From NCBI GenBank assembly GCA_963705255.1, contig OY970061.1, positions 288,001 to 352,000 on the forward strand: a stretch of 64,000 nt of DNA. Reading direction: 5' to 3'. Both the position numbers and the translations under genes were made by a program. The notes beneath the pieces are model-generated. The model searched no databases and was not told the origin of the DNA. It saw only the letters and a program-made list of their open reading frames with translations. This stretch comes from an uncultured Methanoregulaceae archaeon (GTDB lineage Archaea; Halobacteriota; Methanomicrobia; Methanomicrobiales; Methanospirillaceae). Numbering within the stretch: position 1 is the stretch's first letter; each line of letters begins with the position of its first letter. Of the stretch, positions 1 through 64,000 are shown piece by piece.

Positions 1-857
1 ACGGCCCCGGCGGCAAGTGTCACCGTCATTACCGCGGGAAGTGCTGCGGGAATCGCCGCTACGACCAAGATGAGGGCAAACTGAAGGGTGTCGAGAAAGG
101 ACGCGGATCGTAAGAGTGCAACGATCAAAACGATGCTGACCAGAACAATAGCAAGGATGATGAGATAGTTCCCGATCCGCTCGACCGCTGCCTGGAAATG
201 GCTTCGCGGGGGTTTATTCTGGACAAGCCGGGCGGTCTTGCCAAAGTAGGTATTTCCCCCGATGGTCGTGACCCTCGCATCCATCTCGCCCTGGCGTGCG
301 ATCGATCCGGAGAATACGGTGTCGCCCGGCTTCTTCTCGACCGGGAGGGATTCGCCGGTCAGGGCCGATTCATCGAGAAGAAGGTATTTCCCGGTACCCA
401 GTATCGCGTCTGCCGGCACGATGTCGCCGAGCCGGATATGGACGATATCCCCGGGCACGAGTTCGCGGGCCGGGATCTCCTGCCATGTCCCGTCCCGGAG
501 AACCCGGGCGTTGGGGGCGAGCCGCTTTTTAAGAAGTTCGATAGCATTCTCCGCTTTCCGTTCCTGGAAAAACCCGACGACCGCGTTGGTCATGAGCAGG
601 AGGAGGATGACGGCAAAGTCCTCCCAGTGTGCAATAACCGCCGAGAGGATAGCGGCAGCCTCGATCATCCACGGGATCGGGCCCCAGAAATAGGACAGGA
701 ACTTGAGCAGCGGATGCTTCTTCTCTTCAGGGATATCGTTGAAGCCGTACCGGCTTCGGAGGTCAGCGACCTCGGCACTGGTCAGCCCTGTCCTGGATCC
801 CTGAATAGGTGCGGGTGAATCTGGTGCTCTATCCGGGGGTAGGGTGCCGCTCGCCAT
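1..857 (-). CDS. Plasma-membrane-type proton-efflux P-type ATPase (type IIIA); N-terminal part, runs off the window start
   Basis: Hand translation of the reverse strand from ATG at 857: GLTSAEVADLRSRYGFNDIPEEKKHPLLKFLSYFWGPIPWMIEAAAILS..., later LTGESLPV and LLVAAIPAALPAVMTVTLAAGA, which are PMA1-like motifs. Not in the ORF track because no stop lies in the window. Confidence 0.9.
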   Translation of the reverse strand, partial: MASGTLPPDRAPDSPAPIQGSRTGLTSAEVADLRSRYGFNDIPEEKKHPLLKFLSYFWGPIPWMIEAAAILSAVIAHWEDFAVILLLLMTNAVVGFFQERKAENAIELLKKRLAPNARVLRDGTWQEIPARELVPGDIVHIRLGDIVPADAILGTGKYLLLDESALTGESLPVEKKPGDTVFSGSIARQGEMDARVTTIGGNTYFGKTARLVQNKPPRSHFQAAVERIGNYLIILAIVLVSIVLIVALLRSASFLDTLQFALILVVAAIPAALPAVMTVTLAAGA

Positions 858-1221
858 AGATAACGATCTCTTGGTATATCTGCCATACTAAACCCACGAT
901 TTCATATAATTTTCGATACGTGCAGGATGCATCTTCTCGTGATCCCGGAAGAGCCGGATCCTCCATCCATAATGTTTCAGGATTTGTCTCAAAATCTGAA
1001 TCTCATGGCAGATCCTATCATATCCCTAATCAATACCCATGGCAGGTAAGACTTATTCTCGCCTCGGGAATTCCGGTGATACCGGGATGATCGGTTAAAG
1101 GGCCAGCTCAGTCCGGTAAAAACAACTGGGCTGATCAGCAGTGGAAAAAGAGACCTGAACGGGAGTGTCAGGGCATGACGGTTTGTCTTCAGGGGAAAAA
1201 ACAGGTGGAGGAATAGATCAA

Positions 1222-2676
1222 ATGCCAGAAGTATGTATAGGATTTGAGGTGCACCAGCCGTTCCGGCTCAACCGGCACTTCTCACCGGATCCGAAGAAGA
1301 AGAAAAAAGAATTGTTTGAACTTTACTTTGACGAACTGAACCGGGAAGTGCTGGACCGGGTATCTGAAAAGTGTTACGTACCCGCTACGCAGATCATTCT
1401 CGAAAAACTGGACGAGGGGTTCAACTGTGCGTTCTCCCTCTCCGGGACGCTGATCGAGCAACTGGAAAAGTGGCAGCCGGATGTCCTCGCCCTCTTTGAC
1501 CAGGTTGCCCGTCACCGGAACTGCGAGCTGCTCGGGCAGACCTATTATCACAGCATTGCCGGTTGTTTTGGCGACAAGTCGGAATTTATCGACCAGGCAG
1601 GGATGCACGCGGACCTGATGTACGATCTTTTTAAGATCCGCCCCACGGTCTTCGAGAACACCGAGTTCACCTTCAACAACCAGATCGCCACCCACGTAAA
1701 AGAGATGGGCTATGCCGGTGTTTTTACCGAGGGTGTGGACCGTATCCTCGGCTGGCGCAGCCCGCACCATATCTATACCTGTAACGAGCTGCCCGTTCTC
1801 CTGCGCGACACCCAGCTCTCCGACGATATTGCGTTCCGGTTCGGTAACCAGGGCTGGGACAAGTACCCGCTGACTGCAGACACCTATGCGGACTGGCTTG
1901 CCGGTACATCCGGGGAACTCGTCAATATCTTCCTCGATTACGAGACCTTTGGGGAGCACTTCTGGAAAGAGACCGGGATCTTTAACTTCCTCTCCTACCT
2001 GCCCGCCGAACTGGAGAAGCGGGGGGTTAAGACCGTCCTCCCTGCAGATGCCCTGCTGCAACATGCGCCGATCGGCACTATCGATGTCTCCACTACCATC
2101 TCGTGGGCCGATATCGAGAAGGATGCATCGGCCTGGATGGGCAACGAGCGGCAGCATACGGCCTATTCGGCGGTCCAGAAAGCGGCGGCCTTTGCCAAGG
2201 ACAAGTCCATCTGGCGGTATCTCCAGACAAGTGACCACTTCTATTACATGGCCTCCAAGTACGGGACCTGCGGCGAGGTGCACAACTACTTCAGCCACCA
2301 TGAAGCCGAGGATGCGTTCAGGACGTACATGGCAATCCTTGCCGACTTTGAGAAACGCAACATCCGGGTCATGAAGAACCGGAGATCGGCAAAGACGCTC
2401 CGGACCCTGGCACCGGAGGAGGCGTTCCATTTCGCCTCGCCCAATGGGTACGTGGGGTATGCAGCGTATAGTCTTGACCAGTTCTGTGACCTGCTCCGGG
2501 TGGTGCCGGCCGACTCGATCGCGTACCATCAGGAGCGGGGGGATATTGCGCACTGGATCGAACATACGCTGGACGATCAAAAACTGGCCGCCGGTGTCAG
2601 TGGCCATACAGACCGGCAGGAACTTTTGGATGTGATCAATGGGCGGAGGGAGTTGTTATGGAGTCACTTAAGGTAG
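1222..2676 (+). CDS. Glycoside hydrolase family 57 (alpha-amylase-like) with C-terminal DUF5752-like domain
   Basis: FEVHQP, NTEF, DYETFGEH, SWAD and LQTSDHFYYM GH57 motifs; GGAGG RBS before ATG 1222; C-terminal 'EAFHFASPNG...AYSLDQF' domain. Confidence 0.9.
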   Translation: MPEVCIGFEVHQPFRLNRHFSPDPKKKKKELFELYFDELNREVLDRVSEKCYVPATQIILEKLDEGFNCAFSLSGTLIEQLEKWQPDVLALFDQVARHRNCELLGQTYYHSIAGCFGDKSEFIDQAGMHADLMYDLFKIRPTVFENTEFTFNNQIATHVKEMGYAGVFTEGVDRILGWRSPHHIYTCNELPVLLRDTQLSDDIAFRFGNQGWDKYPLTADTYADWLAGTSGELVNIFLDYETFGEHFWKETGIFNFLSYLPAELEKRGVKTVLPADALLQHAPIGTIDVSTTISWADIEKDASAWMGNERQHTAYSAVQKAAAFAKDKSIWRYLQTSDHFYYMASKYGTCGEVHNYFSHHEAEDAFRTYMAILADFEKRNIRVMKNRRSAKTLRTLAPEEAFHFASPNGYVGYAAYSLDQFCDLLRVVPADSIAYHQERGDIAHWIEHTLDDQKLAAGVSGHTDRQELLDVINGRRELLWSHLR

Positions 2677-3797
2677 CGTTCTTCTGCTGGGAGTCGATGT
2701 ATGCCGAGCGGGTGGGCGGCCTTGCAAATGCGGCTACCAACCTGGCCGAGACCCTGGCTAAGAATCACGAGGTGCATTTCTTCACCCGGGGATGGATTCC
2801 GGACCAGACAATCAACAGTGTCTCGTACCATTACTGCCGGCCCCATGGTGGTAATACGGTACAGTACTGCGAGGAGATGAGCAACGGGATGGTGGAACAG
2901 TTCCACCAGTCCGACAGGAATGAAAAATTTGATATCCTCCACTTCCATGACTGGCACCCGATCCCGGCGCTCCACCGGCTGCAGGACCGGGACACCATCC
3001 TCACGTTCCACTCTACGGAATACGGCAGGAACGGCAACCAGTATGGTGACTGGTGGGAGTACCGGGAGATCTCCGGCAAGGAGTGGTATGGCGGGCTGAT
3101 TGCCAAGAGGGTGACCGCCGTCTCCACGGTCATGAAAAACGAGGTTATGCAACTCTATAACGTGCCCGACTGGAAGTGCGATGTGGTTCCGAATGGCATC
3201 GTGCCGCGCCAGTACCGTGCCTATCTCGATGCAGGTGAGGTGAAACGGGCCTACGGGATCCACCCGTTTGCCCCGCTGATCCTGTTCATTGGCAGGCTGG
3301 CCTACCAGAAGGGCCCGGACCTGTTCATCGAAGCGATCCGGAAGGTCTGCCAGCACCGCTGGGATGCAAAGGTGATCGTTGCCGGTGACGGGGGGATGCG
3401 ACAGTTCCTCCAGGAGCGGGCACGGGACCTGCCGGTGAATTTCGTCGGTTATATTCCGGATTCGGAGTATATCCGCATCCTGAATGCATGCGATCTTGTG
3501 GTGATCCCGAGCAGGAACGAGCCGTTCGGTCTTGTGCTTCTTGAAGCTTGGAGCGCAGAGAAACCCGTTGTTGCCTGCGATGTCGGCGGTCTCTCGGAGA
3601 ACATCGACTCGTTCGTCAACGGCATCAAGGTGCAACCGGATTCTGAATCGCTGGCCTGGGGGATCAGCACCATGATAGAGGATCCCATGAGTGCGCAGGT
3701 CCAGGGAAGACGGGGGAGAACAAAGGTGGACAGGCAGTTCCTCTGGGACCCGATCGCGACCCGGATGGCAAATGCCTACACAAAGGTGAGCGGGTAA
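2658..3797 (+). CDS. GT4 family glycosyltransferase (glycogen-synthase-like)
   Basis: VGGLA, HFHDWH, GRLAYQKG and EPFGLVLLEAW motifs; overlaps the GH57 gene. Confidence 0.9.
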   Translation: MESLKVAFFCWESMYAERVGGLANAATNLAETLAKNHEVHFFTRGWIPDQTINSVSYHYCRPHGGNTVQYCEEMSNGMVEQFHQSDRNEKFDILHFHDWHPIPALHRLQDRDTILTFHSTEYGRNGNQYGDWWEYREISGKEWYGGLIAKRVTAVSTVMKNEVMQLYNVPDWKCDVVPNGIVPRQYRAYLDAGEVKRAYGIHPFAPLILFIGRLAYQKGPDLFIEAIRKVCQHRWDAKVIVAGDGGMRQFLQERARDLPVNFVGYIPDSEYIRILNACDLVVIPSRNEPFGLVLLEAWSAEKPVVACDVGGLSENIDSFVNGIKVQPDSESLAWGISTMIEDPMSAQVQGRRGRTKVDRQFLWDPIATRMANAYTKVSG

Positions 3798-4095
3798 ACC
3801 TGGAACCATGCTTTTGAACTGTTTTGGAATACGCACTTTGCGGTGTGGCTCATGTGCTGAATGATGATGGAGGTGGAGGGCTATTACCTGCAGGAGCGCA
3901 GGTTTGGCTCTATGAGCCGGGTTGTCCGTCCCGCTGCCCGAAACGGTCACCGAGAAGGGAGTAACTGCGACATTTTAAAAAATGGTGTTCTGGAGATTCA
4001 ACGGAAAAAACAGAGAAGGAAACTCAAAGCAAAGATCGTAACTGAATGATTCCTTTTTTTTGATGGATATGAGATATGGGCTACCATATCCGGCG

Positions 4096-5757
4096 TCACC
4101 GCGGTTTGTAGAGCATGGTATCTGTAACATCTTCAAGGGTCTCCAGTACTCCGATAACATTACCCACTGAGTCCCTGATAACCGCCGCGGTGAAGTACAG
4201 CCATATTCCTTCTTTTCCCAGTTTCGGGAAAAAATCCGTGGCTTCATAAGCACCTTCCACCAGCCGCGATTTGCTGGATTTTTTCCCGTACCACCGGGGG
4301 ATCTCATCTATTGCATTGTCGATAACCAGGTCAGCCAGGCATGGCCGTTTTTCATCGTAAAACGCTCTCCAGTGCTGGTCGGTCCCGATTACGTCATCCG
4401 CTTTAATCCCGGAATATTCTTCGAGGGCCCGGTTCCAGAAGATGATAGCATGATTTTTATCGATCATGAACTGTGGGATGGGAGAACCCTGCAGCACAGC
4501 ATTCAGCAGGATTTCACGTTCCCGGTATTCGGCCTCGACTCTGCCGGTAATATCCCGGAAGATCCCGAGTGCATTCCAGATGCCCTTGAAGTGGAGGGAT
4601 GTCAAGGACATCTCCAGATGAATTGCTTTTCCGGAGCTGCCCTGCATATGCAGTTCGCAGGGACATCGGGAGAACGGGCCTCCGTGTGATCTGAAAAAGA
4701 TCAGGAAATTGGATTTGTCCATGTCGCGGGATTGCTGAAGGGAGAACAGGGAAAAGAAGTTATTCCTCATAACGTTATCAGAATTCATGCCGAACAGTCT
4801 CTCTGCCGCCGGATTCCAATACCTGATGATCCCGTTCTGGTCAAGAAGCGCGATGGCGTCGCTGGCCCCGTCCGTGATGCCATGGAACAGTTCCTCGCTC
4901 TCTTTGATCTCCTTCTTGGCGAGGACTTTCTCGGTGATGTCATTTCCTACGACAATATACCCGGCACGGGTCCCGTCTTCCCCGGTCAGTTCCCGGGTGT
5001 TCCACGAGATATGCCGGGTAAAGCCGCTTTTTGTGCGGATCCGTGTCTCATAATTTTCCAGTGCCTTGTTATTCCGGATTATATCCCTGATCTTCCTTGT
5101 GACTTCCTTCCGGTACTCGATATCCGGGTAAAGCCATTTCCACACCTCGTTCCTTCCTATGACCTCGTCCCTGGAATATCCGGTAATCTCCTCCGCCGCC
5201 TTGTTCCAGATGACGATATTATTATGGGTATCAAGAAATGTCATCCAGAGTTTTGCGTTGATTATCACGCTCTTCTGGAACTCGGCATACCGGTGAATCT
5301 CGTTTTTTGCTTCGGCAATGGCCGTTATGTCATCCCCGATGACAATAAAACCTGCACTCTTACCGTCATCCCCTGCAAGTTCCCGGGTATTCCACGAGAT
5401 TCTCCTCGTACCTCCGTTCTTTGTACGAATTGTGGTCTCAAAATTCTCAAGGTTTTTTTTGCTCCTGATGCTTTCCACTATCTTCTCAGTGACCCCGCGG
5501 CGGTAACCGGCATCCGGATAAATCCATCTCCAGATTGCAGTATTCCCCAGCACTTCCCCGCCGGAATAACCGGATATTTCCTCTGCTGCCCTGTTCCAGA
5601 TAACGACACGCCTGCCGGTATCAAGAAACATCATCCAGAGCTTCGCGTTCATGATGATGCTCTCGAAGAACCGGGTCAGATCATTATTTTTCTGGGTAGA
5701 TGCCCATTCCGAAAAAACTCCTTCTGTTTTTTTATCCGGGATGAATTGCTCTTCCAT
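4096..5757 (-). CDS. Multi-PAS (PAS S-box) sensor protein with no recognisable output domain
   Basis: Four PAS repeats (IWNRAAEEISGY, IWNKAAEEITGY, YWNPAAERLFG, FWNRALEEYSG); ends directly after the last PAC. Confidence 0.85.
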   Translation of the reverse strand: MEEQFIPDKKTEGVFSEWASTQKNNDLTRFFESIIMNAKLWMMFLDTGRRVVIWNRAAEEISGYSGGEVLGNTAIWRWIYPDAGYRRGVTEKIVESIRSKKNLENFETTIRTKNGGTRRISWNTRELAGDDGKSAGFIVIGDDITAIAEAKNEIHRYAEFQKSVIINAKLWMTFLDTHNNIVIWNKAAEEITGYSRDEVIGRNEVWKWLYPDIEYRKEVTRKIRDIIRNNKALENYETRIRTKSGFTRHISWNTRELTGEDGTRAGYIVVGNDITEKVLAKKEIKESEELFHGITDGASDAIALLDQNGIIRYWNPAAERLFGMNSDNVMRNNFFSLFSLQQSRDMDKSNFLIFFRSHGGPFSRCPCELHMQGSSGKAIHLEMSLTSLHFKGIWNALGIFRDITGRVEAEYREREILLNAVLQGSPIPQFMIDKNHAIIFWNRALEEYSGIKADDVIGTDQHWRAFYDEKRPCLADLVIDNAIDEIPRWYGKKSSKSRLVEGAYEATDFFPKLGKEGIWLYFTAAVIRDSVGNVIGVLETLEDVTDTMLYKPR

Positions 5758-6241
5758 TATTCCCTCCTGGTATCATCTCATTACCAGACCTCTGGACAGC
5801 GGATCTGCATTACTGAATGACAAAGTGTTTACCGACCTTACTGTTTATCAACGTTTGGTTTGATCCATGTCCCGCCGTTCTTGACGGCCTTTAGCAGGTG
5901 ACCGGGTTTTCATTCCGTCAGGAGTCTGGCTACCCTCCATGAAATGAGACAAAAAACCCGGTAAGCCCTCACAATTTCCGGAAGTTGAAATGACCGGGTA
6001 TCGATGAAATAGTGTGCGGAATACGCAGACGAACTGATTTTTCATTTGTACCGGACAGGCTGCCGGTGACGGTCCATTAGCCTGGAAACTCCCTGCCCTC
6101 AGGATCGGCCGCACAGTTCATCATCTCACCGATCGCCTCCGGTTTTTTGTTCTCCCTTGCTCTTGCCCGAGATGAAACCAGCAGGGATCCCCCCGTGGCG
6201 TCTCCTCTTTTCCGGTGGGAGTGCCGCCGTTCTGGCGAAAT

Positions 6242-6631
6242 TTACCAGGCTATGTTCTCTTCGAGAATCTGCTGCCGGCGTATCGCCCAGAGGATGATCG
6301 ACGCGCTGATGAAGGCGAGGAAGAACGCGAACCGGTAGAGAATTGCCTGGGATACCGCCACTCCCTGGGGCGAGACGAGAAGACCGCCGACCAGAAAGAG
6401 CAGGGTTACGGCACAGACCGTGGGAATTGCATAGTACCTGCTCGACCAGAAGGACAGGACGAGGGGAATGAAATAGAGCAGCCAGACCGGCTCTCCGAGA
6501 GGCGTAATCGTATCGATCAGGTAGACTGCAACGAGTACCAGTACGACGATAATAACAATTCCAAGATCCGATGTAAGAGAACTGAATATCTGTGTTACCG
6601 GTGTCTGGTTATGACGTCTGGCTGATGGCAT
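6242..6631 (-). CDS. Hypothetical membrane protein (about 4 TM helices)
   Basis: Hydrophobic segments; 'DTITPLGEPVWLLYFIPL' resembles membrane sensor modules. Confidence 0.65.
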   Translation of the reverse strand: MPSARRHNQTPVTQIFSSLTSDLGIVIIVVLVLVAVYLIDTITPLGEPVWLLYFIPLVLSFWSSRYYAIPTVCAVTLLFLVGGLLVSPQGVAVSQAILYRFAFFLAFISASIILWAIRRQQILEENIAW

Positions 6632-6781
6632 GGAACACTCTGTCTGGAGCGGGAACAGGTATTTCCAGAATATAGTATCGTATTCCGGGAAGTGTTAAAA
6701 ATCCTTGCGATCTTTCTGGAATATTCGGTCCGGTTTGTGCATCCCGATCTCCCCGCGCAGGACCGGGAGCAGGAATACTGT

Positions 6782-6895
6782 ATGACCCTGTACAATGCGC
6801 TCCTCTACCTGTATGCTGCAGCCTGGGACCGCTCCCCGGCCGACCGGGACCGGCTCCTGCACCTGAAGGACTTCGCCCTGAAACTGGCGTCGTGA
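6782..6895 (+). CDS. Small hypothetical protein (37 aa)
   Basis: MTLYNALLYLYAAAWDRSPADRDRLLHLKDFALKLAS; host-like GC3 codon use, purine-rich upstream. Confidence 0.35.
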   Translation: MTLYNALLYLYAAAWDRSPADRDRLLHLKDFALKLAS

Positions 6896-7459
6896 TTCCG
6901 GAATATCGCGTAGTTTTTTATTCCTCTGCGTATAGCCGGAAGAAGATTGATGATCCGGTTGAAACCTCCACTCTCACGGCAGGATGAACGCCGCCGCAGT
7001 CGAAGATTGATATCTTCTCCACAGCCTGCGGCTGCCCCCAACGGGGAGCCAGCCATGACCAAATGGTCAGGGGCGGCTGGCTGAAGAAAATTCTATTAAG
7101 AATTTTCGACTCGCCCCCGCGGCGGATCAGGGACTAAAAATTCTGAAAACCTTTGTGCCCTGCCGTGCCTCTTCTCTTACGAGATTCGGCAAGTCGAAGA
7201 ACCTGATGGTTCTTCTCCCGTCTCATTCCTGCGGAATTCGACGCCTCGGAGAGGCCCTGAGACGGGGGACACTCCCGAATTTTACACTATTAACCAATTT
7301 TCACGAATCTTGAACGGACCCTCTTGGCCCATATTTCCGCACTTGCCGAAAGGGACAGCGCAAATCATTTCCGAAACCTTCTTTTCACCCCAGTCCCACT
7401 ATCGGTTATGCGTGGGCCGGCCGGGCGCCGCCGTGCGGATACTCTCTGAGGTGTGTGGC

Positions 7460-8041
7460 ATGATCGAGAAGCTGCTGTTGGGGAACCTGAGGTTCCGGGA
7501 ATCGGATTTCACCACAAATATCGATTATTACCGGGGACTGGCCGGCAGCCAGCACCCGACGACGCTCTGGATCGGGTGCTCGGACTCGCGGCTCCAGACC
7601 GGGCACATCACCCAGGCCCGGGCCGGCGAGCTCTTCATCCAGCGGAACATCGGGAACATCGTCCCGATCCATGACTGGAACTTTGCAACCGTGCTGGAAT
7701 ACGCGGTGGTGCACCTGGAGGTGAGCGACGTGGTCGTCTGCGGGCACTCGAACTGCGGGGCGATCCGGGCGCTTGATAAGGAGAGCACGGACGCGTACAT
7801 CCCCCTCTGGCTGAACAATGCCCGCGAGGCGAAGGAGCGCGTGGACAGGAAGATCAAGCTCCCGGAGACCATTCCGGAGCAGGAGGCGCGGTACCGCCTG
7901 ATCGAGCAGGAGAACGTGCGCCTCCAGCTGGAGCACCTCTCCACCTACCCGCTCCTGAAGAAGGCAGTGGACGAGAAGCGGGTGGAAGTCCACGGCCTCT
8001 ACTACGACCTCGCGACCGGCGCGCTGACCCGGGTGACGTGA
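7460..8041 (+). CDS. Beta-class carbonic anhydrase
   Basis: GCSDSR, RNIGN and CGHSNCGA zinc-ligand motifs; GAGGTG RBS. Confidence 0.95.
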   Translation: MIEKLLLGNLRFRESDFTTNIDYYRGLAGSQHPTTLWIGCSDSRLQTGHITQARAGELFIQRNIGNIVPIHDWNFATVLEYAVVHLEVSDVVVCGHSNCGAIRALDKESTDAYIPLWLNNAREAKERVDRKIKLPETIPEQEARYRLIEQENVRLQLEHLSTYPLLKKAVDEKRVEVHGLYYDLATGALTRVT

Positions 8042-8076
8042 GGCCGATCCCGGAACGTTCCCCGGGTCCCGGTCCG

Positions 8077-8553
8077 TCAGCGCCGGATCCCGCCGGCGAA
8101 CTTCTCCAGCGTCCCCGCAAACGATCCCCCGTCCACATCCTTCTCGATGGTGGACGCGGACGAGACGAACCTCATCCCCTTCTTTTCGAGCGCCTTCCGG
8201 ACCACGACGATCGCGGTTGCGTCGCCGCGGCCGCCCATCTCCACGAGGACGTGGAACGGCTTCCCGTTCCCGCCCGTGACCGAGGCGAGGTACTCGTTCA
8301 CGAACGGGGGCACCTTCCCGGCCCAGACCGGGCTCGCGATGACGAGGGTGTCCGTGCCGGAGAGATCGCTCTTCACCGGCCTGATGGCCGATCTCATGCC
8401 AAAGAAGGCTTTCAGCGCGTTGCCCGCGATGCCGCTCTCCCGGGCCGGCTCAATCCGGACCAGCTCCGCGTCCAGGAGCTTCGCGAGGGCCGTCGCGACC
8501 TTTTCGGTGTGCCCTTTCCATGAGTAGTAGACGATAAGAGTTGCCATGCTCAT
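8077..8553 (-). CDS. Flavodoxin family protein
   Basis: IVYYSWKGHTEKVA and IASPVWAG FMN-binding motifs. Confidence 0.85.
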   Translation of the reverse strand: MSMATLIVYYSWKGHTEKVATALAKLLDAELVRIEPARESGIAGNALKAFFGMRSAIRPVKSDLSGTDTLVIASPVWAGKVPPFVNEYLASVTGGNGKPFHVLVEMGGRGDATAIVVVRKALEKKGMRFVSSASTIEKDVDGGSFAGTLEKFAGGIRR

Positions 8554-8632
8554 TTCCCATCTTCCATCGGGAGACAGGGGCAAAAAGGTTCCGGTCTTCG
8601 GGCGGCCGCCCCGCCGTCAGCCGGCAAAAAAG

Positions 8633-9283
8633 TTACGCAGTCCCTGCGCTGTCATAGACCTGGCAGAGGTAGCGCGCCTCGAAGAGGACGATGAAGGGTA
8701 TGAGGATGAACAGGATGAGGAATCCTACAAACGGGATAGCCATGCAGATGACTTCTACGATGCCGATGATGACGATCATGAGGATGAGGGCGACGATGTA
8801 GGAGAGCCAGCCGATCTTCCCGATCGTTGCAAGGATCGCGCCGAAGTTGAAGGCCTCGCCCATGCTGCCCGTCCGGGCGAACCGGATGATCCCGATGGCT
8901 TCGAACAGGGCGATGATAAAGGCTACAATATAGAGGATAACGATGCCGATGAGGAACCCGCCGACCGCCGCCATTGCCGCGGCCCGGTTTCCGGAGATCG
9001 CCGCCATAACGACCGGTGCAATAGCTATGAAGGCTATGATGATAATCGGGATCGCGTAGATGAGTCCGATAATGAAAAGCTTGATCCCATCGATGAACAG
9101 GGTTGCCCAGCCGGTGACCTCCGGGGCCGGTTTTTCCCCGCGGAAGATCTTCAGCTTGTACCCGAGCAGGGGCAGGGCCAGCAGGATCGTCGCGACCAGC
9201 AGCAGCACCCATCTCTTCCATTTTCCGACAAGACCTTCCTTTGCATACCCGAAGGCTTCACCTAGCATTTTTCCGTATTCCAT
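8633..9283 (-). CDS. DUF4013-type membrane protein
   Basis: 'LGEAFGYAK...LLGY...PAPE..GW..LFIDGIK...RFARTGSMGEAFNF' pattern; multiple TM segments. Confidence 0.8.
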   Translation of the reverse strand: MEYGKMLGEAFGYAKEGLVGKWKRWVLLLVATILLALPLLGYKLKIFRGEKPAPEVTGWATLFIDGIKLFIIGLIYAIPIIIIAFIAIAPVVMAAISGNRAAAMAAVGGFLIGIVILYIVAFIIALFEAIGIIRFARTGSMGEAFNFGAILATIGKIGWLSYIVALILMIVIIGIVEVICMAIPFVGFLILFILIPFIVLFEARYLCQVYDSAGTA

Positions 9284-9380
9284 GTAAATCACCACTATAC
9301 AGGATTGTTTTTTGTTCCGGGCCTTAAAAACTGGTCGATTTAATATTTTGCCGGAGGGAAAAAAGGGTTGTGCTGTTTTT

Positions 9381-11003
9381 TCAGGAAAACCCGGGGGTAA
9401 GGTCGTCTGTTATCCGCTTGTTCTTCACGAGGTTGAGCCCGGCGATATAGTCCTCGTAATAGTGGATGCGGGTGCTGACCGGGAACGGGATGCCGATTGT
9501 AGAGATGATGGCCTCACCCCGGTCGAGGGTCTGGATCTCGATCTCCATCTTCGAGAGGTCCTGCTTGGCGCTGCCCATGAGGATCTCCCGGTCGCCCCGG
9601 TCGCCGAGGCCCATCACCACGAAGGTGTTGATCTGGGCGAGCACCTTCGGGTCCACGTTCTTCGGCTGCTGGGTGATGACGCAGAGGCCGACGCCGAACT
9701 TCCGCCCTTCCATCGCGCACTCGCGGAAGATCTGGGTAGAGGAGCCGCCGGCGCTGAGCACCCGTTGCGCCTCCTCGATCGTGATCAGCACCTTCTTCTG
9801 CTCCACCGGTTCGGTCTCCGTCCCGAACTCCTCCGCGGACTTCCGGTGGGCCTGCATGATCCTCCGCGTGATCATCGAGAGGACGAAGAGTTCGCTCCGC
9901 TCGCCCATCCGGGGGATGTCGATCAGGACGACCTTGTTGTCGTGGAGGTGCCGGAGGATCTCCGTTACGGACGAGCCGGACTCGCGGAAGAACTTCCGGT
10001 TGCCGCTCACGATGTTCCGGATCCGGCGCTGGATCACCCCGAGCGTGCCCGGGTGGAATGCTGCCAGCTTCTCCGCAATGGCCGGGAACGGGCCGGCGTA
10101 CGTGCCCGCCTTCACGGCATCCGGGAGCGTGTCGACGTTCGCCTGCAGGAAGAACGGGATGATCTCTTTGCCCTCAAACTCCTCGAGCGACTCGATTGCG
10201 TCCCGCTGGGCCTGCGAGAGGTCGTAGAGGAGGGCAAGGTCGGTCATCCGGAAGTCGTCGTAGTCGAGCCAGAGGCTGGAAAGACCGTACTTCTTCCGGT
10301 CCGCCTCGCTGATGGTGAAGACCGCGAGGCCGTCCCTTCCGGCCGTGTAGTGGACGAGCCCGAGCGTCCGCTCCCCGGTGCTCGACTGCCCTCCCCGGAC
10401 GTACTCGCCGTGCGGGTCGACCATCAGGAGGCCGAACTGCTGCACCTTCATGCAGGAGGCGCAGAAGGTCTTCATGAAGTTGGACTTGCCCATGCCGGTG
10501 GTGGCAAAGACGCCCATGTGCTGGGGCAGGACTTTGCTGTGGATCTTGACCGGGACGTCTTTCAAAACCCCCTGCCCGGTCCGCATCACGCCGACCTCGA
10601 TGTCTCCCATCACTTTCGTCAGGAACGCAAAGTCACCCGCTTCGGGTAGAGTGACCTGCGAGAATTTTGTCGGGACGGTGCGGGGCTTCCGGAATACCCC
10701 GTTCCCGTCCACGAACCCGAGCGGGACCGCCTCGACCCCGATGAAGACGTCCTCGCCCAGCCCGTAGAAGTGCTCGGAGAACGGGCGGGTGTCCCACTTC
10801 TCGTCCGCGAAGTTGGACTCGTGGATAAGGTCGCTGACCTTGGCATAGAAAGAGTAGCCCTTGGCGGTATCGGTGATCTTCAGGATGTCGCCGACAAAAA
10901 GGTTCTCCGCATGCGGGACGATAAACCGGTACGAAAGCACGCTCCGGCCAATGAGCCGGAACTTGGTGGCGTCTGCATTCTCAGTATCGTTCAAATTCAT
11001 CAT
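9381..11003 (-). CDS. herA: HerA-family DNA helicase/ATPase
   Basis: Walker A ATTGMGKS, DPHGEY, IEEAQR, EGRKFGVG and TQQP motifs; operon with nurA/rad50/mre11. Confidence 0.9.
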   Translation of the reverse strand: MMNLNDTENADATKFRLIGRSVLSYRFIVPHAENLFVGDILKITDTAKGYSFYAKVSDLIHESNFADEKWDTRPFSEHFYGLGEDVFIGVEAVPLGFVDGNGVFRKPRTVPTKFSQVTLPEAGDFAFLTKVMGDIEVGVMRTGQGVLKDVPVKIHSKVLPQHMGVFATTGMGKSNFMKTFCASCMKVQQFGLLMVDPHGEYVRGGQSSTGERTLGLVHYTAGRDGLAVFTISEADRKKYGLSSLWLDYDDFRMTDLALLYDLSQAQRDAIESLEEFEGKEIIPFFLQANVDTLPDAVKAGTYAGPFPAIAEKLAAFHPGTLGVIQRRIRNIVSGNRKFFRESGSSVTEILRHLHDNKVVLIDIPRMGERSELFVLSMITRRIMQAHRKSAEEFGTETEPVEQKKVLITIEEAQRVLSAGGSSTQIFRECAMEGRKFGVGLCVITQQPKNVDPKVLAQINTFVVMGLGDRGDREILMGSAKQDLSKMEIEIQTLDRGEAIISTIGIPFPVSTRIHYYEDYIAGLNLVKNKRITDDLTPGFS

Positions 11004-12009
11004 GTAAATCTCCAAACAGGTCTTCAAATGTCCGGTGCAGGATCCCCTGCTTCACAAAGCCGGCTCTCAGGTCCTGCTGCATCTGGTCGACAAGCGCATC
11101 GGTGATTTCAACCGTGCGGTGGGCGTCGAGGAGCGGGTAGGGGTATCCCGGTATTCTCCCGTCGCCCGCACATGCGGCAAGGGCCTGCATGGTCGCTGCC
11201 GCGGTCCGGTCGTCTGTCCCCTTCGGGAGCTCCATCTTCAGCGGCCGGCTCACCCCGGGATGGAGAGAGGCGACAAAGATCTCCCCGTGCCGCCCCTGCC
11301 GGTACTCGGTGTGGTCGATCAGGCGGGGGTCGATCCGGGTCCACCACGGGCCGGCAATGCCGTACTCTGCCACAAGCCCGGCAAGCGCGGGAAGGAGCGG
11401 GTGTCCCCCGCCCCACGTCGCCCGGGTCCTTTTCGCCACGGCAGCAAGGAGCACCCCGCGTTCTGCTGCCGTGTTCACAATGCCTGCCAGCACCGGCTCG
11501 TGGTTCTGGCTTGAGACCCGGAGCGCACCGTCGAGGAGCAGGAGCGAGCCTGCCGGCAGGCTGGCGGCGGTCTGCTGCGCCACCCAGTACTCCAGCGTAT
11601 CGCGGAGGACTGCCGAGGCCCGCTCGGGGTCGGCATTGTCAAGGCCTTTGTGCGGCAGGTCGCCGAAACACTCCCGGAAGAGCTCGTCGAAGTCCGCATT
11701 CCGGTGCCCGGGACCGATCGTGACGAGCGTAAGGGGGGTTGCTGCCCGGCCGGCCCGCTCGTTGCCGGTGAAGGTGGTCCGGGCTGCCCGGATCGCGGCA
11801 AGGGTGACGCTCCCGCCGTCCAGCACCGTTGCGTTCGATCCGTCCACGGCGCTCACGGTGCCGGACGGGCCGGGTTCGATGGAGTGGATGCCGTCCCGCC
11901 GGATCCCGCTCTTTTCAGCGAACTGCCGCACGATATCGTCCGGCACGTGGGCGGCGATCCTCCGGAGCGCCTTTACCACCGACTCCTTGTACGAGGAACG
12001 GTTGTCCAT
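10981..12009 (-). CDS. nurA: DNA double-strand-break repair nuclease NurA
   Basis: AVDGS, LLLDGAL, AVAKRT and GYPYPLLDAH motifs; true start MDNRSSY at 12009 within the 682-aa track ORF. Confidence 0.88.
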   Translation of the reverse strand: MDNRSSYKESVVKALRRIAAHVPDDIVRQFAEKSGIRRDGIHSIEPGPSGTVSAVDGSNATVLDGGSVTLAAIRAARTTFTGNERAGRAATPLTLVTIGPGHRNADFDELFRECFGDLPHKGLDNADPERASAVLRDTLEYWVAQQTAASLPAGSLLLLDGALRVSSQNHEPVLAGIVNTAAERGVLLAAVAKRTRATWGGGHPLLPALAGLVAEYGIAGPWWTRIDPRLIDHTEYRQGRHGEIFVASLHPGVSRPLKMELPKGTDDRTAAATMQALAACAGDGRIPGYPYPLLDAHRTVEITDALVDQMQQDLRAGFVKQGILHRTFEDLFGDLHDEFERY

Positions 12010-14450
12010 CACGCCACCTCCCTGACCCTGCTCGCGTTGTCCGTGCCCATCTCGACCATCAGCGTGTTCGCGAACTCGCCCTGGATCTCCGCGATGTGGG
12101 AGATGAGGAGGATCTGGGGGAAGCGGGACTCCTGCGTCCGGAGGGCGACGAGGAGGTTGTTCCTCCGCTCCTCGTCCTGGCTCCCGAAGATCTCGTCGAA
12201 GATCAGGAACGTGCTCTCGTGCACCTGGTGGAGCTCGGCGAGGTAGCGCGAGAGGGCTATTCTTAATGCGACCGCGATGTCGTCCTGCTCGCCCCCGCTG
12301 AAGCGGTCGATGGCGTAATCGTTGTCCACGTCCCGGACGAGGAGGTTGAAGTCCTCGTCGAGGAGGACCTGCTCGTACCTCCCGCCGGTGATCTCGCCGA
12401 TGATCCGGCTCACCTCGCCCTCGAGCCGACTCCGCACGACCTGCATGAGGTAGACCACGTACTCTGCGATGAGCGTCCGGGTCAGTTTCAGGAGCTCGAT
12501 CTCGTCCCTGAGTTCTGCGGCCTGCTTCTGCAGGGCTTTGATCTCTGCTTCTGTTTTTTTGTATTCCACAATTCCCTTCTCTGCGAAGTGGAGATCCTTG
12601 GTTGCTCCTTCGATGGCGACCTCCACGTCGCGGAGTGCCCGGTCGATTTCCTGAACGGCTGCCTCGCATTTCGCAATCTCGTCCGGATTGAATGCCGCTG
12701 CCACGATCTCCTCCGCGAGGCGTGCGAGCCCGGTGTCCCGCTCTGCGATCTTTGTCGTGAGATCGGCAAGCTGCTGGCGCATGGTGCCGGCCTCCCCAAT
12801 CTTCTTCCCGAGCCTCGCTATACCGGAGCTGTACGTTCTGGACTTCCGCGGCCTCCTTCTCGCGGGCAAGGAACTCTGCATCGTTGTAGCCGAGTCTCGC
12901 GAGGGAGTCGCAGGTGAGCTGCTGCTGCTCTTTCCGGCTCGCGAGTTTTGACTCAAGGCTGGCAGTTTCCTCCAGGATCACGGGACGCTGCCGGAGTTTT
13001 GCGTCAATGGCACGGAGGGAATCAAGCAATGGTCTGAGCGCATCGATCGAGTTCTTCTCTCTGCCGAGTTTCTCCTGCCGTCCGAGATCGGCAGCGGCCT
13101 TGTCTGCAAGATCCTGCAGTCTTGCGTTGAACTCCGCGTCGATGTCCCCAAAATGGGCGCCAAGCTTCTGCCGGCAGAGCGGGCAGATCCCATCAGCCCC
13201 GGCGCCCGGATCGTCTTCTGGTCGGCTGCGATCTTCTCCCGCTCCTCTTCGTAGCGTGCAAGCCTGGTAGCGAGCGTGCCGCTCTGCCTGTTGATATCTG
13301 CAAGCCGGAAACTGACGGCCTGTTCAAGCTGGTCTGGCGCAATCTCTCCTGAACCGAGCCCTGCCCGGACTTTTGTAACGAGTCCGTCCTTCTTCTGCTC
13401 GTCTGCATCGAGCGCTTTGATCTGCTCCCGCTGCCGTTCGATTCTCGCGCCCAGGTCCGAGATCTCCCGCTTCGCAAATCCGAGTTCCCCGGTGAGCCTT
13501 GCATGCTCGGCCTTCTTTTTCTGGAGCGCGTCAAGGTTTGCCCTGACCGCCGCATAGGACCCTGCCATCTTTTCGATGCGGTGGTATTCTGTCTCCTCTT
13601 CCGCGATGAGGTTCAGCAGACCTTCGAGTTTCCTGATGTGGGCTGCCTCCTTCTCCCGCTCGGTGCGGAGCGACTGCTGTTCGCCGGTGAGACGGTTGTA
13701 GGTGAGCTTCTTCTCGGTGAGGCGCTTTACGTCCGTGTCGAGCCTTTTCTTCTTTGCCACAAGGAGGTCGCGTTTCTTCGTGTGCTCGTCGAGCGCTGCA
13801 CGCGATGACAGGATCGCAGTCTCCAGCCGGGCACGTTCTTCTTCGCTCTGCCGGCCGGCCATGACCGAAAGCTCGCCCTCCTTCCTCAGGAGTCCGGCAT
13901 TTTTTTCCTCGATCTGTTCTTTCAGGATCTCATCACTTTCAGATTTCAGAAAATCAATCCCGAGCGCTTTCTGGAACCACTCCTTCCGCTTCCCCGGCGT
14001 GTTCTCGAGAAGGGTGAGGAGGTCCTTCTGGGCGGCATAGATGGTGTTTTTGAAGTCCACCGGCCCCATCCCGATCGTCCGCTTCACCTCCTCTTCCACC
14101 TGGCTCACATCATGTGCACGTTCTCTGCCATTATGATAGAATGAAACGGTGTGATCAGCTGGTTTCCCGGGTTTTTTCCTGAACGTACGATGGATTGCGT
14201 ACCGGTCGCCGCCAATCCGGAAGTCGAGCCGGACATCGCACTTCTCCTTCGGACCGGCAAACGATGACAGGATATAATCACCGGATATGCCCGTTGCCCT
14301 GACACCGTACAATGCAAAGAAGATTGCTTCGACCAGGCTTGACTTGCCGGTGCCGTTGTTCCCGAGTATGCCCGTAATCCCGTCCCTGAAATGGATCTCT
14401 ACATCACGGAACCGCTTGAAATTCCTGAGTTCGAGCCGGTCGAGGATCAT
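12009..14450 (-). CDS. rad50: Rad50/SMC-family ATPase, split by two single-base frameshifts (~13203, ~12815), probably sequencing errors
   Basis: N-terminal GNNGTGKSS Walker A and coiled coil; zinc hook CPLC in the middle frame (GADGICPLCRQKLG); C-terminal FSGGE signature, LIFDE Walker B and ISH. Confidence 0.88.
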
Positions 14451-14733
14451 GACGGTGCTCCGGGAGGTTGCACTTGGATAATTTGTGTGAATCCGGATGG
14501 CTCAGGCGGGATCCATGAACAAAACCTTGTCTGGATATCAATGGGAGGGCTCCCCGCCTCAGGGCCCCTCACGGGGCACGGCGGGGCAAGTACGGAAACA
14601 GAGAACCTGATAATTGCCCAGCCGCGACCCGACGAGGCGTCGCGGCGACCCCCGAAGGGGGTGGGGATGCTCACAAATGCCGCAGATGAATCCGGGAACC
14701 TCTCTGTTTGGAGCGACCAACCAACCGGGTGGA

Positions 14734-15879
14734 TCATTCAGCGTCCTCCTGGTGTTTTTCCATGGCGGCCTGGATGATTGTACGGCCGTGCGAACTGACA
14801 AACTCTTTCTGTTTTACCGAATACTTCTGCTGTTTTTCGACGAACGCAGAAAATTCCTGCAGGTAGTCGATCATCCGGATGTCCTGCTGGAGCGGGACCG
14901 GCCGGTCCTCCTCCTCCGACTTCACCCGGATCTTCAGGTCGAGGAGGCGCTCGCGGACACCGACAAGGTCTTTCGTGTCGATCCCCTTCCCGTGCTCCCG
15001 CGAGAGCCCGTCGAGCGTCACCTGCGCCATCGCGTACTCCGGCAGGTTTTTGTTTTTTACCCGGGCGATGATCTCCCCCGTGATATCCCCGGGGTGGACG
15101 CCTGAACACCTGACTGTCCCGAGGTCCGCCATCGGCGTCTTCGGGAGTTCGAGGTGCCGCACCTCATGCCTGCCCGGGTCCACGAGAAGCCCGCCCTTCT
15201 CGTCCGCGATTTCGCCGTAGGTGAGGTACTCCGTGGAGCCCGAGTACCAGCTGTTGTCCGTGATCCGGCACTGGCGGTGGTAGTGGCCGAGCGCGATGTA
15301 ATCGAAACGGTCGGAGAGGATCGTATTGTCCAGCTCGTGCTCCGCGACTGTGGCTAATCGTTTGTCTTTTATCTGCGTGGCGAGGCCGTGGGTCACAAGG
15401 ACGTTGTGGTGTTTGCCGGAGAGCTCGATCTCATCGTAGGCTATGCGGTAGTCTTCCGGTCTCAGCATATTGGGGATCAGGTGGAAGAGCGTGTCGCCGA
15501 GTTCTGTTTTTTCGTACCGGAATTTGTATGCGGCCGTGATCTGTGATTTGTGGTACGTCAGGACTTCGAACGGCGAGGTCGTGTACCGGGTCTTGACCAT
15601 GCTGTGGTTGCCGGCGATTATCACCAATGGTATGCCGGCTGCGTGGAGGCGTTCGAGTGCTTCTAAAACTGTTGTATAAGCTTTGGTCTTCGGTTTGACG
15701 GTGTCGAAGAGGTCGCCGGCGTGGACGAGGACGTCGGGTTTCTGGGGGATGATGACATCTATCGCTGACAGGAAGTTGTCGTAAATTTGCTTCTCGCGGA
15801 GGTTCATGCCGGACTCGGGATCAAGTCTATTGAAGGCAGCGAGGCCGAGGTGGGTGTCGGCGATATGGATGAGTTTCAT
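14734..15879 (-). CDS. mre11: Mre11/SbcD metallophosphoesterase nuclease
   Basis: ADTHLG, AGDLFD, GNH and ALGHYH motifs; upstream of rad50. Confidence 0.92.
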   Translation of the reverse strand: MKLIHIADTHLGLAAFNRLDPESGMNLREKQIYDNFLSAIDVIIPQKPDVLVHAGDLFDTVKPKTKAYTTVLEALERLHAAGIPLVIIAGNHSMVKTRYTTSPFEVLTYHKSQITAAYKFRYEKTELGDTLFHLIPNMLRPEDYRIAYDEIELSGKHHNVLVTHGLATQIKDKRLATVAEHELDNTILSDRFDYIALGHYHRQCRITDNSWYSGSTEYLTYGEIADEKGGLLVDPGRHEVRHLELPKTPMADLGTVRCSGVHPGDITGEIIARVKNKNLPEYAMAQVTLDGLSREHGKGIDTKDLVGVRERLLDLKIRVKSEEEDRPVPLQQDIRMIDYLQEFSAFVEKQQKYSVKQKEFVSSHGRTIIQAAMEKHQEDAE

Positions 15880-16329
15880 TTTGGTTATGGAGTATGTGGA
15901 TTTTTCTTGAATATAAGGGGGAGGGGGAGAGAGTGAAACTAAAATCCCGGGCTTGGATTTTATGGAACCCAGGTCTTTCCGCCTATAGCGGGATTAATAT
16001 TTTCCGGGTGCTTATATCTCCTTACTATCATGAGCACGAAAGCGAGAATTACGGGAGTTCCCAGGACTCCTGTCGTGGCACCACGCACGAAGACCCGGTC
16101 AGTGCCGGACCGTGATGAAGAGGTGCACCTCTCCCCGGTCCAGCGGATGCGGGGAAAGATCTCTCTTTCGGATCCGGAAATGGTCCGCCGTATTATTTTT
16201 GATCCGTCCCTGGAGTCGTGACCGATGGTTGCGGGGTCCGGGAGTGACGCGACCATTTTCATTGATGCAAATATTTGCGACCAGGACAATCCGCTACACA
16301 CGGTGTAGCCAATTTCCTCCGGAGGGATC

Positions 16330-16547
16330 TCTTCCTTGCAGCAGCCACGGGGGAAGACAAGGAAAAACTGACGGAAGTTCCTGAGGTTCGTGACAGAAAA
16401 ACCGCACCGGAATTCACGTCTTAATTGTGCACTCAGTGCGTGCACAATCTGTTCGCCGTACCCTGCACGGTTCTCTCCAAGAATTTCACGGCGGATCCGA
16501 ACACCGATCCGCTCCATCAAGTCCTTACAATCCCCGCTTCCGGACAA
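16330..16547 (-). pseudogene. DUF1016/YhcG-like N-terminal fragment
   Basis: 'IGVRIRREILGENRAGYGEQIVHALSAQL...GFSVTNLRNFRQFF...LSWS' then degenerates into unrelated sequence. Confidence 0.65.
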
Positions 16548-16654
16548 ACACTCCTAAATCCCAGCCAAAACACACCCGGTCTCCGTGGGCTCTGGTGACG
16601 GAAAATGTATGAGAAAAAATGCATGCGGGGATACATGGTCTTTAAAAGAGAACA

Positions 16655-17188
16655 TCACGATCCCGGTGAAATCCGCTGGAGAGCATTCTTGAGATCGAGA
16701 TAGAGCGGGACGGTTTCACCCGGAGTCCGGATTGCCTGTTTGAATGAGAATTTTTTATAGAACTCAACGGCACTGTGCTTTGAATCCACCGTAATGATAC
16801 GGCAACCGACATATCGGGAGAGTGTGATGGAGATGGTGAAGATCTTCCTCAGCATACTCCGCCCGACCCCGAACCGCTCATACTCACTGTGCGTTGCCAG
16901 CCGTGCAATCTTCAGGGCCGGATACTTCCGGAAATGATAACTCTCTTCGCGGTCACATTCTTCGACAGCCCTTACTTCGATGCTGTCGTTGATGAGGGTG
17001 AAGTACCCGACAAGGTTCCCCTTCCAGAAAACCAGCCGCGTCACAGAAATCAGGTTGTTCTGGTTAACGAGTGCGTCATCCTTTAAAAATTCATCAAGTT
17101 CCGGTTCAGATGAATGAAACCCGGACAAATCATGATCTGCGTCCAGAAGGATAAATTCAAGTTCTTCAAAAGGGATGGGGGAGAGCAT
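16655..17188 (-). CDS. GNAT acetyltransferase, TA-toxin-like (AtaT/TacT-like)
   Basis: 'LDEFLKDDA', 'VGYFTL', 'YPALKIARLA', 'GVGRSML', 'ITVDSK..AVEFYKKFSF'. Confidence 0.85.
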   Translation of the reverse strand: MLSPIPFEELEFILLDADHDLSGFHSSEPELDEFLKDDALVNQNNLISVTRLVFWKGNLVGYFTLINDSIEVRAVEECDREESYHFRKYPALKIARLATHSEYERFGVGRSMLRKIFTISITLSRYVGCRIITVDSKHSAVEFYKKFSFKQAIRTPGETVPLYLDLKNALQRISPGS

Positions 17189-17202
17189 TCTAAAAGCACG
17201 CG

Positions 17203-17353
17203 TCAGTCAAGCCCGGCATGCTCTGCGTCGCGCTTCGCTTCACGCATAAGGTTCAGGCCTTCACGGGTAAATGTCGGATGCTCTGAGTACCTTCTGAAAC
17301 GCTATTGCATCATCGCCTTCGAGCACAAGCCCGATCTCAATTGGTTTTGCCAT
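17203..17353 (-). CDS. Small putative antitoxin upstream of the GNAT (one +1 frameshift)
   Basis: Hand translation MAKPIEIGLVLEGDDAIAFQK/YSEHPTFTREGLNLMREAKRDAEHAGLD; the span is 151 nt (50 codons + 1). Confidence 0.55.
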
Positions 17354-17462
17354 AAGCATCTTCTCCTGAATTTTTCGTTGTTTTATTATATGCTCAGGGA
17401 ATTATATCAAAGCTCTTGTGGAGGAGGTTGTCCGTCAGTACGATTTTGGATGCCTTGATTTC

Positions 17463-17786
17463 TCAGATCCCCATCTTCCCGGGCAGGTCCCGGGCCCAAG
17501 CCGCGATCGCTGCCGGGTCCTTCATAACTTTTGCAAGGCCGACGACGAACCCGGCGACCGGCACCTTCGCGAGGTCATTGCGGTGCTGTTTCACGAACTT
17601 CCCCACGTCGCCGACCATCCTCCCCATGTACATCGGCCCCCCGATGACGACCGCGTTGTATCCCGCGAGCGATGCGACCGTCCCCACCTCCGCGACGTCA
17701 GCGGTGTGGCCGGCGGCCTGCAGTTCCTTCCCGATCGCCTGCGCAATCTCTGCGGTCGATCCCGGTGCACCCGAAACCACCGACAC
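17463..17786 (-). pseudogene. HemG-like flavodoxin, internally deleted copy 1
   Basis: GSTAEIAQAIG..VVIGGPMYMG.. jumps from KDPAA directly to IAAWARDLP, missing about 50 aa that are present in the other copies. Confidence 0.7.
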
Positions 17787-17818
17787 ATTAATAATCCTAA
17801 TCGTGATTAGTCCTAATC

Positions 17819-19177
17819 ATGATTAGAGAGTTCATCGACCGGGAGGAGGAGCGCCTGCTGCTTGAGCATGAGTGGCAGAGTGCCGGCGGGAGGCTCATCA
17901 TCCTCTACGGCCGGAGGCGGATCGGAAAGACCCGGCTTATCGATGAATTTATCCGGGACAAGCCTGGCATACTCTATATCGCAGAGGACGCATCCCCGCA
18001 TATCCAGATAGCCCAGCTCAAGGCCCGGTGTGCGGAGTATTTTGGCGATCCTCTCCTCGCCGGGCTGGATATCAGGACGTGGGAGCAGCTCTTTACCTAT
18101 CTCGCACAAAAACCGCTCACCAGGAGGACGTACCTTGTGATCGATGAGTTTACGTACCTGATCCGGAACGACCCCTCCATTCTTTCTGCGCTCCAGAAAG
18201 CCTGGGACCGGAGTATCACCGGCTCCGACTGGTGCCTTCTCCTCTCCGGGTCGATACTCTCGCTCATGAGTGATCTTGCCCTCTCGTCCACATCCCCGCT
18301 CTATGGCCGGAGGACGCGTGACCTGCTGCTCGGGCCGCTCCGGTTCTCCGATGCGAGAAAGTTTTTCCATTTCCCGTTCTCTGACACCCTGAAAGTGTAC
18401 CTGTCGATCGGAGGTGTGCCGGAGTATCTTCTCAAGGCTGGCGCGTATGAGGATTGCAACTCATTTTACAAAACCGAGTTTTTCAACCGGTACGGGTACT
18501 TTTACCACGAACCGTACTTTATCCTCTCGCAGGAGTTCCGGGAGCTCGAGGTGTACCAGTCCGTCCTCCACGCGGTTGCGCTTGGCAACACCGCCCCGAC
18601 AGCGATCGCCCAGTTCTGCGGTCTCGACACCCGCCATGTGTACCCGTACCTCGAATCCATGATCCGGCTGGGGCTCGTGGAAAAAGAGGTGCCGCTTCTG
18701 GGTAATCCACGGCAGGGGATATACCGCATCCGGGACCGGGTCTTTGATTTCTGGTACTGCTATGTGTTCCCTCGCAGGCAGGAGATCGAGACGGGGCATC
18801 CCGGTTCCGTACTCCCGGACATCAACCCGTTCTTCGGCAGGCAGTTCGAGGCGTTCGTGCGGGACGAGTACGCCGGGGTCGTTCTGGCGGGATACCGTAC
18901 CGGCCACTGGTGGTATAAGGAGGACGAGATCGATCTCGTGGCGGTCGACGATAATTCATCTACCGTTATCTTCGGTGAATGCAAATGGGGGGATGTCAGT
19001 CTTCAGCAGGCTAAAAAACTCCTCGCCCTCTTAAAAACAAAGTCAAAGCTCGTGCGTGCCGACAATTACCGCCACCGGAAGTACGCGCTGTTCTCTGCCG
19101 GGACAATTGAAGGGAAGGCCCGGTTGCGGGACGATGGCTATCTGGTTTTTGACAGCACTGACTTAGAAGGATTCTGA
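17819..19177 (+). CDS. Archaeal AAA+ ATPase with C-terminal DUF234-type PD-(D/E)XK fold
   Basis: FIDREEE, GRRRIGKT, VIDEF, PLYGRRT, GGVPEYL; C-terminal EIDLV..FGECKW. Confidence 0.88.
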   Translation: MIREFIDREEERLLLEHEWQSAGGRLIILYGRRRIGKTRLIDEFIRDKPGILYIAEDASPHIQIAQLKARCAEYFGDPLLAGLDIRTWEQLFTYLAQKPLTRRTYLVIDEFTYLIRNDPSILSALQKAWDRSITGSDWCLLLSGSILSLMSDLALSSTSPLYGRRTRDLLLGPLRFSDARKFFHFPFSDTLKVYLSIGGVPEYLLKAGAYEDCNSFYKTEFFNRYGYFYHEPYFILSQEFRELEVYQSVLHAVALGNTAPTAIAQFCGLDTRHVYPYLESMIRLGLVEKEVPLLGNPRQGIYRIRDRVFDFWYCYVFPRRQEIETGHPGSVLPDINPFFGRQFEAFVRDEYAGVVLAGYRTGHWWYKEDEIDLVAVDDNSSTVIFGECKWGDVSLQQAKKLLALLKTKSKLVRADNYRHRKYALFSAGTIEGKARLRDDGYLVFDSTDLEGF

Positions 19178-19420
19178 TGAATCCTTCACGTCCTCGATAT
19201 TCTGATGAACATCTCTGACTTCGAAGAGTCCTGACGGACTCTTCCTGTCCTCGATATTCTGATGAACATCTCTGACTTCGAAGGATTCTGATGAATCCTT
19301 CACGTCCTCAAATCCTGCTGCACTCGATTTTTCTGAACTCGAAGGATTCTGATAAATCCTTCACGTCCTCGAATTTCGCTGCGCTCGATTCTTCGGATAT
19401 AGAAGGATTCTGATGAATCC
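19166..19420. repeat. Tandem array of about 4.5 units (57-62 bp), each starting with a 9-bp-stem hairpin GAAGGATTC-TGAT-GAATCCTTC
   Basis: Read directly; unit 2 has the compensated stem GAAGAGTCC-TGAC-GGACTCTTC; the linkers are related to each other, not unique spacers. Confidence 0.9.
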
Positions 19421-19455
19421 TGAGAATGGTGCGGTCCCGCAGCCGCTCCCCCGTT

Positions 19456-19713
19456 TCAGATCCCCATCTTCCCGGGCAGGTCCCGGGCCCAGGCCGCGAT
19501 CGCCGCCCAGTCGCGGAAGTCCCCGACCGGGGATTTTACTTTCTTGGTGATCCAGTTCTGGAACCACGAGAGTTTTTCAGGGTCCAGCCTGCCGGCGAAC
19601 ACGGTCCGGGCAACCGGCTGCAGCGGGGCGAGGGCGTCACGGAGTGCCTTCTCCGAGGCCGCGATCCCTGTCGGGTCCTCTGCACTATTGCGGCCGGTGA
19701 ATTCCCTCAGCAT
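19456..19713 (-). pseudogene. HemG-like flavodoxin, 3' fragment (copy 2)
   Basis: FAGRLDPEKLSWFQ...GDFRDWAAIAAWA; N-terminal half absent. Confidence 0.7.
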
Positions 19714-19775
19714 CCGCGATTTTTATCCGGGTTGTCGTTTGCGTAGAAAAAAAGAGTGAGGTTTACGATTGGACT

Positions 19776-20234
19776 CTAGAGAAGATCTTCGATCTTCCGG
19801 ATCAGGACCTCCGCATGGCGGATCGCGGATTCCGCCTCCGTTTCCGAAATGGAACCGGCCGTATCATAGACCGAGCTGTGGCGCTTGCGTCGCATCCGGT
19901 CGAAGATGACTGCATCTTGGTTATCCAGAAAGAGCTCAGCGAATTTTACAACGGAGATGTGCTGGTTCGCACCGTCCGGGCGGTACCCTTTGGAAAACAT
20001 CAGTGCCCGGCCGGCCTGAAGAACTGCGTTATACGCGATGGTGTATGCCCAGTCATGATCCGTAGTGAGGATTGTGCGTGCTGTGCTGAGATCACGGTGG
20101 GCCAGTGCAATCGCATCCTTCACTTTTTTTCTTTCGGGACCGAGCCTTTTGATCAGGCCCTCCCGTTCAAGGAGTCGAAGACCTTCGTCTTCTCCTCTCT
20201 CATCCCTTCGGGATTCGGGATCTTCAATCATCAC
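19776..20234 (-). CDS. HEPN domain protein
   Basis: AYNAVLQAGRALM, H, and RRKRHSSVY R-x-H type motif; downstream of an MNT. Confidence 0.85.
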   Translation of the reverse strand: MMIEDPESRRDERGEDEGLRLLEREGLIKRLGPERKKVKDAIALAHRDLSTARTILTTDHDWAYTIAYNAVLQAGRALMFSKGYRPDGANQHISVVKFAELFLDNQDAVIFDRMRRKRHSSVYDTAGSISETEAESAIRHAEVLIRKIEDLL

Positions 20235-20787
20235 AGGCTCCGCTTATCATGATCTTCTCTTCCTGCATTACATTCCTTACGAATGGATCCTTGTCCTTCT
20301 TCCGCTTTGTAAATTCCCGGGCGGTCATGAGCGTGTAATTGATCTCCCGGCCGGTGGCACGCTCGCAGGAATGGATGATGGGGATGAGCCGATCCTCCTC
20401 CACCGTTCCCACGATGAAGAGGTCGATGTCGCTTTTTTCACCGGCGGTCCCCTTTGCAAACGACCCATAGATGAAGACGCACGTGATCTCCTCACCGGCA
20501 ATGGCGTCCCTGATGATGCCGGCAACCCCTTCTGTCTTCAGCACGATCTTCTGGAGATCAGGATACAGGAAATGGCCGGTATTGACCGTGTAATACTGCT
20601 GGTTTCCTTTCTTCTGACCGGTAATGAGGCCGAAGGATTCGAGGTTTGCGAGCTCCCGGCGCACCGCATTGATATTCTCGGATGTCGTGCGGACGATCTC
20701 GCGGATGTAGAATTCGCTCCCCGGGTTGAGCAGGAAGAGCATGAGGAGCTTCACCCGGGTTTTTGATGAGATGAGCGCTTCCAGCAT
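20224..20787 (-). CDS. wHTH-fused minimal nucleotidyltransferase (MNT antitoxin)
   Basis: N-terminal ArsR-like HTH (YIREI...VRRELANL); YGSFAKG..SDIDL motif. Confidence 0.88.
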   Translation of the reverse strand: MLEALISSKTRVKLLMLFLLNPGSEFYIREIVRTTSENINAVRRELANLESFGLITGQKKGNQQYYTVNTGHFLYPDLQKIVLKTEGVAGIIRDAIAGEEITCVFIYGSFAKGTAGEKSDIDLFIVGTVEEDRLIPIIHSCERATGREINYTLMTAREFTKRKKDKDPFVRNVMQEEKIMISGACDD

Positions 20788-20827
20788 GAATACATAATGT
20801 ATTCAATTGAGTAAAAAATGTATTCAT
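20787..20827. promoter_or_regulatory. Palindromic operator/promoter TGAATACAT-A-ATGTATTCA plus an extra half site
   Basis: Perfect 9-bp inverted repeat abutting the MNT start codon; near-identical copy at 44644-44683. Confidence 0.55.
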
Positions 20828-20869
20828 TGCCCGATTCATGTCCCGGTACTTATGAGCGGTTTTCCCCTT

Positions 20870-21355
20870 TTTCACGCTCCCATCTTCCCAGGCAGCAATC
20901 GCGGCCCAGTCGCGGAAGTTGCCGACCGGGGATTTTACTTTCTTCGTGATCCACTTCTGGAACCACGAGAGTTTTTCCGGGTCCAGCCGGCGGCGAACAC
21001 GGTCCGGGCAACCGGCTGGAGCGGGGCGAGGGATGCATGGAGTGCCTTCTCCGCGTTTGCCATCGCTGCCGGGTCCTTCGAGACCGCCGCAAGGCCCACG
21101 GTGAACGCGGCGACCGGCACCTTCGCCAGACTATCGCGGTGCCGTTTCACGAACTTCCCGACATCCCCGACCCATCCTTCCCATGTACATCGGCCCACCG
21201 ATGACGACCGCGTGGTAGCCCGCGAGCGATGCGACGGTCGCCACCTCCGCGACATCTGCAGCGTGGCCGGCGGCCTGCAGTTCCTTTCCTATCGCCTGCG
21301 CAATCTCAGCGGTCGATCCGTTCTTCGATGCGTAGGCTATGAGGATGTGGGACAT
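20870..21355 (-). pseudogene. HemG-like flavodoxin, near full-length copy 3 with frameshifts and a 3' deletion
   Basis: MSHILIAYASKNGSTAEIA..., continuing in other frames to GNFRDWAAIAAW. Confidence 0.7.
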
Positions 21356-21585
21356 GGTTTTTCACTTAATTGAAAATTGTGTGTTGGAGGGGATAAGGGT
21401 GGGGGGGTGTTGGAAAATAAATTGTGTTAACGATTCATGTTGAAATCATGTTGAAAAAATGTCGCGAGGTAGTCCTATGACTATGGAAAAACACTGGATA
21501 ACTCATAACTCAATAATCACTTTCACGCAACTCAAACTGAATAACTAAATTAAGTGACGTATCCAATAGATCCTGAGGTTGGGTA

Positions 21586-22624
21586 TTGAGTCCAAAAGAG
21601 ATCTTTTTTCAAAATGATCGGGTTCTTATTATAAATGATAGTATTTTCGAAACCAAACTTATCAAACCCGACTCTGTTGATCTGGTTGTGACATCGCCCC
21701 CCTATAATGTTGATATCAAATATAATTCGCACGATGATCAGATATCTTACGAAAAATACAAAGAGTTCAGTAAAGACTGGATGACCTGCTGCTACAAGTG
21801 GCTCAAAGATGATGGAAGATTCTGTCTGAATATACCTCTCGATAAAAATAAAGGTGGCCAGCAGAGTGTTGGTGCCGATTTAACAACGATTGCAAAAAAG
21901 ATCGGTTTTAATTATCATTCTACTATCATCTGGAATGAAGGAAATATTTCACGACGGACTGCCTGGGGTTCATGGTTGAGTGCTTCTGCACCCTACGTGA
22001 TTGCACCCGTTGAATTAATTGTCATTTTGTACAAAAAATACCTGGAAGAAGACAAGCGGTTCTCAAGAATCAGATATTTTACGACAGGATTTTTTGGATT
22101 GGACCAATGGGCTCTGGTCTTTTAGCGGAGAGAGTAAAAAGAAAATCGGACACCCTGCACCGTTCCCTGTCGAATTGCCAAAGCGATGTATGAAATTATT
22201 CAGTTTCAAAGGAGATACGGTTTTAGATCCTTTCCTCGGAAGTGGAACAACCCTTGTTGCGTCTTACCTCAATGACCGGAAAGGAATTGGAATTGATATC
22301 GATCCTCACTATTGTCAGATTGCGCTTGATCGTCTGAAAAAAGAAGGCGGAATGGGACAGACCAGCATCTCACAATACTTCACACAGCCCAAAACAAAAC
22401 CAAAAAGCAAGAAAACCGGCTTAACCCAAACGGATATTATTTTCCAATATTTCAAAGATCATCCATCACGATCCGTTACCTATGATGATGTCGGAGAATG
22501 GATCAAACAAGAGAGTGAAAAAAATTCTGTTATGGAAATCAAAGCTTTTGAAAAAATTATGAGGACTCTGGCAAAAGAAGGAAAAATTACCAAAATTGAC
22601 AAAGGCCTTTTCAAATACGAATAA
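21586..22624 (+). CDS. Site-specific DNA methyltransferase (beta class, N4-C/N6-A) with C-terminal wHTH-like tail; +1 frameshift in the A-run at ~22035
   Basis: VTSPPYN (motif IV), HPAPFP and VLDPFLGSGTT (motif I); the two ORFs join by removing one A. Confidence 0.88.
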
Positions 22625-22734
22625 CCCGAATTGATTGCTACCCGGGCTTGTCTTTTTTCAATTAGGTTTATTTTAGTATAAATATAAACAAAGGTTTCTG
22701 ACAGAGTATTCATTCCACGAGATGGTGTCAAGCA

Positions 22735-23325
22735 ATGCCCGAACGAACTCAAAATCAGGAGCGCCAAGCATCCGTGAGCAGGGAAGGTGCAAAATTTGAA
22801 TTATATGTGAAAAATTCCTTGAATGATTCGTTTACCACTCAAAAGCAAAATATCCGAATATTGAATGGAAATGAAGTTTTCAAGGACCCGCATCTCAAAG
22901 ACCATTTTACAATACCTGTTCGGGGATTCAACAAGAACTGGGGTGATGTGGATCTCGTTGCAAAAGATCTTGACACCAATCATCCTATCGCATTAATTAG
23001 TTGTAAATTGAGTCTTCATGGACGGTTTTCTGAAACTCTTTTCTACTCGAAGATATATCGTGATAAAATACCTGATTTGAAAGTAGTTTTCGCAACACCG
23101 GATAAAGGAAGGCAGAGCCAACCCGGCATTTGGAAATCCGAATGGGGCACAACTCCAAACCCAACAAAAGATCGTGCTTTTGCGGAAACATTTCTCGATG
23201 GGGTTTACATTGATAATGAATATCGGATAAGTGAATGGGGATTAACTGGAGCGACCGTTCTTGGTGGAAAAATTAAGCCATTCGCTCAATTGGCCGGAGA
23301 TATTGAAAGTTGGAAAATTGTTTGA
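22735..23325 (+). CDS. Putative type II restriction endonuclease (PD-(D/E)XK)
   Basis: G..FE, GDVDLV...ISCKLSLHGR (PD...S-x-K variant seen in Cfr10I/BsaWI-like enzymes); adjacent to the MTase. Confidence 0.7.
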   Translation: MPERTQNQERQASVSREGAKFELYVKNSLNDSFTTQKQNIRILNGNEVFKDPHLKDHFTIPVRGFNKNWGDVDLVAKDLDTNHPIALISCKLSLHGRFSETLFYSKIYRDKIPDLKVVFATPDKGRQSQPGIWKSEWGTTPNPTKDRAFAETFLDGVYIDNEYRISEWGLTGATVLGGKIKPFAQLAGDIESWKIV

Positions 23326-23447
23326 TAATCCATCTACAGACGAACATCTTATCAGTTTTTTAACCATTCTTCGAGTTCAGAATAACAATTTTTATTACCA
23401 AAATTTTTCAGAAATTATAATGTCATAGGAAACTCACAGTCAATGCA

Positions 23448-24323
23448 ATGGTAAATTTCGAAAACTGGTTTTTCAAATACAATACTTGGTCGTACAGCAA
23501 GCACCGGCTTTTTGATTTATGTAAAAGAAATTTTTATTACCGCTATATTGGGACTGCTCTAAAAGAGTCCACTGATTTCGATACTTATAAATTAAAACGG
23601 CTGAAGGACCTTAATTCAAAATATGCGTTAGAAGGACTATTGATCCATGGCGTTATCGAAAATCAGATTGGACAACATTACCTCGGAAGAGATCTGAACG
23701 AAGGTGGAGCAAAATCTCAGTTTGTCCAAAGAGTTGAGCAATACCGAAAAACGGCATGCGATATGATAACTGAATTTTTTAATGGACTTCCTAAAGATGA
23801 TGAATTCTTTGACAGAATTAGAGCCGAAGGCCAGGATAAAATTAGCATGTTTTTTGGTGTTATCTGGCCCCAATTAAAAGATCTCGAATACCTGAAACAT
23901 GAAGATTTTGACAAATTCAAAATCAACGACGTGGAAGTTACTGTCAAAGTGGATTATGTTAGCAAAACAAAAAATGATATAATTGTACTTACGGACTGGA
24001 AGACTGGCCAAGATAATGAAGAATATGAAAGTGATCTGCAGATTGGGACTTATGTACTCTGGGCGATGCAATATTATCAGAAAACGCCAATACAGATTCG
24101 AAATGAGCTTGCCTACTTGAAAACTGGCATGATGCGACAGACTGAATTCAACGACGAAGTTTTGGAAACAATTAGAAAAAAGATTGTCGACGATTTCGAG
24201 CAGATGAATTTGAATTATGAGATGAACAATTATCCTGCCTCTCCAGAACCTCGTAAATGCATTAGCTGCCAGTTTGGGACTGTTTGCCCGGAATCTAAGA
24301 TTAAAGATTATTTAAAAGGGTGA
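23448..24323 (+). CDS. Cas4/RecB-like PD-(D/E)XK nuclease (PDDEXK_1) with probable Fe-S cysteines
   Basis: WSYS...C (N-terminal), G..IH, KVD..., DWKTG, Q...Y and C-terminal CISCQFGTVC. Confidence 0.85.
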   Translation: MVNFENWFFKYNTWSYSKHRLFDLCKRNFYYRYIGTALKESTDFDTYKLKRLKDLNSKYALEGLLIHGVIENQIGQHYLGRDLNEGGAKSQFVQRVEQYRKTACDMITEFFNGLPKDDEFFDRIRAEGQDKISMFFGVIWPQLKDLEYLKHEDFDKFKINDVEVTVKVDYVSKTKNDIIVLTDWKTGQDNEEYESDLQIGTYVLWAMQYYQKTPIQIRNELAYLKTGMMRQTEFNDEVLETIRKKIVDDFEQMNLNYEMNNYPASPEPRKCISCQFGTVCPESKIKDYLKG

Positions 24324-24327
24324 TTTT

Positions 24328-26958
24328 GTGGATAAAAAAATGGAAATTTTGATCATATTTGCAAATATTTCTGAGAACAAGACCACAATCTCTTTAGACT
24401 CCTTGAGTAATATCCGACTTATTCTGAGTTTATTTCAAGAAGAAATAATCTCTGACGATGAATTCAATCAAGAACTTGAAAATCTTATTGAAGAGGGTTA
24501 TTTATCGAAATCTAGATCGGAAGAATTCGAAGTTACTCCACGTGGTCTCGACAATAGTCAAATCTATTGGAAGAACCCTTCTAGGCGAATCAGAGTATGA
24601 TCGATTAACACATTCTATTTTAGATTATACGAATTCCAAAGGAAAGCCTAAATATATTAGAATGCTTGGGGATCGCCTTAATAAACTTCAGCAGGCGAAA
24701 GCAAATAAGACGAGAAATGTTGATCCGAATTCCGTCCATCCGCTAGGAATTTTAATAAAAATTCAACACAATATAGAGCAACTTTTCACCAGCGAATTTA
24801 ATCTCATTGCTGATCATCTAAAAGATAATAAAATCTTTGAGAACGAAAAGAAAAACTTGCAAAACAAACTTTCTCGTCAGTATAACATTCCAATAATTGT
24901 TTTGCGATCTGGAAATACTCTTCTTGTAACAGGTCCGATCAGAATTGAATCGATTTCATTTTTCAACACAATTCTATCATCTGTAAAATGTTATCCGACT
25001 GAACGAAGGAAAATACCACAATGGAATAATGTAATTTTATATCATTTCGTTGAGAAAGCATTAAGAAAAATTGGGTTTTTACCTTCTGGACAATTTACCT
25101 TCACGAATTATTCAAACTGCAAACAGCATGAAGAAAACTCCGGTTATTTAGAATGTGATGCAATAAAATTGAGTTTCATCGACCTCAAGAACGACACGGT
25201 TTTTGTTTTCGTCGAATCATATCAGTCAATTCTTCATTCTTTACTTCAATTCATAGCTGTAAATTTAAAAAGTGGAACATCAAGAGATGCGATCATCGAT
25301 AAGATCAAAAAATTAAAATTGAGAGTAATTCCCTTTGGGAGGAGAATTAATTTTATAGATCTTGCCTGGGATAAAGATTTGAGTCATGAAAAAATCCCAG
25401 ATAGCATGAAAACATACTGTGAATACTGGGAAGACACACATGGGATTCTAATATCTCAAATAATTCAACCTATTATCATAACTCAAGCCTTCAACCGATC
25501 ATTATCCTATCCAGCCGAAATGATAAATATCGACAAACTTTCTATTGAACAGGCTTACGGGAATGTTCCAAAACGAAAGCCGAGATATGAGGACCTAGAT
25601 GAAAGATTTAATAAAATAAAATATCTCTCTAGTTTCAAGTCATATCGTGATGAAAATACAGAAAAATTTTTTAAATTGAATATTATCGAAAACTCTCCTT
25701 CTCTAAAAACGTTGATTGATCTAAACGGATTTAAAGGAACGGTTCAGATTTCACCACCATTATTGGAATTTTCAAGAGGGGCGTTTAGTATTGATCCTTT
25801 GGATGTCTTTAATCATGAATTTGGACCTGTTTGCGGGAAGAAAAATCTTGTAATCACTCATATCCTTACTCACGTGTCTATTAGTGACAGACAAATTGAT
25901 ATTTTCTGTGACGCAATAAGTCGAGCATTTAATATTTTTAATTTTGGCACAATAAGCAAGAATCCAGGAGCAAAAATAAAAAAATTCGATTCGATAACGA
26001 ACCTCAATGCTCTTGAAAATAAAGTCCGTGAATTTGAACCGTTAAACAATTCCAATGCAATTGGAATTGCAATAATTCCGGATGACTCGTCATTTTATTA
26101 CTCGTTAAAAAATATGTTTCCTGTCAAAACTGGTACGAGACTTCAAATTGTTAAAATGTCATCATTCGATAAAATAATTTCATCTAATTTTCCGGGTATG
26201 AAGCTTCTCAGCTCTAAATATTTTTATTAAAGCATTGAAAACAAATGAAGCCGTATGGACATTAGCAACATCTGCGGGGTCTCTCGAAAGAAAAATCCTT
26301 ATTCTTGGGTATTGGTTTCAGTCAAAATCCGTATGAAGGTAAAATCAGTAAATGCGCTACAGTGATGCATGACTCCCACGGAGCAAAAATAACTTGGAAA
26401 GTGTTTGCAACCCCCCAACAAAAAAGAACAATCGATGTAATTTGGTTTGATAATTTATTAACAAGAATCCACGATATCGTCGATTCTGAAAAACCATCTC
26501 GAATCGTTTGTTATCGAACTGGAGAATTGTTCCCAACGGAAATGGATGCCTTAAAAATTGCAATAAAAAAATGTCAATGGCTTGATTCGATAAAATTATC
26601 ATTTATTTCAATAATTGATGCATCGAATTGCCGGTTTTTCAAAAGAAATGATAGAAAGTTGAATCTACCGGCGGGATATGGAATAATAATTAATGACAAA
26701 GAAGCTTTTCTCTCCACATCAAATTATGATAGTCGTGGGTTGCGGCAGGGAACTGTGATGCCAGTTCGAATAAAAAATGAACTTGGTGATGATCTGATAA
26801 CAAATATCCTCATGGAATACCATGACCTGACCTACCTAAACTGGCAAACTCCATTTACTACTGCAAAACATCCACTGGTTGTAACAATTGCAAATCGCTT
26901 TGCGGAACTCACGAGAGAAGGAGTGCCCACGGAGAACACATTTTATTTGGATTTATGA
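24328..26958 (+). CDS. ago: Long prokaryotic Argonaute (wHTH?-N-PAZ-MID-PIWI*), catalytic tetrad degenerate; three +1 frameshifts (~24550, ~26210, ~26278), ~875 aa when repaired
   Basis: PAZ-like TYCEYWEDTHGI...QPII...YPAEM; MID-like FYYSLK...LQIV; LALNIFIK...VWTL; PIWI FLGIGFS, YRTG, QGTVMPV, DLTYLNWQT..KHPLVVTIANRFA. Confidence 0.82.
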
Positions 26959-27912
26959 CGGTCACAGTAATTTCAGACGAAATAATATCAGCCTTGTCAA
27001 CTCTGGCACCCTCAATAGATCCAGCAAAAGCAAAATTGGAGATAGATCCAATTTCAATCGAATTCTCAAATTTTTTCAGCTGAACCTCTTGGATTAATCG
27101 TAATTGAATTTATCCAAGAAACCGTGAAAGATGGAAACTATTCATTTTTAATTCCAAATAAGTGTCCGGATAGAAAAGAGTTCGATAGAATAATTTATTC
27201 ATTGTACTCCCAAAAGAGACATGAAAAATTATCTTACTTGCTGGATATTTACCATTTTTTCTGGATTAAACACCCGGATATAGAAACAAGTGCATTATTC
27301 GATTCTCTAAAAAAAATCGAGGAATCGAGAACAATAATTTCGAAAAAAACTATTCTCAAAATTTGTTCAGAATGCTCATCAGATTCTCGCGATAATCCAT
27401 GTTGTAAATCGACAGATCGAAATCTCCTTGAAATTACGGATTGTTCATTACATGAAAATGTTGGGGCAGTTATCCGTTTCAACCAACATATGGAGATTTA
27501 TGTAAAAAACCAATTGAACAAATCAGGCATAAAAACAGTTGGTTGGGAAAAGGAACGATATGGAAAAGAAATCTGCACAAGTGTAACATATCATTGTGAC
27601 GGTGAACCAATTGAGATGGATACAATCGGTATCTCAACACCTCTTGCAGTATTATTAATCGAAGTAAAGACAGCGAAGAATACTTCCATGAATGAAATTA
27701 GAAAGACGGAAAATAAGTTTGAATCGATAATTTCCAAGATCAATAAGATCTCTAATCGAACAATCCCCTTTTTAAAAATTTTTGTTACGAGCGGCGAATT
27801 CGATCCGAATCTACCAATAAAAGCATACCAGAGAAAAAATTGGGATTTTATTGACAGATCAAAGGTTACGAAAATAAACGAAGAGTTTGAGAAAATTAAA
27901 AAATCACTTTAA
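26955..27912 (+). CDS. Ago-coupled protein with Cys-rich (Zn-finger-like) middle and C-terminal PD-(D/E)XK nuclease; frameshift in the T-run at ~27073
   Basis: ATGA overlap with the Ago stop; MTVTVISDEII... joins FSAEPLGLIVIEFIQETVKDG; CSEC...CSLH; E...EMD...LLIEVK. Confidence 0.7.
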
Positions 27913-27960
27913 TTATTTGAGTTTGACACAGGTTACATTAAAAATTAATTTTATTGATCA

Positions 27961-29547
27961 TTAAATGTCGTAGACGCCTGAATCGGGGACAGAGAACTCG
28001 GCGTTTGCACCGTTATAAAATGAGATATCTTCGTCTTTGAGAATTTTGAAAAATGGATCTTCCTCAAGAATTTCTTCCGAAGCAATCAACCATCCCTTAT
28101 TCACGGCTTCATATGCTAATAGCCAATGATCATCATATAACTGTTCTTTAACTAAGAACTTCATCCAAATATTCTCGTTTAAATCATCTTTTATTAATCC
28201 GATATTTCTCATGTCCAACGCAATTAGGGCTACTATAGGATTGTCATTTTTCGAAAGAATTTCTGAAACATCATTTTCCATTACAAAATTCATTTCTTTT
28301 GCCAACCACAATGCCCAAGCGATTTCAAAATCATTTGAATATTTGCTATGGAACCGGATCAATTCAGAAATCGTCTCTCCAATTCTATCGATTTTTCCTT
28401 CATAATTAATATCTTTGAGACGCAACAAAATTTCTACAACGTTTGGAATGCACGAGCTTTGAACTTGCATCGATTTCAACAACAACGATTCAAATAATGG
28501 AATATTATCATCAAATATTTTTTTATTTCTAACGCGTATAATCCCATATTTTAAAACAAAATCGTCAGGAAATAATGCACAATACTCATTCACTCGACTG
28601 AAATAATTTATGAGATCCGTTTTTTGAGTTTTAATATTATTCGAAGAATTCTCAGGAATCCTAAAATTAAATTGTCGAATACCGGGTACCCATATGGGTT
28701 CCAATATGTGTGGGACTTCGCATATTTTTATTTTACTGGGGTTCACCTCTAATTCAAAATTTTTTAAAATTTTTTGTAATTTGGTGAGAGCTTCTTCGGC
28801 TACATATAAATCTTGAAAAAAAAGGAAATAATCGTCAATAATCCGAATTCCTTTTAATGGTTCATTCAATTGTTTTTCTAATTCAATATCTACTGCAGTA
28901 GCAATTATCTCCGCTACTATCACAGAAGAATCCGGTCCGATTGGAATCCCAATTGTCTGTCCGTCTCTAGTTCCTCTCAAACATCTATCAAGATCATTTC
29001 CAAAAAGAGATCGATTATTACGTTCACGTTTAGCAATTGCTTTGCCATGAAGTGCCCAAGCTATACTATGAGTATAGATTGTATCATAATACCTCGAAAT
29101 ATCCGCCCTCAACATATGTCTAAATTGGGTGGATCTTAAAGCAATTTCTTGCTCAAAATTTACCTTATCTTTAACAACATCGAAAGAACGTTTTTGTTTA
29201 TCTCTAATAATTGGAAAACAAGGTCTTGATATTGAGATAGGAGACTTTTTTACATGATCCTTTATTTTATCCCAATTTTTTTCAATATAATAACAAAGCA
29301 TCAATTGATAAAATGGGTTTGGAATTGTCAAATTTCGTCGAAGATTTTTAACTCTGGGAACTGAAAATAAACAACTTTTGGATCCTGGTATATTTTTTTT
29401 TGATTTTTTAGTCCATTGTTTAATAGATCTCTCTAATTCGCTCAAAGGTAACAAATTCATTTTTTCTGCAAGATCATTGGTTTGAAAAGGAGGTGGAACT
29501 TCAACGGGGAAATACCCCCAATTAATAAGATCCTTTGCTGTGAGCAT
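27961..29547 (-). CDS. Defence-associated reverse transcriptase of UG/Abi (DRT/AbiK-like) type with alpha-helical C-terminus
   Basis: RRNLTIPNP, ADISRYYDTIYTHSIAWALHG, GIPIGPDSS, RIIDDY (YxDD equivalent), LEVNPSK; C-terminal helical EIAWALW/HWLLAYE. Confidence 0.88.
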   Translation of the reverse strand: MLTAKDLINWGYFPVEVPPPFQTNDLAEKMNLLPLSELERSIKQWTKKSKKNIPGSKSCLFSVPRVKNLRRNLTIPNPFYQLMLCYYIEKNWDKIKDHVKKSPISISRPCFPIIRDKQKRSFDVVKDKVNFEQEIALRSTQFRHMLRADISRYYDTIYTHSIAWALHGKAIAKRERNNRSLFGNDLDRCLRGTRDGQTIGIPIGPDSSVIVAEIIATAVDIELEKQLNEPLKGIRIIDDYFLFFQDLYVAEEALTKLQKILKNFELEVNPSKIKICEVPHILEPIWVPGIRQFNFRIPENSSNNIKTQKTDLINYFSRVNEYCALFPDDFVLKYGIIRVRNKKIFDDNIPLFESLLLKSMQVQSSCIPNVVEILLRLKDINYEGKIDRIGETISELIRFHSKYSNDFEIAWALWLAKEMNFVMENDVSEILSKNDNPIVALIALDMRNIGLIKDDLNENIWMKFLVKEQLYDDHWLLAYEAVNKGWLIASEEILEEDPFFKILKDEDISFYNGANAEFSVPDSGVYDI

Positions 29548-29652
29548 TAATGAGTATTCAAATCAAGCAAGGAAAATACTATCTTTTTTTATTTTGCTTT
29601 CAGTAATCAAACAGAGACCCATGTTGCTGTGATCCTCAAATCCCCGGAGAAA

Positions 29653-29910
29653 TTATTCCCCTTTCCCTTCAATAATCGCGATAACTTTCTTTCCGGTATC
29701 AGTTATCCGGTAATATCGGCCCGTGTGTTCATCCGGTGTCAGGCATTCAACGAGGCCCTTTTCGGTAAGTTCAATCATGACTCTGCTGATCGTAGAGCGG
29801 TCCATAACCAGTTGTTTGGCGAGATTCGTTGGCGAGTTGGGTTTATGAAGAGCTTTAAGCACCAGTCTCCTGGTCTTCCCTCTACCGACAAAACTCACAA
29901 GGTCAAACAT
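29653..29910 (-). CDS. Small winged-helix transcriptional regulator
   Basis: SPTNLAKQL..RSTISRVMIELTEKGLVEC...GRYYRITDTG. Confidence 0.85.
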   Translation of the reverse strand: MFDLVSFVGRGKTRRLVLKALHKPNSPTNLAKQLVMDRSTISRVMIELTEKGLVECLTPDEHTGRYYRITDTGKKVIAIIEGKGE

Positions 29911-29995
29911 TTAATGAAAAATGGGGTGATTATTGTGATGAATTTGCGTAGTGATGATGTTGTACTGATGTGGTAAATTTTATCGCCTTCCCCGG

Positions 29996-30430
29996 CCAAT
30001 ACCTACTCCGGTGCCTGGTGAACATAAATCGAATAAATGTGGATGTGAAAATATCCCGGAGCGGTCACCCCCGGCTGTAAACTTTGTTCCGACCTGGAAC
30101 ATTGTCGCTCCGCAGGTGCTTCACCAGACACCGCATCGGGGAGATTCTTCGTCAAGGATCTCCCCAATTTTAGAGTAATTCGAAGAACTCCTACGAGTTC
30201 TTCTCATCCTCTCATAACCTCATGGCTATGAGAGTGCTCCCAAATAACCCCGGTACGGCCCCGGATTCCCTGTTTTTCCGGAGACAGAGACAGTAATTCC
30301 GGAAAATGAGACAGTAATTCATGCATTTCCGGTCATTTTTACACCTGAAACCATGAGACGCTATTTGGGTGCATTTGGACACGAAAAAGAGGGTGGATCG
30401 GGTTTCAGCCCGTCTTTGCATATTTTCTGG
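29996..30430. repeat. Interspersed repeat B, copy 1
   Basis: Aligns by eye with 32544-33112 and 31252-31430 (GCGGTCACCCCCGGCT...GGGGATT..GATCCCC; CTCATAACC..ATGAGAG; GTAATTCCGGAAAATGAGACAGTAATTC). Confidence 0.85.
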
Positions 30431-30662
30431 AATGGAAGAGGCTTCCTGATGATTATGGGGGGTGTCGCGATTTTACGTCGGAGAAGGGATACCTTAAGAG
30501 TACTATCCCCCCGGCAGAGCCCCCTCCGGCGATCACCGGCGCAGGAGTGCCCTGCCACTCTCAACCGCGATGGCAAAAACACATGAGCCAATGTGAGTCC
30601 GGTCCCCACAACAGGCCGGGCAAAAAATGGAAAATAATCGGAAGATGTAAAATACGTTTTTG

Positions 30663-30881
30663 TTATTCAGCCTGGACTGCAACGAATGTTGCCGATGAAT
30701 GGGATTTTGGGACTGGCATACCATCCTCAATAAGCCCGCGGATATGCATCTCGATCGCTTCATGCATCCGCTCTTCCGTTTCCTCGCGGGTTTTTCCGGT
30801 TGCAATACAACCAGGAAGATCCGGAGAGTATGCCGAAAAATTCTTTCCGGCTTTTTCAATTACAATCAGGAACCTGTGCAT
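30663..30881 (-). CDS. hicB: HicB family antitoxin
   Basis: FSAYSPDLPGCIATGKTREE...EAIEMHI motif. Confidence 0.9.
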   Translation of the reverse strand: MHRFLIVIEKAGKNFSAYSPDLPGCIATGKTREETEERMHEAIEMHIRGLIEDGMPVPKSHSSATFVAVQAE

Positions 30882-31138
30882 TGTATGATCATTCCTTGAA
30901 TTTCTGAAGAATTGAGCATAGCGAAATTCGAAGACGAGAAGAGTTCATAAGAACTCTTCGAAGGTTCTTGCTTAGAGATACTGTTCATCGTACCGGGGGC
31001 AAGATCATCTGAAAAGTGTCCGGCAATGGTGACCCGTCCGGATTTTTCCTTATGCTTGTACTGACGATGACTTCCCTTCGATGCAACACTATACCATCCA
31101 TCATCCTCGATTAATTTGATCATCTCGCGGACTTTCAG
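30866..31138 (-). CDS. hicA: HicA family toxin; 3' end interrupted by an in-frame palindromic repeat unit
   Basis: KVREMIKLIEDDGW...KGSHRQYKH...GRVTIAGH...DLAPGT; the C-terminus switches to repeat-derived sequence. Confidence 0.8.
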   Translation of the reverse strand: MKVREMIKLIEDDGWYSVASKGSHRQYKHKEKSGRVTIAGHFSDDLAPGTMNSISKQEPSKSSYELFSSSNFAMLNSSEIQGMIIQCTGS

Positions 31139-31251
31139 GATGGATCCTCCGGGTGGTTGTTGATCAGTCTTTGTTGTTGTTGCTCATTAGGTTTTTCTGC
31201 CAGTTTCTTTAAAAAGAGATTTGGCTGGTTTGCAATCGTCCATTGTGCCCT

Positions 31252-31430
31252 GCGGTCACCCCCGGCTTTCAACATATGTTCCGATCCGGAACAGTGTCGC
31301 TCATCAGGGACTTCGCCAGACACCAGGACGTTGGGGGATTTTTCGTCGGAGATCCCCCGCCTTTTCAGGGTACTCTCCTGTCCCTTGCGGGAAGCAAGAG
31401 TAGTTAGAAGAATCTGATGATTCCTCTCAC
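31252..31430. repeat. Interspersed repeat B, copy 2 (partial)
   Basis: Near-identical to 32608-32785. Confidence 0.9.
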
Positions 31431-31537
31431 AATCAAACTCCAACGATAAGATGGGAGAAGCCAGGCCGACCTTCAACTTCGGAGAATTCCGATGCGATAC
31501 GGGGAAGTGATGAAAACGGGGAGTTGACAGCTGCCTG

Positions 31538-32356
31538 CTATTTCTCCCCGCTGATCATCCGTACCGTTGCTTCCTTTGTCAGCAGGGTCATCTGGTGAAT
31601 TGCAATCGCGTTCAGTTTTTCCAGGCGCTCAGGCTGGGACAGTTTGTCGCTGATGAAATGTGCGTTGAGGTTCTCGAGATTCGATAAACACACGAGTTGT
31701 GAAATGTCCGCATAATCCCGGATATTTCCTTTCTTCCCCGGGTTCCTTTCCCTCCACTCCTTTGCGTTCATGCCGAACAACGACATATTCAGGACATCGG
31801 CTTCGGAAGCATAGATCGCATTGATCTGCGGTTTTGTCAGCAGGGGAGGGATAAGGTTCTCCTGCACGGCATCAGTATGGATCCGGTAATTTATTTTTGC
31901 AAGGTTCCGGCGGATGTCCCATCCAAGACTTTTCCGCTCCTCTTCCTTGAGACGCTGGAACTCCTTGATGAGGTAAAGCTTGAACTCGACCGAGATCCAT
32001 GATGCGAATTCAAACGCAATGTCCTTGTGGGCGAATGTCCCACCATACCGCCCGGGTTTTGCAACAATTCCCCGGGCCCGGGTCTTTTCAACCCACTGGC
32101 GGGCAGTCAGGATAAAACTGTGCAGGCCGGCCTGTTTTCTAATCCCATCGAATTCGATGGGATTAAAATCCGGGTTATTGAGCTGTTCCCAGATCCCAAG
32201 GAATTCGATGGTATTCCGGTTCCGGAGCCAGTTCTGGATCAGGTAATCGGTCCTTTCCGGATCCTTGTACCGGGCAATATCCGTGATGCAGATAAAATCC
32301 TCGTTGCCCTCAACAACAACAGTTACCTCTCGTTCAAGAACATTGATCTTTTTCAT
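31538..32356 (-). CDS. KilA-N domain protein
   Basis: DFICITDIA, NWLRNRNTIEFLGIWE, GRYGGTFAHKDIAFEFASWIS. Confidence 0.9.
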   Translation of the reverse strand: MKKINVLEREVTVVVEGNEDFICITDIARYKDPERTDYLIQNWLRNRNTIEFLGIWEQLNNPDFNPIEFDGIRKQAGLHSFILTARQWVEKTRARGIVAKPGRYGGTFAHKDIAFEFASWISVEFKLYLIKEFQRLKEEERKSLGWDIRRNLAKINYRIHTDAVQENLIPPLLTKPQINAIYASEADVLNMSLFGMNAKEWRERNPGKKGNIRDYADISQLVCLSNLENLNAHFISDKLSQPERLEKLNAIAIHQMTLLTKEATVRMISGEK

Positions 32357-32543
32357 GATTCTCCCCCGGTCCCCATTCACCAACATGCCGTTATCGTATG
32401 AATAATGCCTTTTTATCTCAGGATAAAAAGGGGCTGTGCGGGGCGTGAAACTGGAGCGGGCGAGTGAGTGCAACCGGCACTGGTTCGTAGTTCGGGGAGG
32501 TCCTGATGGTGCGGTTTGTTCCCATGGTTGATTGTATCCCCGC

Positions 32544-33112
32544 CCAATACTACCTCGGTGCCTGGTGAAAATAATCCGGATACATGTGGATGTGAAAAAA
32601 ACCCGGAGCGGTCACCCCCGGCTGTAAACTTTGTTCCGATCCGGAACCGTGTCGCTCATCAGGGACTTCGCCAGACACCAGGACGTTGGGGGATTTTTCG
32701 TCGGAGATCCCCCACCTTTTCAGGGTACTCTCCTGTCCCTTGCGGGAAGCAAGAGTAGTTAGAAGAATCTGATGATTCTTCTCATCCTCTCATAACCTAA
32801 CGGCCATGAGAGTACCCCCAAAATAACCCCTCGAAGAATCTGGTCCAGATTCGGTCGAAGACCTGATGGTCTCCTCCTGCTTCTGGTCTTATGACCCTCA
32901 TCATTCTCAAGCCCCCTTCCTGATGGAACGGGGCACTCTACGGGCTCCGATTCCCTGTTTTTCCGGAAACAGGGGAAGTAATTCCGGAAAATGAGACAGT
33001 AATTCATGTATTTCCGGTCATTTTTACTCCTGAAACCATGAGGCGCCATTTGGGTGTATTTGGACGATGAAAAAGGAGGGGGACGGGTTTTGGCCTTTCT
33101 TTGCATATTTTC
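32544..33112. repeat. Interspersed repeat B, copy 3 (longest, with an internal insert at ~32830-32940)
   Basis: Matches copy 1 at both ends and copy 2 in the middle. Confidence 0.88.
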
Positions 33113-33517
33113 GGGAACAGAACGCGTTTAAAGGCTTGTACCAAAGGCTCTCCTTCCTCTGGCCCCGCCCCCACCCCCTTCAGCCCGGGGCGGCCTGAGA
33201 TACTCCATCCAAACAGCTCCAAACAGGCCGGTTTTTCTCCTCGCAAAACCTCCCGTTTCCCCATCAGAGGTTAAATCAGGATTTCCCGGAAAACCCTGGC
33301 TGAAAATCCCTGAAACAGGCCGGTCGGATATTCAATAACGAAGCAATCCAGGGTCATTCTGGACCCGGATGAGCATCTGAAGATGTGTATCCCCCTGAGC
33401 CCGCTTTATACCATTACACAATAATAGTAATCTCATGCCCATGCCCCCCGACACCGCCCCCACCGGCCACGCCAGCCCGGGAAAACTATATTCTCTTGCG
33501 GGAATAATGATGGTACA

Positions 33518-33724
33518 ATGAATGAAATCCAGTACGTGTATGACGCTGGTGGCCACAAGAAAAGCGTCATAGTTCCCGTTGAACTCTGGGAGCGGACACT
33601 TCAGGTGCAGAACCCCAGGATTGCACCCTGCAACCCACAGGAGTATTACGGGATATACCGTAACAGGATCAAAAACCCACAGGAAGTAGCGCGAGCCCTC
33701 CGGAGCGAGTGGAACCGCGGATGA
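33518..33724 (+). CDS. Putative antitoxin (VapB-like)
   Basis: Small ORF 'IQYVYDAGGHKKSVIVP...LRSEW' with ATGA overlap onto the PIN gene. Confidence 0.7.
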   Translation: MNEIQYVYDAGGHKKSVIVPVELWERTLQVQNPRIAPCNPQEYYGIYRNRIKNPQEVARALRSEWNRG

Positions 33725-34113
33725 CCTCGTATCTTATCGATACCAATATTCTCATCTATTATCTTGCAGGAGCAATTCCCGATGAGGAGAGACCGGTTAT
33801 CGATCGGATTCTCCGGGAATCTTTTAACATATCGATCATCACCCGGATCGAACTTCTCGGCTGGAAAGAACATACTCCCGAAGGGCTTGCCAAAGCACGG
33901 AGTCTTCTTGATTGTGCCCGGTGCCTGCCTCTGGCTGATACCCTTGCGGAGAAAACGATTGAACTTCGCACAATGGTAAACATCTCGCTTCCCGATGCAG
34001 TTATTGCCGCTTCGGCTTTGTCACTGGATGCAACGCTCGTTACCCGGAACGAGCGGGATTTTGATCAGGTGCCTGATCTGGAAATTTACAATCCGTTTCA
34101 TAAGACATCCTGA
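33721..34113 (+). CDS. vapC: VapC family PIN toxin
   Basis: YLIDTNILI, E, LPDAVIAASA, LVTRNERDF. Confidence 0.92.
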   Translation: MTSYLIDTNILIYYLAGAIPDEERPVIDRILRESFNISIITRIELLGWKEHTPEGLAKARSLLDCARCLPLADTLAEKTIELRTMVNISLPDAVIAASALSLDATLVTRNERDFDQVPDLEIYNPFHKTS

Positions 34114-34138
34114 GTGCAACCCCCAATCCAACGCATCG

Positions 34139-34215
34139 TGATCGCCGGCGGTTGCCAAACGCCACGCGATCGCCCGGTGTTTGCTGCCCCTTCGCAAGTA
34201 CAAAGTTAAGGCCCA
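34139..34215. repeat. Repeat C (GATCGCCGGCGGTTGCCAAAC...CGATCGCCCGG...GCAAGTACAA)
   Basis: Copies at ~39721-39800 and ~42730-42810; variants at ~43630-43700 and ~49566-49606. Confidence 0.8.
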
Positions 34216-34405
34216 TGCCCCCCGCCACACCGGCCCCCCGTCCGGTCCCGCGACATCGACGATCCATGCAACATCCGGGGCCGTTCCGCGGATGCCGGCG
34301 TCAAGCCCTTTCAGGTCCGAGTAATCGAACATGAACCGGTAGAATTCCGCGATCATGTCGGGACGGGTGATCCCGTCGCCCGTATGTGTGGTAATGCCCG
34401 CGTTG

Positions 34406-35701
34406 TCATCGGCTCCCGCTCACGAGCAGCCATTTCCAGAGCGGAATGCAGGTAATTTCCCCGTCCTTTGCCTCGTAATCCTTTGTCAGGACCAGGAGCT
34501 CCTTTATTTTCCCCTCAAAATCTTTGGCAAATTCCCGCAGGCCTTCATATTCACGGTCGGGAATGGTATCGCTGTAACAGACATTGATTGCGGTTAGCCT
34601 GTTGTCATTTGACGTGACGACAAAATCCACTTCACGGGCCCCCTTCCAGTAATACGGCGTCAGGCCGGACCGCATCAGTTCCACAAAGACGAGGTTCTCG
34701 GAGAGTTTTCCCTCGTCTTCGGAGAACCGGAACGAGACCGCGTTGCGGAGCCCGGTGTCGATGCAGTAGATCTTTTTGTTCTGTCGTGCCTGGGCCGGCA
34801 GCGAGTACGCGAATGCCTGCACCTCAAAGAGGATCCTGGCTATGCCGGCAAAGTGGATATAGTCCCTGACCGTGTCGATATCGGTCCCCAGCATCTCATT
34901 AAGGCGGCGGTACCAGTACGGGGAGGCGATGTTCGTGAAGAGATAGTAAAGGAGAGCGGCGAGAGCTTTCTGGTTCCGTACCACGTTCGTCCGGACAATA
35001 TCCCGGTACACGATACTGTCGTAGTATGCCCTGAGATAATCCTGCTTCGTGCGTTCATCCCGCTGGAGTACGACAACGGGAAAACCGCCCTCATGGAGAT
35101 ATTGCCGGAGGTGTGTCGTGATCTCGTATTTTTGTGCCGCACGCGTGGCGGCATCTTTTGGCGGGACGATGTCATGGAACCGGAGGTACTCGGCAAAATC
35201 CAGCGGGAAGACCGGGACGGAGAGGTACCGGCCCGAGAGCAGGGTGGAGACCTGAGAGTCGAGGAGGTACGAGGAGGAGCCGGACAGGATGATTTTGCAG
35301 TGTTTGCGGTCGTAGAGCGATCTGACCTCCCGCTCCCAGTTTTCCACGGCCTGGACCTCGTCAAAGACAAGGTAGATGGTGCCTTTGGCTGCAATCTCCC
35401 TGCGGTACGTGTCGACGGCTTCGGAAAGCGCGTTCTTCCGGCCCGCGACCTCCGGCTCGTCGCAGTTGACAAAGAGGATGTTTTTGGCCGGCACTTTGTT
35501 CGTGGTGATGAGGAGCCGGATGGTCTGGTAGAGCAGGGTGGTCTTTCCCGAGCGGCGGACCCCGCTGAGCACGATGATCTCCCCCGTTTTGAGGTACCGC
35601 CGGATCGTTGCGAGGTACTTCTGCCGCTCCCTGCCGGTATCGAACGGCTGGCCGCTCCACCAGGGGTTCTGGCCTGCGAGGATCTCGAAGAGCGTTGTCA
35701 C
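34406..35701 (-). CDS. AAA_14 ATPase with DUF4143-type C-terminus
   Basis: QNPWW, GVRRSGKTT, FDEVQ, SGSS, GGFP, KKIYCIDTG, ENLVF, EVDFVV. Confidence 0.9.
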   Translation of the reverse strand: MTTLFEILAGQNPWWSGQPFDTGRERQKYLATIRRYLKTGEIIVLSGVRRSGKTTLLYQTIRLLITTNKVPAKNILFVNCDEPEVAGRKNALSEAVDTYRREIAAKGTIYLVFDEVQAVENWEREVRSLYDRKHCKIILSGSSSYLLDSQVSTLLSGRYLSVPVFPLDFAEYLRFHDIVPPKDAATRAAQKYEITTHLRQYLHEGGFPVVVLQRDERTKQDYLRAYYDSIVYRDIVRTNVVRNQKALAALLYYLFTNIASPYWYRRLNEMLGTDIDTVRDYIHFAGIARILFEVQAFAYSLPAQARQNKKIYCIDTGLRNAVSFRFSEDEGKLSENLVFVELMRSGLTPYYWKGAREVDFVVTSNDNRLTAINVCYSDTIPDREYEGLREFAKDFEGKIKELLVLTKDYEAKDGEITCIPLWKWLLVSGSR

Positions 35702-35705
35702 AGTA

Positions 35706-35793
35706 ATGTGTAGGGTTATACCCCTCCATAAATGTTTGGTTGTGATGGGTTATAACCCTACATTTTCCGTTGATTGTGATGGGTTGTAACCTG
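35706..35793. promoter_or_regulatory. Three GGGTTRTA(A)CC palindromic boxes upstream of the AAA ATPase
   Basis: Boxes at 35713, 35747 and 35781 (34-bp spacing); TAGGGTTATA/TATAACCCTA inverted pair. Confidence 0.5.
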
Positions 35794-35800
35794 ACACGTT

Positions 35801-36323
35801 TTACCATGACAAATCCAGGTTCCAGCACTCTTCCAGGATCGGATCGCCCCAGGCATTATTCTCCCGCGTCTCCGTGATCTGGAATCCTTTCCCCGCATAA
35901 AGATGCCGGGCAGCCATGAGGGTACTGAACGTCCAGAGAAACACCCGCCCGTACCTCTTCTCTTTACAGAATTCGACTGCCATATCGAGGAGTGTATGTC
36001 CTGCACCCAGACCTCTCACCCCGGGTTCCAGGAAAAAAAACCGCAGTTGTGCTGTCGCCCCGTCCCCATGGGCAATAGCAACGCACCCCGACGGGACCCC
36101 GTTATGTTCAAGAATATACATGCAGTTCCGGGTGTGGTCAAACTGGTTTACAAAATCATGTACTCCACCGGTGAGGTAAGCCTTCCATATTTCAGAGGTG
36201 AACCCGTATTCCGATGCATACAATACCAGCTGGCGGGATATGACAAAGTCCACGTCGCTCTCCCGGAACGATCTGATGGTGATATCCGGGTCGCCCGGCG
36301 GGCTGTCGTTGTACGGTGTTCAT
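35801..36323 (-). CDS. GNAT acetyltransferase (frameshift near the 5' end)
   Basis: AQLRFFFLEP..RGLGAG..L, LWT...AARHLY...GF; the upstream frame gives ITIRSFRESDVDFV. Confidence 0.85.
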
Positions 36324-36731
36324 AGCTTTATGGATCCTGGCATATTCACCAGGGTCCGTCAAAAGTCATCAGGCGTTGCACCCGATAACCGTTTCCCTTT
36401 TCAAATAGTGGCTTTCCGGTTTTCCTCCGGCCCGCGGGCCCGGTATCTGCCCTTCATCTGTCCAGCCATCCGGATCCGCCAGGAGATCTTCTGCCGTTCC
36501 CGGTGGATGCGGTCCTTAAAACCGGATCAGCAGTAGCAACCAAGTTGCCATCGGGCGTATCCGTTACCCGGGTTAGGCATCAGAAAAGCCCTGGCAGGTC
36601 ACCTTCTGTACGGCATGTACCGGAGGAAAAATACCGTATAAGAGGATCAAGGCGACAAGAAAATAGAAAACGTAATTCCTTTTTTCATCGGCATGTTGTC
36701 TCCCCCCATCCATCCGTCACAAGAAGAGGGG

Positions 36732-37496
36732 TCATTTCGGGTACTCGACTCCGGGGTACGTCACCACCGGTGGGTGAACGGGAGGCGTGACGATGGTGAC
36801 TCCCGGGGGGAATTGTATCGTAAACAGGGAATCATTGAGATCCGGATTCACGGTAATGTTCCGATAATCGATCGATTCCGAATTCGTATCGTTATCATAA
36901 AATACCTGCATTTTCACCGGATTCGATGTCGAAACATCCACCCAGATTAAAGCGTCCGAGAATGCATATATGCTGTTATACTTCACAGCAAATTCGCCGG
37001 GACTTCTCGGCCGCATCTCCAGTATACAAAACGTTTTTCCATCCTTATTCTCGCAGGATTTTGTGATTATCTCTGAATCACCGGCAATTTTGTCGGTCAT
37101 CTTCCAGTAATCACCATCAGCCCAGGAGGTCCCGTTTATCCAGTCCTGCTGATCGATGGCCATCTCCATTACCTGGTTTGCTGCAGGCAGGTAATGGAAC
37201 GTCTGGTTTTCCCGGATAATTATTATCGTTCCTGCACCGTATTTCGGGGATTTCTGGAATTCAATCCGTAATTTGTCGGGATATTTCATGCTGATGGTAA
37301 AGACATCCGTCTCGTTTTCTATCCCTGCATACGTTCTTGTTACCTCGGCCGTATAACTCCTGATGGTATGAGCGTGCCGGAAGAAATCCGCTGCAATATT
37401 TTTTCCCGTATCGGAATTGACAGGATTCTCCATGCACCCTGAGAAACAAGATGCGATTAAAAGTATTAAAAAAAATAAAAATATTTTCTCATCCAT
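36732..37496 (-). CDS. Lipoprotein of LolA-like fold (lipoprotein-sorting-like)
   Basis: Lipobox FSGC; KYPDKLRIE, IWVD..T..PVK, IDYRNITVNPDLNDSLFT. Confidence 0.75.
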   Translation of the reverse strand: MDEKIFLFFLILLIASCFSGCMENPVNSDTGKNIAADFFRHAHTIRSYTAEVTRTYAGIENETDVFTISMKYPDKLRIEFQKSPKYGAGTIIIIRENQTFHYLPAANQVMEMAIDQQDWINGTSWADGDYWKMTDKIAGDSEIITKSCENKDGKTFCILEMRPRSPGEFAVKYNSIYAFSDALIWVDVSTSNPVKMQVFYDNDTNSESIDYRNITVNPDLNDSLFTIQFPPGVTIVTPPVHPPVVTYPGVEYPK

Positions 37497-37668
37497 CAAT
37501 CGAGCTCCTTTTCTGGTATTAAGCGACTCCGGATCCGCATTCGTGGGTTGTGACGATTCGTCCGCTGCTCCCACCTAGGGTAACACTAATATTCGGGCCC
37601 GGAGTGGGGCTGCTCTTGTTATGATATAATTTTCAGATTCGTGAATACATGTGTGAACATCAGATTTG

Positions 37669-38700
37669 TTAAACCCGTGTTGGTGTTGTTGCAACCGGTG
37701 GAACCGGTGTGGATTCTTCGTCAATCAACTGATTTCCGGATCGATTCATGGACATTGTTGATGTCTGATTTGTTACATTCGTGTCGGAGTTGTTCCAATT
37801 TGTGGAAACGATGGTGATATCGGGCGTAGTTTGATCCAGTTTCTCCATTGATATACCATCAGAGGACGGGTTTTTCATTGCATCCACAACCAGAGGGAAT
37901 GACTCCGGATCGAATGGTGTGACAGCATAGTAGATCCAGACCGGTTTTATCGAGGGGCTCTTATCCTCCGAATTCCATGCATCGGACAGCTGGTATCCGA
38001 GCGTAATGCCCGCGATCTTTGTGCCTTCCGGGAGCGGACCCTGCAATTGCCGCATAGTGTTATGGTTCTGGAGCTTTTCATAGCCCTGTTCTGCCGATAT
38101 GACCGGCACTTCGCCATTGTATTTGTAGCTCGGCCAGGCCTTCACAATGGTGTCGATCTCCCCGTTCTCTCCAAGACCAAGATTGATCGTTGAACCAATG
38201 ACCGGCGATCCATTGAGAATCTGGATATACCTTACCTGGGTCATCCAGGGGTAATTCTCTTCGGTAGTCTTCGTTGTCAAATTGTACTTTGCTTGGTATC
38301 GTGGTACGGCATCGATCAGCTGTGCATCCTTTGGCAATCCACCGTATTTCAGAAGTGCTTTTTCTGCAAGAGCCGGGGCCTGTGCAGCAGAAGGAATACT
38401 GTTCTTCGGGCTCATGACAATCTTGTCATTACCCTCCTGAACGAGTTCGATGGATGTGATGGTATAGTTCGGGGCGGTGGCGGGAGCTTCTGGAAACGCT
38501 GTCGCAAGAGTAAGTGTTCCGGTTGTCCCCTGGATTTCCGGTATTCCCTTGGTATCATCAAATTTTACCTGACCCGGGGATCCTGTAAAGGAATGAATTC
38601 CCAATTCAGCGGCTCCAATGATCGCAACGCTGCATGCAATTACAATGCCGATAATTATCCAACGTTTATCAAATGCGGCCATGTCCATCACGTCCTCCAT
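37669..38700 (-). CDS. Membrane-anchored extracellular protein (YcdB/PepSY-like repeats)
   Basis: N-terminal TM; 'VISAEQGYEKL...ITLGY...PVWIY...VVDA'; Thr/Asn-rich tail; overlaps the upstream gene. Confidence 0.65.
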   Translation of the reverse strand: MEDVMDMAAFDKRWIIIGIVIACSVAIIGAAELGIHSFTGSPGQVKFDDTKGIPEIQGTTGTLTLATAFPEAPATAPNYTITSIELVQEGNDKIVMSPKNSIPSAAQAPALAEKALLKYGGLPKDAQLIDAVPRYQAKYNLTTKTTEENYPWMTQVRYIQILNGSPVIGSTINLGLGENGEIDTIVKAWPSYKYNGEVPVISAEQGYEKLQNHNTMRQLQGPLPEGTKIAGITLGYQLSDAWNSEDKSPSIKPVWIYYAVTPFDPESFPLVVDAMKNPSSDGISMEKLDQTTPDITIVSTNWNNSDTNVTNQTSTMSMNRSGNQLIDEESTPVPPVATTPTRV

Positions 38701-39425
38701 TCTGCTACGTAAATTGTGTTGTCATCGATCAGTTCACTGCCGGCAACCGTTCCCTGCCCGGGCAGATGGTCATTGTTCAACTGGTCTTGGGTATCGAATA
38801 TGACCCGGGTAAGTGTATTATCGCCCGCTAATACAGTCTGAGTGGCTCGCTGCCATGAATATGCTATTGTGTAGTCATTGTCAATGCAATTCTGTAAAAA
38901 CCTTGATGGGAGATTTGCATTGGCATTCTTAATAGATCCAAACCCGAGGATCCCGTGGGAGAATTTTAGTGCTCCTCCCCACTGGTTATCGAGCAGGGAC
39001 CAGCAGGTATCCAGCACAACCCACTTGTTGGCAGAAATCAGGCTGGTTCCCCATTTTTTATAGACCTCTGCCGAAGTGAGGGATCCTGTTGGCCAGTTGC
39101 TGTACTGGACAATCCCGACCTGGTTTGCATAGTCACCATGACCAAAATGATAGTGGAGATCTGCATCATTGAGTGCTCCGCCATTCGTAGCAAAGTCCGT
39201 GTCATCGACATTGGCATTCGTCTCATAAAACCGCTGTGTCCACCCTTGGCCTGTCAGCCAGTTATACACATAAGCGTGGCTGTTGGTTCCATAGGGATAG
39301 AGACTTGTCAGGGTATTATAATTCTCGACGTTGGTCATCGAGAATTGGTATGCTGACGCGGGCATTGCGATTGCGCACAATGTCACAAGTGCCAGCAATA
39401 TAATACTGGTATTCCTTTCGAGCAT
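38688..39425 (-). CDS. Secreted DUF6345-like protein, putative clan CD (caspase-fold) cysteine peptidase
   Basis: Signal peptide (..AMPASA); DLHYHFGHG and WVVLDTC His-Gly/Cys motifs; HGILGF. Confidence 0.6.
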   Translation of the reverse strand: MLERNTSIILLALVTLCAIAMPASAYQFSMTNVENYNTLTSLYPYGTNSHAYVYNWLTGQGWTQRFYETNANVDDTDFATNGGALNDADLHYHFGHGDYANQVGIVQYSNWPTGSLTSAEVYKKWGTSLISANKWVVLDTCWSLLDNQWGGALKFSHGILGFGSIKNANANLPSRFLQNCIDNDYTIAYSWQRATQTVLAGDNTLTRVIFDTQDQLNNDHLPGQGTVAGSELIDDNTIYVAEWRT

Positions 39426-39450
39426 TTTCGTCCATCTCCTTTTGCAGTTA

Positions 39451-39720
39451 CGCTTCGCTCGAAGGCACGGGAAAACCTTCATAGGAACGGAAGATAATGA
39501 TCACATGCCTACGGGCGGGACCGGGTTCAGCCGCAATTTGACCTGAGGCGGACCCGTCCTTTCTTTTCGGGACAACCCCCGGCTGTCCGCAATGAGCGAT
39601 TTATAATTTGTGCATTTATTCTTTCTAACGCATTCATCTACAGGTCGAAGTGCTGAAAAACAAATGAAAAATTACGGAGCGAAAAAATGCAAATAGAATT
39701 ACCAGAATCAGGCTGAATTT
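39451..39720 (-). promoter_or_regulatory. Conserved promoter plus structured 5' leader, copy 1
   Basis: Homologous to 42458-42730 and 49294-49565; BRE/TATA-like AGAAAGAATAAAT on the minus strand. Confidence 0.8.
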
Positions 39721-39889
39721 TGCGATCGCCGGCGGTTGCCAAACGGTTGGCGATCGCCCGGAGTTTGCTGCCCCCTCGCAAGTACAAGGCTAAGGCCTTC
39801 CGCTCCGGCACCGGCCCCGGGCTTGGCACGCGAATCACCGGCGCCCGGCACCCCCCGGGCCACGATACTGCCCCCGGCCCCGTCCGGCA

Positions 39890-39965
39890 CTACACTCTGT
39901 GGCATTCCCCGCCAACCCCGCACTCCGGCCACCCCCCACCGCCCGCGAACGAAGGGGGTGGGCAT
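39890..39965. repeat. C-rich repeat D, second copy at ~43767-43845
   Basis: GTGGCATTCCCC...CCCCGCACTCCGGCCACCCCCC.CCGCCCGCGAAC.AAGGGGGTGGGCAT in both places. Confidence 0.85.
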
Positions 39966-40635
39966 CCCTCCCTCAGGCAGGAGCCAGGCCCCGACCGCCC
40001 CTGCAAGAACAGGCCAGGCATCCCGGCTCCAGCACTAACCCGAATATCCAAAAAGAGTGAATACTCGGTTAACCAAAATTTATTTACCTAACCGCCCAGC
40101 CCTAGCCTCAGAAAATTCAACCGGCCCGACCGCTCACGCTCAAAATTTTTCAAATCCGACAGGTCATCAGACCTGGAGAAGGAGAAGAAACCTTCAGGTT
40201 TCTTCGGACACGACCCCCACTACCCACACTCAAAATTTTTCAAACGCCTCTCGATCGCGATTGCGAGCGTGAAAAATCTCCATGGGAAACAAAGGTCGTT
40301 CAGACGTGAATGGTCTCCGGATTTGTGGGACGATCGCATTTGAAAAAAATAAATTGCGATCTGGATCGCGTTCAAAATTTTTTCATCGCGATCATGATCG
40401 CGATCGATCAAAGTTAAACAGATCCTAGACAACGGGGCGAGCGACCCCAGCTGGTACCAGTTCCTTGGTGGTACTACCCCCTTCCGGAATGCCCCCTGTA
40501 TATTAGTGCAGATCCGGACTCATGCAAAATACCCGTGATGGGTATCTTACCCGGCCGGAGCACCTGACCTGTCACGGGTTGTTTACCCATCACAGGTTAC
40601 ATGACCCGCATCGCCTAGCCCCTCCCGAAGAGTCT

Positions 40636-41217
40636 TCATCGTATGTCAATCGCAATCCGGCTCACATTCCCGGCAACCGGGTCGAGATCGAACCGGACGA
40701 ATATCTCCGTCGAATTCACACGCTGGTATCCGTAGAGCGCCGGGGGATACGCAACGGTCTCGTTCTTCCGGAGCGGCCGCTCCTGACCGGAAATGCCAAT
40801 GAGGCCCCCGCCGGATCTGAGAAATTCCCTGACACAAATGTCATCAAGTGCGATTTTCACCAGCCTTGTACGATCGGCACCGGGATAATTCACCGGGATT
40901 GCGGTATAATCCGCAGATTTGGGATTGTCAGGATTGCTGATTGTGTAGGTTTCAGGAGGAGCCGGCAATTCTTTAACCGATCCCGGTTTCGCAGGAATCT
41001 GTGTCAGTATTGGTGGACAGGAAGAGCTGGCAGCAGGGATACCGGGTGTGGGTGGTACCGGGGAGGTCTGGATCACGGTGGGCGTTATGAGGATATCCGG
41101 ACCGGTAGGTGACGGGGTGGTTCCAGCCGGTGTTGTCGAATGAACTGTGTTGTTTGCACATCCGGTGATACCAACGATAAAAAAAAGGAAGATAATGGGA
41201 AGGAATACCTGCCGCAA
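40636..41217 (-). CDS. Hypothetical lipoprotein with Pro/Thr linker
   Basis: Lipobox ITGC, P/T-rich linker, small C-terminal domain; 12 bp downstream of the secreted protein gene. Confidence 0.7.
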   Translation of the reverse strand: MRQVFLPIIFLFFIVGITGCANNTVHSTTPAGTTPSPTGPDILITPTVIQTSPVPPTPGIPAASSSCPPILTQIPAKPGSVKELPAPPETYTISNPDNPKSADYTAIPVNYPGADRTRLVKIALDDICVREFLRSGGGLIGISGQERPLRKNETVAYPPALYGYQRVNSTEIFVRFDLDPVAGNVSRIAIDIR

Positions 41218-41229
41218 ATCTGTTCACCC

Positions 41230-42438
41230 CTAATTTGCTGTATCCAGCCTGACAACACTTGGATTTGTAAGTATTTCTACATTCAGCTGGGTCAGAGGAG
41301 CGGACGGGAAAATATAGCGTTTCAGAACGATGGGCTCCGTCTGGCCGCTCGACTGGTATACCATATTGGTAAACAGGGTATCACCGGGCACATCATTATC
41401 GCTGGTGATATTCTTTCCTTCGAGTGCCATGCTTTCTTCCAGACTCGTGCTTGAGGGTGATGACATCCAGGTCGTAGTCAGGCTCGTCGAACTCCCGGCT
41501 GTGGTATCATAGGTCGTGATGTACCATGCCTGCGTGGAGGAACTCCACTGCATCTGTCCTCTGATCGTATGGCCGGTGGAGACCGTTATTCGCGTGCTGT
41601 GGAAACTGTTTGTCCCTCTTACTGCCCAGCTGGCGATATCCCAATAATATCCGGTATCGATGTTATTCCATTCCAGTACCGGCTGGATGATCGCACGGTA
41701 TGCCGGATAATCTTCGATCGAGTTAAAGAGGAATATCGTCTTTGCAGCGGATCCGGTACCCGACCTAGAAACAGGAGATGCAGGGACATTCCAGTAACCA
41801 TCAAACAAGGTAAGCGGCAGGGAAGTTGTTGTACGGTCGTAGGCGTATTCGATCCAACCATAGAATGGAGTGGTCAGAGGAACGACACTTGACGTTGAGA
41901 CTTGATCTACCAGGGATTGTCCTTTGGCATCTGAATTCGTAAAGGCATCTTCATTAATCACAGTACAGATAACTTGGTTTTCGTAAATGACAAATGTCTT
42001 TTTCCCATTATCCGTGATGAATGCACCCGAAGGCACTTCAAAGACGTGAGACGCAGGGGAAGGGCCTTTCGGTGTGTTGATTATGCCGGAAGCTTTGTCA
42101 TTCACTTCGAAAATCTGTTTTCCTTTCTTATCGAAAACGCGTGTGATACCATCGTTCGAATGGTGAATAACAGCACCTGAAGGGACAGAGAATTTACCAT
42201 CGCCCTGATGGGTGATAACGGAAGATTCCCTGTCATCATTTGTCAAAAGGAATTCGCCGTTCATGACACCGGGCGTTTTTGAATAATCAAACTGAAGTGA
42301 TGGAATGGGAATTTTTTCCAGTTCAGCCAGCTTCCCGGGTTCTGGGATGGAAGACCCGTCAGCGCTCACCAGCGGTACCATCGCCATCGCTGCCAGCAGC
42401 AGTGCCAGCAGGACGACGCTCCATGTGCGTAGTTGCAT
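41230..42438 (-). CDS. Secreted protein: pro-region plus beta-rich C-terminal domain, possibly glutamic-peptidase (G1/neprosin)-like
   Basis: Signal peptide; 'WNVPASP', 'IFLFNSIE', 'IIQPVLEW' and 'MALEG' (Gln/Glu dyad candidates). Confidence 0.6.
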   Translation of the reverse strand: MQLRTWSVVLLALLLAAMAMVPLVSADGSSIPEPGKLAELEKIPIPSLQFDYSKTPGVMNGEFLLTNDDRESSVITHQGDGKFSVPSGAVIHHSNDGITRVFDKKGKQIFEVNDKASGIINTPKGPSPASHVFEVPSGAFITDNGKKTFVIYENQVICTVINEDAFTNSDAKGQSLVDQVSTSSVVPLTTPFYGWIEYAYDRTTTSLPLTLFDGYWNVPASPVSRSGTGSAAKTIFLFNSIEDYPAYRAIIQPVLEWNNIDTGYYWDIASWAVRGTNSFHSTRITVSTGHTIRGQMQWSSSTQAWYITTYDTTAGSSTSLTTTWMSSPSSTSLEESMALEGKNITSDNDVPGDTLFTNMVYQSSGQTEPIVLKRYIFPSAPLTQLNVEILTNPSVVRLDTAN

Positions 42439-42457
42439 TTCTTATACCTCCTTTCAT

Positions 42458-42730
42458 ACGCTACGCTCGCAAGGCACGGGAAAACCTTCATAGGATCGGA
42501 AGATAATGATCTCATGCCTACGGGCGGGACCGGGTCCAACGAAGTTCGTCGCTTGGTGGACCCGTCCTTTCTTTTCGGGACAACCCCCGGCTGTCCACGT
42601 ATGAGCGATTTATATTTCGTATATTTATTCTTTCTAGCCCATTCATCTACCGGTCAGGTTACAAAAAAACAAATGAAAAATTACTGAACGACAAAACGCA
42701 AATAGAATTATCTGAATTTGTTCAATTCTT
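42458..42730 (-). promoter_or_regulatory. Conserved promoter plus structured 5' leader, copy 2
   Basis: TATA-like element at ~42621-42635; predicted TSS ~42597; AGGAGGT RBS before ATG 42438. Confidence 0.8.
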
Positions 42731-42886
42731 GCGTTCGCCGGCTGATCCCAAACGGTTGGCGATCGCCCGGAGTTTGCTGCCCCCCCTTGCAAGTACAAGG
42801 CTGAGGCCCGTCCGACCCGGCACCGCCACCGGGCTGTATGTGTCCGTTCTTCGAACCACCAGAAAAAAGTTGATTAAATGTTTGAT

Positions 42887-43240
42887 TCACAGGATTTTGG
42901 ATTTCTCATGTTCAATTATAACGGCAATTTCTTTCTTCAACACCGGGATCTTGTGCTCAATGATATCCCAGAGGATCTCCAGGTCAACACCGAAATACCC
43001 GTGGATCAGGGTATCCCGGAATCCGGCAACAGATTTCCAGTCTGTAGCAGGAAACTGTGACTTCAGATCATCGCTTAAGTTCTTGACGGCTTCGCCGATG
43101 ACCTCGAAATTGCGAACAACCGCATCGACCCGCATCCGATCGTTTTTAAACTCCCCGAATGTCAGGTCACCAACATACGACAGGATATTCCCGACAACCT
43201 CCGAAATATCATTGAGATAGAGCAGCTGGGACCTATGCAT
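42887..43240 (-). CDS. HepT-like (DUF86) HEPN RNase toxin
   Basis: AVVRNFEVIGEA, W...AGFRDTLIHGYF. Confidence 0.9.
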   Translation of the reverse strand: MHRSQLLYLNDISEVVGNILSYVGDLTFGEFKNDRMRVDAVVRNFEVIGEAVKNLSDDLKSQFPATDWKSVAGFRDTLIHGYFGVDLEILWDIIEHKIPVLKKEIAVIIEHEKSKIL

Positions 43241-43517
43241 AGACAACGTCCTGCAGGATGGGATCGCGGATGAGGGGTTTGAGGGCAGCATCCGTCACCA
43301 GATCAACTTTCCGTTTGAAGAGGTCTTCGAGATAGAATTTTGTTCCCATAAAATTATCAAAGGTTTTTTTGCCATTCTGGAATGTGACGAGGATATCCAC
43401 ATCGCTGTCCATCCGCTCCTCTCCGCGTGCGAACGAGCCGAAGATGCCGATCTTCGCGACACCGAACCGGGCCTTCAGTTCCGGTTCATGCTGTCGGAGG
43501 AGTGCGAGTACGTCCAT
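43233..43517 (-). CDS. MNT (MntA-like) nucleotidyltransferase antitoxin
   Basis: IFGSFARGE...SDVDILV, KVDLVT. Confidence 0.92.
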   Translation of the reverse strand: MDVLALLRQHEPELKARFGVAKIGIFGSFARGEERMDSDVDILVTFQNGKKTFDNFMGTKFYLEDLFKRKVDLVTDAALKPLIRDPILQDVVYA

Positions 43518-43961
43518 ACAATTCCTGTATGTGAGTGGTTGGTCTGTTCTTATTATTAATGCATTGACGATGCAGAGATTTTTATTCATGGAGTTTTCCA
43601 ATTTCTTCAGCCCCCGGTTCATTAGCCACGCGATCACCGGCTCGTGCCAAATGGCCGTGCATTCACCGGCCCTGGCTGCCCCTTGCAAGAACCGGCCCAG
43701 GCCCCGTTTGCCCCATCATCGGCTCCCGGCCCCGCCACGCGATCTCCGGCCCGGCACCCACCCGGCCACTACTCTCAGTGGCATTCCCCACCTCCCCCGC
43801 ACTCCGGCCACCCCCCGCCGCCCGCGAACAAAGGGGGTGGGCATGTATCAGCACGAGCCATGGCCCCGCCGGTTCAGAATTCTGCCAGGGCTCCCCCCTT
43901 GACATTGACCACACCCTTATTGTACTGGAATCACCAAACACCATACTAAGAACGTGAACGC

Positions 43962-44285
43962 ATGCCCGAACTCGTCACACCGCTCAGGCAAAAAAGTCCT
44001 GTCATAAAAAAACTGGAAGCAGCAGCCCCGGCTATCCGCTCGCAGTTCGGAGTAACCAGGATCGGCATCTTCGGCTCGTTCGCCCGCGGCGAGCAGACCC
44101 GGAAGAGCGATGTGGACGTGCTCGTGGATTTTGCCGAAGGGTATGCAACCCTGAAAAACTTTGTCGGGCTTGCCGATCGCCTTGAAGCGCTCTTCAGGCG
44201 GAAAGTGGATCTCATCACGGTCGAGGGGGTTGACAAGTATATCCGCCCGGGAGTCGAGGCTGAGGTGATCTGGGTTGAAGGATGA
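43962..44285 (+). CDS. MNT nucleotidyltransferase antitoxin
   Basis: IFGSFARGEQ..SDVDVLV, KVDLIT. Confidence 0.92.
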   Translation: MPELVTPLRQKSPVIKKLEAAAPAIRSQFGVTRIGIFGSFARGEQTRKSDVDVLVDFAEGYATLKNFVGLADRLEALFRRKVDLITVEGVDKYIRPGVEAEVIWVEG

Positions 44286-44625
44286 CACGGTCTACCTCCG
44301 CCACATCCTTGACGAGATCCTTTTCCTGAAACGGATATCGCACGACCGGACTCTTGACGAGCTCATCAATGATGACTATTTTGCTCATGCGGTCCGGAGC
44401 GCGATCGAAGTAATCGGGGAAGCAGCAAAAAACGTACCCGACCGGATCAAAAAAGAAAGCCCGGAAATACCGTGGCGGGAGATGGCAGCACTTCGCAACC
44501 GGATCATTCACGGCTATTTCAGGATCGATTATTCCATTGTCTGGAATGTGATCGTCCAGGATCTCCCGGAGATTGAACCAAAAATTTCTGCACTTCTCCA
44601 GAGACTGGATGGCAGATCCGGATAA
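44275..44625 (+). CDS. HepT-like (DUF86) HEPN RNase toxin
   Basis: IEVIGEAAK, IPW...LRNRIIHGYF. Confidence 0.9.
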   Translation: MKDDTVYLRHILDEILFLKRISHDRTLDELINDDYFAHAVRSAIEVIGEAAKNVPDRIKKESPEIPWREMAALRNRIIHGYFRIDYSIVWNVIVQDLPEIEPKISALLQRLDGRSG

Positions 44626-44711
44626 CCGGGATGTGCTTCCGGAATGAATACAACATGTATTCAATTGAGTAAAAATGTATTCACCGGCAGGTCCGGGAAA
44701 GAGGAGGGAAG

Positions 44712-45362
44712 ATGCCAGAGAAATTTCATACCGAACTGAACCGGTTGAAAGAGGACATGCTGGACCTGGCCCGCTTTTCCAGGAATATGCTGTGCGACTC
44801 ACTCAAAGCCCTGACAACGGAAGATATCGAAGCAGCAAAGGAGGTCGCATCCCGTAAACGACATATCCAGGAGACGATGATCGAGCTCGAGGAACGGACA
44901 TACCAGCTGATTGCCCTCTACCAGCCGATGGCAAAGGATATGCGGGAGATCGCCTGCATGCTCAAGATCATCTCTTCGGCAGAACGGATCGGGAGATACG
45001 GCAAGGATATTGCAAACATGGTCAAGCGTGTCAAGGGCCAGCCCGAGTTTGTCCAGCCGCTCCCGATCGTCCATATGGCCGGGCTGGTTGAAGCGATGAT
45101 CAATGATGCCATCCGTGCGTTTGAAACCGAGAGCACCGGGCCCATCAAGGATTTCTCGACGCGCGACGATACCGTTGACTCGTTGTGGCATTCGATCCTC
45201 CGGGAGACGCTCACCTTCATGATGGAGAACCCGAAGACGATCACCCGGGGGACCTATTATGTCATGGTCGCACGGTATCTCGAACGGTCGGGCGACCATG
45301 CCTGCAAGATGGCAGAGAACGTCAATTACCTGGTGACCGGGGAACGGATCGAGATCAGATAA
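44712..45362 (+). CDS. phoU: Phosphate signalling protein PhoU
   Basis: IALYQPMAKDMR, AERIGRY, DDTVD, LERSGDHA. Confidence 0.92.
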   Translation: MPEKFHTELNRLKEDMLDLARFSRNMLCDSLKALTTEDIEAAKEVASRKRHIQETMIELEERTYQLIALYQPMAKDMREIACMLKIISSAERIGRYGKDIANMVKRVKGQPEFVQPLPIVHMAGLVEAMINDAIRAFETESTGPIKDFSTRDDTVDSLWHSILRETLTFMMENPKTITRGTYYVMVARYLERSGDHACKMAENVNYLVTGERIEIR

Positions 45363-45974
45363 TCCTTTACGTGCTTTGAAACCCGCTGGGAACCTCGTGC
45401 AGCCTGCATCGCAGACTTCAGTTTCTGCTCCAGCACTTCGCGGGGCGGGAGATCGGTAAGGTATTCAGAGACATGAATCCCGGATTTGTCGAGTTGCAGG
45501 AGACGGATCTGTTTCTGGTCCGCACCAGCACAAAGGATCAATCCAAGAGGTTGTTCCTCGCACGCTTCTTTCTCGTTCTGCTCAAGCAACCGGAGGTACA
45601 GTTCCATCTGTCCCTTGTATGCCCCATGATTAACAGTAGGATCGGGGTCCTCGATTCCAACATAGACTTCTTTTATCCGTGCAAGAACAATTCGCTCAGC
45701 GCAGCTGATTTTTGGATCATGCCGGGCTCCAGGAGCACAAGGCTCCAGAGTTGTAAAAAGAATGGAATTGTCCAGTAGGTTGCCCTGGTTTTTTCTTTCC
45801 AGGAGAGTATATTCCGCGTGATCACCATCGCGCGCCGCGATATGCCGCTTCAGTAGTACCGTCCGCTTTGTAAACAACCGCTCCTACTAATGGAGCCTCT
45901 TTGCCGTCCCGACGAGGCTCGTGCTCCGTATCTTTCATGGCGGAGATTGCCATCTCCATCAGGGGATTTTTCAC
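45326..45974 (-). pseudogene. Chimeric remnant: zinc-dependent deaminase N-domain fused to a DUF1016-like C-terminus
   Basis: PLVGAV..., HAE, TTLEPC...C, DPDP (deaminase), then GQMELYL...PLGLILC...IHVSEYLTDLP (DUF1016); frameshift at ~45832. Confidence 0.65.
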
Positions 45975-46013
45975 AAATCCACCTCCGTCATATTTTCGAA
46001 TTGAAATGGTGCA

Positions 46014-47854
46014 TCAATTCCCCTTCCTCCGCATGATTATTATACCGGCACATGCCCCTCCAATAATGGCGAGCCAGATTGAAATCGGCGTGGTTTGAGG
46101 GGTTGCCAACTTCTCATAAGAAATGACCTGAGTTCTTTCAGGTTCGGAATTCGTTGCATTACCCTCCCTGTTGAAGTAGTAAACATGCTTCAGAGATGTG
46201 GCGGCGAGATAGTTCCCCTCTCCTGATAGCTTCAGCCCTGTCATCCATTCGGGACTTGAATACTGCCAGAGTGGTTTTCCGGTGCTGTTAAATAAAACGA
46301 TTTTGTCGGAAATCCCTGCACCAGTAAATTGACCATCGCTTGAGAGGGAAATACTGGTAATCCATTCGTTATTCGTATGAGTCAGGGGATTGATATTCTC
46401 ATAACGCCACTCAGGCAATCCGGTCCGGTTGAATACGCTAAGATAGTATTGTGAACCTGCGGCAGCATGGTTTCCATCTGATGAGACAGAAACTGATTTA
46501 AATTGAGGTCCGCTGGTAAAATTCCATTGAGTCCGACCATCCCGGGAAAATACGAACAGTGTATGGTCGTCAATCACCGCATCAAGTTCTCCATCGTTTG
46601 AAACCCCGATTCCCGCAACAGCAGTTTCTACGGGGGATGTGAACAAGACAGTGCCATCATTGTCAATAACAGAAATCTTTCCCGGTATGCCCCGGTATCC
46701 TGCTACCACGCACGTGGACCCGTCTCCCGATACACTCATTAAACCGACCGGTTCTGAAAGATTGACCTTCGCTACGACAATTCCCTCTTTATTAATGATG
46801 GAAAGATCATTGTCCCACGAAGCGTACACATAATTTCCATCATCCGATGTCGCGATCGCCCGTAAAGTTCCATCGGGTATGAATTTCCAGATGATCGATC
46901 CGTTCCGATCGAATCGTATGATACTGCTCACGCTCTGCGGAGGACTCGGGGAGTCATAATAATATGCAGCCGTGACAAGACTTCCGTCGTTGGTGATTTT
47001 GACGTACCCGACAGGCTTTCCTGGCACCTGGTATGTCCAGAGGATGGCTCCACTGTTGTCATAAAGCCTGACAATTCCCATGTCGGATCCTGCCACAACA
47101 TAGTGCCCGTCATCAGAACACGAAGCTTAAAACACCTCCAAAGCCCAAGGAGTCTGACCAGATCGGTAGCGGAGACGTCGTTGAATTCGATCCATTACGA
47201 TAGATAGTAATGTTCCTCTTGAGAGATAACTCCCAGTACGGGTAGTAGTCCAGCTGCCCTCCTACCGGAGGATTGGTGTCGATGGGGAATGGACCTGCTT
47301 CGTATCCGGAAGTTGTTCGCAGTATAGTCACTGAACTTGGGATTGACTCCCCATCTCCCGGAACCTCAAGAGAAAACTCTGAATCACGAATAGAGTACCC
47401 CTTTGAAATTCCGTCGATGTATACTTCAGCTCCGTCTTCAGGCCAGTGTATGACATATCTTCGGGTCGAAGAATTTGACTGAGAATCGGGCTGCCGGATC
47501 TGGATCAGCTGAGGGTATACATCCTGGAATCCTCCGGACGGTGAGGAGGCGGGGAGGGTATCGGAGAAAACGGTGGTATTTCCAATAACAATGGAGTACT
47601 GATGTTCTTTAGATAAGATCCGGTCGTTTGCAGCAACAGTGAGAGCATTTTTTTCAATATTGCCTACAAAAATGTCATCGATATACACGCAGTACCTCTC
47701 CGTTCACCGGCCAGTGGATGATATAGTATCCCGTTACATTGGCGGAAGAACTGGAAATTCCTGATTGTGTATTTGTTCCCATTGCCCCCGAAATAAGTAT
47801 ACCGAACAAAAAAGAAATGAAAAATACCAGAATCCAGAATTTTGTTTTTTTCAT
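46014..47854 (-). CDS. Cell-surface protein: signal peptide, two PEGA-like domains, WD40/PQQ-like beta-propeller, C-terminal TM plus basic tail; two frameshifts (~47690, ~47125)
   Basis: MKKTKFWILVFF...; (A)EVYIDG repeats; SxDG...W propeller blades; ...PISIWLAIIGG...MRRKGN sorting-signal-like end. Confidence 0.7.
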
Positions 47855-47908
47855 TTGCTACTCCTTTATTTTTTATTGTAATATGTTTTTACAAAAAAAG
47901 TTGAATGC

Positions 47909-49276
47909 CTATAGGCGATAAATGAAGCTCGCCGATGGCTGGAAATCTTCCCAATAAACATTGTTCGATGCTGAGTCTGAGTAATATACTTTTTGTACAC
48001 CATTCCGTGAATCAAAACCATAACACGCTCTTGCGTGACCACTTGGCTTTGTCGGATTTATGTGTCCCGGGAGAGTAACGGTTTTCAAGGGGTACCCAAA
48101 TCCAATACTATTGGAAATTTCATAATAATACGGATTTCTTGACTGACGACCCCACGGACCAACGCCAATTCCTCCATTTAAATAGTCAGAATAATACTGG
48201 AATTCAGCATCTGCTGAGGGTGCCCCGGCATAGCCACTGAGATTAACCACTCCCATCTTTGTTGCTATCTGATTTGGAGTCTTTCCCTGTGAGATGATTC
48301 CTTTTATCCGGTAATATTCTGTCATTGACCAGGCAGCGAAAATCATGCACCAGTCTCTTGCTCCCTGATACTGGACCAGCTGAGGGCTTAGAACTCCATA
48401 GTTTGAGGAGGCAGCAAACCCTGACAAAATTGTGGTTTTTAACGATTCGGAGTTTTCATTTGAGGTTCCAAGATTGATGCTGATTTTCTGTGCGTTCATT
48501 TTTTCAGCAATTTTCAGGGCTGTAATTTTGTCAGTTACTTTGTTTATCCGGTCATTTTCTTTGTTCCAGAGCCCAATCCCCGATTGAGTATTTGCCTGAG
48601 GGATTGTGTCATAGTAGGAAAATTCTCTCTCCTTGCCTTGGGGAATTTCCTGATAATCTTTGAATATCGCATCAATCACAATTTTTTTGTTTTCCTTAGT
48701 TTGTGGATTCGTCAGTTCCGCCAGTAGTGCAAGATACGGACTATCGTAGCAGATCAATTTTGTAGACTGAATGGTGTATCCCGTGAAATTTGTCTTCACA
48801 ATTTCATTTGCCTTCATCACAAGACCGGGAACATCAATTTCCTGTGGCGAACTCGTCCCGACATATTTTATCGGCGAGCCAAGGACTTTACTTGCTGCAA
48901 CCCTGATCTTTCCGATTTTCTCACCATTTTTCTCGATCCAGAATTGGTAGAAAATTCTCTCTCCATTTAAGTCATAAATGGTGAGTGGTTCCGGATTGAG
49001 ATTTGCACCATCCCAATTGATAGAATCCCCCATAGTTTTCAGGGTGATTGTCTCGGCAAGCGATTCTGTCGCAAAATTCGTCGCAGTCTCAACTGAGATG
49101 TAATTTGCTGAAATCGATTCTTTTGAGACTGGCGGATTTATTACGGCCGAAGAAAGTGGGTCAGCCACTACAGCATTTTTGTTATATGTATCCGCACTCA
49201 CTATCGGTACCATCGCCATCGCTGCCAGCAGAAGTGCCAGCAGGACGACGCCAAATTTCAGTATTTTCATTTTCAC
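47909..49276 (-). CDS. Secreted protein with N-terminal pro-domain and C-terminal C39/papain-like cysteine peptidase domain
   Basis: Signal peptide; Q..DWC..AA and GHARACYGFD...YYSD (Q-C-H-D pattern). Confidence 0.7.
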   Translation of the reverse strand: MKMKILKFGVVLLALLLAAMAMVPIVSADTYNKNAVVADPLSSAVINPPVSKESISANYISVETATNFATESLAETITLKTMGDSINWDGANLNPEPLTIYDLNGERIFYQFWIEKNGEKIGKIRVAASKVLGSPIKYVGTSSPQEIDVPGLVMKANEIVKTNFTGYTIQSTKLICYDSPYLALLAELTNPQTKENKKIVIDAIFKDYQEIPQGKEREFSYYDTIPQANTQSGIGLWNKENDRINKVTDKITALKIAEKMNAQKISINLGTSNENSESLKTTILSGFAASSNYGVLSPQLVQYQGARDWCMIFAAWSMTEYYRIKGIISQGKTPNQIATKMGVVNLSGYAGAPSADAEFQYYSDYLNGGIGVGPWGRQSRNPYYYEISNSIGFGYPLKTVTLPGHINPTKPSGHARACYGFDSRNGVQKVYYSDSASNNVYWEDFQPSASFIYRL

Positions 49277-49293
49277 TTCCTCCTTTTTTCGAT

Positions 49294-49565
49294 ACGCTCC
49301 GCTCGGAAGGCACGGGATAAAATTTCATTTGGGAGAGGGAATTGTCACGCGCCTACGGGCGGGACCGGGTCTAACGAAGTTCGTCGCTTGGTGGACCCGT
49401 CCTTTCTTTTCGGGACAACCCCCGGCTGTCCACGTATGAGCGATTTATATTTCGTATATTTATTCTTTCTAGCCCAATCATCTACCGATCAGGTTACAAA
49501 AAAACAAATGAAAAATTACTGAACGACAAAACGCAAATAGAATTACCAGAATCTGCTGAATTCCT
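49294..49565 (-). promoter_or_regulatory. Conserved promoter plus structured 5' leader, copy 3
   Basis: Near-identical to copy 2 over ~190 bp; the third stem has a different interior but keeps the AGGC..GCCT closure. Confidence 0.8.
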
Positions 49566-49684
49566 GCGATCACCGGCTCGTGCCAAACAGCCGTGCATGA
49601 ACCGGCATCCGGCTGCCTCCTGCGAGTACCCCCGGGCCCCCGACACCCGGCAACTCAAAAGGATGATAACCAGAATAAAAAAAC

Positions 49685-49930
49685 CTATTGCCTGACGCAG
49701 AAGTGCCCGATGACGAGACTGTGCTTCGTATAGAGTTCGCAGGCCGGACAATAGCAGTTCAGCTCTTTCGGTGACGGGGCCGATGTTGTTCCGCGTGCGC
49801 AGAAGAGTGCGTCGGGCTGATATCGCTCAAGGGAATTATGTTTGTAGGTCGGGCATGCCCTGCAGGTATTCCTGCAGATCTGCCGGTTCTCTTCCGTATC
49901 CTCCACAATAGTCGTGTCGGTTTTCATCAT
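49685..49930 (-). CDS. DUF2769-type Cys-rich small protein
   Basis: C..CPTY...LFCARG...CYCPAC...HFC. Confidence 0.8.
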   Translation of the reverse strand: MMKTDTTIVEDTEENRQICRNTCRACPTYKHNSLERYQPDALFCARGTTSAPSPKELNCYCPACELYTKHSLVIGHFCVRQ

Positions 49931-50068
49931 AATGAGTGGATAGTGCGATGATGGATAATAGGCTTCTTGTAGATCGTTCCGGTTTTTACGGGAAAAAATC
50001 CTGGCCGCTCATTATCCTTCCGCCCTCCGGCTCCTGCCGAACGCTCCGCTCTCCGGAGACCGGATGCC

Positions 50069-51724
50069 TCACCTCCCTGTTGCAAAATCATCCCCGCAGA
50101 TCTCGCACCCCCGCAGGAGCACCTGGTCTTTCTTGCTGTTGTACCGGTAGATCGTCACCCCCTTGCATCCGAGCGACCGGGCGAGCAGGAAGATCCTGCT
50201 GATCTCATCCGCATCGGCATGTTCGGGTAAATTAACGGTCTTCGAGACAGCATTGTCGACATGCTTCTGGAAGACCGCCTGCATCCGGATGTGGTGATCC
50301 GCCGAGATCTCGGGGGCGGTCTTGTAGAGCTCCTTCACGACCTCGGGAACCGGCGAGGAAGCAAGGGTGCCTGTCCGGTTTACCTGTGCAAGGATATCCG
50401 TACCGCTGCTAAGGGACTGGAGGTATTTCTTCAGGAGGGGATGGAAGAGGGGCAGCACCCAGGTGCCCATCCGCCGGGTGCTGGCAAGGGAGAAGAGCGG
50501 CTCTATCCCGCTGCTGGTATCGGCGATGAGGTGGAGCGAGCCCGTAGGTGCGATGGTCGTCACGGTGGCGTTGCGCATCGGGTTGGTGTAAATGCTCTTC
50601 TCAATCGCAGGAAACGAGCCCTTCTCCTCCCCCAGTTCCCGGGAGGTCTCCTGTGCCTCGCGGGCGATGAGCGCCATCGTGCGGTCGGCAAAGGCGAGCG
50701 CCTCTTTCGATTCGTACGGGATCTCCATGAGGATGAAGGCATCGGCAAGCCCCATGATGCCGAGTCCGATCTTCCGGGTGAGGAGGGTCCTCTCCCGGAT
50801 CTCGGGCACAGGGAATTTGTTCACATCGATAACGGCGTCGAGGAACTTCACTCCCTGGCGGGTAACCGTCCGCAGGAGGTCCTCGTCCAGGTTCCCGCGG
50901 GCGATGCAGCGGGAGAGGTTGATGCTCCCGAGGTTGCAGCTCTCGAACGGGAAGAGCGGCTGCTCCCCGCAGGGGTTCGTTGCGTCCATGGTCCCGAGGC
51001 CCGGCACGGTATTCTTTTCGTTGATGACGTCGAGGAAGAGGACCCCGGGATCTCCGGTCTGCCACGCCGCAGAGCAGAGCGCATTCCAGAGTTCGCGGGC
51101 ATCGATGCTCTTTTTCACCGAACCGTCCCGGGGATTGATGAGATCGTACTGCAGGCCGCGCTCGAGGCATGCGAAAAAATGTGCATCGAATCCGACGGAG
51201 ATGTTGAAGTTGTCCAGTCCGCCCTGGTTCTTGGCATTGATAAATGCCAGGATATCCGGGTGGGAACTGTTGAGCACCGCCATATTTGCCCCCCTCCGTT
51301 TCCCCCCCTGTTTGATGGCATTCGTTGCCTCGTCAAAGACGCGGATGAACGGGAGCGGGCCGCTTGCGACACCCGATGTCGAAGCTACCGGATCGCCGGC
51401 GGGACGGATACGGCCGAACGAGAACCCGGTACCTCCGCCGCTCTGGTGGATCTGTGCCATGGTAGCAAGGGTGGAAAAAATTCCCTGGAGGGAGTCTTCC
51501 ACAGGTAACACAAAACAGGCAGAGAGCTGGCCGCCGGCTGTTCCGGCATTCATCAGGGTAGGGGAGTTGGGTATGAACAGCAGTTCTTCCATGATATGAA
51601 GGAAATCCTTCGATCCAGGAGTATCGATTGCATCTGCCACACGGCGGAAAAGTTCGTCGGGAGTTTCGTCCGGAAGAAGGTACCGGTATTCAAGGAGTGC
51701 TTCTGCGACAGGGGTCAGATCCAT
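50069..51724 (-). CDS. nrdJ: Adenosylcobalamin-dependent (class II) ribonucleotide reductase
   Basis: PNSPTLMNAG, QLSACFV, KQGGKRRGANM, TNPCGEQ, TIAPTG, SSGIEP, SKTVN, KGVTIYR, C-terminal CEIC. Confidence 0.92.
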   Translation of the reverse strand: MDLTPVAEALLEYRYLLPDETPDELFRRVADAIDTPGSKDFLHIMEELLFIPNSPTLMNAGTAGGQLSACFVLPVEDSLQGIFSTLATMAQIHQSGGGTGFSFGRIRPAGDPVASTSGVASGPLPFIRVFDEATNAIKQGGKRRGANMAVLNSSHPDILAFINAKNQGGLDNFNISVGFDAHFFACLERGLQYDLINPRDGSVKKSIDARELWNALCSAAWQTGDPGVLFLDVINEKNTVPGLGTMDATNPCGEQPLFPFESCNLGSINLSRCIARGNLDEDLLRTVTRQGVKFLDAVIDVNKFPVPEIRERTLLTRKIGLGIMGLADAFILMEIPYESKEALAFADRTMALIAREAQETSRELGEEKGSFPAIEKSIYTNPMRNATVTTIAPTGSLHLIADTSSGIEPLFSLASTRRMGTWVLPLFHPLLKKYLQSLSSGTDILAQVNRTGTLASSPVPEVVKELYKTAPEISADHHIRMQAVFQKHVDNAVSKTVNLPEHADADEISRIFLLARSLGCKGVTIYRYNSKKDQVLLRGCEICGDDFATGR

Positions 51725-52216
51725 AAAGCCACTAGGTGCCCGTGTTAACGTAATGGCATATATAGTATTGGTTCATGGTAAGCGCTATCTTCTTGCCTTG
51801 CGAAATTCCCGGAAAAATCTTTCCACAAAACTTTTTCCGGAACATTTTCTGCGAATTCAAAAAAAAAAAAACGGCCCATCGCTTATCCTCCACACCGGCC
51901 AGCCGGGGCGCCACCGTCGCGGCACACGGCTGCACCCCCTGCGAGTACAGGCCGGGCCCCCGGCTAAAAAAAGAATTTACGTATTCAGGGGCGACTCGTT
52001 CATGCCAAGGAAATTGAGTGCATTCTCCCCGTACTCGACAGGTGCATACTGGGATCTGACATGCGGGAGCCCCTTGAACCGCACGAGCCATGATCCATTG
52101 ATCTGCCCGGCCATCCGGCACCGGAGCTGATACAGCCGGAACGGACAAGAGGAACTGCCTCGTCCGTCAGCCTTATGCTCCGGCGAACAGCATTGGATAG
52201 AAGATGTGGATAGAAG

Positions 52217-52771
52217 ATGGCTGATAAAAAGTATGAATCATTGATGATTGAGAATATCGTTGCATCCGGCGTGATCGCCGAGTCCATAGATCTCGCTGAG
52301 TTCTCAAAAAATGTCGGGAACTGCGAACTCAACAAGAAACGGTTTCCCGGTGCGGTATACCGGATCCCGGATCCCAGGATCGCGTGCCTGGTCTTCTCGT
52401 CGGGCAAGATAGTCCTCACCGGCATCCGCAACCACCAGGCGCTTGCTGACGGACTTGCCATTCTCGTCAGCTCGTTAAAAAAGGCGGGTATTGAACCTCT
52501 CAAAGAGCCCAGAGTTGCGATCACCAATATGGTCTGTTCATACAATCTCGGGAGATACATCAATATCAACAAGTTGAGCGTCACGCTCAATCTCGAAAAT
52601 ATCGAGTACGAACCCGAACAGTTTCCCGGGCTGGTATACCGGATCAAAGATCCCAAGATCGTCGTCCTTATCTTCTCTTCGGGAAAGATCATTCTCACGG
52701 GTGGCAAGAACCTGAAAGACATCAAGAAGGGGCTTGATATCCTCGAAGAGAAGCTCGCGAGCGTCCTGTAA
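52217..52771 (+). CDS. tbp: TATA-box-binding protein
   Basis: Two TBP repeats: IENIVAS..FPGAVYR..VFSSGKIVLTG and YEPEQFPGLVYR..IFSSGKIILTG. Confidence 0.97.
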   Translation: MADKKYESLMIENIVASGVIAESIDLAEFSKNVGNCELNKKRFPGAVYRIPDPRIACLVFSSGKIVLTGIRNHQALADGLAILVSSLKKAGIEPLKEPRVAITNMVCSYNLGRYININKLSVTLNLENIEYEPEQFPGLVYRIKDPKIVVLIFSSGKIILTGGKNLKDIKKGLDILEEKLASVL

Positions 52772-53007
52772 AAGAGGACATATTTTTTGGCTTTGTCGAT
52801 GCGGCAAAGACTGCATGGCAGTATGCCGGCAGCGGTTGCTGTAGTGCGGGCAGGATCCACGCCTCGCACGTGCACGACGCCGTCTGTTTCCTGTATAACC
52901 TGCGGGAGTCACGCGATGTACCCTGCCGCAGGAAACGCCATGAATCACGATACTCAAATCAGAACCGTTCATAAAAACCATTAACCATTCAGCGCACGTG
53001 TAAGAAA

Positions 53008-53240
53008 ATGGTGATACTCCTGGAAAGACAGCCCGTGAAGTCCCGTATCCTGCGCTCCGTGGGATATGATGCCACCACAAAAATCCTGGAGATCGAATTC
53101 CAGACAGGACTTGTGTACCAGTATTCGGGCGTCCCTCCGAAAGTCTACAAGGATCTTATGAGCTCCGATGCGATTGGAAAATACTTTTCCGAGAAGATCC
53201 GAAACGGTTCCACACAAAACCGGTGGTCAGATAACTATCA
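53008..53240 (+). CDS. KTSC domain protein (3' end obscured by a probable frameshift)
   Basis: RQPVKS..LRSVGYD...LEIEF..G.VYQY.GVP..VY..LM...IGKYF. Confidence 0.85.
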
Positions 53241-53425
53241 TTCCCAAAAGGACCCGCATGACAGCCTTGGCCAGCCCCCGTCCGGCGCGTCGCATGAGTT
53301 GAGCCCCGCTCCTCCCCCGCCGGCCAGCCGGGGCTCCAGCCTGCCCGGTGCACGGGACATCCCCGGCATCGATTCCCATCTCACGGGTACCCGGGAAGAA
53401 TGTGGCGGTGGGCCGGTCCGGCATT

Positions 53426-55165
53426 CTAATCGATCCTCTGAATCCTCCCGTCAACCGTCACGTTCACCGGTTGCGGCAACGACCCCACATAGGTAACAAG
53501 TGAATCGACATCGACCGGCCCGTAGGTCGTGTTCGTTCCTTCCTCAAACGTCGTGTACCCGTCACCGCCCATGGCAAGGTACCCGACCGTGGAAACGGTG
53601 TAGCTCGCATTTGCGTCCAGCGGGACACCGTGTATCGTTACCGCAGTCACCTTGCTGCCTGCAGGTTTTGCTGCATCATAGGTATACACAAGTCCCGAGA
53701 CGACGAGATTGCTCGGGGGGAGCGGTTGCTGCCACTGCTGTTCAAGGGCCTGCCGGATCTGAATACCTGACAGGGTCATTGACAGGACCGTCCCGGCCAG
53801 GCTGGGCAGCATACAGGTCGTTCCAGGTAATAGTTCCCCGTGACAGGTCTGAAAAAATGTCGGCGGAAGTATCAAATCCCACGTCTGTATTCATCGCGGC
53901 CCGCTCCCCGTCCGCAACCAGATCTCCCATCGCCGATTCCCCGGCACGGTCCTGGTCCCGGGTAATATTCAGGGCGGCAACGCCGATCGTCCGGTTCTCG
54001 ACCGGAGCAACGGCATTCTGGGCCGCTGCAAGGAGCGCAGCGGCAGCGGGATCCGGGCTGGTGACGGGAGGCTGGTCCGCATATGCCGGGATAATCCGTG
54101 CGGATTTCCCCACGATCTCCCCGCTCGCCCTGTCGATGGTGAGATCGACATCTGCATACCCCCTGCTGTACATGTACGCCTGCGTGACGAGCACGGGTTT
54201 TCCGCCGGCATTGGCCAGGTAGGCGTTGGTAAACTCATGGGTATGGGCGGACAGCACGACGTCGACAGCCGGGTCGAGCCGGGGAATAATTGCGGTCACC
54301 CGCCCGCTCACGTTTCCGTTCGCCCGCGTGGGGCCGTCATAAGGAGTCTGGTTCCCGCCTTCGTGAAGCAGGACAATGATCGCATGCACACCCTGTTTCT
54401 GAATCTCCGGAATATACCGGTTTATGGAATCGGCTTCGTCGAGAAAGGTCACCCCTTCGACATTGGCAGCGTTCGTGAGCTGGGGGGTGGTCATCGTATC
54501 TGCACCGATGAACGCAATCGTCACCCCGCTGACATTTCGCAGGGTATAGGGCGGGAGGACGGGAGTGTTGTTGGCTGTCCAGACCACATTTGCGCAGACA
54601 TAGCCGATTCTCGTGCCGGGTACGGATCGACGAGGTGGGTGATATTCGTCGCCCCATCCCCCCCGTTTATCTTTCTCATCAGTTCCGGTATCCCGTTATT
54701 GAACTCCTGGTTGCCCAGCGTTGCAACCATATTACAGGAGACATTCGGGGAGTTCGATCCGACGGTACAGTACTGGTTTGCAAAGCTGTTGAAGAACAGC
54801 ATCGTCGGCTCGTCAAGGAGCAGCCCGGATACGGGAGGCGATGACCCGACCACATCCCCGGGCAGGGCGATGATGGTGCCATCTGCATTCCCGGACGCCA
54901 TCGCCGATTTGAGGTAGGAGGCCAGTACCGGGGCACCCCCGACGGGGCGGTTGTTCAGGGTCTGCCCCGGGGGCATGTGCCCGTGGAAATCGTTTACCGC
55001 GAGAATTTTTACATGGACGGTCGCGTTGGTATGCGGTGCCTGGGCAGGCCCGGAAAGATACCCTGAAAGGAAAATCGGTGCCAGTATGAGAACACAGAGA
55101 ACGCAGAACCCCAGGAGAATCTGTAGCTTGATCGGGATCCTGTCCCACCGGAAGTCGGGTGCCAT
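53426..55165 (-). CDS. Bifunctional metallophosphatase/5'-nucleotidase, split over three frames
   Basis: VNDFHG, GDVVG, LGNQEF, LLHEG, SAHTH, ESAMGDLVAD, YLAMGGDGY. Confidence 0.88.
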
Positions 55166-55652
55166 GATACTGAATCTTTTGTATGCGATCATTTAATTGT
55201 TGAGTTTCCCGGTGAACAGACGGGGGGATACTGTCTGTGGATCCTCTGGATGTTCGTAGTGTCCGACCAGCTGCCGAATTCCCTGCAGAAAAGCCGTATG
55301 CGCTCTGTCCCATCGAGGGAACTCAGGCGGGATCTTCCTTGTGCGCTACCGGGCCCGGTCATCGTGTACCCGGCGATTCTTCCCGCCATCAACCGGGCTT
55401 TTCGTGCTGCCTCCTCCTCCCCGTACGGCTTAACTGGCAGTGCGACAGGACTCCCCTTCATCCTGCGATCGCATGCGTCGACCCTCACCCTTCCCGCACT
55501 CTGCCTGAGCCCCGCCCAGCTCGTACCACGCCTGCCCGGGTGGCCCCGCGGCCCGTTTTTTCCAATGCGTGCACCTGAAAAAATCCCGGCCCTCGGGAAC
55601 CCGTGATTTTCCGGATCGTTGTTGTTTTCAGGATGCGTAAAAAAAGTGCCGC

Positions 55653-57194
55653 CTAATACCCGCTCTTCACCGTCGGGGTCTCATTGATGTCGAGGTACCG
55701 GCCCCCGTCCCGGGTATACTGTGGCCAGGTCACCGTCATCCCGCCATTCGGGTCCCCTGTCTTTGCGAACCGGGTCCAGAGATCCACGAGGTTGTCCCCC
55801 ACCGACGGATCCGATTTGATCCCGGGCAGGCTGAACAACAGGAGGGTCTCGCTGCCATGGAATGCCCCGTTGGGCTGCCCGGGCAGGACATAGGAGTACC
55901 GGTAGAGGTACGAGCTCCGGTTCAGGTCTGCCATCGATCCGGCCGCAAACTTCGCGGAGTCGGAAAAGTCGTAGCGAGTCATGATCTGGGCCAGGCGGAG
56001 CTGGACCTCCTGCGTTGAATTGGCAGGATACTTTGCAAGAACCGCATCCGCATCCTTCCCGAACTGGTTCCGGATAAATGTCACGTACTCCGGAACGGTC
56101 ATGTTCGCGTTCGCGGAGAGCGTGGTCCCGTCGTTGGCGTTCGTCCCGATCATCAGGGGGACCGGGTTCTCGCGGTGGAGACCGAACAGGGCGTCCACGG
56201 AGTCAGGAAGGATCCACCCGTCGATAGTCGGCTCGAAATGGAGGGTGTGGGTGAGATTCCATGAGGTTGACGGCCATGGCATTGCATTGATCAGATCCCC
56301 GACACTCCTGTTTCGCATCTGTGCAATCGCATCCGGGCCCGGATACCCGAGGCTCGTCGCGTACGCTTCTCCAATCTGTTCGGCGTCGGCTTTTGAATGG
56401 ACGTTGTCGATCGTCGGCCCGTTCGCCCAGAAGGGGCCGCTCTCGACAATTGCCTGCCGGTAGAGCCCCCTGCTCTGCGGGCTGACAAGATGGATGAGGA
56501 CGCTCTCCCCTCCAGCCGACTGCCCGAAGATAGTCACCCGTGACGGGTCGCCGCCGAACGCCCCGATGTTCCGCTGGACCCACTGCAGGGCCGCAACCTG
56601 GTCGAGGATACCGTAATTGCCCGAGCTGTTGTGCGGGGACTCGTTGTCCAGCTGGGGATGGGCAAGGAAGCCGAGAGCGCCCATGCGGTAATTGGTCGTA
56701 ACGACGATAACCCCTTTCTCTGCAAGGGTGGTCCCGTTATAGACCGCCATCGTGCCAAACGGAGTGACCTGCCCAAATGCCCCGCCATAGAAGAAGACCA
56801 TGACCGGCAGCCTGTCACCAGGACCCCGTGCGGGAGTCCAGACATTGAGGTACAGGCAGTCCTCGCTCATGTTGGGAACGTAGGATCCGGTGACCGGCTG
56901 GGGGCAGGTCGCTGAATACTCCCTCGTCTCCTTCACACCTTCCCATGGCGTAATGGGTGCGGGCGGTCTCCACCGCAGGTTGCCGGTCGGGGGAGCCGCG
57001 AACGGGATGCCGAGGTAGACCCGGAGCCCGTTCTGCTGTATTCCCGAAACCGAGCCGGCGTCAGTCTTCACAATGCCGGATTCGTTCACAACACCGGATG
57101 CCGGTTCCTTCTGGGCACACCCGGCAAGGAAAGAAAAACCGATGAGGACCAGGCAGATTACCAGAACACAACTTGTCAGCTTGTACGTTTGCAT
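55653..57194 (-). CDS. Type-B carboxylesterase/lipase lipoprotein
   Basis: Lipobox LAGC; SEDCLYLNVW, GGAF, GQSAG, FHGSE. Confidence 0.93.
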   Translation of the reverse strand: MQTYKLTSCVLVICLVLIGFSFLAGCAQKEPASGVVNESGIVKTDAGSVSGIQQNGLRVYLGIPFAAPPTGNLRWRPPAPITPWEGVKETREYSATCPQPVTGSYVPNMSEDCLYLNVWTPARGPGDRLPVMVFFYGGAFGQVTPFGTMAVYNGTTLAEKGVIVVTTNYRMGALGFLAHPQLDNESPHNSSGNYGILDQVAALQWVQRNIGAFGGDPSRVTIFGQSAGGESVLIHLVSPQSRGLYRQAIVESGPFWANGPTIDNVHSKADAEQIGEAYATSLGYPGPDAIAQMRNRSVGDLINAMPWPSTSWNLTHTLHFEPTIDGWILPDSVDALFGLHRENPVPLMIGTNANDGTTLSANANMTVPEYVTFIRNQFGKDADAVLAKYPANSTQEVQLRLAQIMTRYDFSDSAKFAAGSMADLNRSSYLYRYSYVLPGQPNGAFHGSETLLLFSLPGIKSDPSVGDNLVDLWTRFAKTGDPNGGMTVTWPQYTRDGGRYLDINETPTVKSGY

Positions 57195-57591
57195 ACGATT
57201 GCATCCTTTCCTGTTTTCAGAATGGAAGAGCCGGGTGTTCGAAGGAGGGAGGGCGGTTTTTCCGGATCCCGCTGCACCTTCTCATCCAAAAATAACCAGA
57301 GACGTTTTTGTGAATATTCCATTGGAATACCTTTAACGCTATGTATCTGCCGGTATCCGATAACCCGTCCCTTCGCCTGCCCTCTCCACAATCGATCGCG
57401 TTCGAAGAATCCTGATGGATTCTTCTCGAGCTCTTACTCCCCCAGGGGAGTAATCGCACGCCCAAACGCCCCCCGCTCACCGGCCCACGACTGCACCGCC
57501 ATGCGGGACCCGGGCGGACCGCTGAGCCGGGAAAATGCGATCCGGGAGGCCTCTGCCACGATCCGGAGCCTGTCCGAACGCGAATTTTTAA

Positions 57592-58284
57592 TCAACGTAC
57601 GTGAATTCCGGATACGCTGCAGGTTCTTTTCCCCGGATGAAGATCCCGGCATGGTACAGGACCTGTCGAGGAATTGCCAAATGGCGGGATCCCTTCGTAA
57701 TCATGCCAGCGGGAGAGGAACTCCTGCCTCGGGATCACCCCGCGGGTTCCGAGCATGGCCGGGTCCTCGAAGTATACGTTGCTGCTGTCAAGCCCGATCA
57801 CCACCATGTAGTGCCCATCCTCCCAGGTATCGTTCCATGAGATGTTTACTCCGCCGGGATCCCGCCATGCCTGGCATGTGATGATCACCGGGACGCTATC
57901 GGCCAACGACAGCTCCAGATCGCTCAGCGTGAGGTTTGTCCGCAGTTCAGCCTCCAGGCCGTGAGCCCGGGCAACCCGGACGATGGACTCCGGGGGAGTA
58001 CCACTCGCTTCGCTGGTGTTCAGTTCCTGCATGAGCACGCCCTCCCGCAGATCGATTCCCCAGTAACTGAAGACGGCCTGGAGGGATGCAGCCCCGCAGG
58101 AATATGACTGGCTCTGCCGGACATCCGGGACCTGGCTTAAGAGACCGGGGACCGTTGCCGATCCTGGTACGGTCTGGTTGGGCATGACCTGCGGGGGAGC
58201 GGAATTCTGCACGCAACCGGTTGAAACGATGATCCCCGCGAGGAGGACAAGGGACAGGATGAGCAGAGGGAGAGACCTGTGCAT
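57592..58284 (-). CDS. C39 family cysteine peptidase lipoprotein
   Basis: Lipobox STGC; QSQSYSCGAASL, GHYMVVIG, YFEDP. Confidence 0.85.
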   Translation of the reverse strand: MHRSLPLLILSLVLLAGIIVSTGCVQNSAPPQVMPNQTVPGSATVPGLLSQVPDVRQSQSYSCGAASLQAVFSYWGIDLREGVLMQELNTSEASGTPPESIVRVARAHGLEAELRTNLTLSDLELSLADSVPVIITCQAWRDPGGVNISWNDTWEDGHYMVVIGLDSSNVYFEDPAMLGTRGVIPRQEFLSRWHDYEGIPPFGNSSTGPVPCRDLHPGKRTCSVSGIHVR

Positions 58285-58541
58285 GGCAACACCGTGATTC
58301 AGAGTGGATTGTCCCGGAACCATTTATGGTTTTATGTGTCTGTCGAAAAGAGAAGGGGCTCTCGATTGGTGTGATCTCCCTGATCTGTCCGGTTTTTTCC
58401 GCACGGAAAATCCACCAAGCCGGTCCCGGCATCAGCCCGCCTTTCCCAGTTCTCCCGGGGATCCCGGTAACAAGCGTATTAACAGAACAAGGCAGTAGTT
58501 ATACCGGAATACCTGCGGGTTGACGGAAAGGACACAATCTC

Positions 58542-59528
58542 ATGACGGTCGCATTGCACATCCAGAACCTGACACGGCGCTTCAACGACCTGGTCGCCGT
58601 CGACGATATATCATTTGACATCAATCGGGGAGAGATCTTCGGCCTGCTGGGGCCCAATGGCGCCGGGAAGACGACCACCCTCTCGATGCTCGCCACCATG
58701 CTCACCCCCACGTCCGGTTCGGCGACGGTCAATGGCATCGATATCGGGCAGGACCCGGACGGGGTCAGGAAAGCCATCGGCATCGTCTTCCAGGACCAGA
58801 GCCTTGACGAGGAACTGACGGCCTGGGAGAACATGGATTTCCATGGCCGGCTCTACCGGATCCCGGCAGAGACCAGGAAAGAACGGATCACGGAGCTCCT
58901 CCTGCTGGTGGAACTCAACGACCGCAGGGACGACATCGTCAAGACGTTCTCCGGCGGGATGAGGAGGCGCCTTGAGATCGCCCGCGGCCTTCTCCACCAC
59001 CCCTCGGTCCTCTTCCTCGACGAACCGACGCTCGGCCTCGATCCCCAGACCCGCAATCACCTCTGGAACTACATCGATGCGCTCGCCAGGGAGAAAGGGA
59101 TCACGATTATCCTCACCACGCATTACATGGAGGAAGCGGACCGGTTGTGCAACCGGGTCGCCATCATCGATCACGGCAGGATCATCGCCATCGACACGCC
59201 GGAAAATCTCAAGGACGGCCTCGGGGGGGACCTGGTGACCATCCGGTCACCGGAGCCGGCTGCCGCGGCCGAAGCCCTCAAAGAACCCTGGGTCGTCCGG
59301 GTGGAAACCCATAACGATGAGGTGACCGTCAGCCTGAAGAATGCCGACCAGTTCGTCAGCACCATCGTCACCCTCCTGAACAAGCGGCAGGTCCCCATCA
59401 CATCGATCGCGATCCACAAGCCGACACTCGAGGATGTCTTCCTCTCCTTCACCGGGAAGACCATCCGGGAACAGGAAGCGGACCACAAGGAGACCATGCG
59501 CACCTACCAGCGGATGATGAGGCACTGA
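58542..59528 (+). CDS. ABC-2 exporter ATP-binding protein (DrrA-like)
   Basis: GPNGAGKT, FSGGMRRR, FLDEPT, TTHYMEEA, PTLEDVF. Confidence 0.95.
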   Translation: MTVALHIQNLTRRFNDLVAVDDISFDINRGEIFGLLGPNGAGKTTTLSMLATMLTPTSGSATVNGIDIGQDPDGVRKAIGIVFQDQSLDEELTAWENMDFHGRLYRIPAETRKERITELLLLVELNDRRDDIVKTFSGGMRRRLEIARGLLHHPSVLFLDEPTLGLDPQTRNHLWNYIDALAREKGITIILTTHYMEEADRLCNRVAIIDHGRIIAIDTPENLKDGLGGDLVTIRSPEPAAAAEALKEPWVVRVETHNDEVTVSLKNADQFVSTIVTLLNKRQVPITSIAIHKPTLEDVFLSFTGKTIREQEADHKETMRTYQRMMRH

Positions 59529-59530
59529 CC

Positions 59531-60280
59531 ATGGACATCATCTATACCATCTGGCTCCGGAACATGAAGCGCTACATCCGCTCAAAAAGCCGTATCATCG
59601 GCAGCATCAGCATGCCGCTCTTCTTCCTGCTCTTCCTCGGCTTCGGCATGAACTCCGTAGTACAGCTTCCCGGGCTCGGCGGCAATTATATCGTCTTCCT
59701 GATGCCGGGCATGGTCGCGATGAGCGTCATGTTCACCTCAGTCTTCTCCGGCATCCAGGTCATCTGGGACAAGCAGTTCGGATTTTTAAAGGAGACCCTC
59801 GTCGCACCGGTCTCGCGGCTGGAGATCATGCTGGGCCAGACCGCCGGCGGGGCGACGACGGCTGTCCTCCAGGGATTCATGATCCTCGTCATCTCCCTCT
59901 TCATCGGCCTCCATGTCTCGAGCGTGGCCGGTTTCCTTGTCGCACTCCTGTTCATGGTACTGATCGGCATCTCGTTCACGGCTTTTGGTATCGCCATCGC
60001 GTCAAGGATGGAGGACATGACCGGTTTCCAGCTGATCATGAACTTTGTCATCTTCCCGATATTCGGCCTGTCCGGGGCCCTCTTCCCCATCAGCTCGCTG
60101 CCCCCGTGGATAACGCCGGTCATCCTCATCGATCCCCTGACCTATGGCGTGGAAGGGATCCGGTATGGCCTGACCGGGGTATCCCAGATCAACCCCGGGG
60201 TCTGCCTCGCGGTGATCGGTGGTTTTGCCCTGGCAATGACGGCAGCCGGGGCGTACCTCTTCAGGAAGATCAGGATATAA
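59531..60280 (+). CDS. ABC-2 permease (DrrB-like)
   Basis: Six TM segments; FGFLKETLVAPVSR, LSGALFP, PLTYGV. Confidence 0.93.
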   Translation: MDIIYTIWLRNMKRYIRSKSRIIGSISMPLFFLLFLGFGMNSVVQLPGLGGNYIVFLMPGMVAMSVMFTSVFSGIQVIWDKQFGFLKETLVAPVSRLEIMLGQTAGGATTAVLQGFMILVISLFIGLHVSSVAGFLVALLFMVLIGISFTAFGIAIASRMEDMTGFQLIMNFVIFPIFGLSGALFPISSLPPWITPVILIDPLTYGVEGIRYGLTGVSQINPGVCLAVIGGFALAMTAAGAYLFRKIRI

Positions 60281-60489
60281 CCGGGAGAGCGATGGATCCG
60301 GGGACCCCCGGAACTGCCCCTCCCCCCACTTACCCCAGCCCATTCCGGTGATCGATCGCCCGCCCATGAGTGTCTATTAGCATCAATCATCGGAACCCGC
60401 CCGGTGCTGGCTCCAACCGGACGGGCAGCCACCAGCGGCCACGGATTCACCGCCGACCGGTGGCCAGCTCCCCGCAGGGAGGGTCCTGT

Positions 60490-60801
60490 TCAGTCACCCA
60501 TCGTGATCGATCGCGTTGACAGGACTTCGTAGATCTTCAGTTCCGTCGGGGCCGCGTGCCATGGTGCGGTCTTTGCAAAAAATTCCTGCATGTGGAGCCG
60601 GGCGAGATGGTAATCGAGGTGGCGCCGGCTCTCCCACTCTTCGAGAAAATGCACTATCCCGGGAGAGGACGCATCAACAACCAGTTCGTACCGGGTGCAG
60701 CCTTCCTCGCTGCGGACCATTGGTATGATCTTCTGTACTTCCCTGATATACTCTCCGCGCCGTTCCGGCACAAGGGTACATCGTGCATCAACAAGTATCA
60801 T
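60490..60801 (-). CDS. ABM-domain (putative quinol monooxygenase) protein
   Basis: RSEEGC..YEL...FLEEWES...L..H...H. Confidence 0.85.
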   Translation of the reverse strand: MILVDARCTLVPERRGEYIREVQKIIPMVRSEEGCTRYELVVDASSPGIVHFLEEWESRRHLDYHLARLHMQEFFAKTAPWHAAPTELKIYEVLSTRSITMGD

Positions 60802-61179
60802 ACATCTCCATCTCTCCGGGCGGTTATCGCAGGGATATCCGGCCCTCTTTTCGTTTTCTTTGGACACTCTCTGATCACGTCTCCCCCTCATTTAACCCTT
60901 GCTACCGTCCCCTTCAGATCAGACGGGGGAGAAAGGCCCCGTCGGGGGCCGCCAGGGAGAACAACCCGGCGGGGCGCCACCGCCGGCCGGATCCGGTAAG
61001 CATGGGAGTTGGTATACCGATGATATGCCCGATTCTTCCTGATCTTCTCTTTGTCGAAGAACGCATCCGTATTCTTCTCCGGCCTGCTATCCGTCGGGCA
61101 GTGGCCGTTCCCGGGAGTCGTTCTATCCTTTGACGGGTAGCGTAAGAATTATCTGCAATGGGATCCAGAGCAACCGCAC

Positions 61180-61860
61180 ATGGGAGAGATCATCGATGAT
61201 CCCCGCTCCGGGAACGAAGCTGATGTCTTTTCCGACCGCCACGATGCGGGAAGACGGCTGGGAGCGTTGATAAAAACACTTCCCGCCATCCGCAACCCGC
61301 TGGTCCTCGCAATCCCGGCAGGGGGCGTGCCGATCGGTAAGGAAGTCGCCGCGGCGCTTGGCGCACCGCTCTCGCTTGCGATCGTGAGAAAGATCCGGAT
61401 CCCCGGCAGCACTGAATCAGGATTCGGGGCGGTGACCTGGGACGGTCAGGTACTGATCAACGAACGGCTGCGTGCTGCCCTCGGCCTTTCGGCGCCTGAA
61501 GTCGATGAGGCGATCGCTGCCACGCAGAAAAATGTTCGGGAGCGGGTTGCCCGGTTTACCGGGGGGAGGACGGTTCCGGCACCTGCGGGAAAGACAGTCA
61601 TCCTGACCGATGACGGTCTTGCATCGGGGTTCACGATGCTCGCCGCGGTAAAGAGCATCCGGCTCCAGGAACCTGCCCGCATCCTTGTCGCCGTTCCCAC
61701 GGCATCCGCGTCCTCCGCCGAGATGGTCTCCCGGCAGGTGGATCGCCTGGTCTGCCTGAACATCCGGAGCGGCCGCATGTTTGCGGTTGCCGAGGCATAC
61801 GAAGAGTGGTATGACCTGGATGACCGGGAAGTTCTTGCAGAACTGGCAGGTATTCCATGA
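61180..61860 (+). CDS. Phosphoribosyltransferase family protein
   Basis: FSDRHDAG, AIPAGGVP, VILTDDGLASGFT PRPP-binding motif. Confidence 0.9.
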   Translation: MGEIIDDPRSGNEADVFSDRHDAGRRLGALIKTLPAIRNPLVLAIPAGGVPIGKEVAAALGAPLSLAIVRKIRIPGSTESGFGAVTWDGQVLINERLRAALGLSAPEVDEAIAATQKNVRERVARFTGGRTVPAPAGKTVILTDDGLASGFTMLAAVKSIRLQEPARILVAVPTASASSAEMVSRQVDRLVCLNIRSGRMFAVAEAYEEWYDLDDREVLAELAGIP

Positions 61861-61903
61861 ACCGGGTACTCGCCGGATGGTACCGGCAGGGGGGTCTCCG
61901 GAA

Positions 61904-62534
61904 ATGAACGTCCTGTACGGGAACATTCCGGCCGAGCTTGCCGGGCTGGACCGCTGGGTTGTATGGCAGTACGAAGAGCGGAACGGTACCGATGACCAAG
62001 CCGCCGTATGTCCCGGTACCGGGGAAGAAACGTCACGCCCTTGTCAATGTCCGCTCAACATGGGGCACGTTCGAGCAGGCAAAAAATACCCTTGAATCCG
62101 GTGGTTTTGACGGGATCGGGTTTGTTCTCGGGGAAGGAATATTCGGTATCGATTTCGATCATGCAGACGATGCTATGGTACAGGAAGCACTGTCCCTTGG
62201 TTCCTATACCGAGTGGAGCCCGTCCGGTCACGGGGTGCACGTGATCGGGCGTTCCCGGTTCGTGCTGAAAGGCAGGAAGAAAGGATCCGTTGAACTCTAC
62301 ATGAAGGGACGGTACTTTACGGTCACCGGCTCGCTCGTATCCGGTTCCCCTGCCACCCTCCGGGAAATTCCCCCCGGTCAGATGACTGACTTCTTCCGGC
62401 GGCATTTTGAGGACGTGCCGGCCCCGGCCGGAACGATGATACCGGCTGAAGGGGTCTGGGGAGGGGTGATCCGGATTGGATGGTTCTCTCCCCCGGTCGG
62501 ACACGTGACAGTTTTTTTACCCCGCTCATCATAG
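61904..62534 (+). CDS. Stand-alone primase-polymerase N-domain (phage NrS-1-like AEP); frameshift at ~61988; no helicase domain
   Basis: NIPAEL....RWVVW / TKPPY...STWGTFEQA, GIGFVL, GIDFD, YTEWSPSGHGVH, ELY..GRYFTVTG. Confidence 0.75.
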
Positions 62535-62758
62535 CTGCGGAGCGGATGAACCGGACCGCGGCCACTCCGCGGTACATGGATCCATACAGGACCTTGCAGG
62601 GCTGACGGGACATGACCTGCCCGGTGCACACCCGGAGCGATCCCTCTAGAGACTGATGCGTTTGGCATATGCAATTATCCGGACGTTTCCGGGAACCAGG
62701 CAGTGCGACCTCCGGACCAATACTCAACATTAAATCCTCTGAAACGAATCTTGGATCA

Positions 62759-63535
62759 ATGGAGTATCAGTCACACCCGATCGAGCGGCAGAAGAAACTG
62801 GCGGTCCTGATTGACGCGGACAACGCCCAGGCAAGCATCATCAAGAACCTGCTGGACGAGGTTGCCAAGTACGGCGTGGCGTCTGTGAAGAGGATCTACG
62901 GCAACTGGACCACGTCCCAGCTCCTGCCCTGGAAAGATGTCCTCCTCTCGAACTCCATCATCCCGATCCAGCAGTTCAGCTACACGACGAAGAAGAACGC
63001 CACGGACAGCGCGCTCATCATCGACGCGATGGACCTGCTCCACGCGGGAACCCTGGACGGCTTCTGCCTGGTATCGAGCGACAGCGACTTCACCCGCCTC
63101 GCCTCGCGAATCCGGGAGTCCGGCCTGATGGTCTACGGGTTCGGGGAGAAGAAGACCCCCAAGGCATTCGTGGACGCGTGCGACAAGTTCATCTACACGG
63201 AGATCCTGCGGCCCACGGAACCGGCCGGGACCGCCGCCCCCGTGTACCAGGATGTCTCCGTATTCAAAGACATGAAGAAAGACCAGGGGTTCCTGAAACT
63301 GCTCATGAACAGTGTTGAGGATTCATCGGACGAGGACGGCTGGGCCGAACTGGGGCTGGTCGGGCAGAACATCCAGAAGAAGAGCCCGGAATTTGACTCG
63401 CGGAACTATGGGTTTAAGAAACTCTTCGACCTCATCCGGTCCCTGGACCTGTTCGAGATCGACGAACGGCAGTCGAAGGACCAGGTCGGAAAGATCATCT
63501 ATATCCGGGGACGGCTGAAAAAACCGAGGAAATAA
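62759..63535 (+). CDS. NYN domain RNase with C-terminal OST-HTH/LOTUS
   Basis: LIDADN, KNATDSALIIDAMD, VSSDSDF, FDSRNYGFKKL. Confidence 0.92.
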   Translation: MEYQSHPIERQKKLAVLIDADNAQASIIKNLLDEVAKYGVASVKRIYGNWTTSQLLPWKDVLLSNSIIPIQQFSYTTKKNATDSALIIDAMDLLHAGTLDGFCLVSSDSDFTRLASRIRESGLMVYGFGEKKTPKAFVDACDKFIYTEILRPTEPAGTAAPVYQDVSVFKDMKKDQGFLKLLMNSVEDSSDEDGWAELGLVGQNIQKKSPEFDSRNYGFKKLFDLIRSLDLFEIDERQSKDQVGKIIYIRGRLKKPRK

Positions 63536-63671
63536 CCCGGGATGTACCTCTTTTCAAATCTAAATCTTTTCTCAAAAGATTATTCCATTGAAAAATTATG
63601 CTTTCGTATTTTTTTACAATCAAACCACTAATAAGTTAAATCGCATAAATATTGATTAAAGTCAATGAATT

Positions 63672-64000
63672 TTATTGAATTTTAATTCTTTTCATGATTT
63701 CTTTAATTTCGTTTATAATTTGACTATTTTTTTCATCCGGAGATAATTTTTCAATATATGTATCAACAATTTTGTGTAAGTTACACTTTTCTTCCGCTGA
63801 AGCCCATTCTTGAATGTAAGAAATCGCCTTAAGATCCCATTTCACCTGTTCAGGATTATTACCAGATGCATTCATCTGACCTATTAATGAGGCTACTTTT
63901 TCAGCAAAAATTGAGATTAGCTAGCGAGTTTACCAACTCATCGGTATTGTTTACCAACTTATCGGTATTGTTTACCAACTTATCGGTATTGTTTACCAAC
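63672..64000 (-). CDS. 3' end of an AT-rich hypothetical gene with heptad repeats; begins beyond the window
   Basis: The reverse strand reads (NTDKLVN)n..., joining the 67-aa ORF after a probable homopolymer slip at ~63908. Confidence 0.45.
63928..64000. repeat. 21-bp tandem repeat GTTTACCAACTTATCGGTATT (at least 3.5 copies, truncated by the window end)
   Basis: Read directly; no spacers. Confidence 0.9.

Follow-up and report, generated by a model that had tools for sequence, protein, structure and literature searches.

Two described systems come closest to the locus analyzed here. [quoted passage not shown] In BPAN, e.g., EcBPAN of E. coli, a long-B pAgo is combined with the nuclease bAgaN (Song 2023, Liu 2026), which has Card1, Can2 and BspD6I as fold neighbors and contains a D...E-V-K motif (Song 2023). 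[quoted passage not shown] The statement in the initial annotation of our locus that Cas4-family partners are known mainly beside catalytically active long-A pAgos needs correction: an early study (Makarova 2009) had pointed to a Cas4-related PD-(D/E)XK nuclease associated with an inactivated long pAgo in Dehalococcoides sp., and Cas4-like partners of inactive long pAgos were also noted later (Ryazansky 2018). The Dehalococcoides case resembles ours in combining an inactivated long pAgo with a Cas4-related nuclease; it is a one-sentence genomic note, and that sentence mentions no third gene. A Chloroflexota protein is among the Cas4-like relatives that we retrieved.

Here, we analyze a stretch of 64,000 nucleotides (the window) from contig OY970061.1 of an uncultured Methanoregulaceae archaeon, in which a Cas4-like gene, an Argonaute gene and a third gene, gene 3, lie at ~311 to 316 kb of the genome. 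On balance, we read them as an intact, horizontally acquired three-gene Argonaute defense module that comprises a putative guide-processing Cas4-like enzyme, a non-slicing Argonaute and gene 3 as the probable effector. The genome contains mcrA, in agreement with the annotated methanogen host. The genes have the coordinates and order initially given: they are co-directional (23448 to 27912; Table 1), with a 4-bp gap between the Cas4-like stop codon and the GTG start codon of the Argonaute gene, and with an ATGA overlap between the Argonaute stop codon and the start of gene 3. They lie in an island that is indeed AT-rich, with a GC content of 0.348 over positions 21500 to 29600 vs. 0.547 in the remaining window. 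TATA-like, A/T-rich stretches seen by eye 30 to 55 nt 5' of the Cas4-like ATG may represent an archaeal promoter.

Table 1. Features of the three-gene cassette (window positions)
Feature	Position	Strand	Description
Possible archaeal promoter region	23385..23447	+	A/T-rich TATA-like stretches; inferred by eye
Cas4-like gene	23448..24323	+	Cas4-family (ACE-like) Fe-S PD-(D/E)XK nuclease, 291 aa
Argonaute	24328..26958	+	Catalytically inactive full-length pAgo; 875 aa without extra bases 24546, 26209 and 26280
Argonaute N-terminal extension	24328..24706, approximate	+	~Residues 1-126, family-specific, winged-helix-like; predicted gene 3 docking site
Argonaute PAZ domain, full size	25226..25560, approximate	+	
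Argonaute MID domain	25730..26240, approximate	+	Residues of a canonical 5'-phosphate pocket (Y-K-Q-K)
Argonaute PIWI domain	26240..26958, approximate	+	Catalytic residues lost
Gene 3	26955..27912	+	bAgaN-like putative effector; 318 aa without extra base 27077

In the assembled sequence, the Argonaute gene appears as three open reading frames (24328-24600, 24458-26230 and 26305-26958) and gene 3 as two (26955-27083 and 27124-27912). Several lines of evidence show that these apparent gene breaks are sequencing errors and that the genes are intact. First, short-read contigs from four metagenome runs of one study (X1 to X4) omit exactly one base per break. The extra base at 24546 is absent from contigs of X1, X3 and X4, that at 26209 from X1 and X2, and that at 22033, in the adjoining methylase gene, from X1, X2 and X3; for those at 26280 and 27077, the evidence is in each case one contig, from X1 only, with a depth of ~5-6. 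The runs may come from the source sample; they correct the assembly rather than represent independent strains. One short-read contig also has TTT inserted behind 25625. Second, polished in this way, the frames are open over their full length, and the Argonaute can be read through without a stop and aligns over its entire length with homologs of 873 to 879 aa. Per these contigs, the three single bases and the ~875 aa initially given for the Argonaute are exact, while the fourth extra base, in gene 3, had been missed. Third, four of the five extra bases in the island lie at two hexamers, GGTCTC and TCAGCT (four and three occurrences, respectively, in 9.1 kb), a pattern typical of systematic base-calling error. 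It is, therefore, highly improbable that the breaks are real and that we are dealing with a decaying pseudogene cluster that is non-functional in this host. Such decay would account for the four +1 breaks, which affect two genes of the trio, and for the database protein P0001 (629 aa), which ends at the second break of the window, so that at least one other assembly carries the same break. It is also seen at related loci, where an inserted IS-like ORF splits the Argonaute of L010 and L013, and L012 retains only a 148-aa Argonaute tail. However, in addition to the missing bases and the hexamer pattern, leaving out all five island extra bases restores full-length frames, and flanking housekeeping-type genes are broken as well in this one-contig genome, which scores as only 89.5% complete.

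The Argonaute is a complete N-PAZ-MID-PIWI protein with the full Argonaute fold, all four domains of the long form lying in one chain, in agreement with the long, PAZ-containing pAgo initially proposed. MID/PIWI matches are present. Pfam Piwi matches its last piece (6.3e-14) and the homolog P0003 (3.9e-18), and the best sequence-level PDB matches of the C-terminal part of PIWI are short pAgos (E 5e-6). Pfam PAZ aligns over profile positions 2 to 105 of 123 with residues 306-403 of P0003 at 22 bits, which is below the cut-off, and exceeds the cut-off in the relative P0043 (29.3 vs. 28.8 bits); profile matches of this region also include PAZ structures of PIWI-like protein 1 (E 0.0024). Because both catalytic Asp residues are lost, the Argonaute cannot slice, and the claim of an inactive PIWI domain holds across the family. 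The quoted motifs are present: FLGIGFS has GIGFS where G-x-D is expected, and YRTG stands where (K/R)DG is expected. Position 663 is G, A or S and position 731 is T, K, R, A, P, S or E in all 28 aligned family sequences, and both are D in all six relatives. In a larger set, both Asp residues are missing in 26 of 26 family sequences and kept in 43 of 49 other pAgos. The DEDX catalytic tetrad of slicing Argonautes is accordingly absent.

The Argonaute retains the Y-K-Q-K residues of the 5'-phosphate guide pocket. Among the 28 family sequences, Y591 is Y in 21, R in six and H in one, and K595, Q607 and K635 are each present in all 28 as well as in the window's own pieces. The N-terminal extension, too, is found in all 28, with G73 invariant, and is gapped in five of the six Asp-keeping relatives; it gave no structural match before residue 127 and a weak match to HTH_45 (0.0044). 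In a MID-PIWI tree of 75 unlabelled pAgo sequences, i.e., without labelled long-A or long-B references, the family forms one clade (SH-aLRT 99) that clusters with 29 pAgos keeping both catalytic Asp residues (support 96). A long-B placement, as initially implied, is not established by this grouping: the inactive PIWI* and the YK-type MID motif are long-B features, but PAZ is full size, unlike the shortened PAZ* that is usual, if not absolute, for that clade.

Gene 3 encodes the downstream Zn-finger nuclease described initially. An N-terminal domain of 122 residues, predicted to be almost all helical, is followed by a Cys4 Zn ribbon and a PD-(D/E)XK nuclease of the Can2/Card1 type, which has Can2, Card1 and BspD6I as fold neighbors and a D...E-V-K motif with all catalytic residues present. 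These neighbors and this motif are those of bAgaN (orthogroup og_15), as compared by published description, suggesting that the Argonaute-effector half works like a known system. The matches to the type III CRISPR CARF-nuclease effectors Can2, Card1, Can1 and Cdn1 and to VC1899 comprise only the nuclease part, from ~residue 130-150 onward, and begin after the CARF part of these chains. In gene 3, the CARF position is occupied by the helical domain and the Zn ribbon. Because gene 3 has no CARF sensor, its predicted trigger is the Argonaute and not cyclic oligoadenylate. Comparison with PADLOC, initially proposed as a way to recognize an already characterized system, gave no sequence-level link between gene 3 and the Ago-associated nuclease models (0 families) and no model that covers gene 3 or the whole Argonaute.

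Gene 3 is predicted to dock on the N-terminal extension of the Argonaute. A model of the complex, computed without nucleic acid, scored 0.64, whereas the best of three controls scored 0.00; of the 80 solved complexes, 58 reach this score, as do 2 of the 110 mismatched pairs, counts that hold only roughly because our own alignments were used. The runs share at least 95% of contacts, and partner pLDDT is low (50-54). The predicted interface comprises Argonaute residues 56-57 and 71-84, including the family-invariant G73, and gene 3 residues 76-105, including the invariant L92 and L96. The Argonaute probably holds and switches on this second nuclease. Alternatively to abortive infection, gene 3 might replace the lost PIWI site and cut only Argonaute-bound DNA, with neither collateral damage nor cell death. 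Replacement of a lost slicer by nucleases is the original proposal for such associations (Makarova 2009, Ryazansky 2018), and the complex model suggests a tether that is independent of target binding, whereas BPAN recruits its nuclease only afterward. Nevertheless, we consider such target-restricted cutting unlikely, because all inactive-pAgo nuclease systems compared, e.g., BPAN and the nuclease-associated short pAgos, are described to act by collateral degradation. Moreover, nuclease domains of the Can2/Card1 type are non-specific after activation.

The upstream gene encodes a Cas4-family nuclease, as annotated. It matches Pfam PD-(D/E)XK_1 (PDDEXK_1; 3.3e-18), Cas_Cas4 (26.7 bits vs. a cut-off of 22.7) and the PADLOC model Aga_Cas4-like_Nuc (2.2e-11); a profile search of solved structures gave no matches. 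Invariant in all eight Ago-linked copies are the four Fe-S cysteines (C25, C271, C274 and C280), the D...DxK motif (D169 and D183-W-K185), Q198 and Y202. The gene is not part of a cas operon; the two Cas1 genes of the genome lie far from it, at positions 503 kb and 2.53 Mb. By analogy with ACE1, we infer that the enzyme may act as a guide generator.

The three-gene synteny is conserved elsewhere. Among related loci with enough flanking DNA, the Cas4-like gene is upstream in 7/7 and gene 3 downstream in 11/11, with intergenic gaps of 0-12 bp or a 4-bp overlap. The seven Cas4 copies are 46-83% identical to that of the window, on the same strand, and directly upstream at 4-12 bp or overlapping. 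This arrangement speaks against a two-gene system with a bystander, in which the Argonaute and gene 3 form a BPAN-like unit and the Cas4-like gene is an independent or helicase-linked resident of the defense island. We regard this as quite improbable even though the Cas4-like family is common without an Argonaute. Of the 228 genomes of the host's family, 67 contain a Cas4-like relative, whereas the Argonaute and gene 3 are confined to that of the window, and 0 of 14 examined Cas4-like loci have an Argonaute or gene 3 within ~6 kb. The three closest copies (69-73% identity) lie beside UvrD-like helicases, an OLD-type ATPase and a DnaQ-like exonuclease, and adjoin the same sbcCD genes that are found 7.5 kb from the window's module. 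In the Cas4 tree, the copies of the window and L003 group with these three (support 98/97), and in the best tree the Ago-linked copies are not one clade, two changes being needed. However, a single clade of Ago-linked copies is not rejected (AU test, p 0.065). Also, ACE proteins themselves are described as frequent without a pAgo, and yet ACE1 works with its pAgo.

The cassette is rare and horizontally acquired. Among 401 genomes of the class, only that of the window contains an Argonaute of this family, while one further genome has a weak match (5.2e-7) to a different pAgo of 773 aa. Gene 3 is found in one of the 228 genomes of the host's family, the window's own. The Argonaute family is small, with 131 representatives among 1.84 billion proteins, and largely archaeal and environmental; we found no experimental study of any member in the literature. 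In the window, the cassette is flanked by a type II R-M pair and, on the opposite side, by a Drt4-like reverse transcriptase, with toxin-antitoxin neighbors, and at related loci the same cassette occurs in unrelated contexts. This patchy distribution, the AT-rich, foreign composition, the defense neighbors and the changing contexts render it very unlikely that the Argonaute and the two nucleases have a role outside defense, acting on host DNA ends near sbcCD in repair, replication or recombination. The proximity of sbcCD and the pairing of Cas4-like relatives with helicases would fit such a role, as would the implication of pAgos in replication and repair, mentioned in the introduction of the ACE1 paper.

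The cassette combines APACE-like and BPAN-like features. As in APACE, a long pAgo has as its neighbor a Cas4-family enzyme that contains a D-DxK motif and four cysteines, one of them N-terminal and three C-terminal. However, with their intact DEDX tetrad, the long-A pAgos of APACE cleave the target themselves, which the Argonaute here cannot, and no second nuclease is described in APACE. As in BPAN, a two-domain effector is encoded directly downstream of an inactive full-length pAgo; a DNase of the restriction-endonuclease fold with D...E-V-K forms its C-terminal part, and its N-terminal domain engages the Argonaute (here predicted from the complex model). In contrast to BPAN, the Argonaute here carries an N-terminal extension of 126 residues, has a full-size PAZ and groups with Asp-keeping pAgos; the effector contains a Zn ribbon and is matched by none of the PADLOC Ago-associated nuclease models; docking is predicted on the extension rather than between MID and PIWI; and a gene of the Cas4 family invariably lies upstream. 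In the short pAgo systems SPARDA, SPARHA and SPARTA/SPARSA, an inactive pAgo likewise senses the target and a partner effector acts, but these pAgos lack N and PAZ and their effectors are APAZ-fused, whereas there is no APAZ here. The idea of an undescribed architecture is partly supported: the conserved trio of Cas4-like enzyme, inactive Argonaute and nuclease is confirmed, while both of its halves resemble known systems.

We suggest that the defense module works as follows. The Argonaute would load short 5'-phosphorylated guides and scan invading DNA, with gene 3 held on its N-terminal extension. Guide-directed target binding would then activate the nuclease, probably through juxtaposition of nuclease domains, as in BPAN and the dimeric Can2/Card1 enzymes, and activated gene 3 would degrade either the target itself or DNA at large, i.e., cause abortive infection. 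The Cas4-like enzyme may process DNA ends or single strands into guides, or trim guides, as ACE1 does for long-A pAgos. The module would, thus, provide one Argonaute, whose slicing activity was lost independently, with both an APACE-like guide-processing partner and a BPAN-like effector. In a bolder version, which we consider less likely than not, a full-size pAgo lineage would have lost slicing separately from the long-B and short clades, tethered a Can2/Card1-type nuclease permanently via a new N-terminal winged-helix adaptor, and acquired a dedicated Cas4-family nuclease that makes or trims guides from invader DNA, so that guide supply and effector activation are self-contained in one operon.

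Inactive pAgo systems switch on partner effectors, and active long-A pAgos can use Cas4-family guide helpers. With both kinds of partner around one Argonaute, the cassette offers a compact system for addressing two questions, i.e., where a non-slicing Argonaute obtains its guides and how the "fire" signal reaches the nuclease. This signal may pass via a docking domain unlike the solved BPAN interface. The closest relatives retrieved retain both catalytic Asp residues, and the loss of slicing together with the recruitment of a nuclease in this lineage would be convergent with long-B and short pAgos.

Here, we show that the three co-directional genes of the Argonaute module, which encode a Cas4-like nuclease (gene 1), an Argonaute and a protein with a Zn ribbon and a PD-(D/E)XK nuclease domain (gene 3), are intact and that the breaks in their reading frames are assembly errors. 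Two lines of evidence bear on this. First, we compared the window over 20700-29800 with short-read contigs of four metagenome runs (X1 to X4), which all belong to one study and may be from the source sample of the assembly. At every break, the short-read contigs lack exactly one base, with two of the breaks supported by one contig each. One X1 contig also has TTT inserted behind 25625, by which a codon present in homologues is regained. Second, without the extra bases all frames are open and give an Argonaute of 875 aa, a gene 3 protein of 318 aa and, from the gene upstream of the module, a methylase of 345 aa; the 875-aa Argonaute can be aligned over its entire length with homologues of 873-879 aa. 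The three-gene organization claimed in the initial annotation is confirmed in detail.

Four of the five extra bases lie at two hexamers, namely GGTCTC (24546 and 26280) and TCAGCT (26209 and 27077). Of the four copies of GGTCTC in 9.1 kb, the two on the plus strand are both error sites; TCAGCT has three copies in the same 9.1 kb, with error sites among them. This clustering looks like a systematic base-calling error and suggests that base-calling errors linked to motifs, perhaps to methylation, occur across the whole assembly. Other genes of the host genome may be falsely broken at GGTCTC or TCAGCT. The genome consists of one contig of 2.6 Mb, yet its completeness is only 89.5%, and the genes flanking the island that holds the module are also frame-broken. 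The database protein P0001 (629 aa), which is 100% identical to the window Argonaute, does not have the first break and ends at the second, indicating that another assembly of the organism exists with different errors or that there is a real variant. Just outside the island, a flavodoxin-like gene (20850-21373) is frame-split; here, bases are inserted in short-read contigs at 20988 and 20990, and the divergence seen in several contigs is possibly strain variation.

The module lies in an AT-rich island (21500-29600) with a GC content of 0.348 versus 0.547 in the remainder of the window. No tRNA genes were found in the window between 12000 and 40000, and no repeat pair bounding the island was found. 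A reverse transcriptase (RT) gene, the product of which is 50-62% identical to that of the window, adjoins the cassette in the three closest of the related Argonaute loci (L003, 8785-10404; L011; and L014, 1257-2723) and is co-directional with it in one, L014; this proximity could reflect island linkage or a functional tie. Other neighbours in the variable region (29653-31123, minus strand, and 15960-20787) encode a KilA-N protein, AAA_14/DUF4143 and DUF234 ATPases, a DUF1016 protein and a nucleotidyltransferase.

Features of the window around the Argonaute module, including the extra bases and the short-read runs in which they are absent
Feature	Position	Strand	Remarks
sbcC-like, two ORFs	10981-13029, 12978-14450	-	a single 812-aa ORF in relatives
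sbcD	14734-15879	-	in 10981-15879 neighbourhood
Type II N4/N6 DNA methylase	21586-22624	+	split across two frames by one extra base, absent from three short-read runs
Extra base, methylase	22033		absent in X1, X2, X3
BsaWI-like restriction enzyme	22735-23325	+	second half of type II R-M pair upstream of module
Gene 1, Cas4-like, 291 aa	23448-24323	+	PD-(D/E)XK_1 3.3e-18; Cas_Cas4 over cut-off; PADLOC Aga_Cas4-like_Nuc 2.2e-11
Argonaute	GTG start 24328, stop 26958	+	starts 4 bp past gene 1; spread over three frames
Extra base, Argonaute	24546		absent in X1, X3, X4
Extra base, Argonaute	26209		absent in X1, X2
Extra base, Argonaute	26280		absent in X1 only; X2 contig begins at 26277
Gene 3	end 27912	+	ATG overlaps Argonaute stop as ATGA; one further frame change
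Extra base, gene 3	27077		absent in X1 only
Drt4-like reverse transcriptase, 528 aa	27961-29547	-	PADLOC Drt4 1.1e-170, Drt6 4.9e-165; convergent with gene 3
Small winged-helix regulator	29653-29910	-	variable-region neighbour
HicB/HicA-like ORFs	30663-31123	-	identified by eye

The Argonaute belongs to a small family of full-size proteins in which both catalytic Asp residues are absent. A word-indexed search with a large piece of the Argonaute matched only 8 proteins, and when 1.84 billion representatives were searched in full with an HMM, 131 matches reached E <= 0.001 and 45 reached E <= 1e-30, among which about 28 are full-length members (855-895 aa). The AF2 model of one homologue, P0003, has a pLDDT of 89.8 and a pTM of 0.88. 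The PAZ domain is of full size, covering positions 2-105 of the 123 in the Pfam profile, and that of the relative P0043 scores over the cut-off. The MID pocket is canonical, with K595, Q607 and K635 each present in 28/28 aligned family members and Y591 aligned with 21 Y, 6 R and 1 H. In PIWI, the strand-1 motif is G-I-G-F-S, with G, A or S at the catalytic position in all 28 members; the second motif is Y-R-T-G, and its catalytic position is never D across the family. The aligned relatives of 760-830 aa have D-V-S and (K/R)-D-G at these motifs. In a wider alignment, both Asp are absent in 26/26 family members and kept in 43 of the 49 other pAgos retrieved. The family also has an N-terminal extension, which is present in 28/28 members and gapped in five of the six nearest relatives; residues 1-126 are weakly winged-helix-like and had no structural match.

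In a quick MID-PIWI tree (LG+G4), from which fragments under 650 aa save six short ones were excluded, as were P0001, P0038, P0052, P0054, P0056 and P0156, the family forms one clade (SH-aLRT 99). This clade groups with 29 pAgos that keep both Asp (support 96) versus the remaining 20. pAgos with the catalytic tetrad are described as confined to long-A (Ryazansky 2018). Taken together with the Asp-keeping neighbours, this hints, in a tree of unlabelled sequences, that the family may be related to pAgos of the long-A type and have been inactivated, instead of being classical long-B. Two Asp-keeping relatives, P0080 and P0093, gave no phmmer matches to PDB sequences. In a tblastn search of plasmids with P0003, one weak match (24.8% identical across 26% of the query) was to a Piwi protein encoded on Hydrogenophilus pTH1 beside a UvrD-like gene; this protein is not of the same family.

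For gene 3, no Pfam or PADLOC family was found, and its 25 close homologues (318-322 aa) are all unnamed. Across 32 aligned sequences, C137, C140 and C152 are kept together with a fourth Cys at 153 or 155, constituting a Zn ribbon; E183, Y185 and K187 and the nuclease motif D225...E239-x-K241 are also kept. In the AF2 model (pLDDT 92.7), a helical N-domain (1-122) is followed by the Cys-bearing hairpin and an alpha/beta nuclease domain. In an all-against-representatives structure search, this model matched the nuclease part of the chains in every case and never the CARF part.

Structure matches of the gene 3 model
Protein	Entry	Score	Length
Can2	7bdv	12.8	204 (rmsd 4.0)
VC1899	1xmx	12.5	221
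Can2	8bao	12.4	208
Cdn1	8z4i	11.9	205
Card1	6wxw	11.8	174
AF1548	1y88	10.8	113
Can1	6sce	10.7	168
BspD6I nickase	2ewf	8.5	154
NucS	2vld	8.2	106

bAgaN, the nuclease effector of the inactive long-B pAgo system BPAN, is described as a two-domain protein with a C-terminal restriction-endonuclease fold with D-EVK, encoded downstream of the pAgo (Song 2023). The same description holds for gene 3 in domains, fold, motif and gene place, the two being compared by description. Because its features are those described for bAgaN, the gene 3 protein may well work like bAgaN. A complex model of the full Argonaute (alignment A5) and gene 3 residues 1-122 (alignment A6) supports binding of the two proteins through a predicted interface. 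The complex scored 0.64 versus 0.00 for the best of three controls; the score mark was attained by 58/80 solved complexes and 2/110 mismatched pairs, counts that are only approximate here, our own alignments having been used. In three runs, at least 95% of contacts agree, and the partner pLDDT is 50-54. Confident contacts are made by gene 3 residues 76-105, among them the invariant L92 and L96, with Argonaute residues 56-57 and 71-84; the latter belong to the extension specific to the family and lie around the invariant G73. [quoted passage not shown] Thus, the predicted interface at the N-terminal extension differs from that of EcBPAN.

The gene order is conserved in the related loci, of which one comes from species genomes and twelve from metagenomes. 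The Cas4-like gene lies directly upstream in all seven loci with enough upstream DNA (L002-L006, L008 and L010), and gene 3 lies directly downstream in all 11 loci with downstream DNA (L002-L009, L011, L012 and L014), with gaps of 0-12 bp or a 4-bp overlap between module genes; the remaining loci are decayed or cut at contig ends. In L010 (6077-9508) and L013, an ORF of 151-161 aa, probably an IS element, is inserted inside the Argonaute gene. L012 (7965-9184) is a decayed copy in which gene 3 follows all that is left of the Argonaute, a C-terminal fragment of 148 aa; its upstream genes are unrelated. The cassette is AT-rich in all loci (GC 0.34-0.41), usually under the flanks. A scan of species-genome contigs gave a single locus, L002, in a bin labelled Methylomonas. 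mcrA is present in the host. In the class of the host, an Argonaute match at E <= 1e-5 was present in 2/401 genomes; one is the window's own, and the other is a weak match only (5.2e-7) to a different pAgo of 773 aa. Gene 3 was present in one of the 228 genomes of the host's family, the window's own.

The Cas4-like gene is present in every Argonaute locus with enough upstream DNA, but it also occurs outside the module. It belongs to a far larger family, with 129 clusters and with named members that come from Methanoregula, Halobacteriota, Thorarchaeota and Chloroflexota, and 67/228 genomes of the host's family have a match at E <= 1e-10. In the 14 Cas4-like loci examined from the host's family, neither gene 3 nor an Argonaute of the same or a related family lies within roughly 6 kb. 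The three copies closest to that of the window (69-73% identity) have genes for UvrD-like helicases, a DnaQ-like exonuclease and an OLD-type ATPase beside them, and two of the three adjoin sbcD genes 82-89% identical to that of the window. A careful tree was built from 8 Ago-linked copies and 14 others. In it, the Ago-linked label requires two changes, and the window and L003 copies group with the three closest copies (support 98/97); constraining the Ago-linked copies to one group lowers the log-likelihood by 13.3 units and is not rejected (AU p 0.065). Because it is common without Argonaute and beside other neighbours, and given this tree, the Cas4-like enzyme appears to be a portable nuclease for DNA ends, with partners that differ from locus to locus. 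The ACE proteins, Cas4-family partners of pAgos, are described as following the same pattern of also occurring elsewhere. The gene lies outside any cas operon (the genome's Cas1 genes are at 503 kb and 2.53 Mb), and its alignment profile gave no matches to PDB sequences at E <= 0.01. L031 and L032, Cas4-like loci without Argonaute from two genomes of the same genus, share the sbcCD neighbourhood of the window with different cargo, namely genes for an OLD-type ATPase with a UvrD-like helicase (a Gabija-like pair), for a DnaQ-like exonuclease and for a Cas4-like protein that shares 69-73% identity with that of the window. The sbcCD neighbourhood looks like a defence-island hotspot.

Elements of this arrangement have precedents. 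Makarova 2009 describes Cas4-related nucleases next to three long pAgos, of which one (Dehalococcoides sp.) is inactivated, and in Ryazansky 2018, Cas4 orthogroups appear in the list of nucleases associated with inactive pAgos. In the full-text literature, we found no description of an inactive Argonaute flanked by Cas4-family and bAgaN-like nucleases, an arrangement that supplementary operon tables (e.g., Ryazansky 2018 Table S3) may list, and no description of the N-terminal extension. BPAN is described as the paradigm of an inactive long pAgo activating a nuclease, and the module resembles it in pairing an inactive Argonaute with a nuclease. In APACE, ACE1 is described as processing guides and forming a heterodimer with active long-A pAgos; the module shares the Cas4-family helper, whereas its Argonaute is inactive. 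How the module would act is inferred from its gene order, the folds and motifs of its proteins and one complex model. Altogether, the reading that fits best is that a distinct, small family of full-size inactive pAgos underlies a sensor-effector pair of the BPAN type, which has a Cas4-family helper like that of APACE.

Follow-up and report, generated by a model that had tools for sequence, protein, structure and literature searches.

A candidate cis-acting structured mRNA leader within a portable promoter, leader and signal-peptide cassette of Methanomicrobiales

Why does one block of DNA stand, always on the same strand, in front of three operons whose first genes encode unrelated mature proteins? 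The question is raised by a 64,000-nucleotide stretch of contig OY970061.1 from an uncultured Methanoregulaceae archaeon, the whole of which is called the window here. An earlier note, made from the letters of the sequence, had placed the blocks at 39451-39720, 42458-42730 and 49294-49565 on the minus strand, and their alignment (433 columns, 86% mean column identity) confirms them. The window copies are 84-89% identical to one another across ~300 nt, always on the strand of the gene. A repeat finder returned them as a single three-copy family (39496-39744, 42505-42753, 49340-49588), and a BLAST-type genome search gave E values of 2.1e-166, 6.6e-109 and 2.5e-86, far beyond chance. The features named at the outset were all found again, namely AGAAAGAATAAAT, hairpin 1 (GGACAGCC-GGG-GGTTGTCC), hairpin 2 and hairpin 3, including the deviating interiors of hairpin 2 in copy 1 and of hairpin 3 in copy 3. 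Apart from the signal peptide, the products of the three first genes are indeed unrelated, with a best mutual blastp E of at least 2. Two claims stood in part. The block does lie directly before a start codon, but the repeat does not end there; it continues for ~75 nt inside the coding sequence, because the three genes open with a nearly identical signal peptide. The CAAAT/AATTA-like boxes far upstream are present in the three window copies but absent from the other five copies of the genome.

The conserved unit is therefore larger than first described and comprises a TATA promoter, a ~145-nt leader, an SD, an ATG and a signal peptide of ~26 aa. Within the leader, a 5'-terminal hairpin (P1) is followed by an A-rich linker, a long hairpin (P2) and a compound hairpin (P3). 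Similarity falls to background exactly at the start of the mature protein: leader and signal-peptide codons reach median pairwise identities of 0.77 and 0.78, respectively, against 0.57 in the distal upstream region, 0.60 in the mature region and 0.58-0.60 in shuffled sequence. The features in the window are as follows.

42621..42650, minus strand: copy 2 promoter, motif GTAGATGA...CTAGAAAG with TATA-like AATAAATAT (regex match, genome 330621-330650)
42459..42601, minus strand: copy 2 leader RNA (covariance-model match of 158.9 bits; predicted fold; covariation)
42598-42577, 42576-42568, 42567-42527 and 42526-42464, minus strand: P1, A-rich linker, P2 and P3 of the copy 2 leader
42361..42458, minus strand: copy 2 A-rich spacer, SD (AAAGGAGG), ATG (42438-42436) and signal-peptide codons (MQLRTWSVVLLALLLAAMAMVPLVSA)
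41230..42438, minus strand: copy 2 first gene, a 402-aa secreted protein without Pfam family, in the largest cargo group
39614..39641, minus strand: copy 1 promoter motif and TATA-like box (regex match, genome 327614-327641)
39451..39593, minus strand: copy 1 leader RNA (144.6 bits; P2 interior of other sequence, still pairing)
39348..39450, minus strand: copy 1 spacer, SD, ATG (39425-39423) and diverged signal peptide
38688..39425, minus strand: copy 1 first gene, a DUF6345 secreted protein
37669-38700 and 36732-37574, minus strand: 343-aa ORF and LolA-like ORF after the copy 1 first gene
49456..49485, minus strand: copy 3 promoter motif and TATA-like box (regex match, genome 337456-337485)
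49295..49436, minus strand: copy 3 leader RNA (117.0 bits; P3 interior differs)
49193..49294, minus strand: copy 3 spacer, SD (AAGGAGG), probable ATG (49270-49268) and signal-peptide codons (MKILKFGVVLLALLLAAMAMVPIVSA)
47909..49270, minus strand: copy 3 first gene, a secreted Peptidase_C39_2-like protein
47113-47688 and 46014-47096: 191-aa ORF and PQQ-like beta-propeller ORF after the copy 3 first gene

The promoter column of copy 2 is conserved in the multi-genome alignment, and the outer P3 stem of copy 3 is preserved by means of GGCGCG/CGUGCC.

The genome-wide and genus-wide collection of copies proposed in the earlier note revealed eight full copies in the genome itself. Another 200 genomes from the family were searched and 47 had a match; for the genus the figure is 43 of 80. 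A covariance-model search of 151 genomes sampled across the order was positive in 24, which represent five of its six families. The copies are located in co-oriented arrays within variable, defence-rich islands; one relative carries at least 21 of them in such arrays. Divergent copies found in other genera or families number 23, and 18 of these still end 12-25 nt before the SD and ATG of a signal-peptide-like ORF of different sequence.

All of the 93 full copies are oriented towards the downstream gene. Signal-peptide ORFs follow 75 of them, 125-215 nt from the start of P1, while 13 belong to a different arrangement (class B) and five to neither. Read from the alignment, the signal peptide is of Sec type, with a basic n-region, a hydrophobic h-region and a small-residue c-region (V-S-A), and its consensus is M.LRK.SVVLLALLLAAMAMVPMVSA. 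Behind the 75 copies, at least 21 groups of mature parts can be told apart that are unrelated to one another. Cargo proteins (n=82) include eight C39-like, three reprolysin-like, two transglutaminase-core and two DUF6345 members; the other 67 are without family. In class B, the element is continued by a long extension of the leader, with a cytosolic protein of 89 aa (ORF1) behind it, so that a further 150-180 nt lie between the element and the next ORF. Since it also heads these non-secreted genes, the element is not specific to secreted proteins. ORF1 was considered as an obligate trans-factor and rejected, its family being present in 93 of 201 genomes, some of them leader-negative, and missing from several leader-positive ones. 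An AbrB-like identity found no support (no Pfam or PHROG match, no Atlas match, PDB sequence matches none better than E 0.29). The AF2 model of ORF1 is weak (pLDDT 59) and contains one helix and a beta-hairpin.

Is the leader conserved as RNA? From the plain MAFFT alignment, RNAalifold returned P1 alone (6 pairs); P2 and P3 were obscured by the many gaps, and the fold of window copy 2 was therefore projected onto the alignment. Across the 88 copies of this unfitted alignment, 86.8% of cells are paired, compared with 26-51% when the partners are slid, a percentage that the projection biases, whereas it does not bias the counts of double changes. Changes on both sides occur in 30 of 45 pairs against 15.7+-2.3 after shuffling, and none of 500 shuffles reaches the observed count, although such controls overstate significance because the copies share ancestry and have in part been homogenised. 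A second alignment, of 103 rows, was fitted to the model; it leans to the structure of the model and holds two spurious partial reverse-strand rows, and it gave 88.2% paired cells (37-46% slid), both-side changes in 38 of 45 pairs (22.4+-2.3 shuffled, again 0 of 500 reaching the observed count, with the same overstatement) and a covariation score of 0.239 (0.04-0.07 slid). G.U makes up 10.3% of cells and A.C 3.5%, which identifies the sense strand as the folded strand. The three-domain fold recurs in divergent members, and in other families the structure is kept at 25-75 bits despite low sequence identity. The apical P2 and two outer-P3 pairs are weaker and paired in just 45-75% of cells. A lone leader folds only modestly better than its shuffles (z = -1.9; 5 of 200 equal it). 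Sequence conservation peaks in a near-invariant core, yGCCCGnAGGCAUG, which covers the P2/P3 junction and its surroundings, and in the highly conserved GGG/CCC of P2; a conserved UUUU lies immediately 3' of the apical P3 hairpin. The element thus has the marks of a conserved structured RNA, strand-specific, backed by covariation and constantly placed between TATA box and SD, in agreement with what the earlier note had suspected.

That note had recognised no known family in the leader, and a check against Rfam 15 bears this out: its 4227 covariance models gave no match at gathering thresholds in the window and none at E <= 1 in 39000-50000, and the five other loci of the genome gave a chance microRNA match alone (E 0.77). 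Two further structural candidates were discarded. A long-range closing helix P0, formed by the 5' flank of P1 with ...AGCGUAUG... after P3, is not better in cognate duplexes (mean -4.42 kcal/mol) than in non-cognate ones (-4.26 kcal/mol), 215 of 1000 permutations equalling the cognate value. A uORF from the conserved AUGs in P3 was dropped on reading the alignments, as the first of these is part of a covarying stem and copy 3 lacks it.

From the end of the TATA-like box to the first paired G of P1 the distance has its mode at 20-24 nt. In another methanogen BRE/TATA elements were placed 19-22 nt from the transcription start site (TSS) by dRNA-seq (PMC5378194). Judged by the TATA-to-P1 spacing, the TSS would lie 0-6 nt before P1. 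Public sequencing runs were screened for RNA that contains 41900-42900, and none was listed. In some copies a second AT-rich box, noted when the sequence was read, is closer to P1 and could put the TSS inside P1. Unlike the CAAAT/AATTA-like boxes, the upstream motif GTAGAYGA...CAGAAA...TATA recurs across genomes, and such a common promoter motif makes the proposed regulon plausible. No regulatory switch was found. The SD/AUG region is more often unpaired than the leader body (probability 0.55 vs 0.37). Its consensus fold shows no conserved masking pairing, so that an SD-masking switch was rejected; nor was an alternative structure found in the leader. A hairpin is predicted within the signal-peptide codons (CUGCUGGC/GCUGGCAG), which may just reflect repeated Leu and Ala codons.

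The cassette evolves in its own way. Its signal peptide has frozen synonymous sites (0.73 vs 0.32), rare codons included: GTA is used at 94% as compared to 12% in the genome, and AGT at 65% as compared to 8%. The tree of leader plus signal peptide is unrelated to cargo family (43 changes, 43.7 when shuffled) and partly follows the genome (47 changes, 56.7 when shuffled). Frozen codons and evolution decoupled from the cargo indicate that part of the sequence identity stems from cassette exchange or homogenisation and not from RNA function alone; recombination by itself keeps much of the sequence similar.

The reading that we prefer, and hold to be rather probable, is that the element is a new cis-acting structured mRNA leader of a portable promoter, leader and signal-peptide cassette, with a stabilising and co-regulating role. 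With the TSS predicted 0-6 nt before P1, the mRNA would open with a stable stem-loop, continue through an A-rich single strand and the helical domains P2 and P3, and offer SD and AUG in an unstructured A-rich stretch. Action in cis appears most likely: P1 and the compact fold would shield the 5' end and stabilise the mRNA, and the constant leader and signal-peptide codons would give every cargo gene an equal context for translation initiation and export. Common promoter motif and conserved leader core could together serve as one handle for co-regulation, possibly for a trans-acting factor. The cassette leader probably confers uniform, co-regulated expression as well as stability. Stabilisation leaves the elaborate and conserved P2 and P3 unexplained.

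A sensing or regulatory RNA, either riboswitch-like or bound by a dedicated RNA-binding protein or sRNA, would switch the whole gene set; we regard it as a serious though clearly less probable explanation. It draws on the elaborate architecture, the near-invariant P2/P3 junction and the UUUU after apical P3, on conservation that crosses families, copies with a diverged signal peptide included, and on the many copies before functionally related genes, as in a regulon. Against these weigh the absence of conserved alternative pairing and of SD masking, a closing helix for a riboswitch-like junction that the permutations leave unsupported, no match to Rfam riboswitches, and cargo families, mostly unassigned, that point to no common ligand. 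Within this explanation, transcription might stop early at the conserved U-tract, which lies on the 3' side of apical P3; for such a route U4 is short by the standards of archaeal termination. A shade more doubtful is the proposal of an archaeal secretome regulon with the leader as its RNA operator, the invariant P2/P3 core being read by a trans-acting protein, sRNA or small ligand. This factor might, just as doubtfully, act on the mRNAs of tens of exported proteins at once and set their stability, their translation or their localisation near the membrane, and it is equally tentative that a multi-copy operon resembling a mobile element (class B) took over the handle as well.

Another explanation is mainly a matter of DNA: a promoter and signal-peptide cassette that recombination or gene conversion has spread and homogenised across paralogous operons, with hairpins that are incidental or serve recombination, comparable to mobile or reused promoters. 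Sharp module boundaries, the frozen synonymous sites with their rare codons, a tree independent of cargo family and partly following the genome, the co-oriented arrays in variable, defence-rich islands and the published concept of promoter reuse (PMC3575422) all speak for it. We nevertheless think it improbable, since homogenisation makes no compensatory changes, yet 30-38 of 45 pairs have them; moreover, pairing persists where sequence is replaced, the G.U asymmetry singles out the sense strand, other families retain the structure at low sequence identity, and none of the 46 window ORFs scanned has a domain of a recombinase, integrase or transposase. A small RNA gene in its own right, ~145 nt long and upstream of genes by chance, would fit the own TATA box, the compact fold and the distant next ORF in class B; it is very improbable given that no T-run terminator follows P3, that class A has an A-rich spacer and SD within 12-25 nt, that a same-strand ORF immediately follows 75 of 93 copies and that no second promoter is evident in the sequence between leader and ATG. 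Hardly credible, finally, is a MITE or an integron attC-like recombination site. The element is multi-copy and hairpin-rich and occurs in co-oriented cassette arrays in variable islands, but it bears promoter, SD and start codon and runs on into the ORF, and its structure is specific to the sense strand. Random orientation, which the earlier note had named as the mark of a MITE, is contradicted by all 93 copies, and the three window copies have no terminal inverted repeats in common. An integron cassette array was rejected on the same anatomy, together with the missing integrase and transposase domains among the 46 ORFs, and a viral origin was set aside as the viral contig collection holds no exact P1-motif match.

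Very few cis-acting structured RNAs are known to us in archaea, and we know of none common to a large set of exported-protein genes there. One promoter, folded leader and signal peptide before many unrelated genes is hence a rare candidate for archaeal RNA-level control; should the RNA-operator proposal be true, it would be the first order-wide, multi-gene control of this kind described in methanogens. Since ~100 copies have been sequenced, the covariation is clear and the genus has cultured hosts, it offers a directly testable entry to archaeal post-transcriptional control: how mRNA 5' ends are protected, which factors bind the leader and how a secretome is co-regulated. The decoupling of cassette and cargo shows new secreted proteins being slotted into a ready expression context. 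As a natural insulated expression-and-secretion module, the cassette could become a genetic part for Methanomicrobiales, which to our knowledge are without such tools.

Among known systems, the 5' UTR of E. coli ompA, a 5'-terminal stem-loop mRNA stabiliser before the gene of an exported envelope protein, is similar in having a long leader with a hairpin at the 5' end (in our case the predicted one), an A-rich single strand, a further hairpin and an accessible SD. There is no sequence relation, and the leader described here is archaeal, occurs in 8 to >21 copies in a genome, consists of three conserved domains and comes joined to a signal peptide that is conserved as well; archaeal and bacterial mRNA decay machineries differ, and stabilisation is in our case a proposal drawn from the sequence. 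Rfam cis-regulatory families such as riboswitches and ribosomal-protein leaders are likewise structured 5' UTR elements with covariation support. No K-turn-like tandem G.A pairs, as in the L7Ae K-turn leader, were seen when the fold was read, and no riboswitch expression platform was found in the leader consensus fold. In methanogens, a dRNA-seq study of Methanolobus psychrophilus (PMC5378194) and an mRNA processing study (PMC5499594) describe leaders of at least 150 nt as common, link them to mRNA stability and translation and report long 5' UTRs with a stabilising effect. Those leaders are gene-specific, and the parts consulted mention no leader family that, like the present one, heads tens of genes and is conserved across an order.

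Putative mobile promoters, described by Nijveen, Matus-Garcia and van Passel in 2012, are upstream regions at least 80% identical over at least 50 nt before non-homologous genes of one genome, some of these repeats being regulatory RNAs (PMC3575422). The window copies, with 84-89% over ~300 nt before non-paralogues whose mature proteins are unrelated, belong to this kind. The survey covered positions -150 to -50, excluded repeats reaching coding sequence, as the window copies do, and named neither a structure nor an archaeal case like this leader (PMC3575422). Our full-text literature search, with subscription journals and supplements outside its scope, found no description of the leader element.

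A parallel in overall design is seen in the variable surface lipoprotein genes (vsp, vlp and vsa) of Mycoplasma, where divergent mature surface or secreted proteins likewise follow one conserved module of promoter, 5' UTR and signal peptide; the genes are clustered, and the module evolves via recombination. These genes encode bacterial lipoproteins, whose variation results from site-specific inversion or repeat slippage, and we know of no conserved RNA fold in their 5' regions. In the archaeal cassette, by contrast, the cargo consists of non-homologous, enzyme-like proteins, and the fold of the leader is itself under selection.

The three blocks that an earlier note on this DNA had placed in front of three unrelated secreted-protein operons are present, all on the minus strand, and align with a mean column identity of 86% across 433 columns. 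The AGAAAGAATAAAT box and hairpin 1 occur as listed there, and the replacement of the hairpin 2 interior in copy 1 and of the hairpin 3 interior in copy 3 was confirmed. Searched against the complete genome (2,600,650 bp in a single contig, C1, with 54.6% G+C; window at C1:288001-352000), the window copies gave E values of 2.1e-166, 6.6e-109 and 2.5e-86. Beyond the block first delimited, similarity continues via SD and ATG about 75 nt into the coding sequence (repeat D14), because the three first genes share nearly one signal peptide. These genes encode a DUF6345 protein, a 402-aa protein without family and a Peptidase_C39_2-like protein; the mature parts show no kinship (best mutual blastp E >= 2).

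Features of the leader copies, with the anatomy of copy 2 on the gene strand, 5' to 3'
39496-39744, 42505-42753 and 49340-49588, minus: repeat family, three copies (repeat finder)
42650-42621, minus: upstream motif GTAGAYGA, BRE-like CAGAAA/TAGAAA and TATA-like box, followed by a gap of ~20-24 nt between promoter box and P1
42598-42577, minus: hairpin P1, 8-10 bp, variable loop of 3-5 nt
42576-42568, minus: purine-rich linker
42567-42527, minus: hairpin P2, GGACGGGUYC...GRACCCGGUCC, one bulge, variable apical stem
42526-42464, minus: compound hairpin P3; outer stem CGCCCG/CGAGCG (GCCCG/CGGGU in class B), middle stem GGCAUG/CRUGCC, apical stem AUCUUC/GAAGGU, then UUUU
between P3 and ATG, minus: A-rich spacer carrying the SD
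42438-42436, minus: ATG

The most conserved stretch of the leader is yGCCCGnAGGCAUG. Since a single leader (-58.8 kcal/mol, z = -1.9) folds little better than its shuffles, the case for a fold has to be made by comparing copies. The fold of copy 2, a structure thus derived from one member, was projected onto an unfitted MAFFT alignment of 88 of 92 distinct copies, four having been dropped for a divergent-looking 5' part. There 86.8% of cells form standard pairs (26-51% after a slide of the 3' partners by 1-3 columns), and 30 of 45 pairs show two-sided change versus 15.7+-2.3 after shuffling (0/500 shuffles reach the observed value), a control that overstates significance, the copies being kin. 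A covariance model built from these 88 copies realigned 103 matches from 100 loci, including 23 divergent ones and two partial reverse-strand rows. In this alignment, which is biased to its own model, 88.2% of cells pair (37-46% slid), two-sided change affects 38/45 pairs (22.4+-2.3 shuffled) and the covariation score is 0.239, compared with 0.133 for shuffles and 0.04-0.07 for slid partners. Covariation is clear at P2 pairs 71-116 (UA 65, CG 19, UG 8) and 74-112 (AU 69, CG 9, GU 9, GC 3) and at P1 pair 11-36 (GU 52, AU 20, GC 5, CG 3, UA 3). In some copies P1 or the interior of P2 is swapped for unrelated sequence that still pairs; in apical P2 and two outer-P3 pairs only 45-75% of cells pair. 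G.U makes up 10.3% of cells and A.C, its equivalent on the opposite strand, 3.5%, which indicates that the sense strand is the folded one. A selected, sense-strand RNA structure in leader position is likely.

From about 125 fetched loci nhmmer gave 105 matches, 93 of them full length, and all 93 are directed at the downstream gene.

Classes of the 93 full-length copies
class A, 75/93: ORF with signal-peptide-like N-terminus, start 125-215 nt from the P1 start
class B, 13/93: extended leader, then an 89-aa ORF
other, 5/93: two with recognisable but disrupted signal-peptide codons, one with the class B extension but no ORF in range, two with no evident gene

The class A signal peptide has a consensus close to M.LRK.SVVLLALLLAAMAMVPMVSA. 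A Pfam scan of 82 downstream proteins, many incomplete at the locus end, found 8 Peptidase_C39_2, 3 reprolysin-like metallopeptidases, 2 transglutaminase-core and 2 DUF6345 proteins and left 67 without family. With the first 32 residues stripped, 81 proteins fell into 21 single-linkage blastp groups (18, 14, 14, 5, 5, 4 and 3 members, four pairs, ten singletons), several of which extend over different taxonomic families. The most divergent copies, 23 in number, score 25-76 bits and come from other genera and families. In 18 of them the leader ends 12-25 nt ahead of an SD and ATG, and the ORF begins with a hydrophobic, signal-peptide-like N-terminus quite unlike the genus version in sequence; in two others an ORF of this type lies 120-150 nt off, and three have none. 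As divergent copies still precede different signal-peptide-like ORFs, the link between leader and exported protein predates the near-identical signal peptide of the genus.

Median identity by region (400 random pairs from 68 class A copies)
distal upstream: 0.57
promoter: 0.60
leader: 0.77
signal-peptide codons: 0.78
next 420 nt (mature protein): 0.60
shuffled sequence (control): 0.58-0.60

The conserved module thus has sharp edges. Synonymous sites in its signal peptide are nearly frozen (codon homozygosity 0.73 versus 0.32 expected from genome codon usage; 58 of 68 class A copies placeable in register), with rare codons fixed (GTA 94% vs 12% in the genome, AGT 65% vs 8%). A maximum-likelihood tree of leader and signal-peptide DNA (66 rows, 29 genomes, 17 cargo groups), poorly resolved at ~240 columns, bears no relation to cargo group (43 changes vs 43.7 shuffled) and is associated to some extent with genome (47 vs 56.7; lowest shuffle 53). 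Together, edges, frozen sites and cargo-independent tree show a 5' module that is exchanged or homogenised among paralogous operons irrespective of the gene driven. Such exchange accounts for part of the sequence identity; it leaves unexplained the compensatory changes, the strand asymmetry and the persistence of the structure in other families.

Class B copies carry promoter and leader as in class A, then another 150-180 nt that are conserved but non-coding, before a small ORF. Here the leader opens a ~330-nt 5' UTR and heads a conserved 89-aa protein without signal peptide (36 invariant residues in 13 copies); the leader is thus not bound to secretion as such. No family could be assigned to this protein, for which a weak AF2 model gives a helix and a beta-hairpin; its own family is present in 93/201 genomes of the host family. 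The 89-aa gene is followed by one for a protein of 132-186 aa, for which the Atlas gives a lead to Hjc/Mrr-like nucleases. Because two among the class B loci C1:2057933 (L039), C1:2467582 (L040), C1:1757606 and C1:2456456 have ~2.8 kb in common at 92-99% identity, the sequences suggest a multi-copy, mobile-element-like unit.

BLAST, nhmmer and the covariance model agree on 8 full leader copies in the genome, the next covariance-model match having an E value of 0.07. Four belong to class A (the window copies and C1:2462812, each followed by SD, ATG and signal peptide) and four to class B (C1:1757606, 2057933, 2456456, 2467582). In samples, where absence means not found among the genomes searched, the leader was matched in 47 of 200 other genomes of the host family (43/80 in the genus, 4 in other genera), mostly as several copies near one another, and by the covariance model in 24 of 151 genomes of the order (families f1 12/29, f2 2/20, f3 4/12, f4 2/30, f5 3/30, f6 0/29). 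One relative, G050, holds at least 21 copies in co-oriented arrays with 2-5 kb spacing. A leader sub-lineage in relatives (L013, L017, L019, L021, L043, L045, L049) carries one more small hairpin, CGCAU-GGAAAA-AUGCG, placed between P3 and the SD.

The best TATA-like octamer lies most often (mode) 20-24 nt from the first paired G, as judged by a crude scorer that sometimes chose an adjacent AT-rich word. In another methanogen, a dRNA-seq study puts the distance between BRE/TATA and TSS at 19-22 nt for 81.6% of primary transcripts (PMC5378194). By these distances we infer a TSS 0-6 nt ahead of P1, which would make P1 a 5'-terminal stem-loop and would be consistent with the ~42597 guessed earlier. 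The GTAGAYGA...AGAA...TATA layout is present in copies of other families too. A strict form of this pattern matches the genome 10 times, versus 2-5 times in random Markov genomes; four matches lie at leader copies and at least three at leader-less promoters (C1:1729568, 2451873, 2466375). Two genes at C1:2461396-2462685 (L040), on the strand opposite the class A copy C1:2462812, encode a secreted protein with a PPC domain and a winged-helix regulator (HVO_0163-like) anchored in the membrane; the nearer gene begins just upstream of that copy's promoter. The regulator may act locally as a transcription factor on the shared promoter.

Other features of the window
34140-34213, 39724-39797, 42733-42806, 43630-43670, 49566-49606: GC-rich palindromic repeat
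22019-36253: defence-type island with DNA methylase fragment, BsaWI-like endonuclease, Cas4/PD-(D/E)XK nuclease, a Piwi-domain ORF (217 aa, short by Argonaute standards), reverse transcriptase (27961-29547), KilA-N, PIN, AAA_14/DUF4143 and GNAT
42887-43688 and 45326-45877: HepT/MNT (nucleotidyltransferase) toxin-antitoxin pair and 183-aa ORF
29991-30437 and 32538-33122; 17463-17762 and 21059-21319: duplicated segments

The palindromic repeat, REP-like in look (GCGATCGCCGG...CCAAACGG...GGCGATCGCC), lies just upstream of the promoter of every window copy and at two other places, and could act as terminator for the upstream gene. The island adjoins the secreted-protein operons. The HepT/MNT pair is located between copies 2 and 3, and the 183-aa ORF joins a cytidine-deaminase-like region to a YhcG PD-(D/E)XK C-terminal piece. 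A 78-nt repeat rich in C-runs (91% identity) occurs upstream of copy 1 (39888-39965) and near the HepT/MNT pair (43767-43844). At 19152-19392 a 57-61-nt unit stands four times in tandem, each with a hairpin (GAAGGATTCTGATGAATCCTTC). The duplicated segments, 140-184 nt long and 82-94% identical, lie around the KilA-N gene and at 17-21 kb, and indicate local duplication in the recent past. A 5'-nucleotidase C-terminal domain spread across two overlapping ORFs at 53426-54587 (53426-53875, 53742-54587) may be a frameshifted gene.

As to action, no conserved pairing over SD or AUG was found in the consensus fold; their unpaired probabilities are 0.55 and 0.54, versus 0.37 for the leader body. A closing helix joining the two flanks of the leader is unsupported. 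With SD and AUG unmasked and this helix lacking, no switch is seen. A constitutive cis-acting leader is the best-supported reading. The 5'-terminal hairpin and compact fold would shield the mRNA, the open A-rich stretch would serve as ribosome landing site, and the signal-peptide codons are constant among cargos; together these would give any cargo an equal expression and export context. The shared promoter motif and invariant P2/P3 core offer natural handles for common regulation. This stabiliser or uniform-expression mechanism specifically is put forward tentatively, as somewhat short of an even chance. Its main rival is a leader that responds to a protein, sRNA or ligand. The rival stays alive because stabilisation alone does not account for the elaborate, conserved P2 and P3; the conserved UUUU that directly follows the apical hairpin of P3 is a weak candidate for an attenuation point. 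A MITE or integron attC site was rejected on constant orientation, the lack of shared inverted repeats and the lack of an integrase among the window ORFs scanned, and is also contradicted by the unit itself, which contains a promoter and a start codon. Overall, a structured 5' leader in a promoter-leader-signal-peptide cassette is the best explanation, and a moderately probable one.

No Rfam family matches, and full-text literature searches listed no description of the element; it represents a real family of structured 5' leaders, not described before, that spans the methanogen order. The closest likeness in presumed function is to ompA-type 5' stem-loop stabilisers, and in gene-family logic to the conserved 5' regions that head variable surface protein genes in Mycoplasma. 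The cassette also fits reused or mobile promoters as defined in the literature, save for its extension into the coding sequence; the survey of such promoters left out repeats of that kind (PMC3575422). Among cis-acting leader RNAs the family is unusual: it is archaeal and multi-copy, and it comes coupled to a signal peptide ahead of unrelated cargo.
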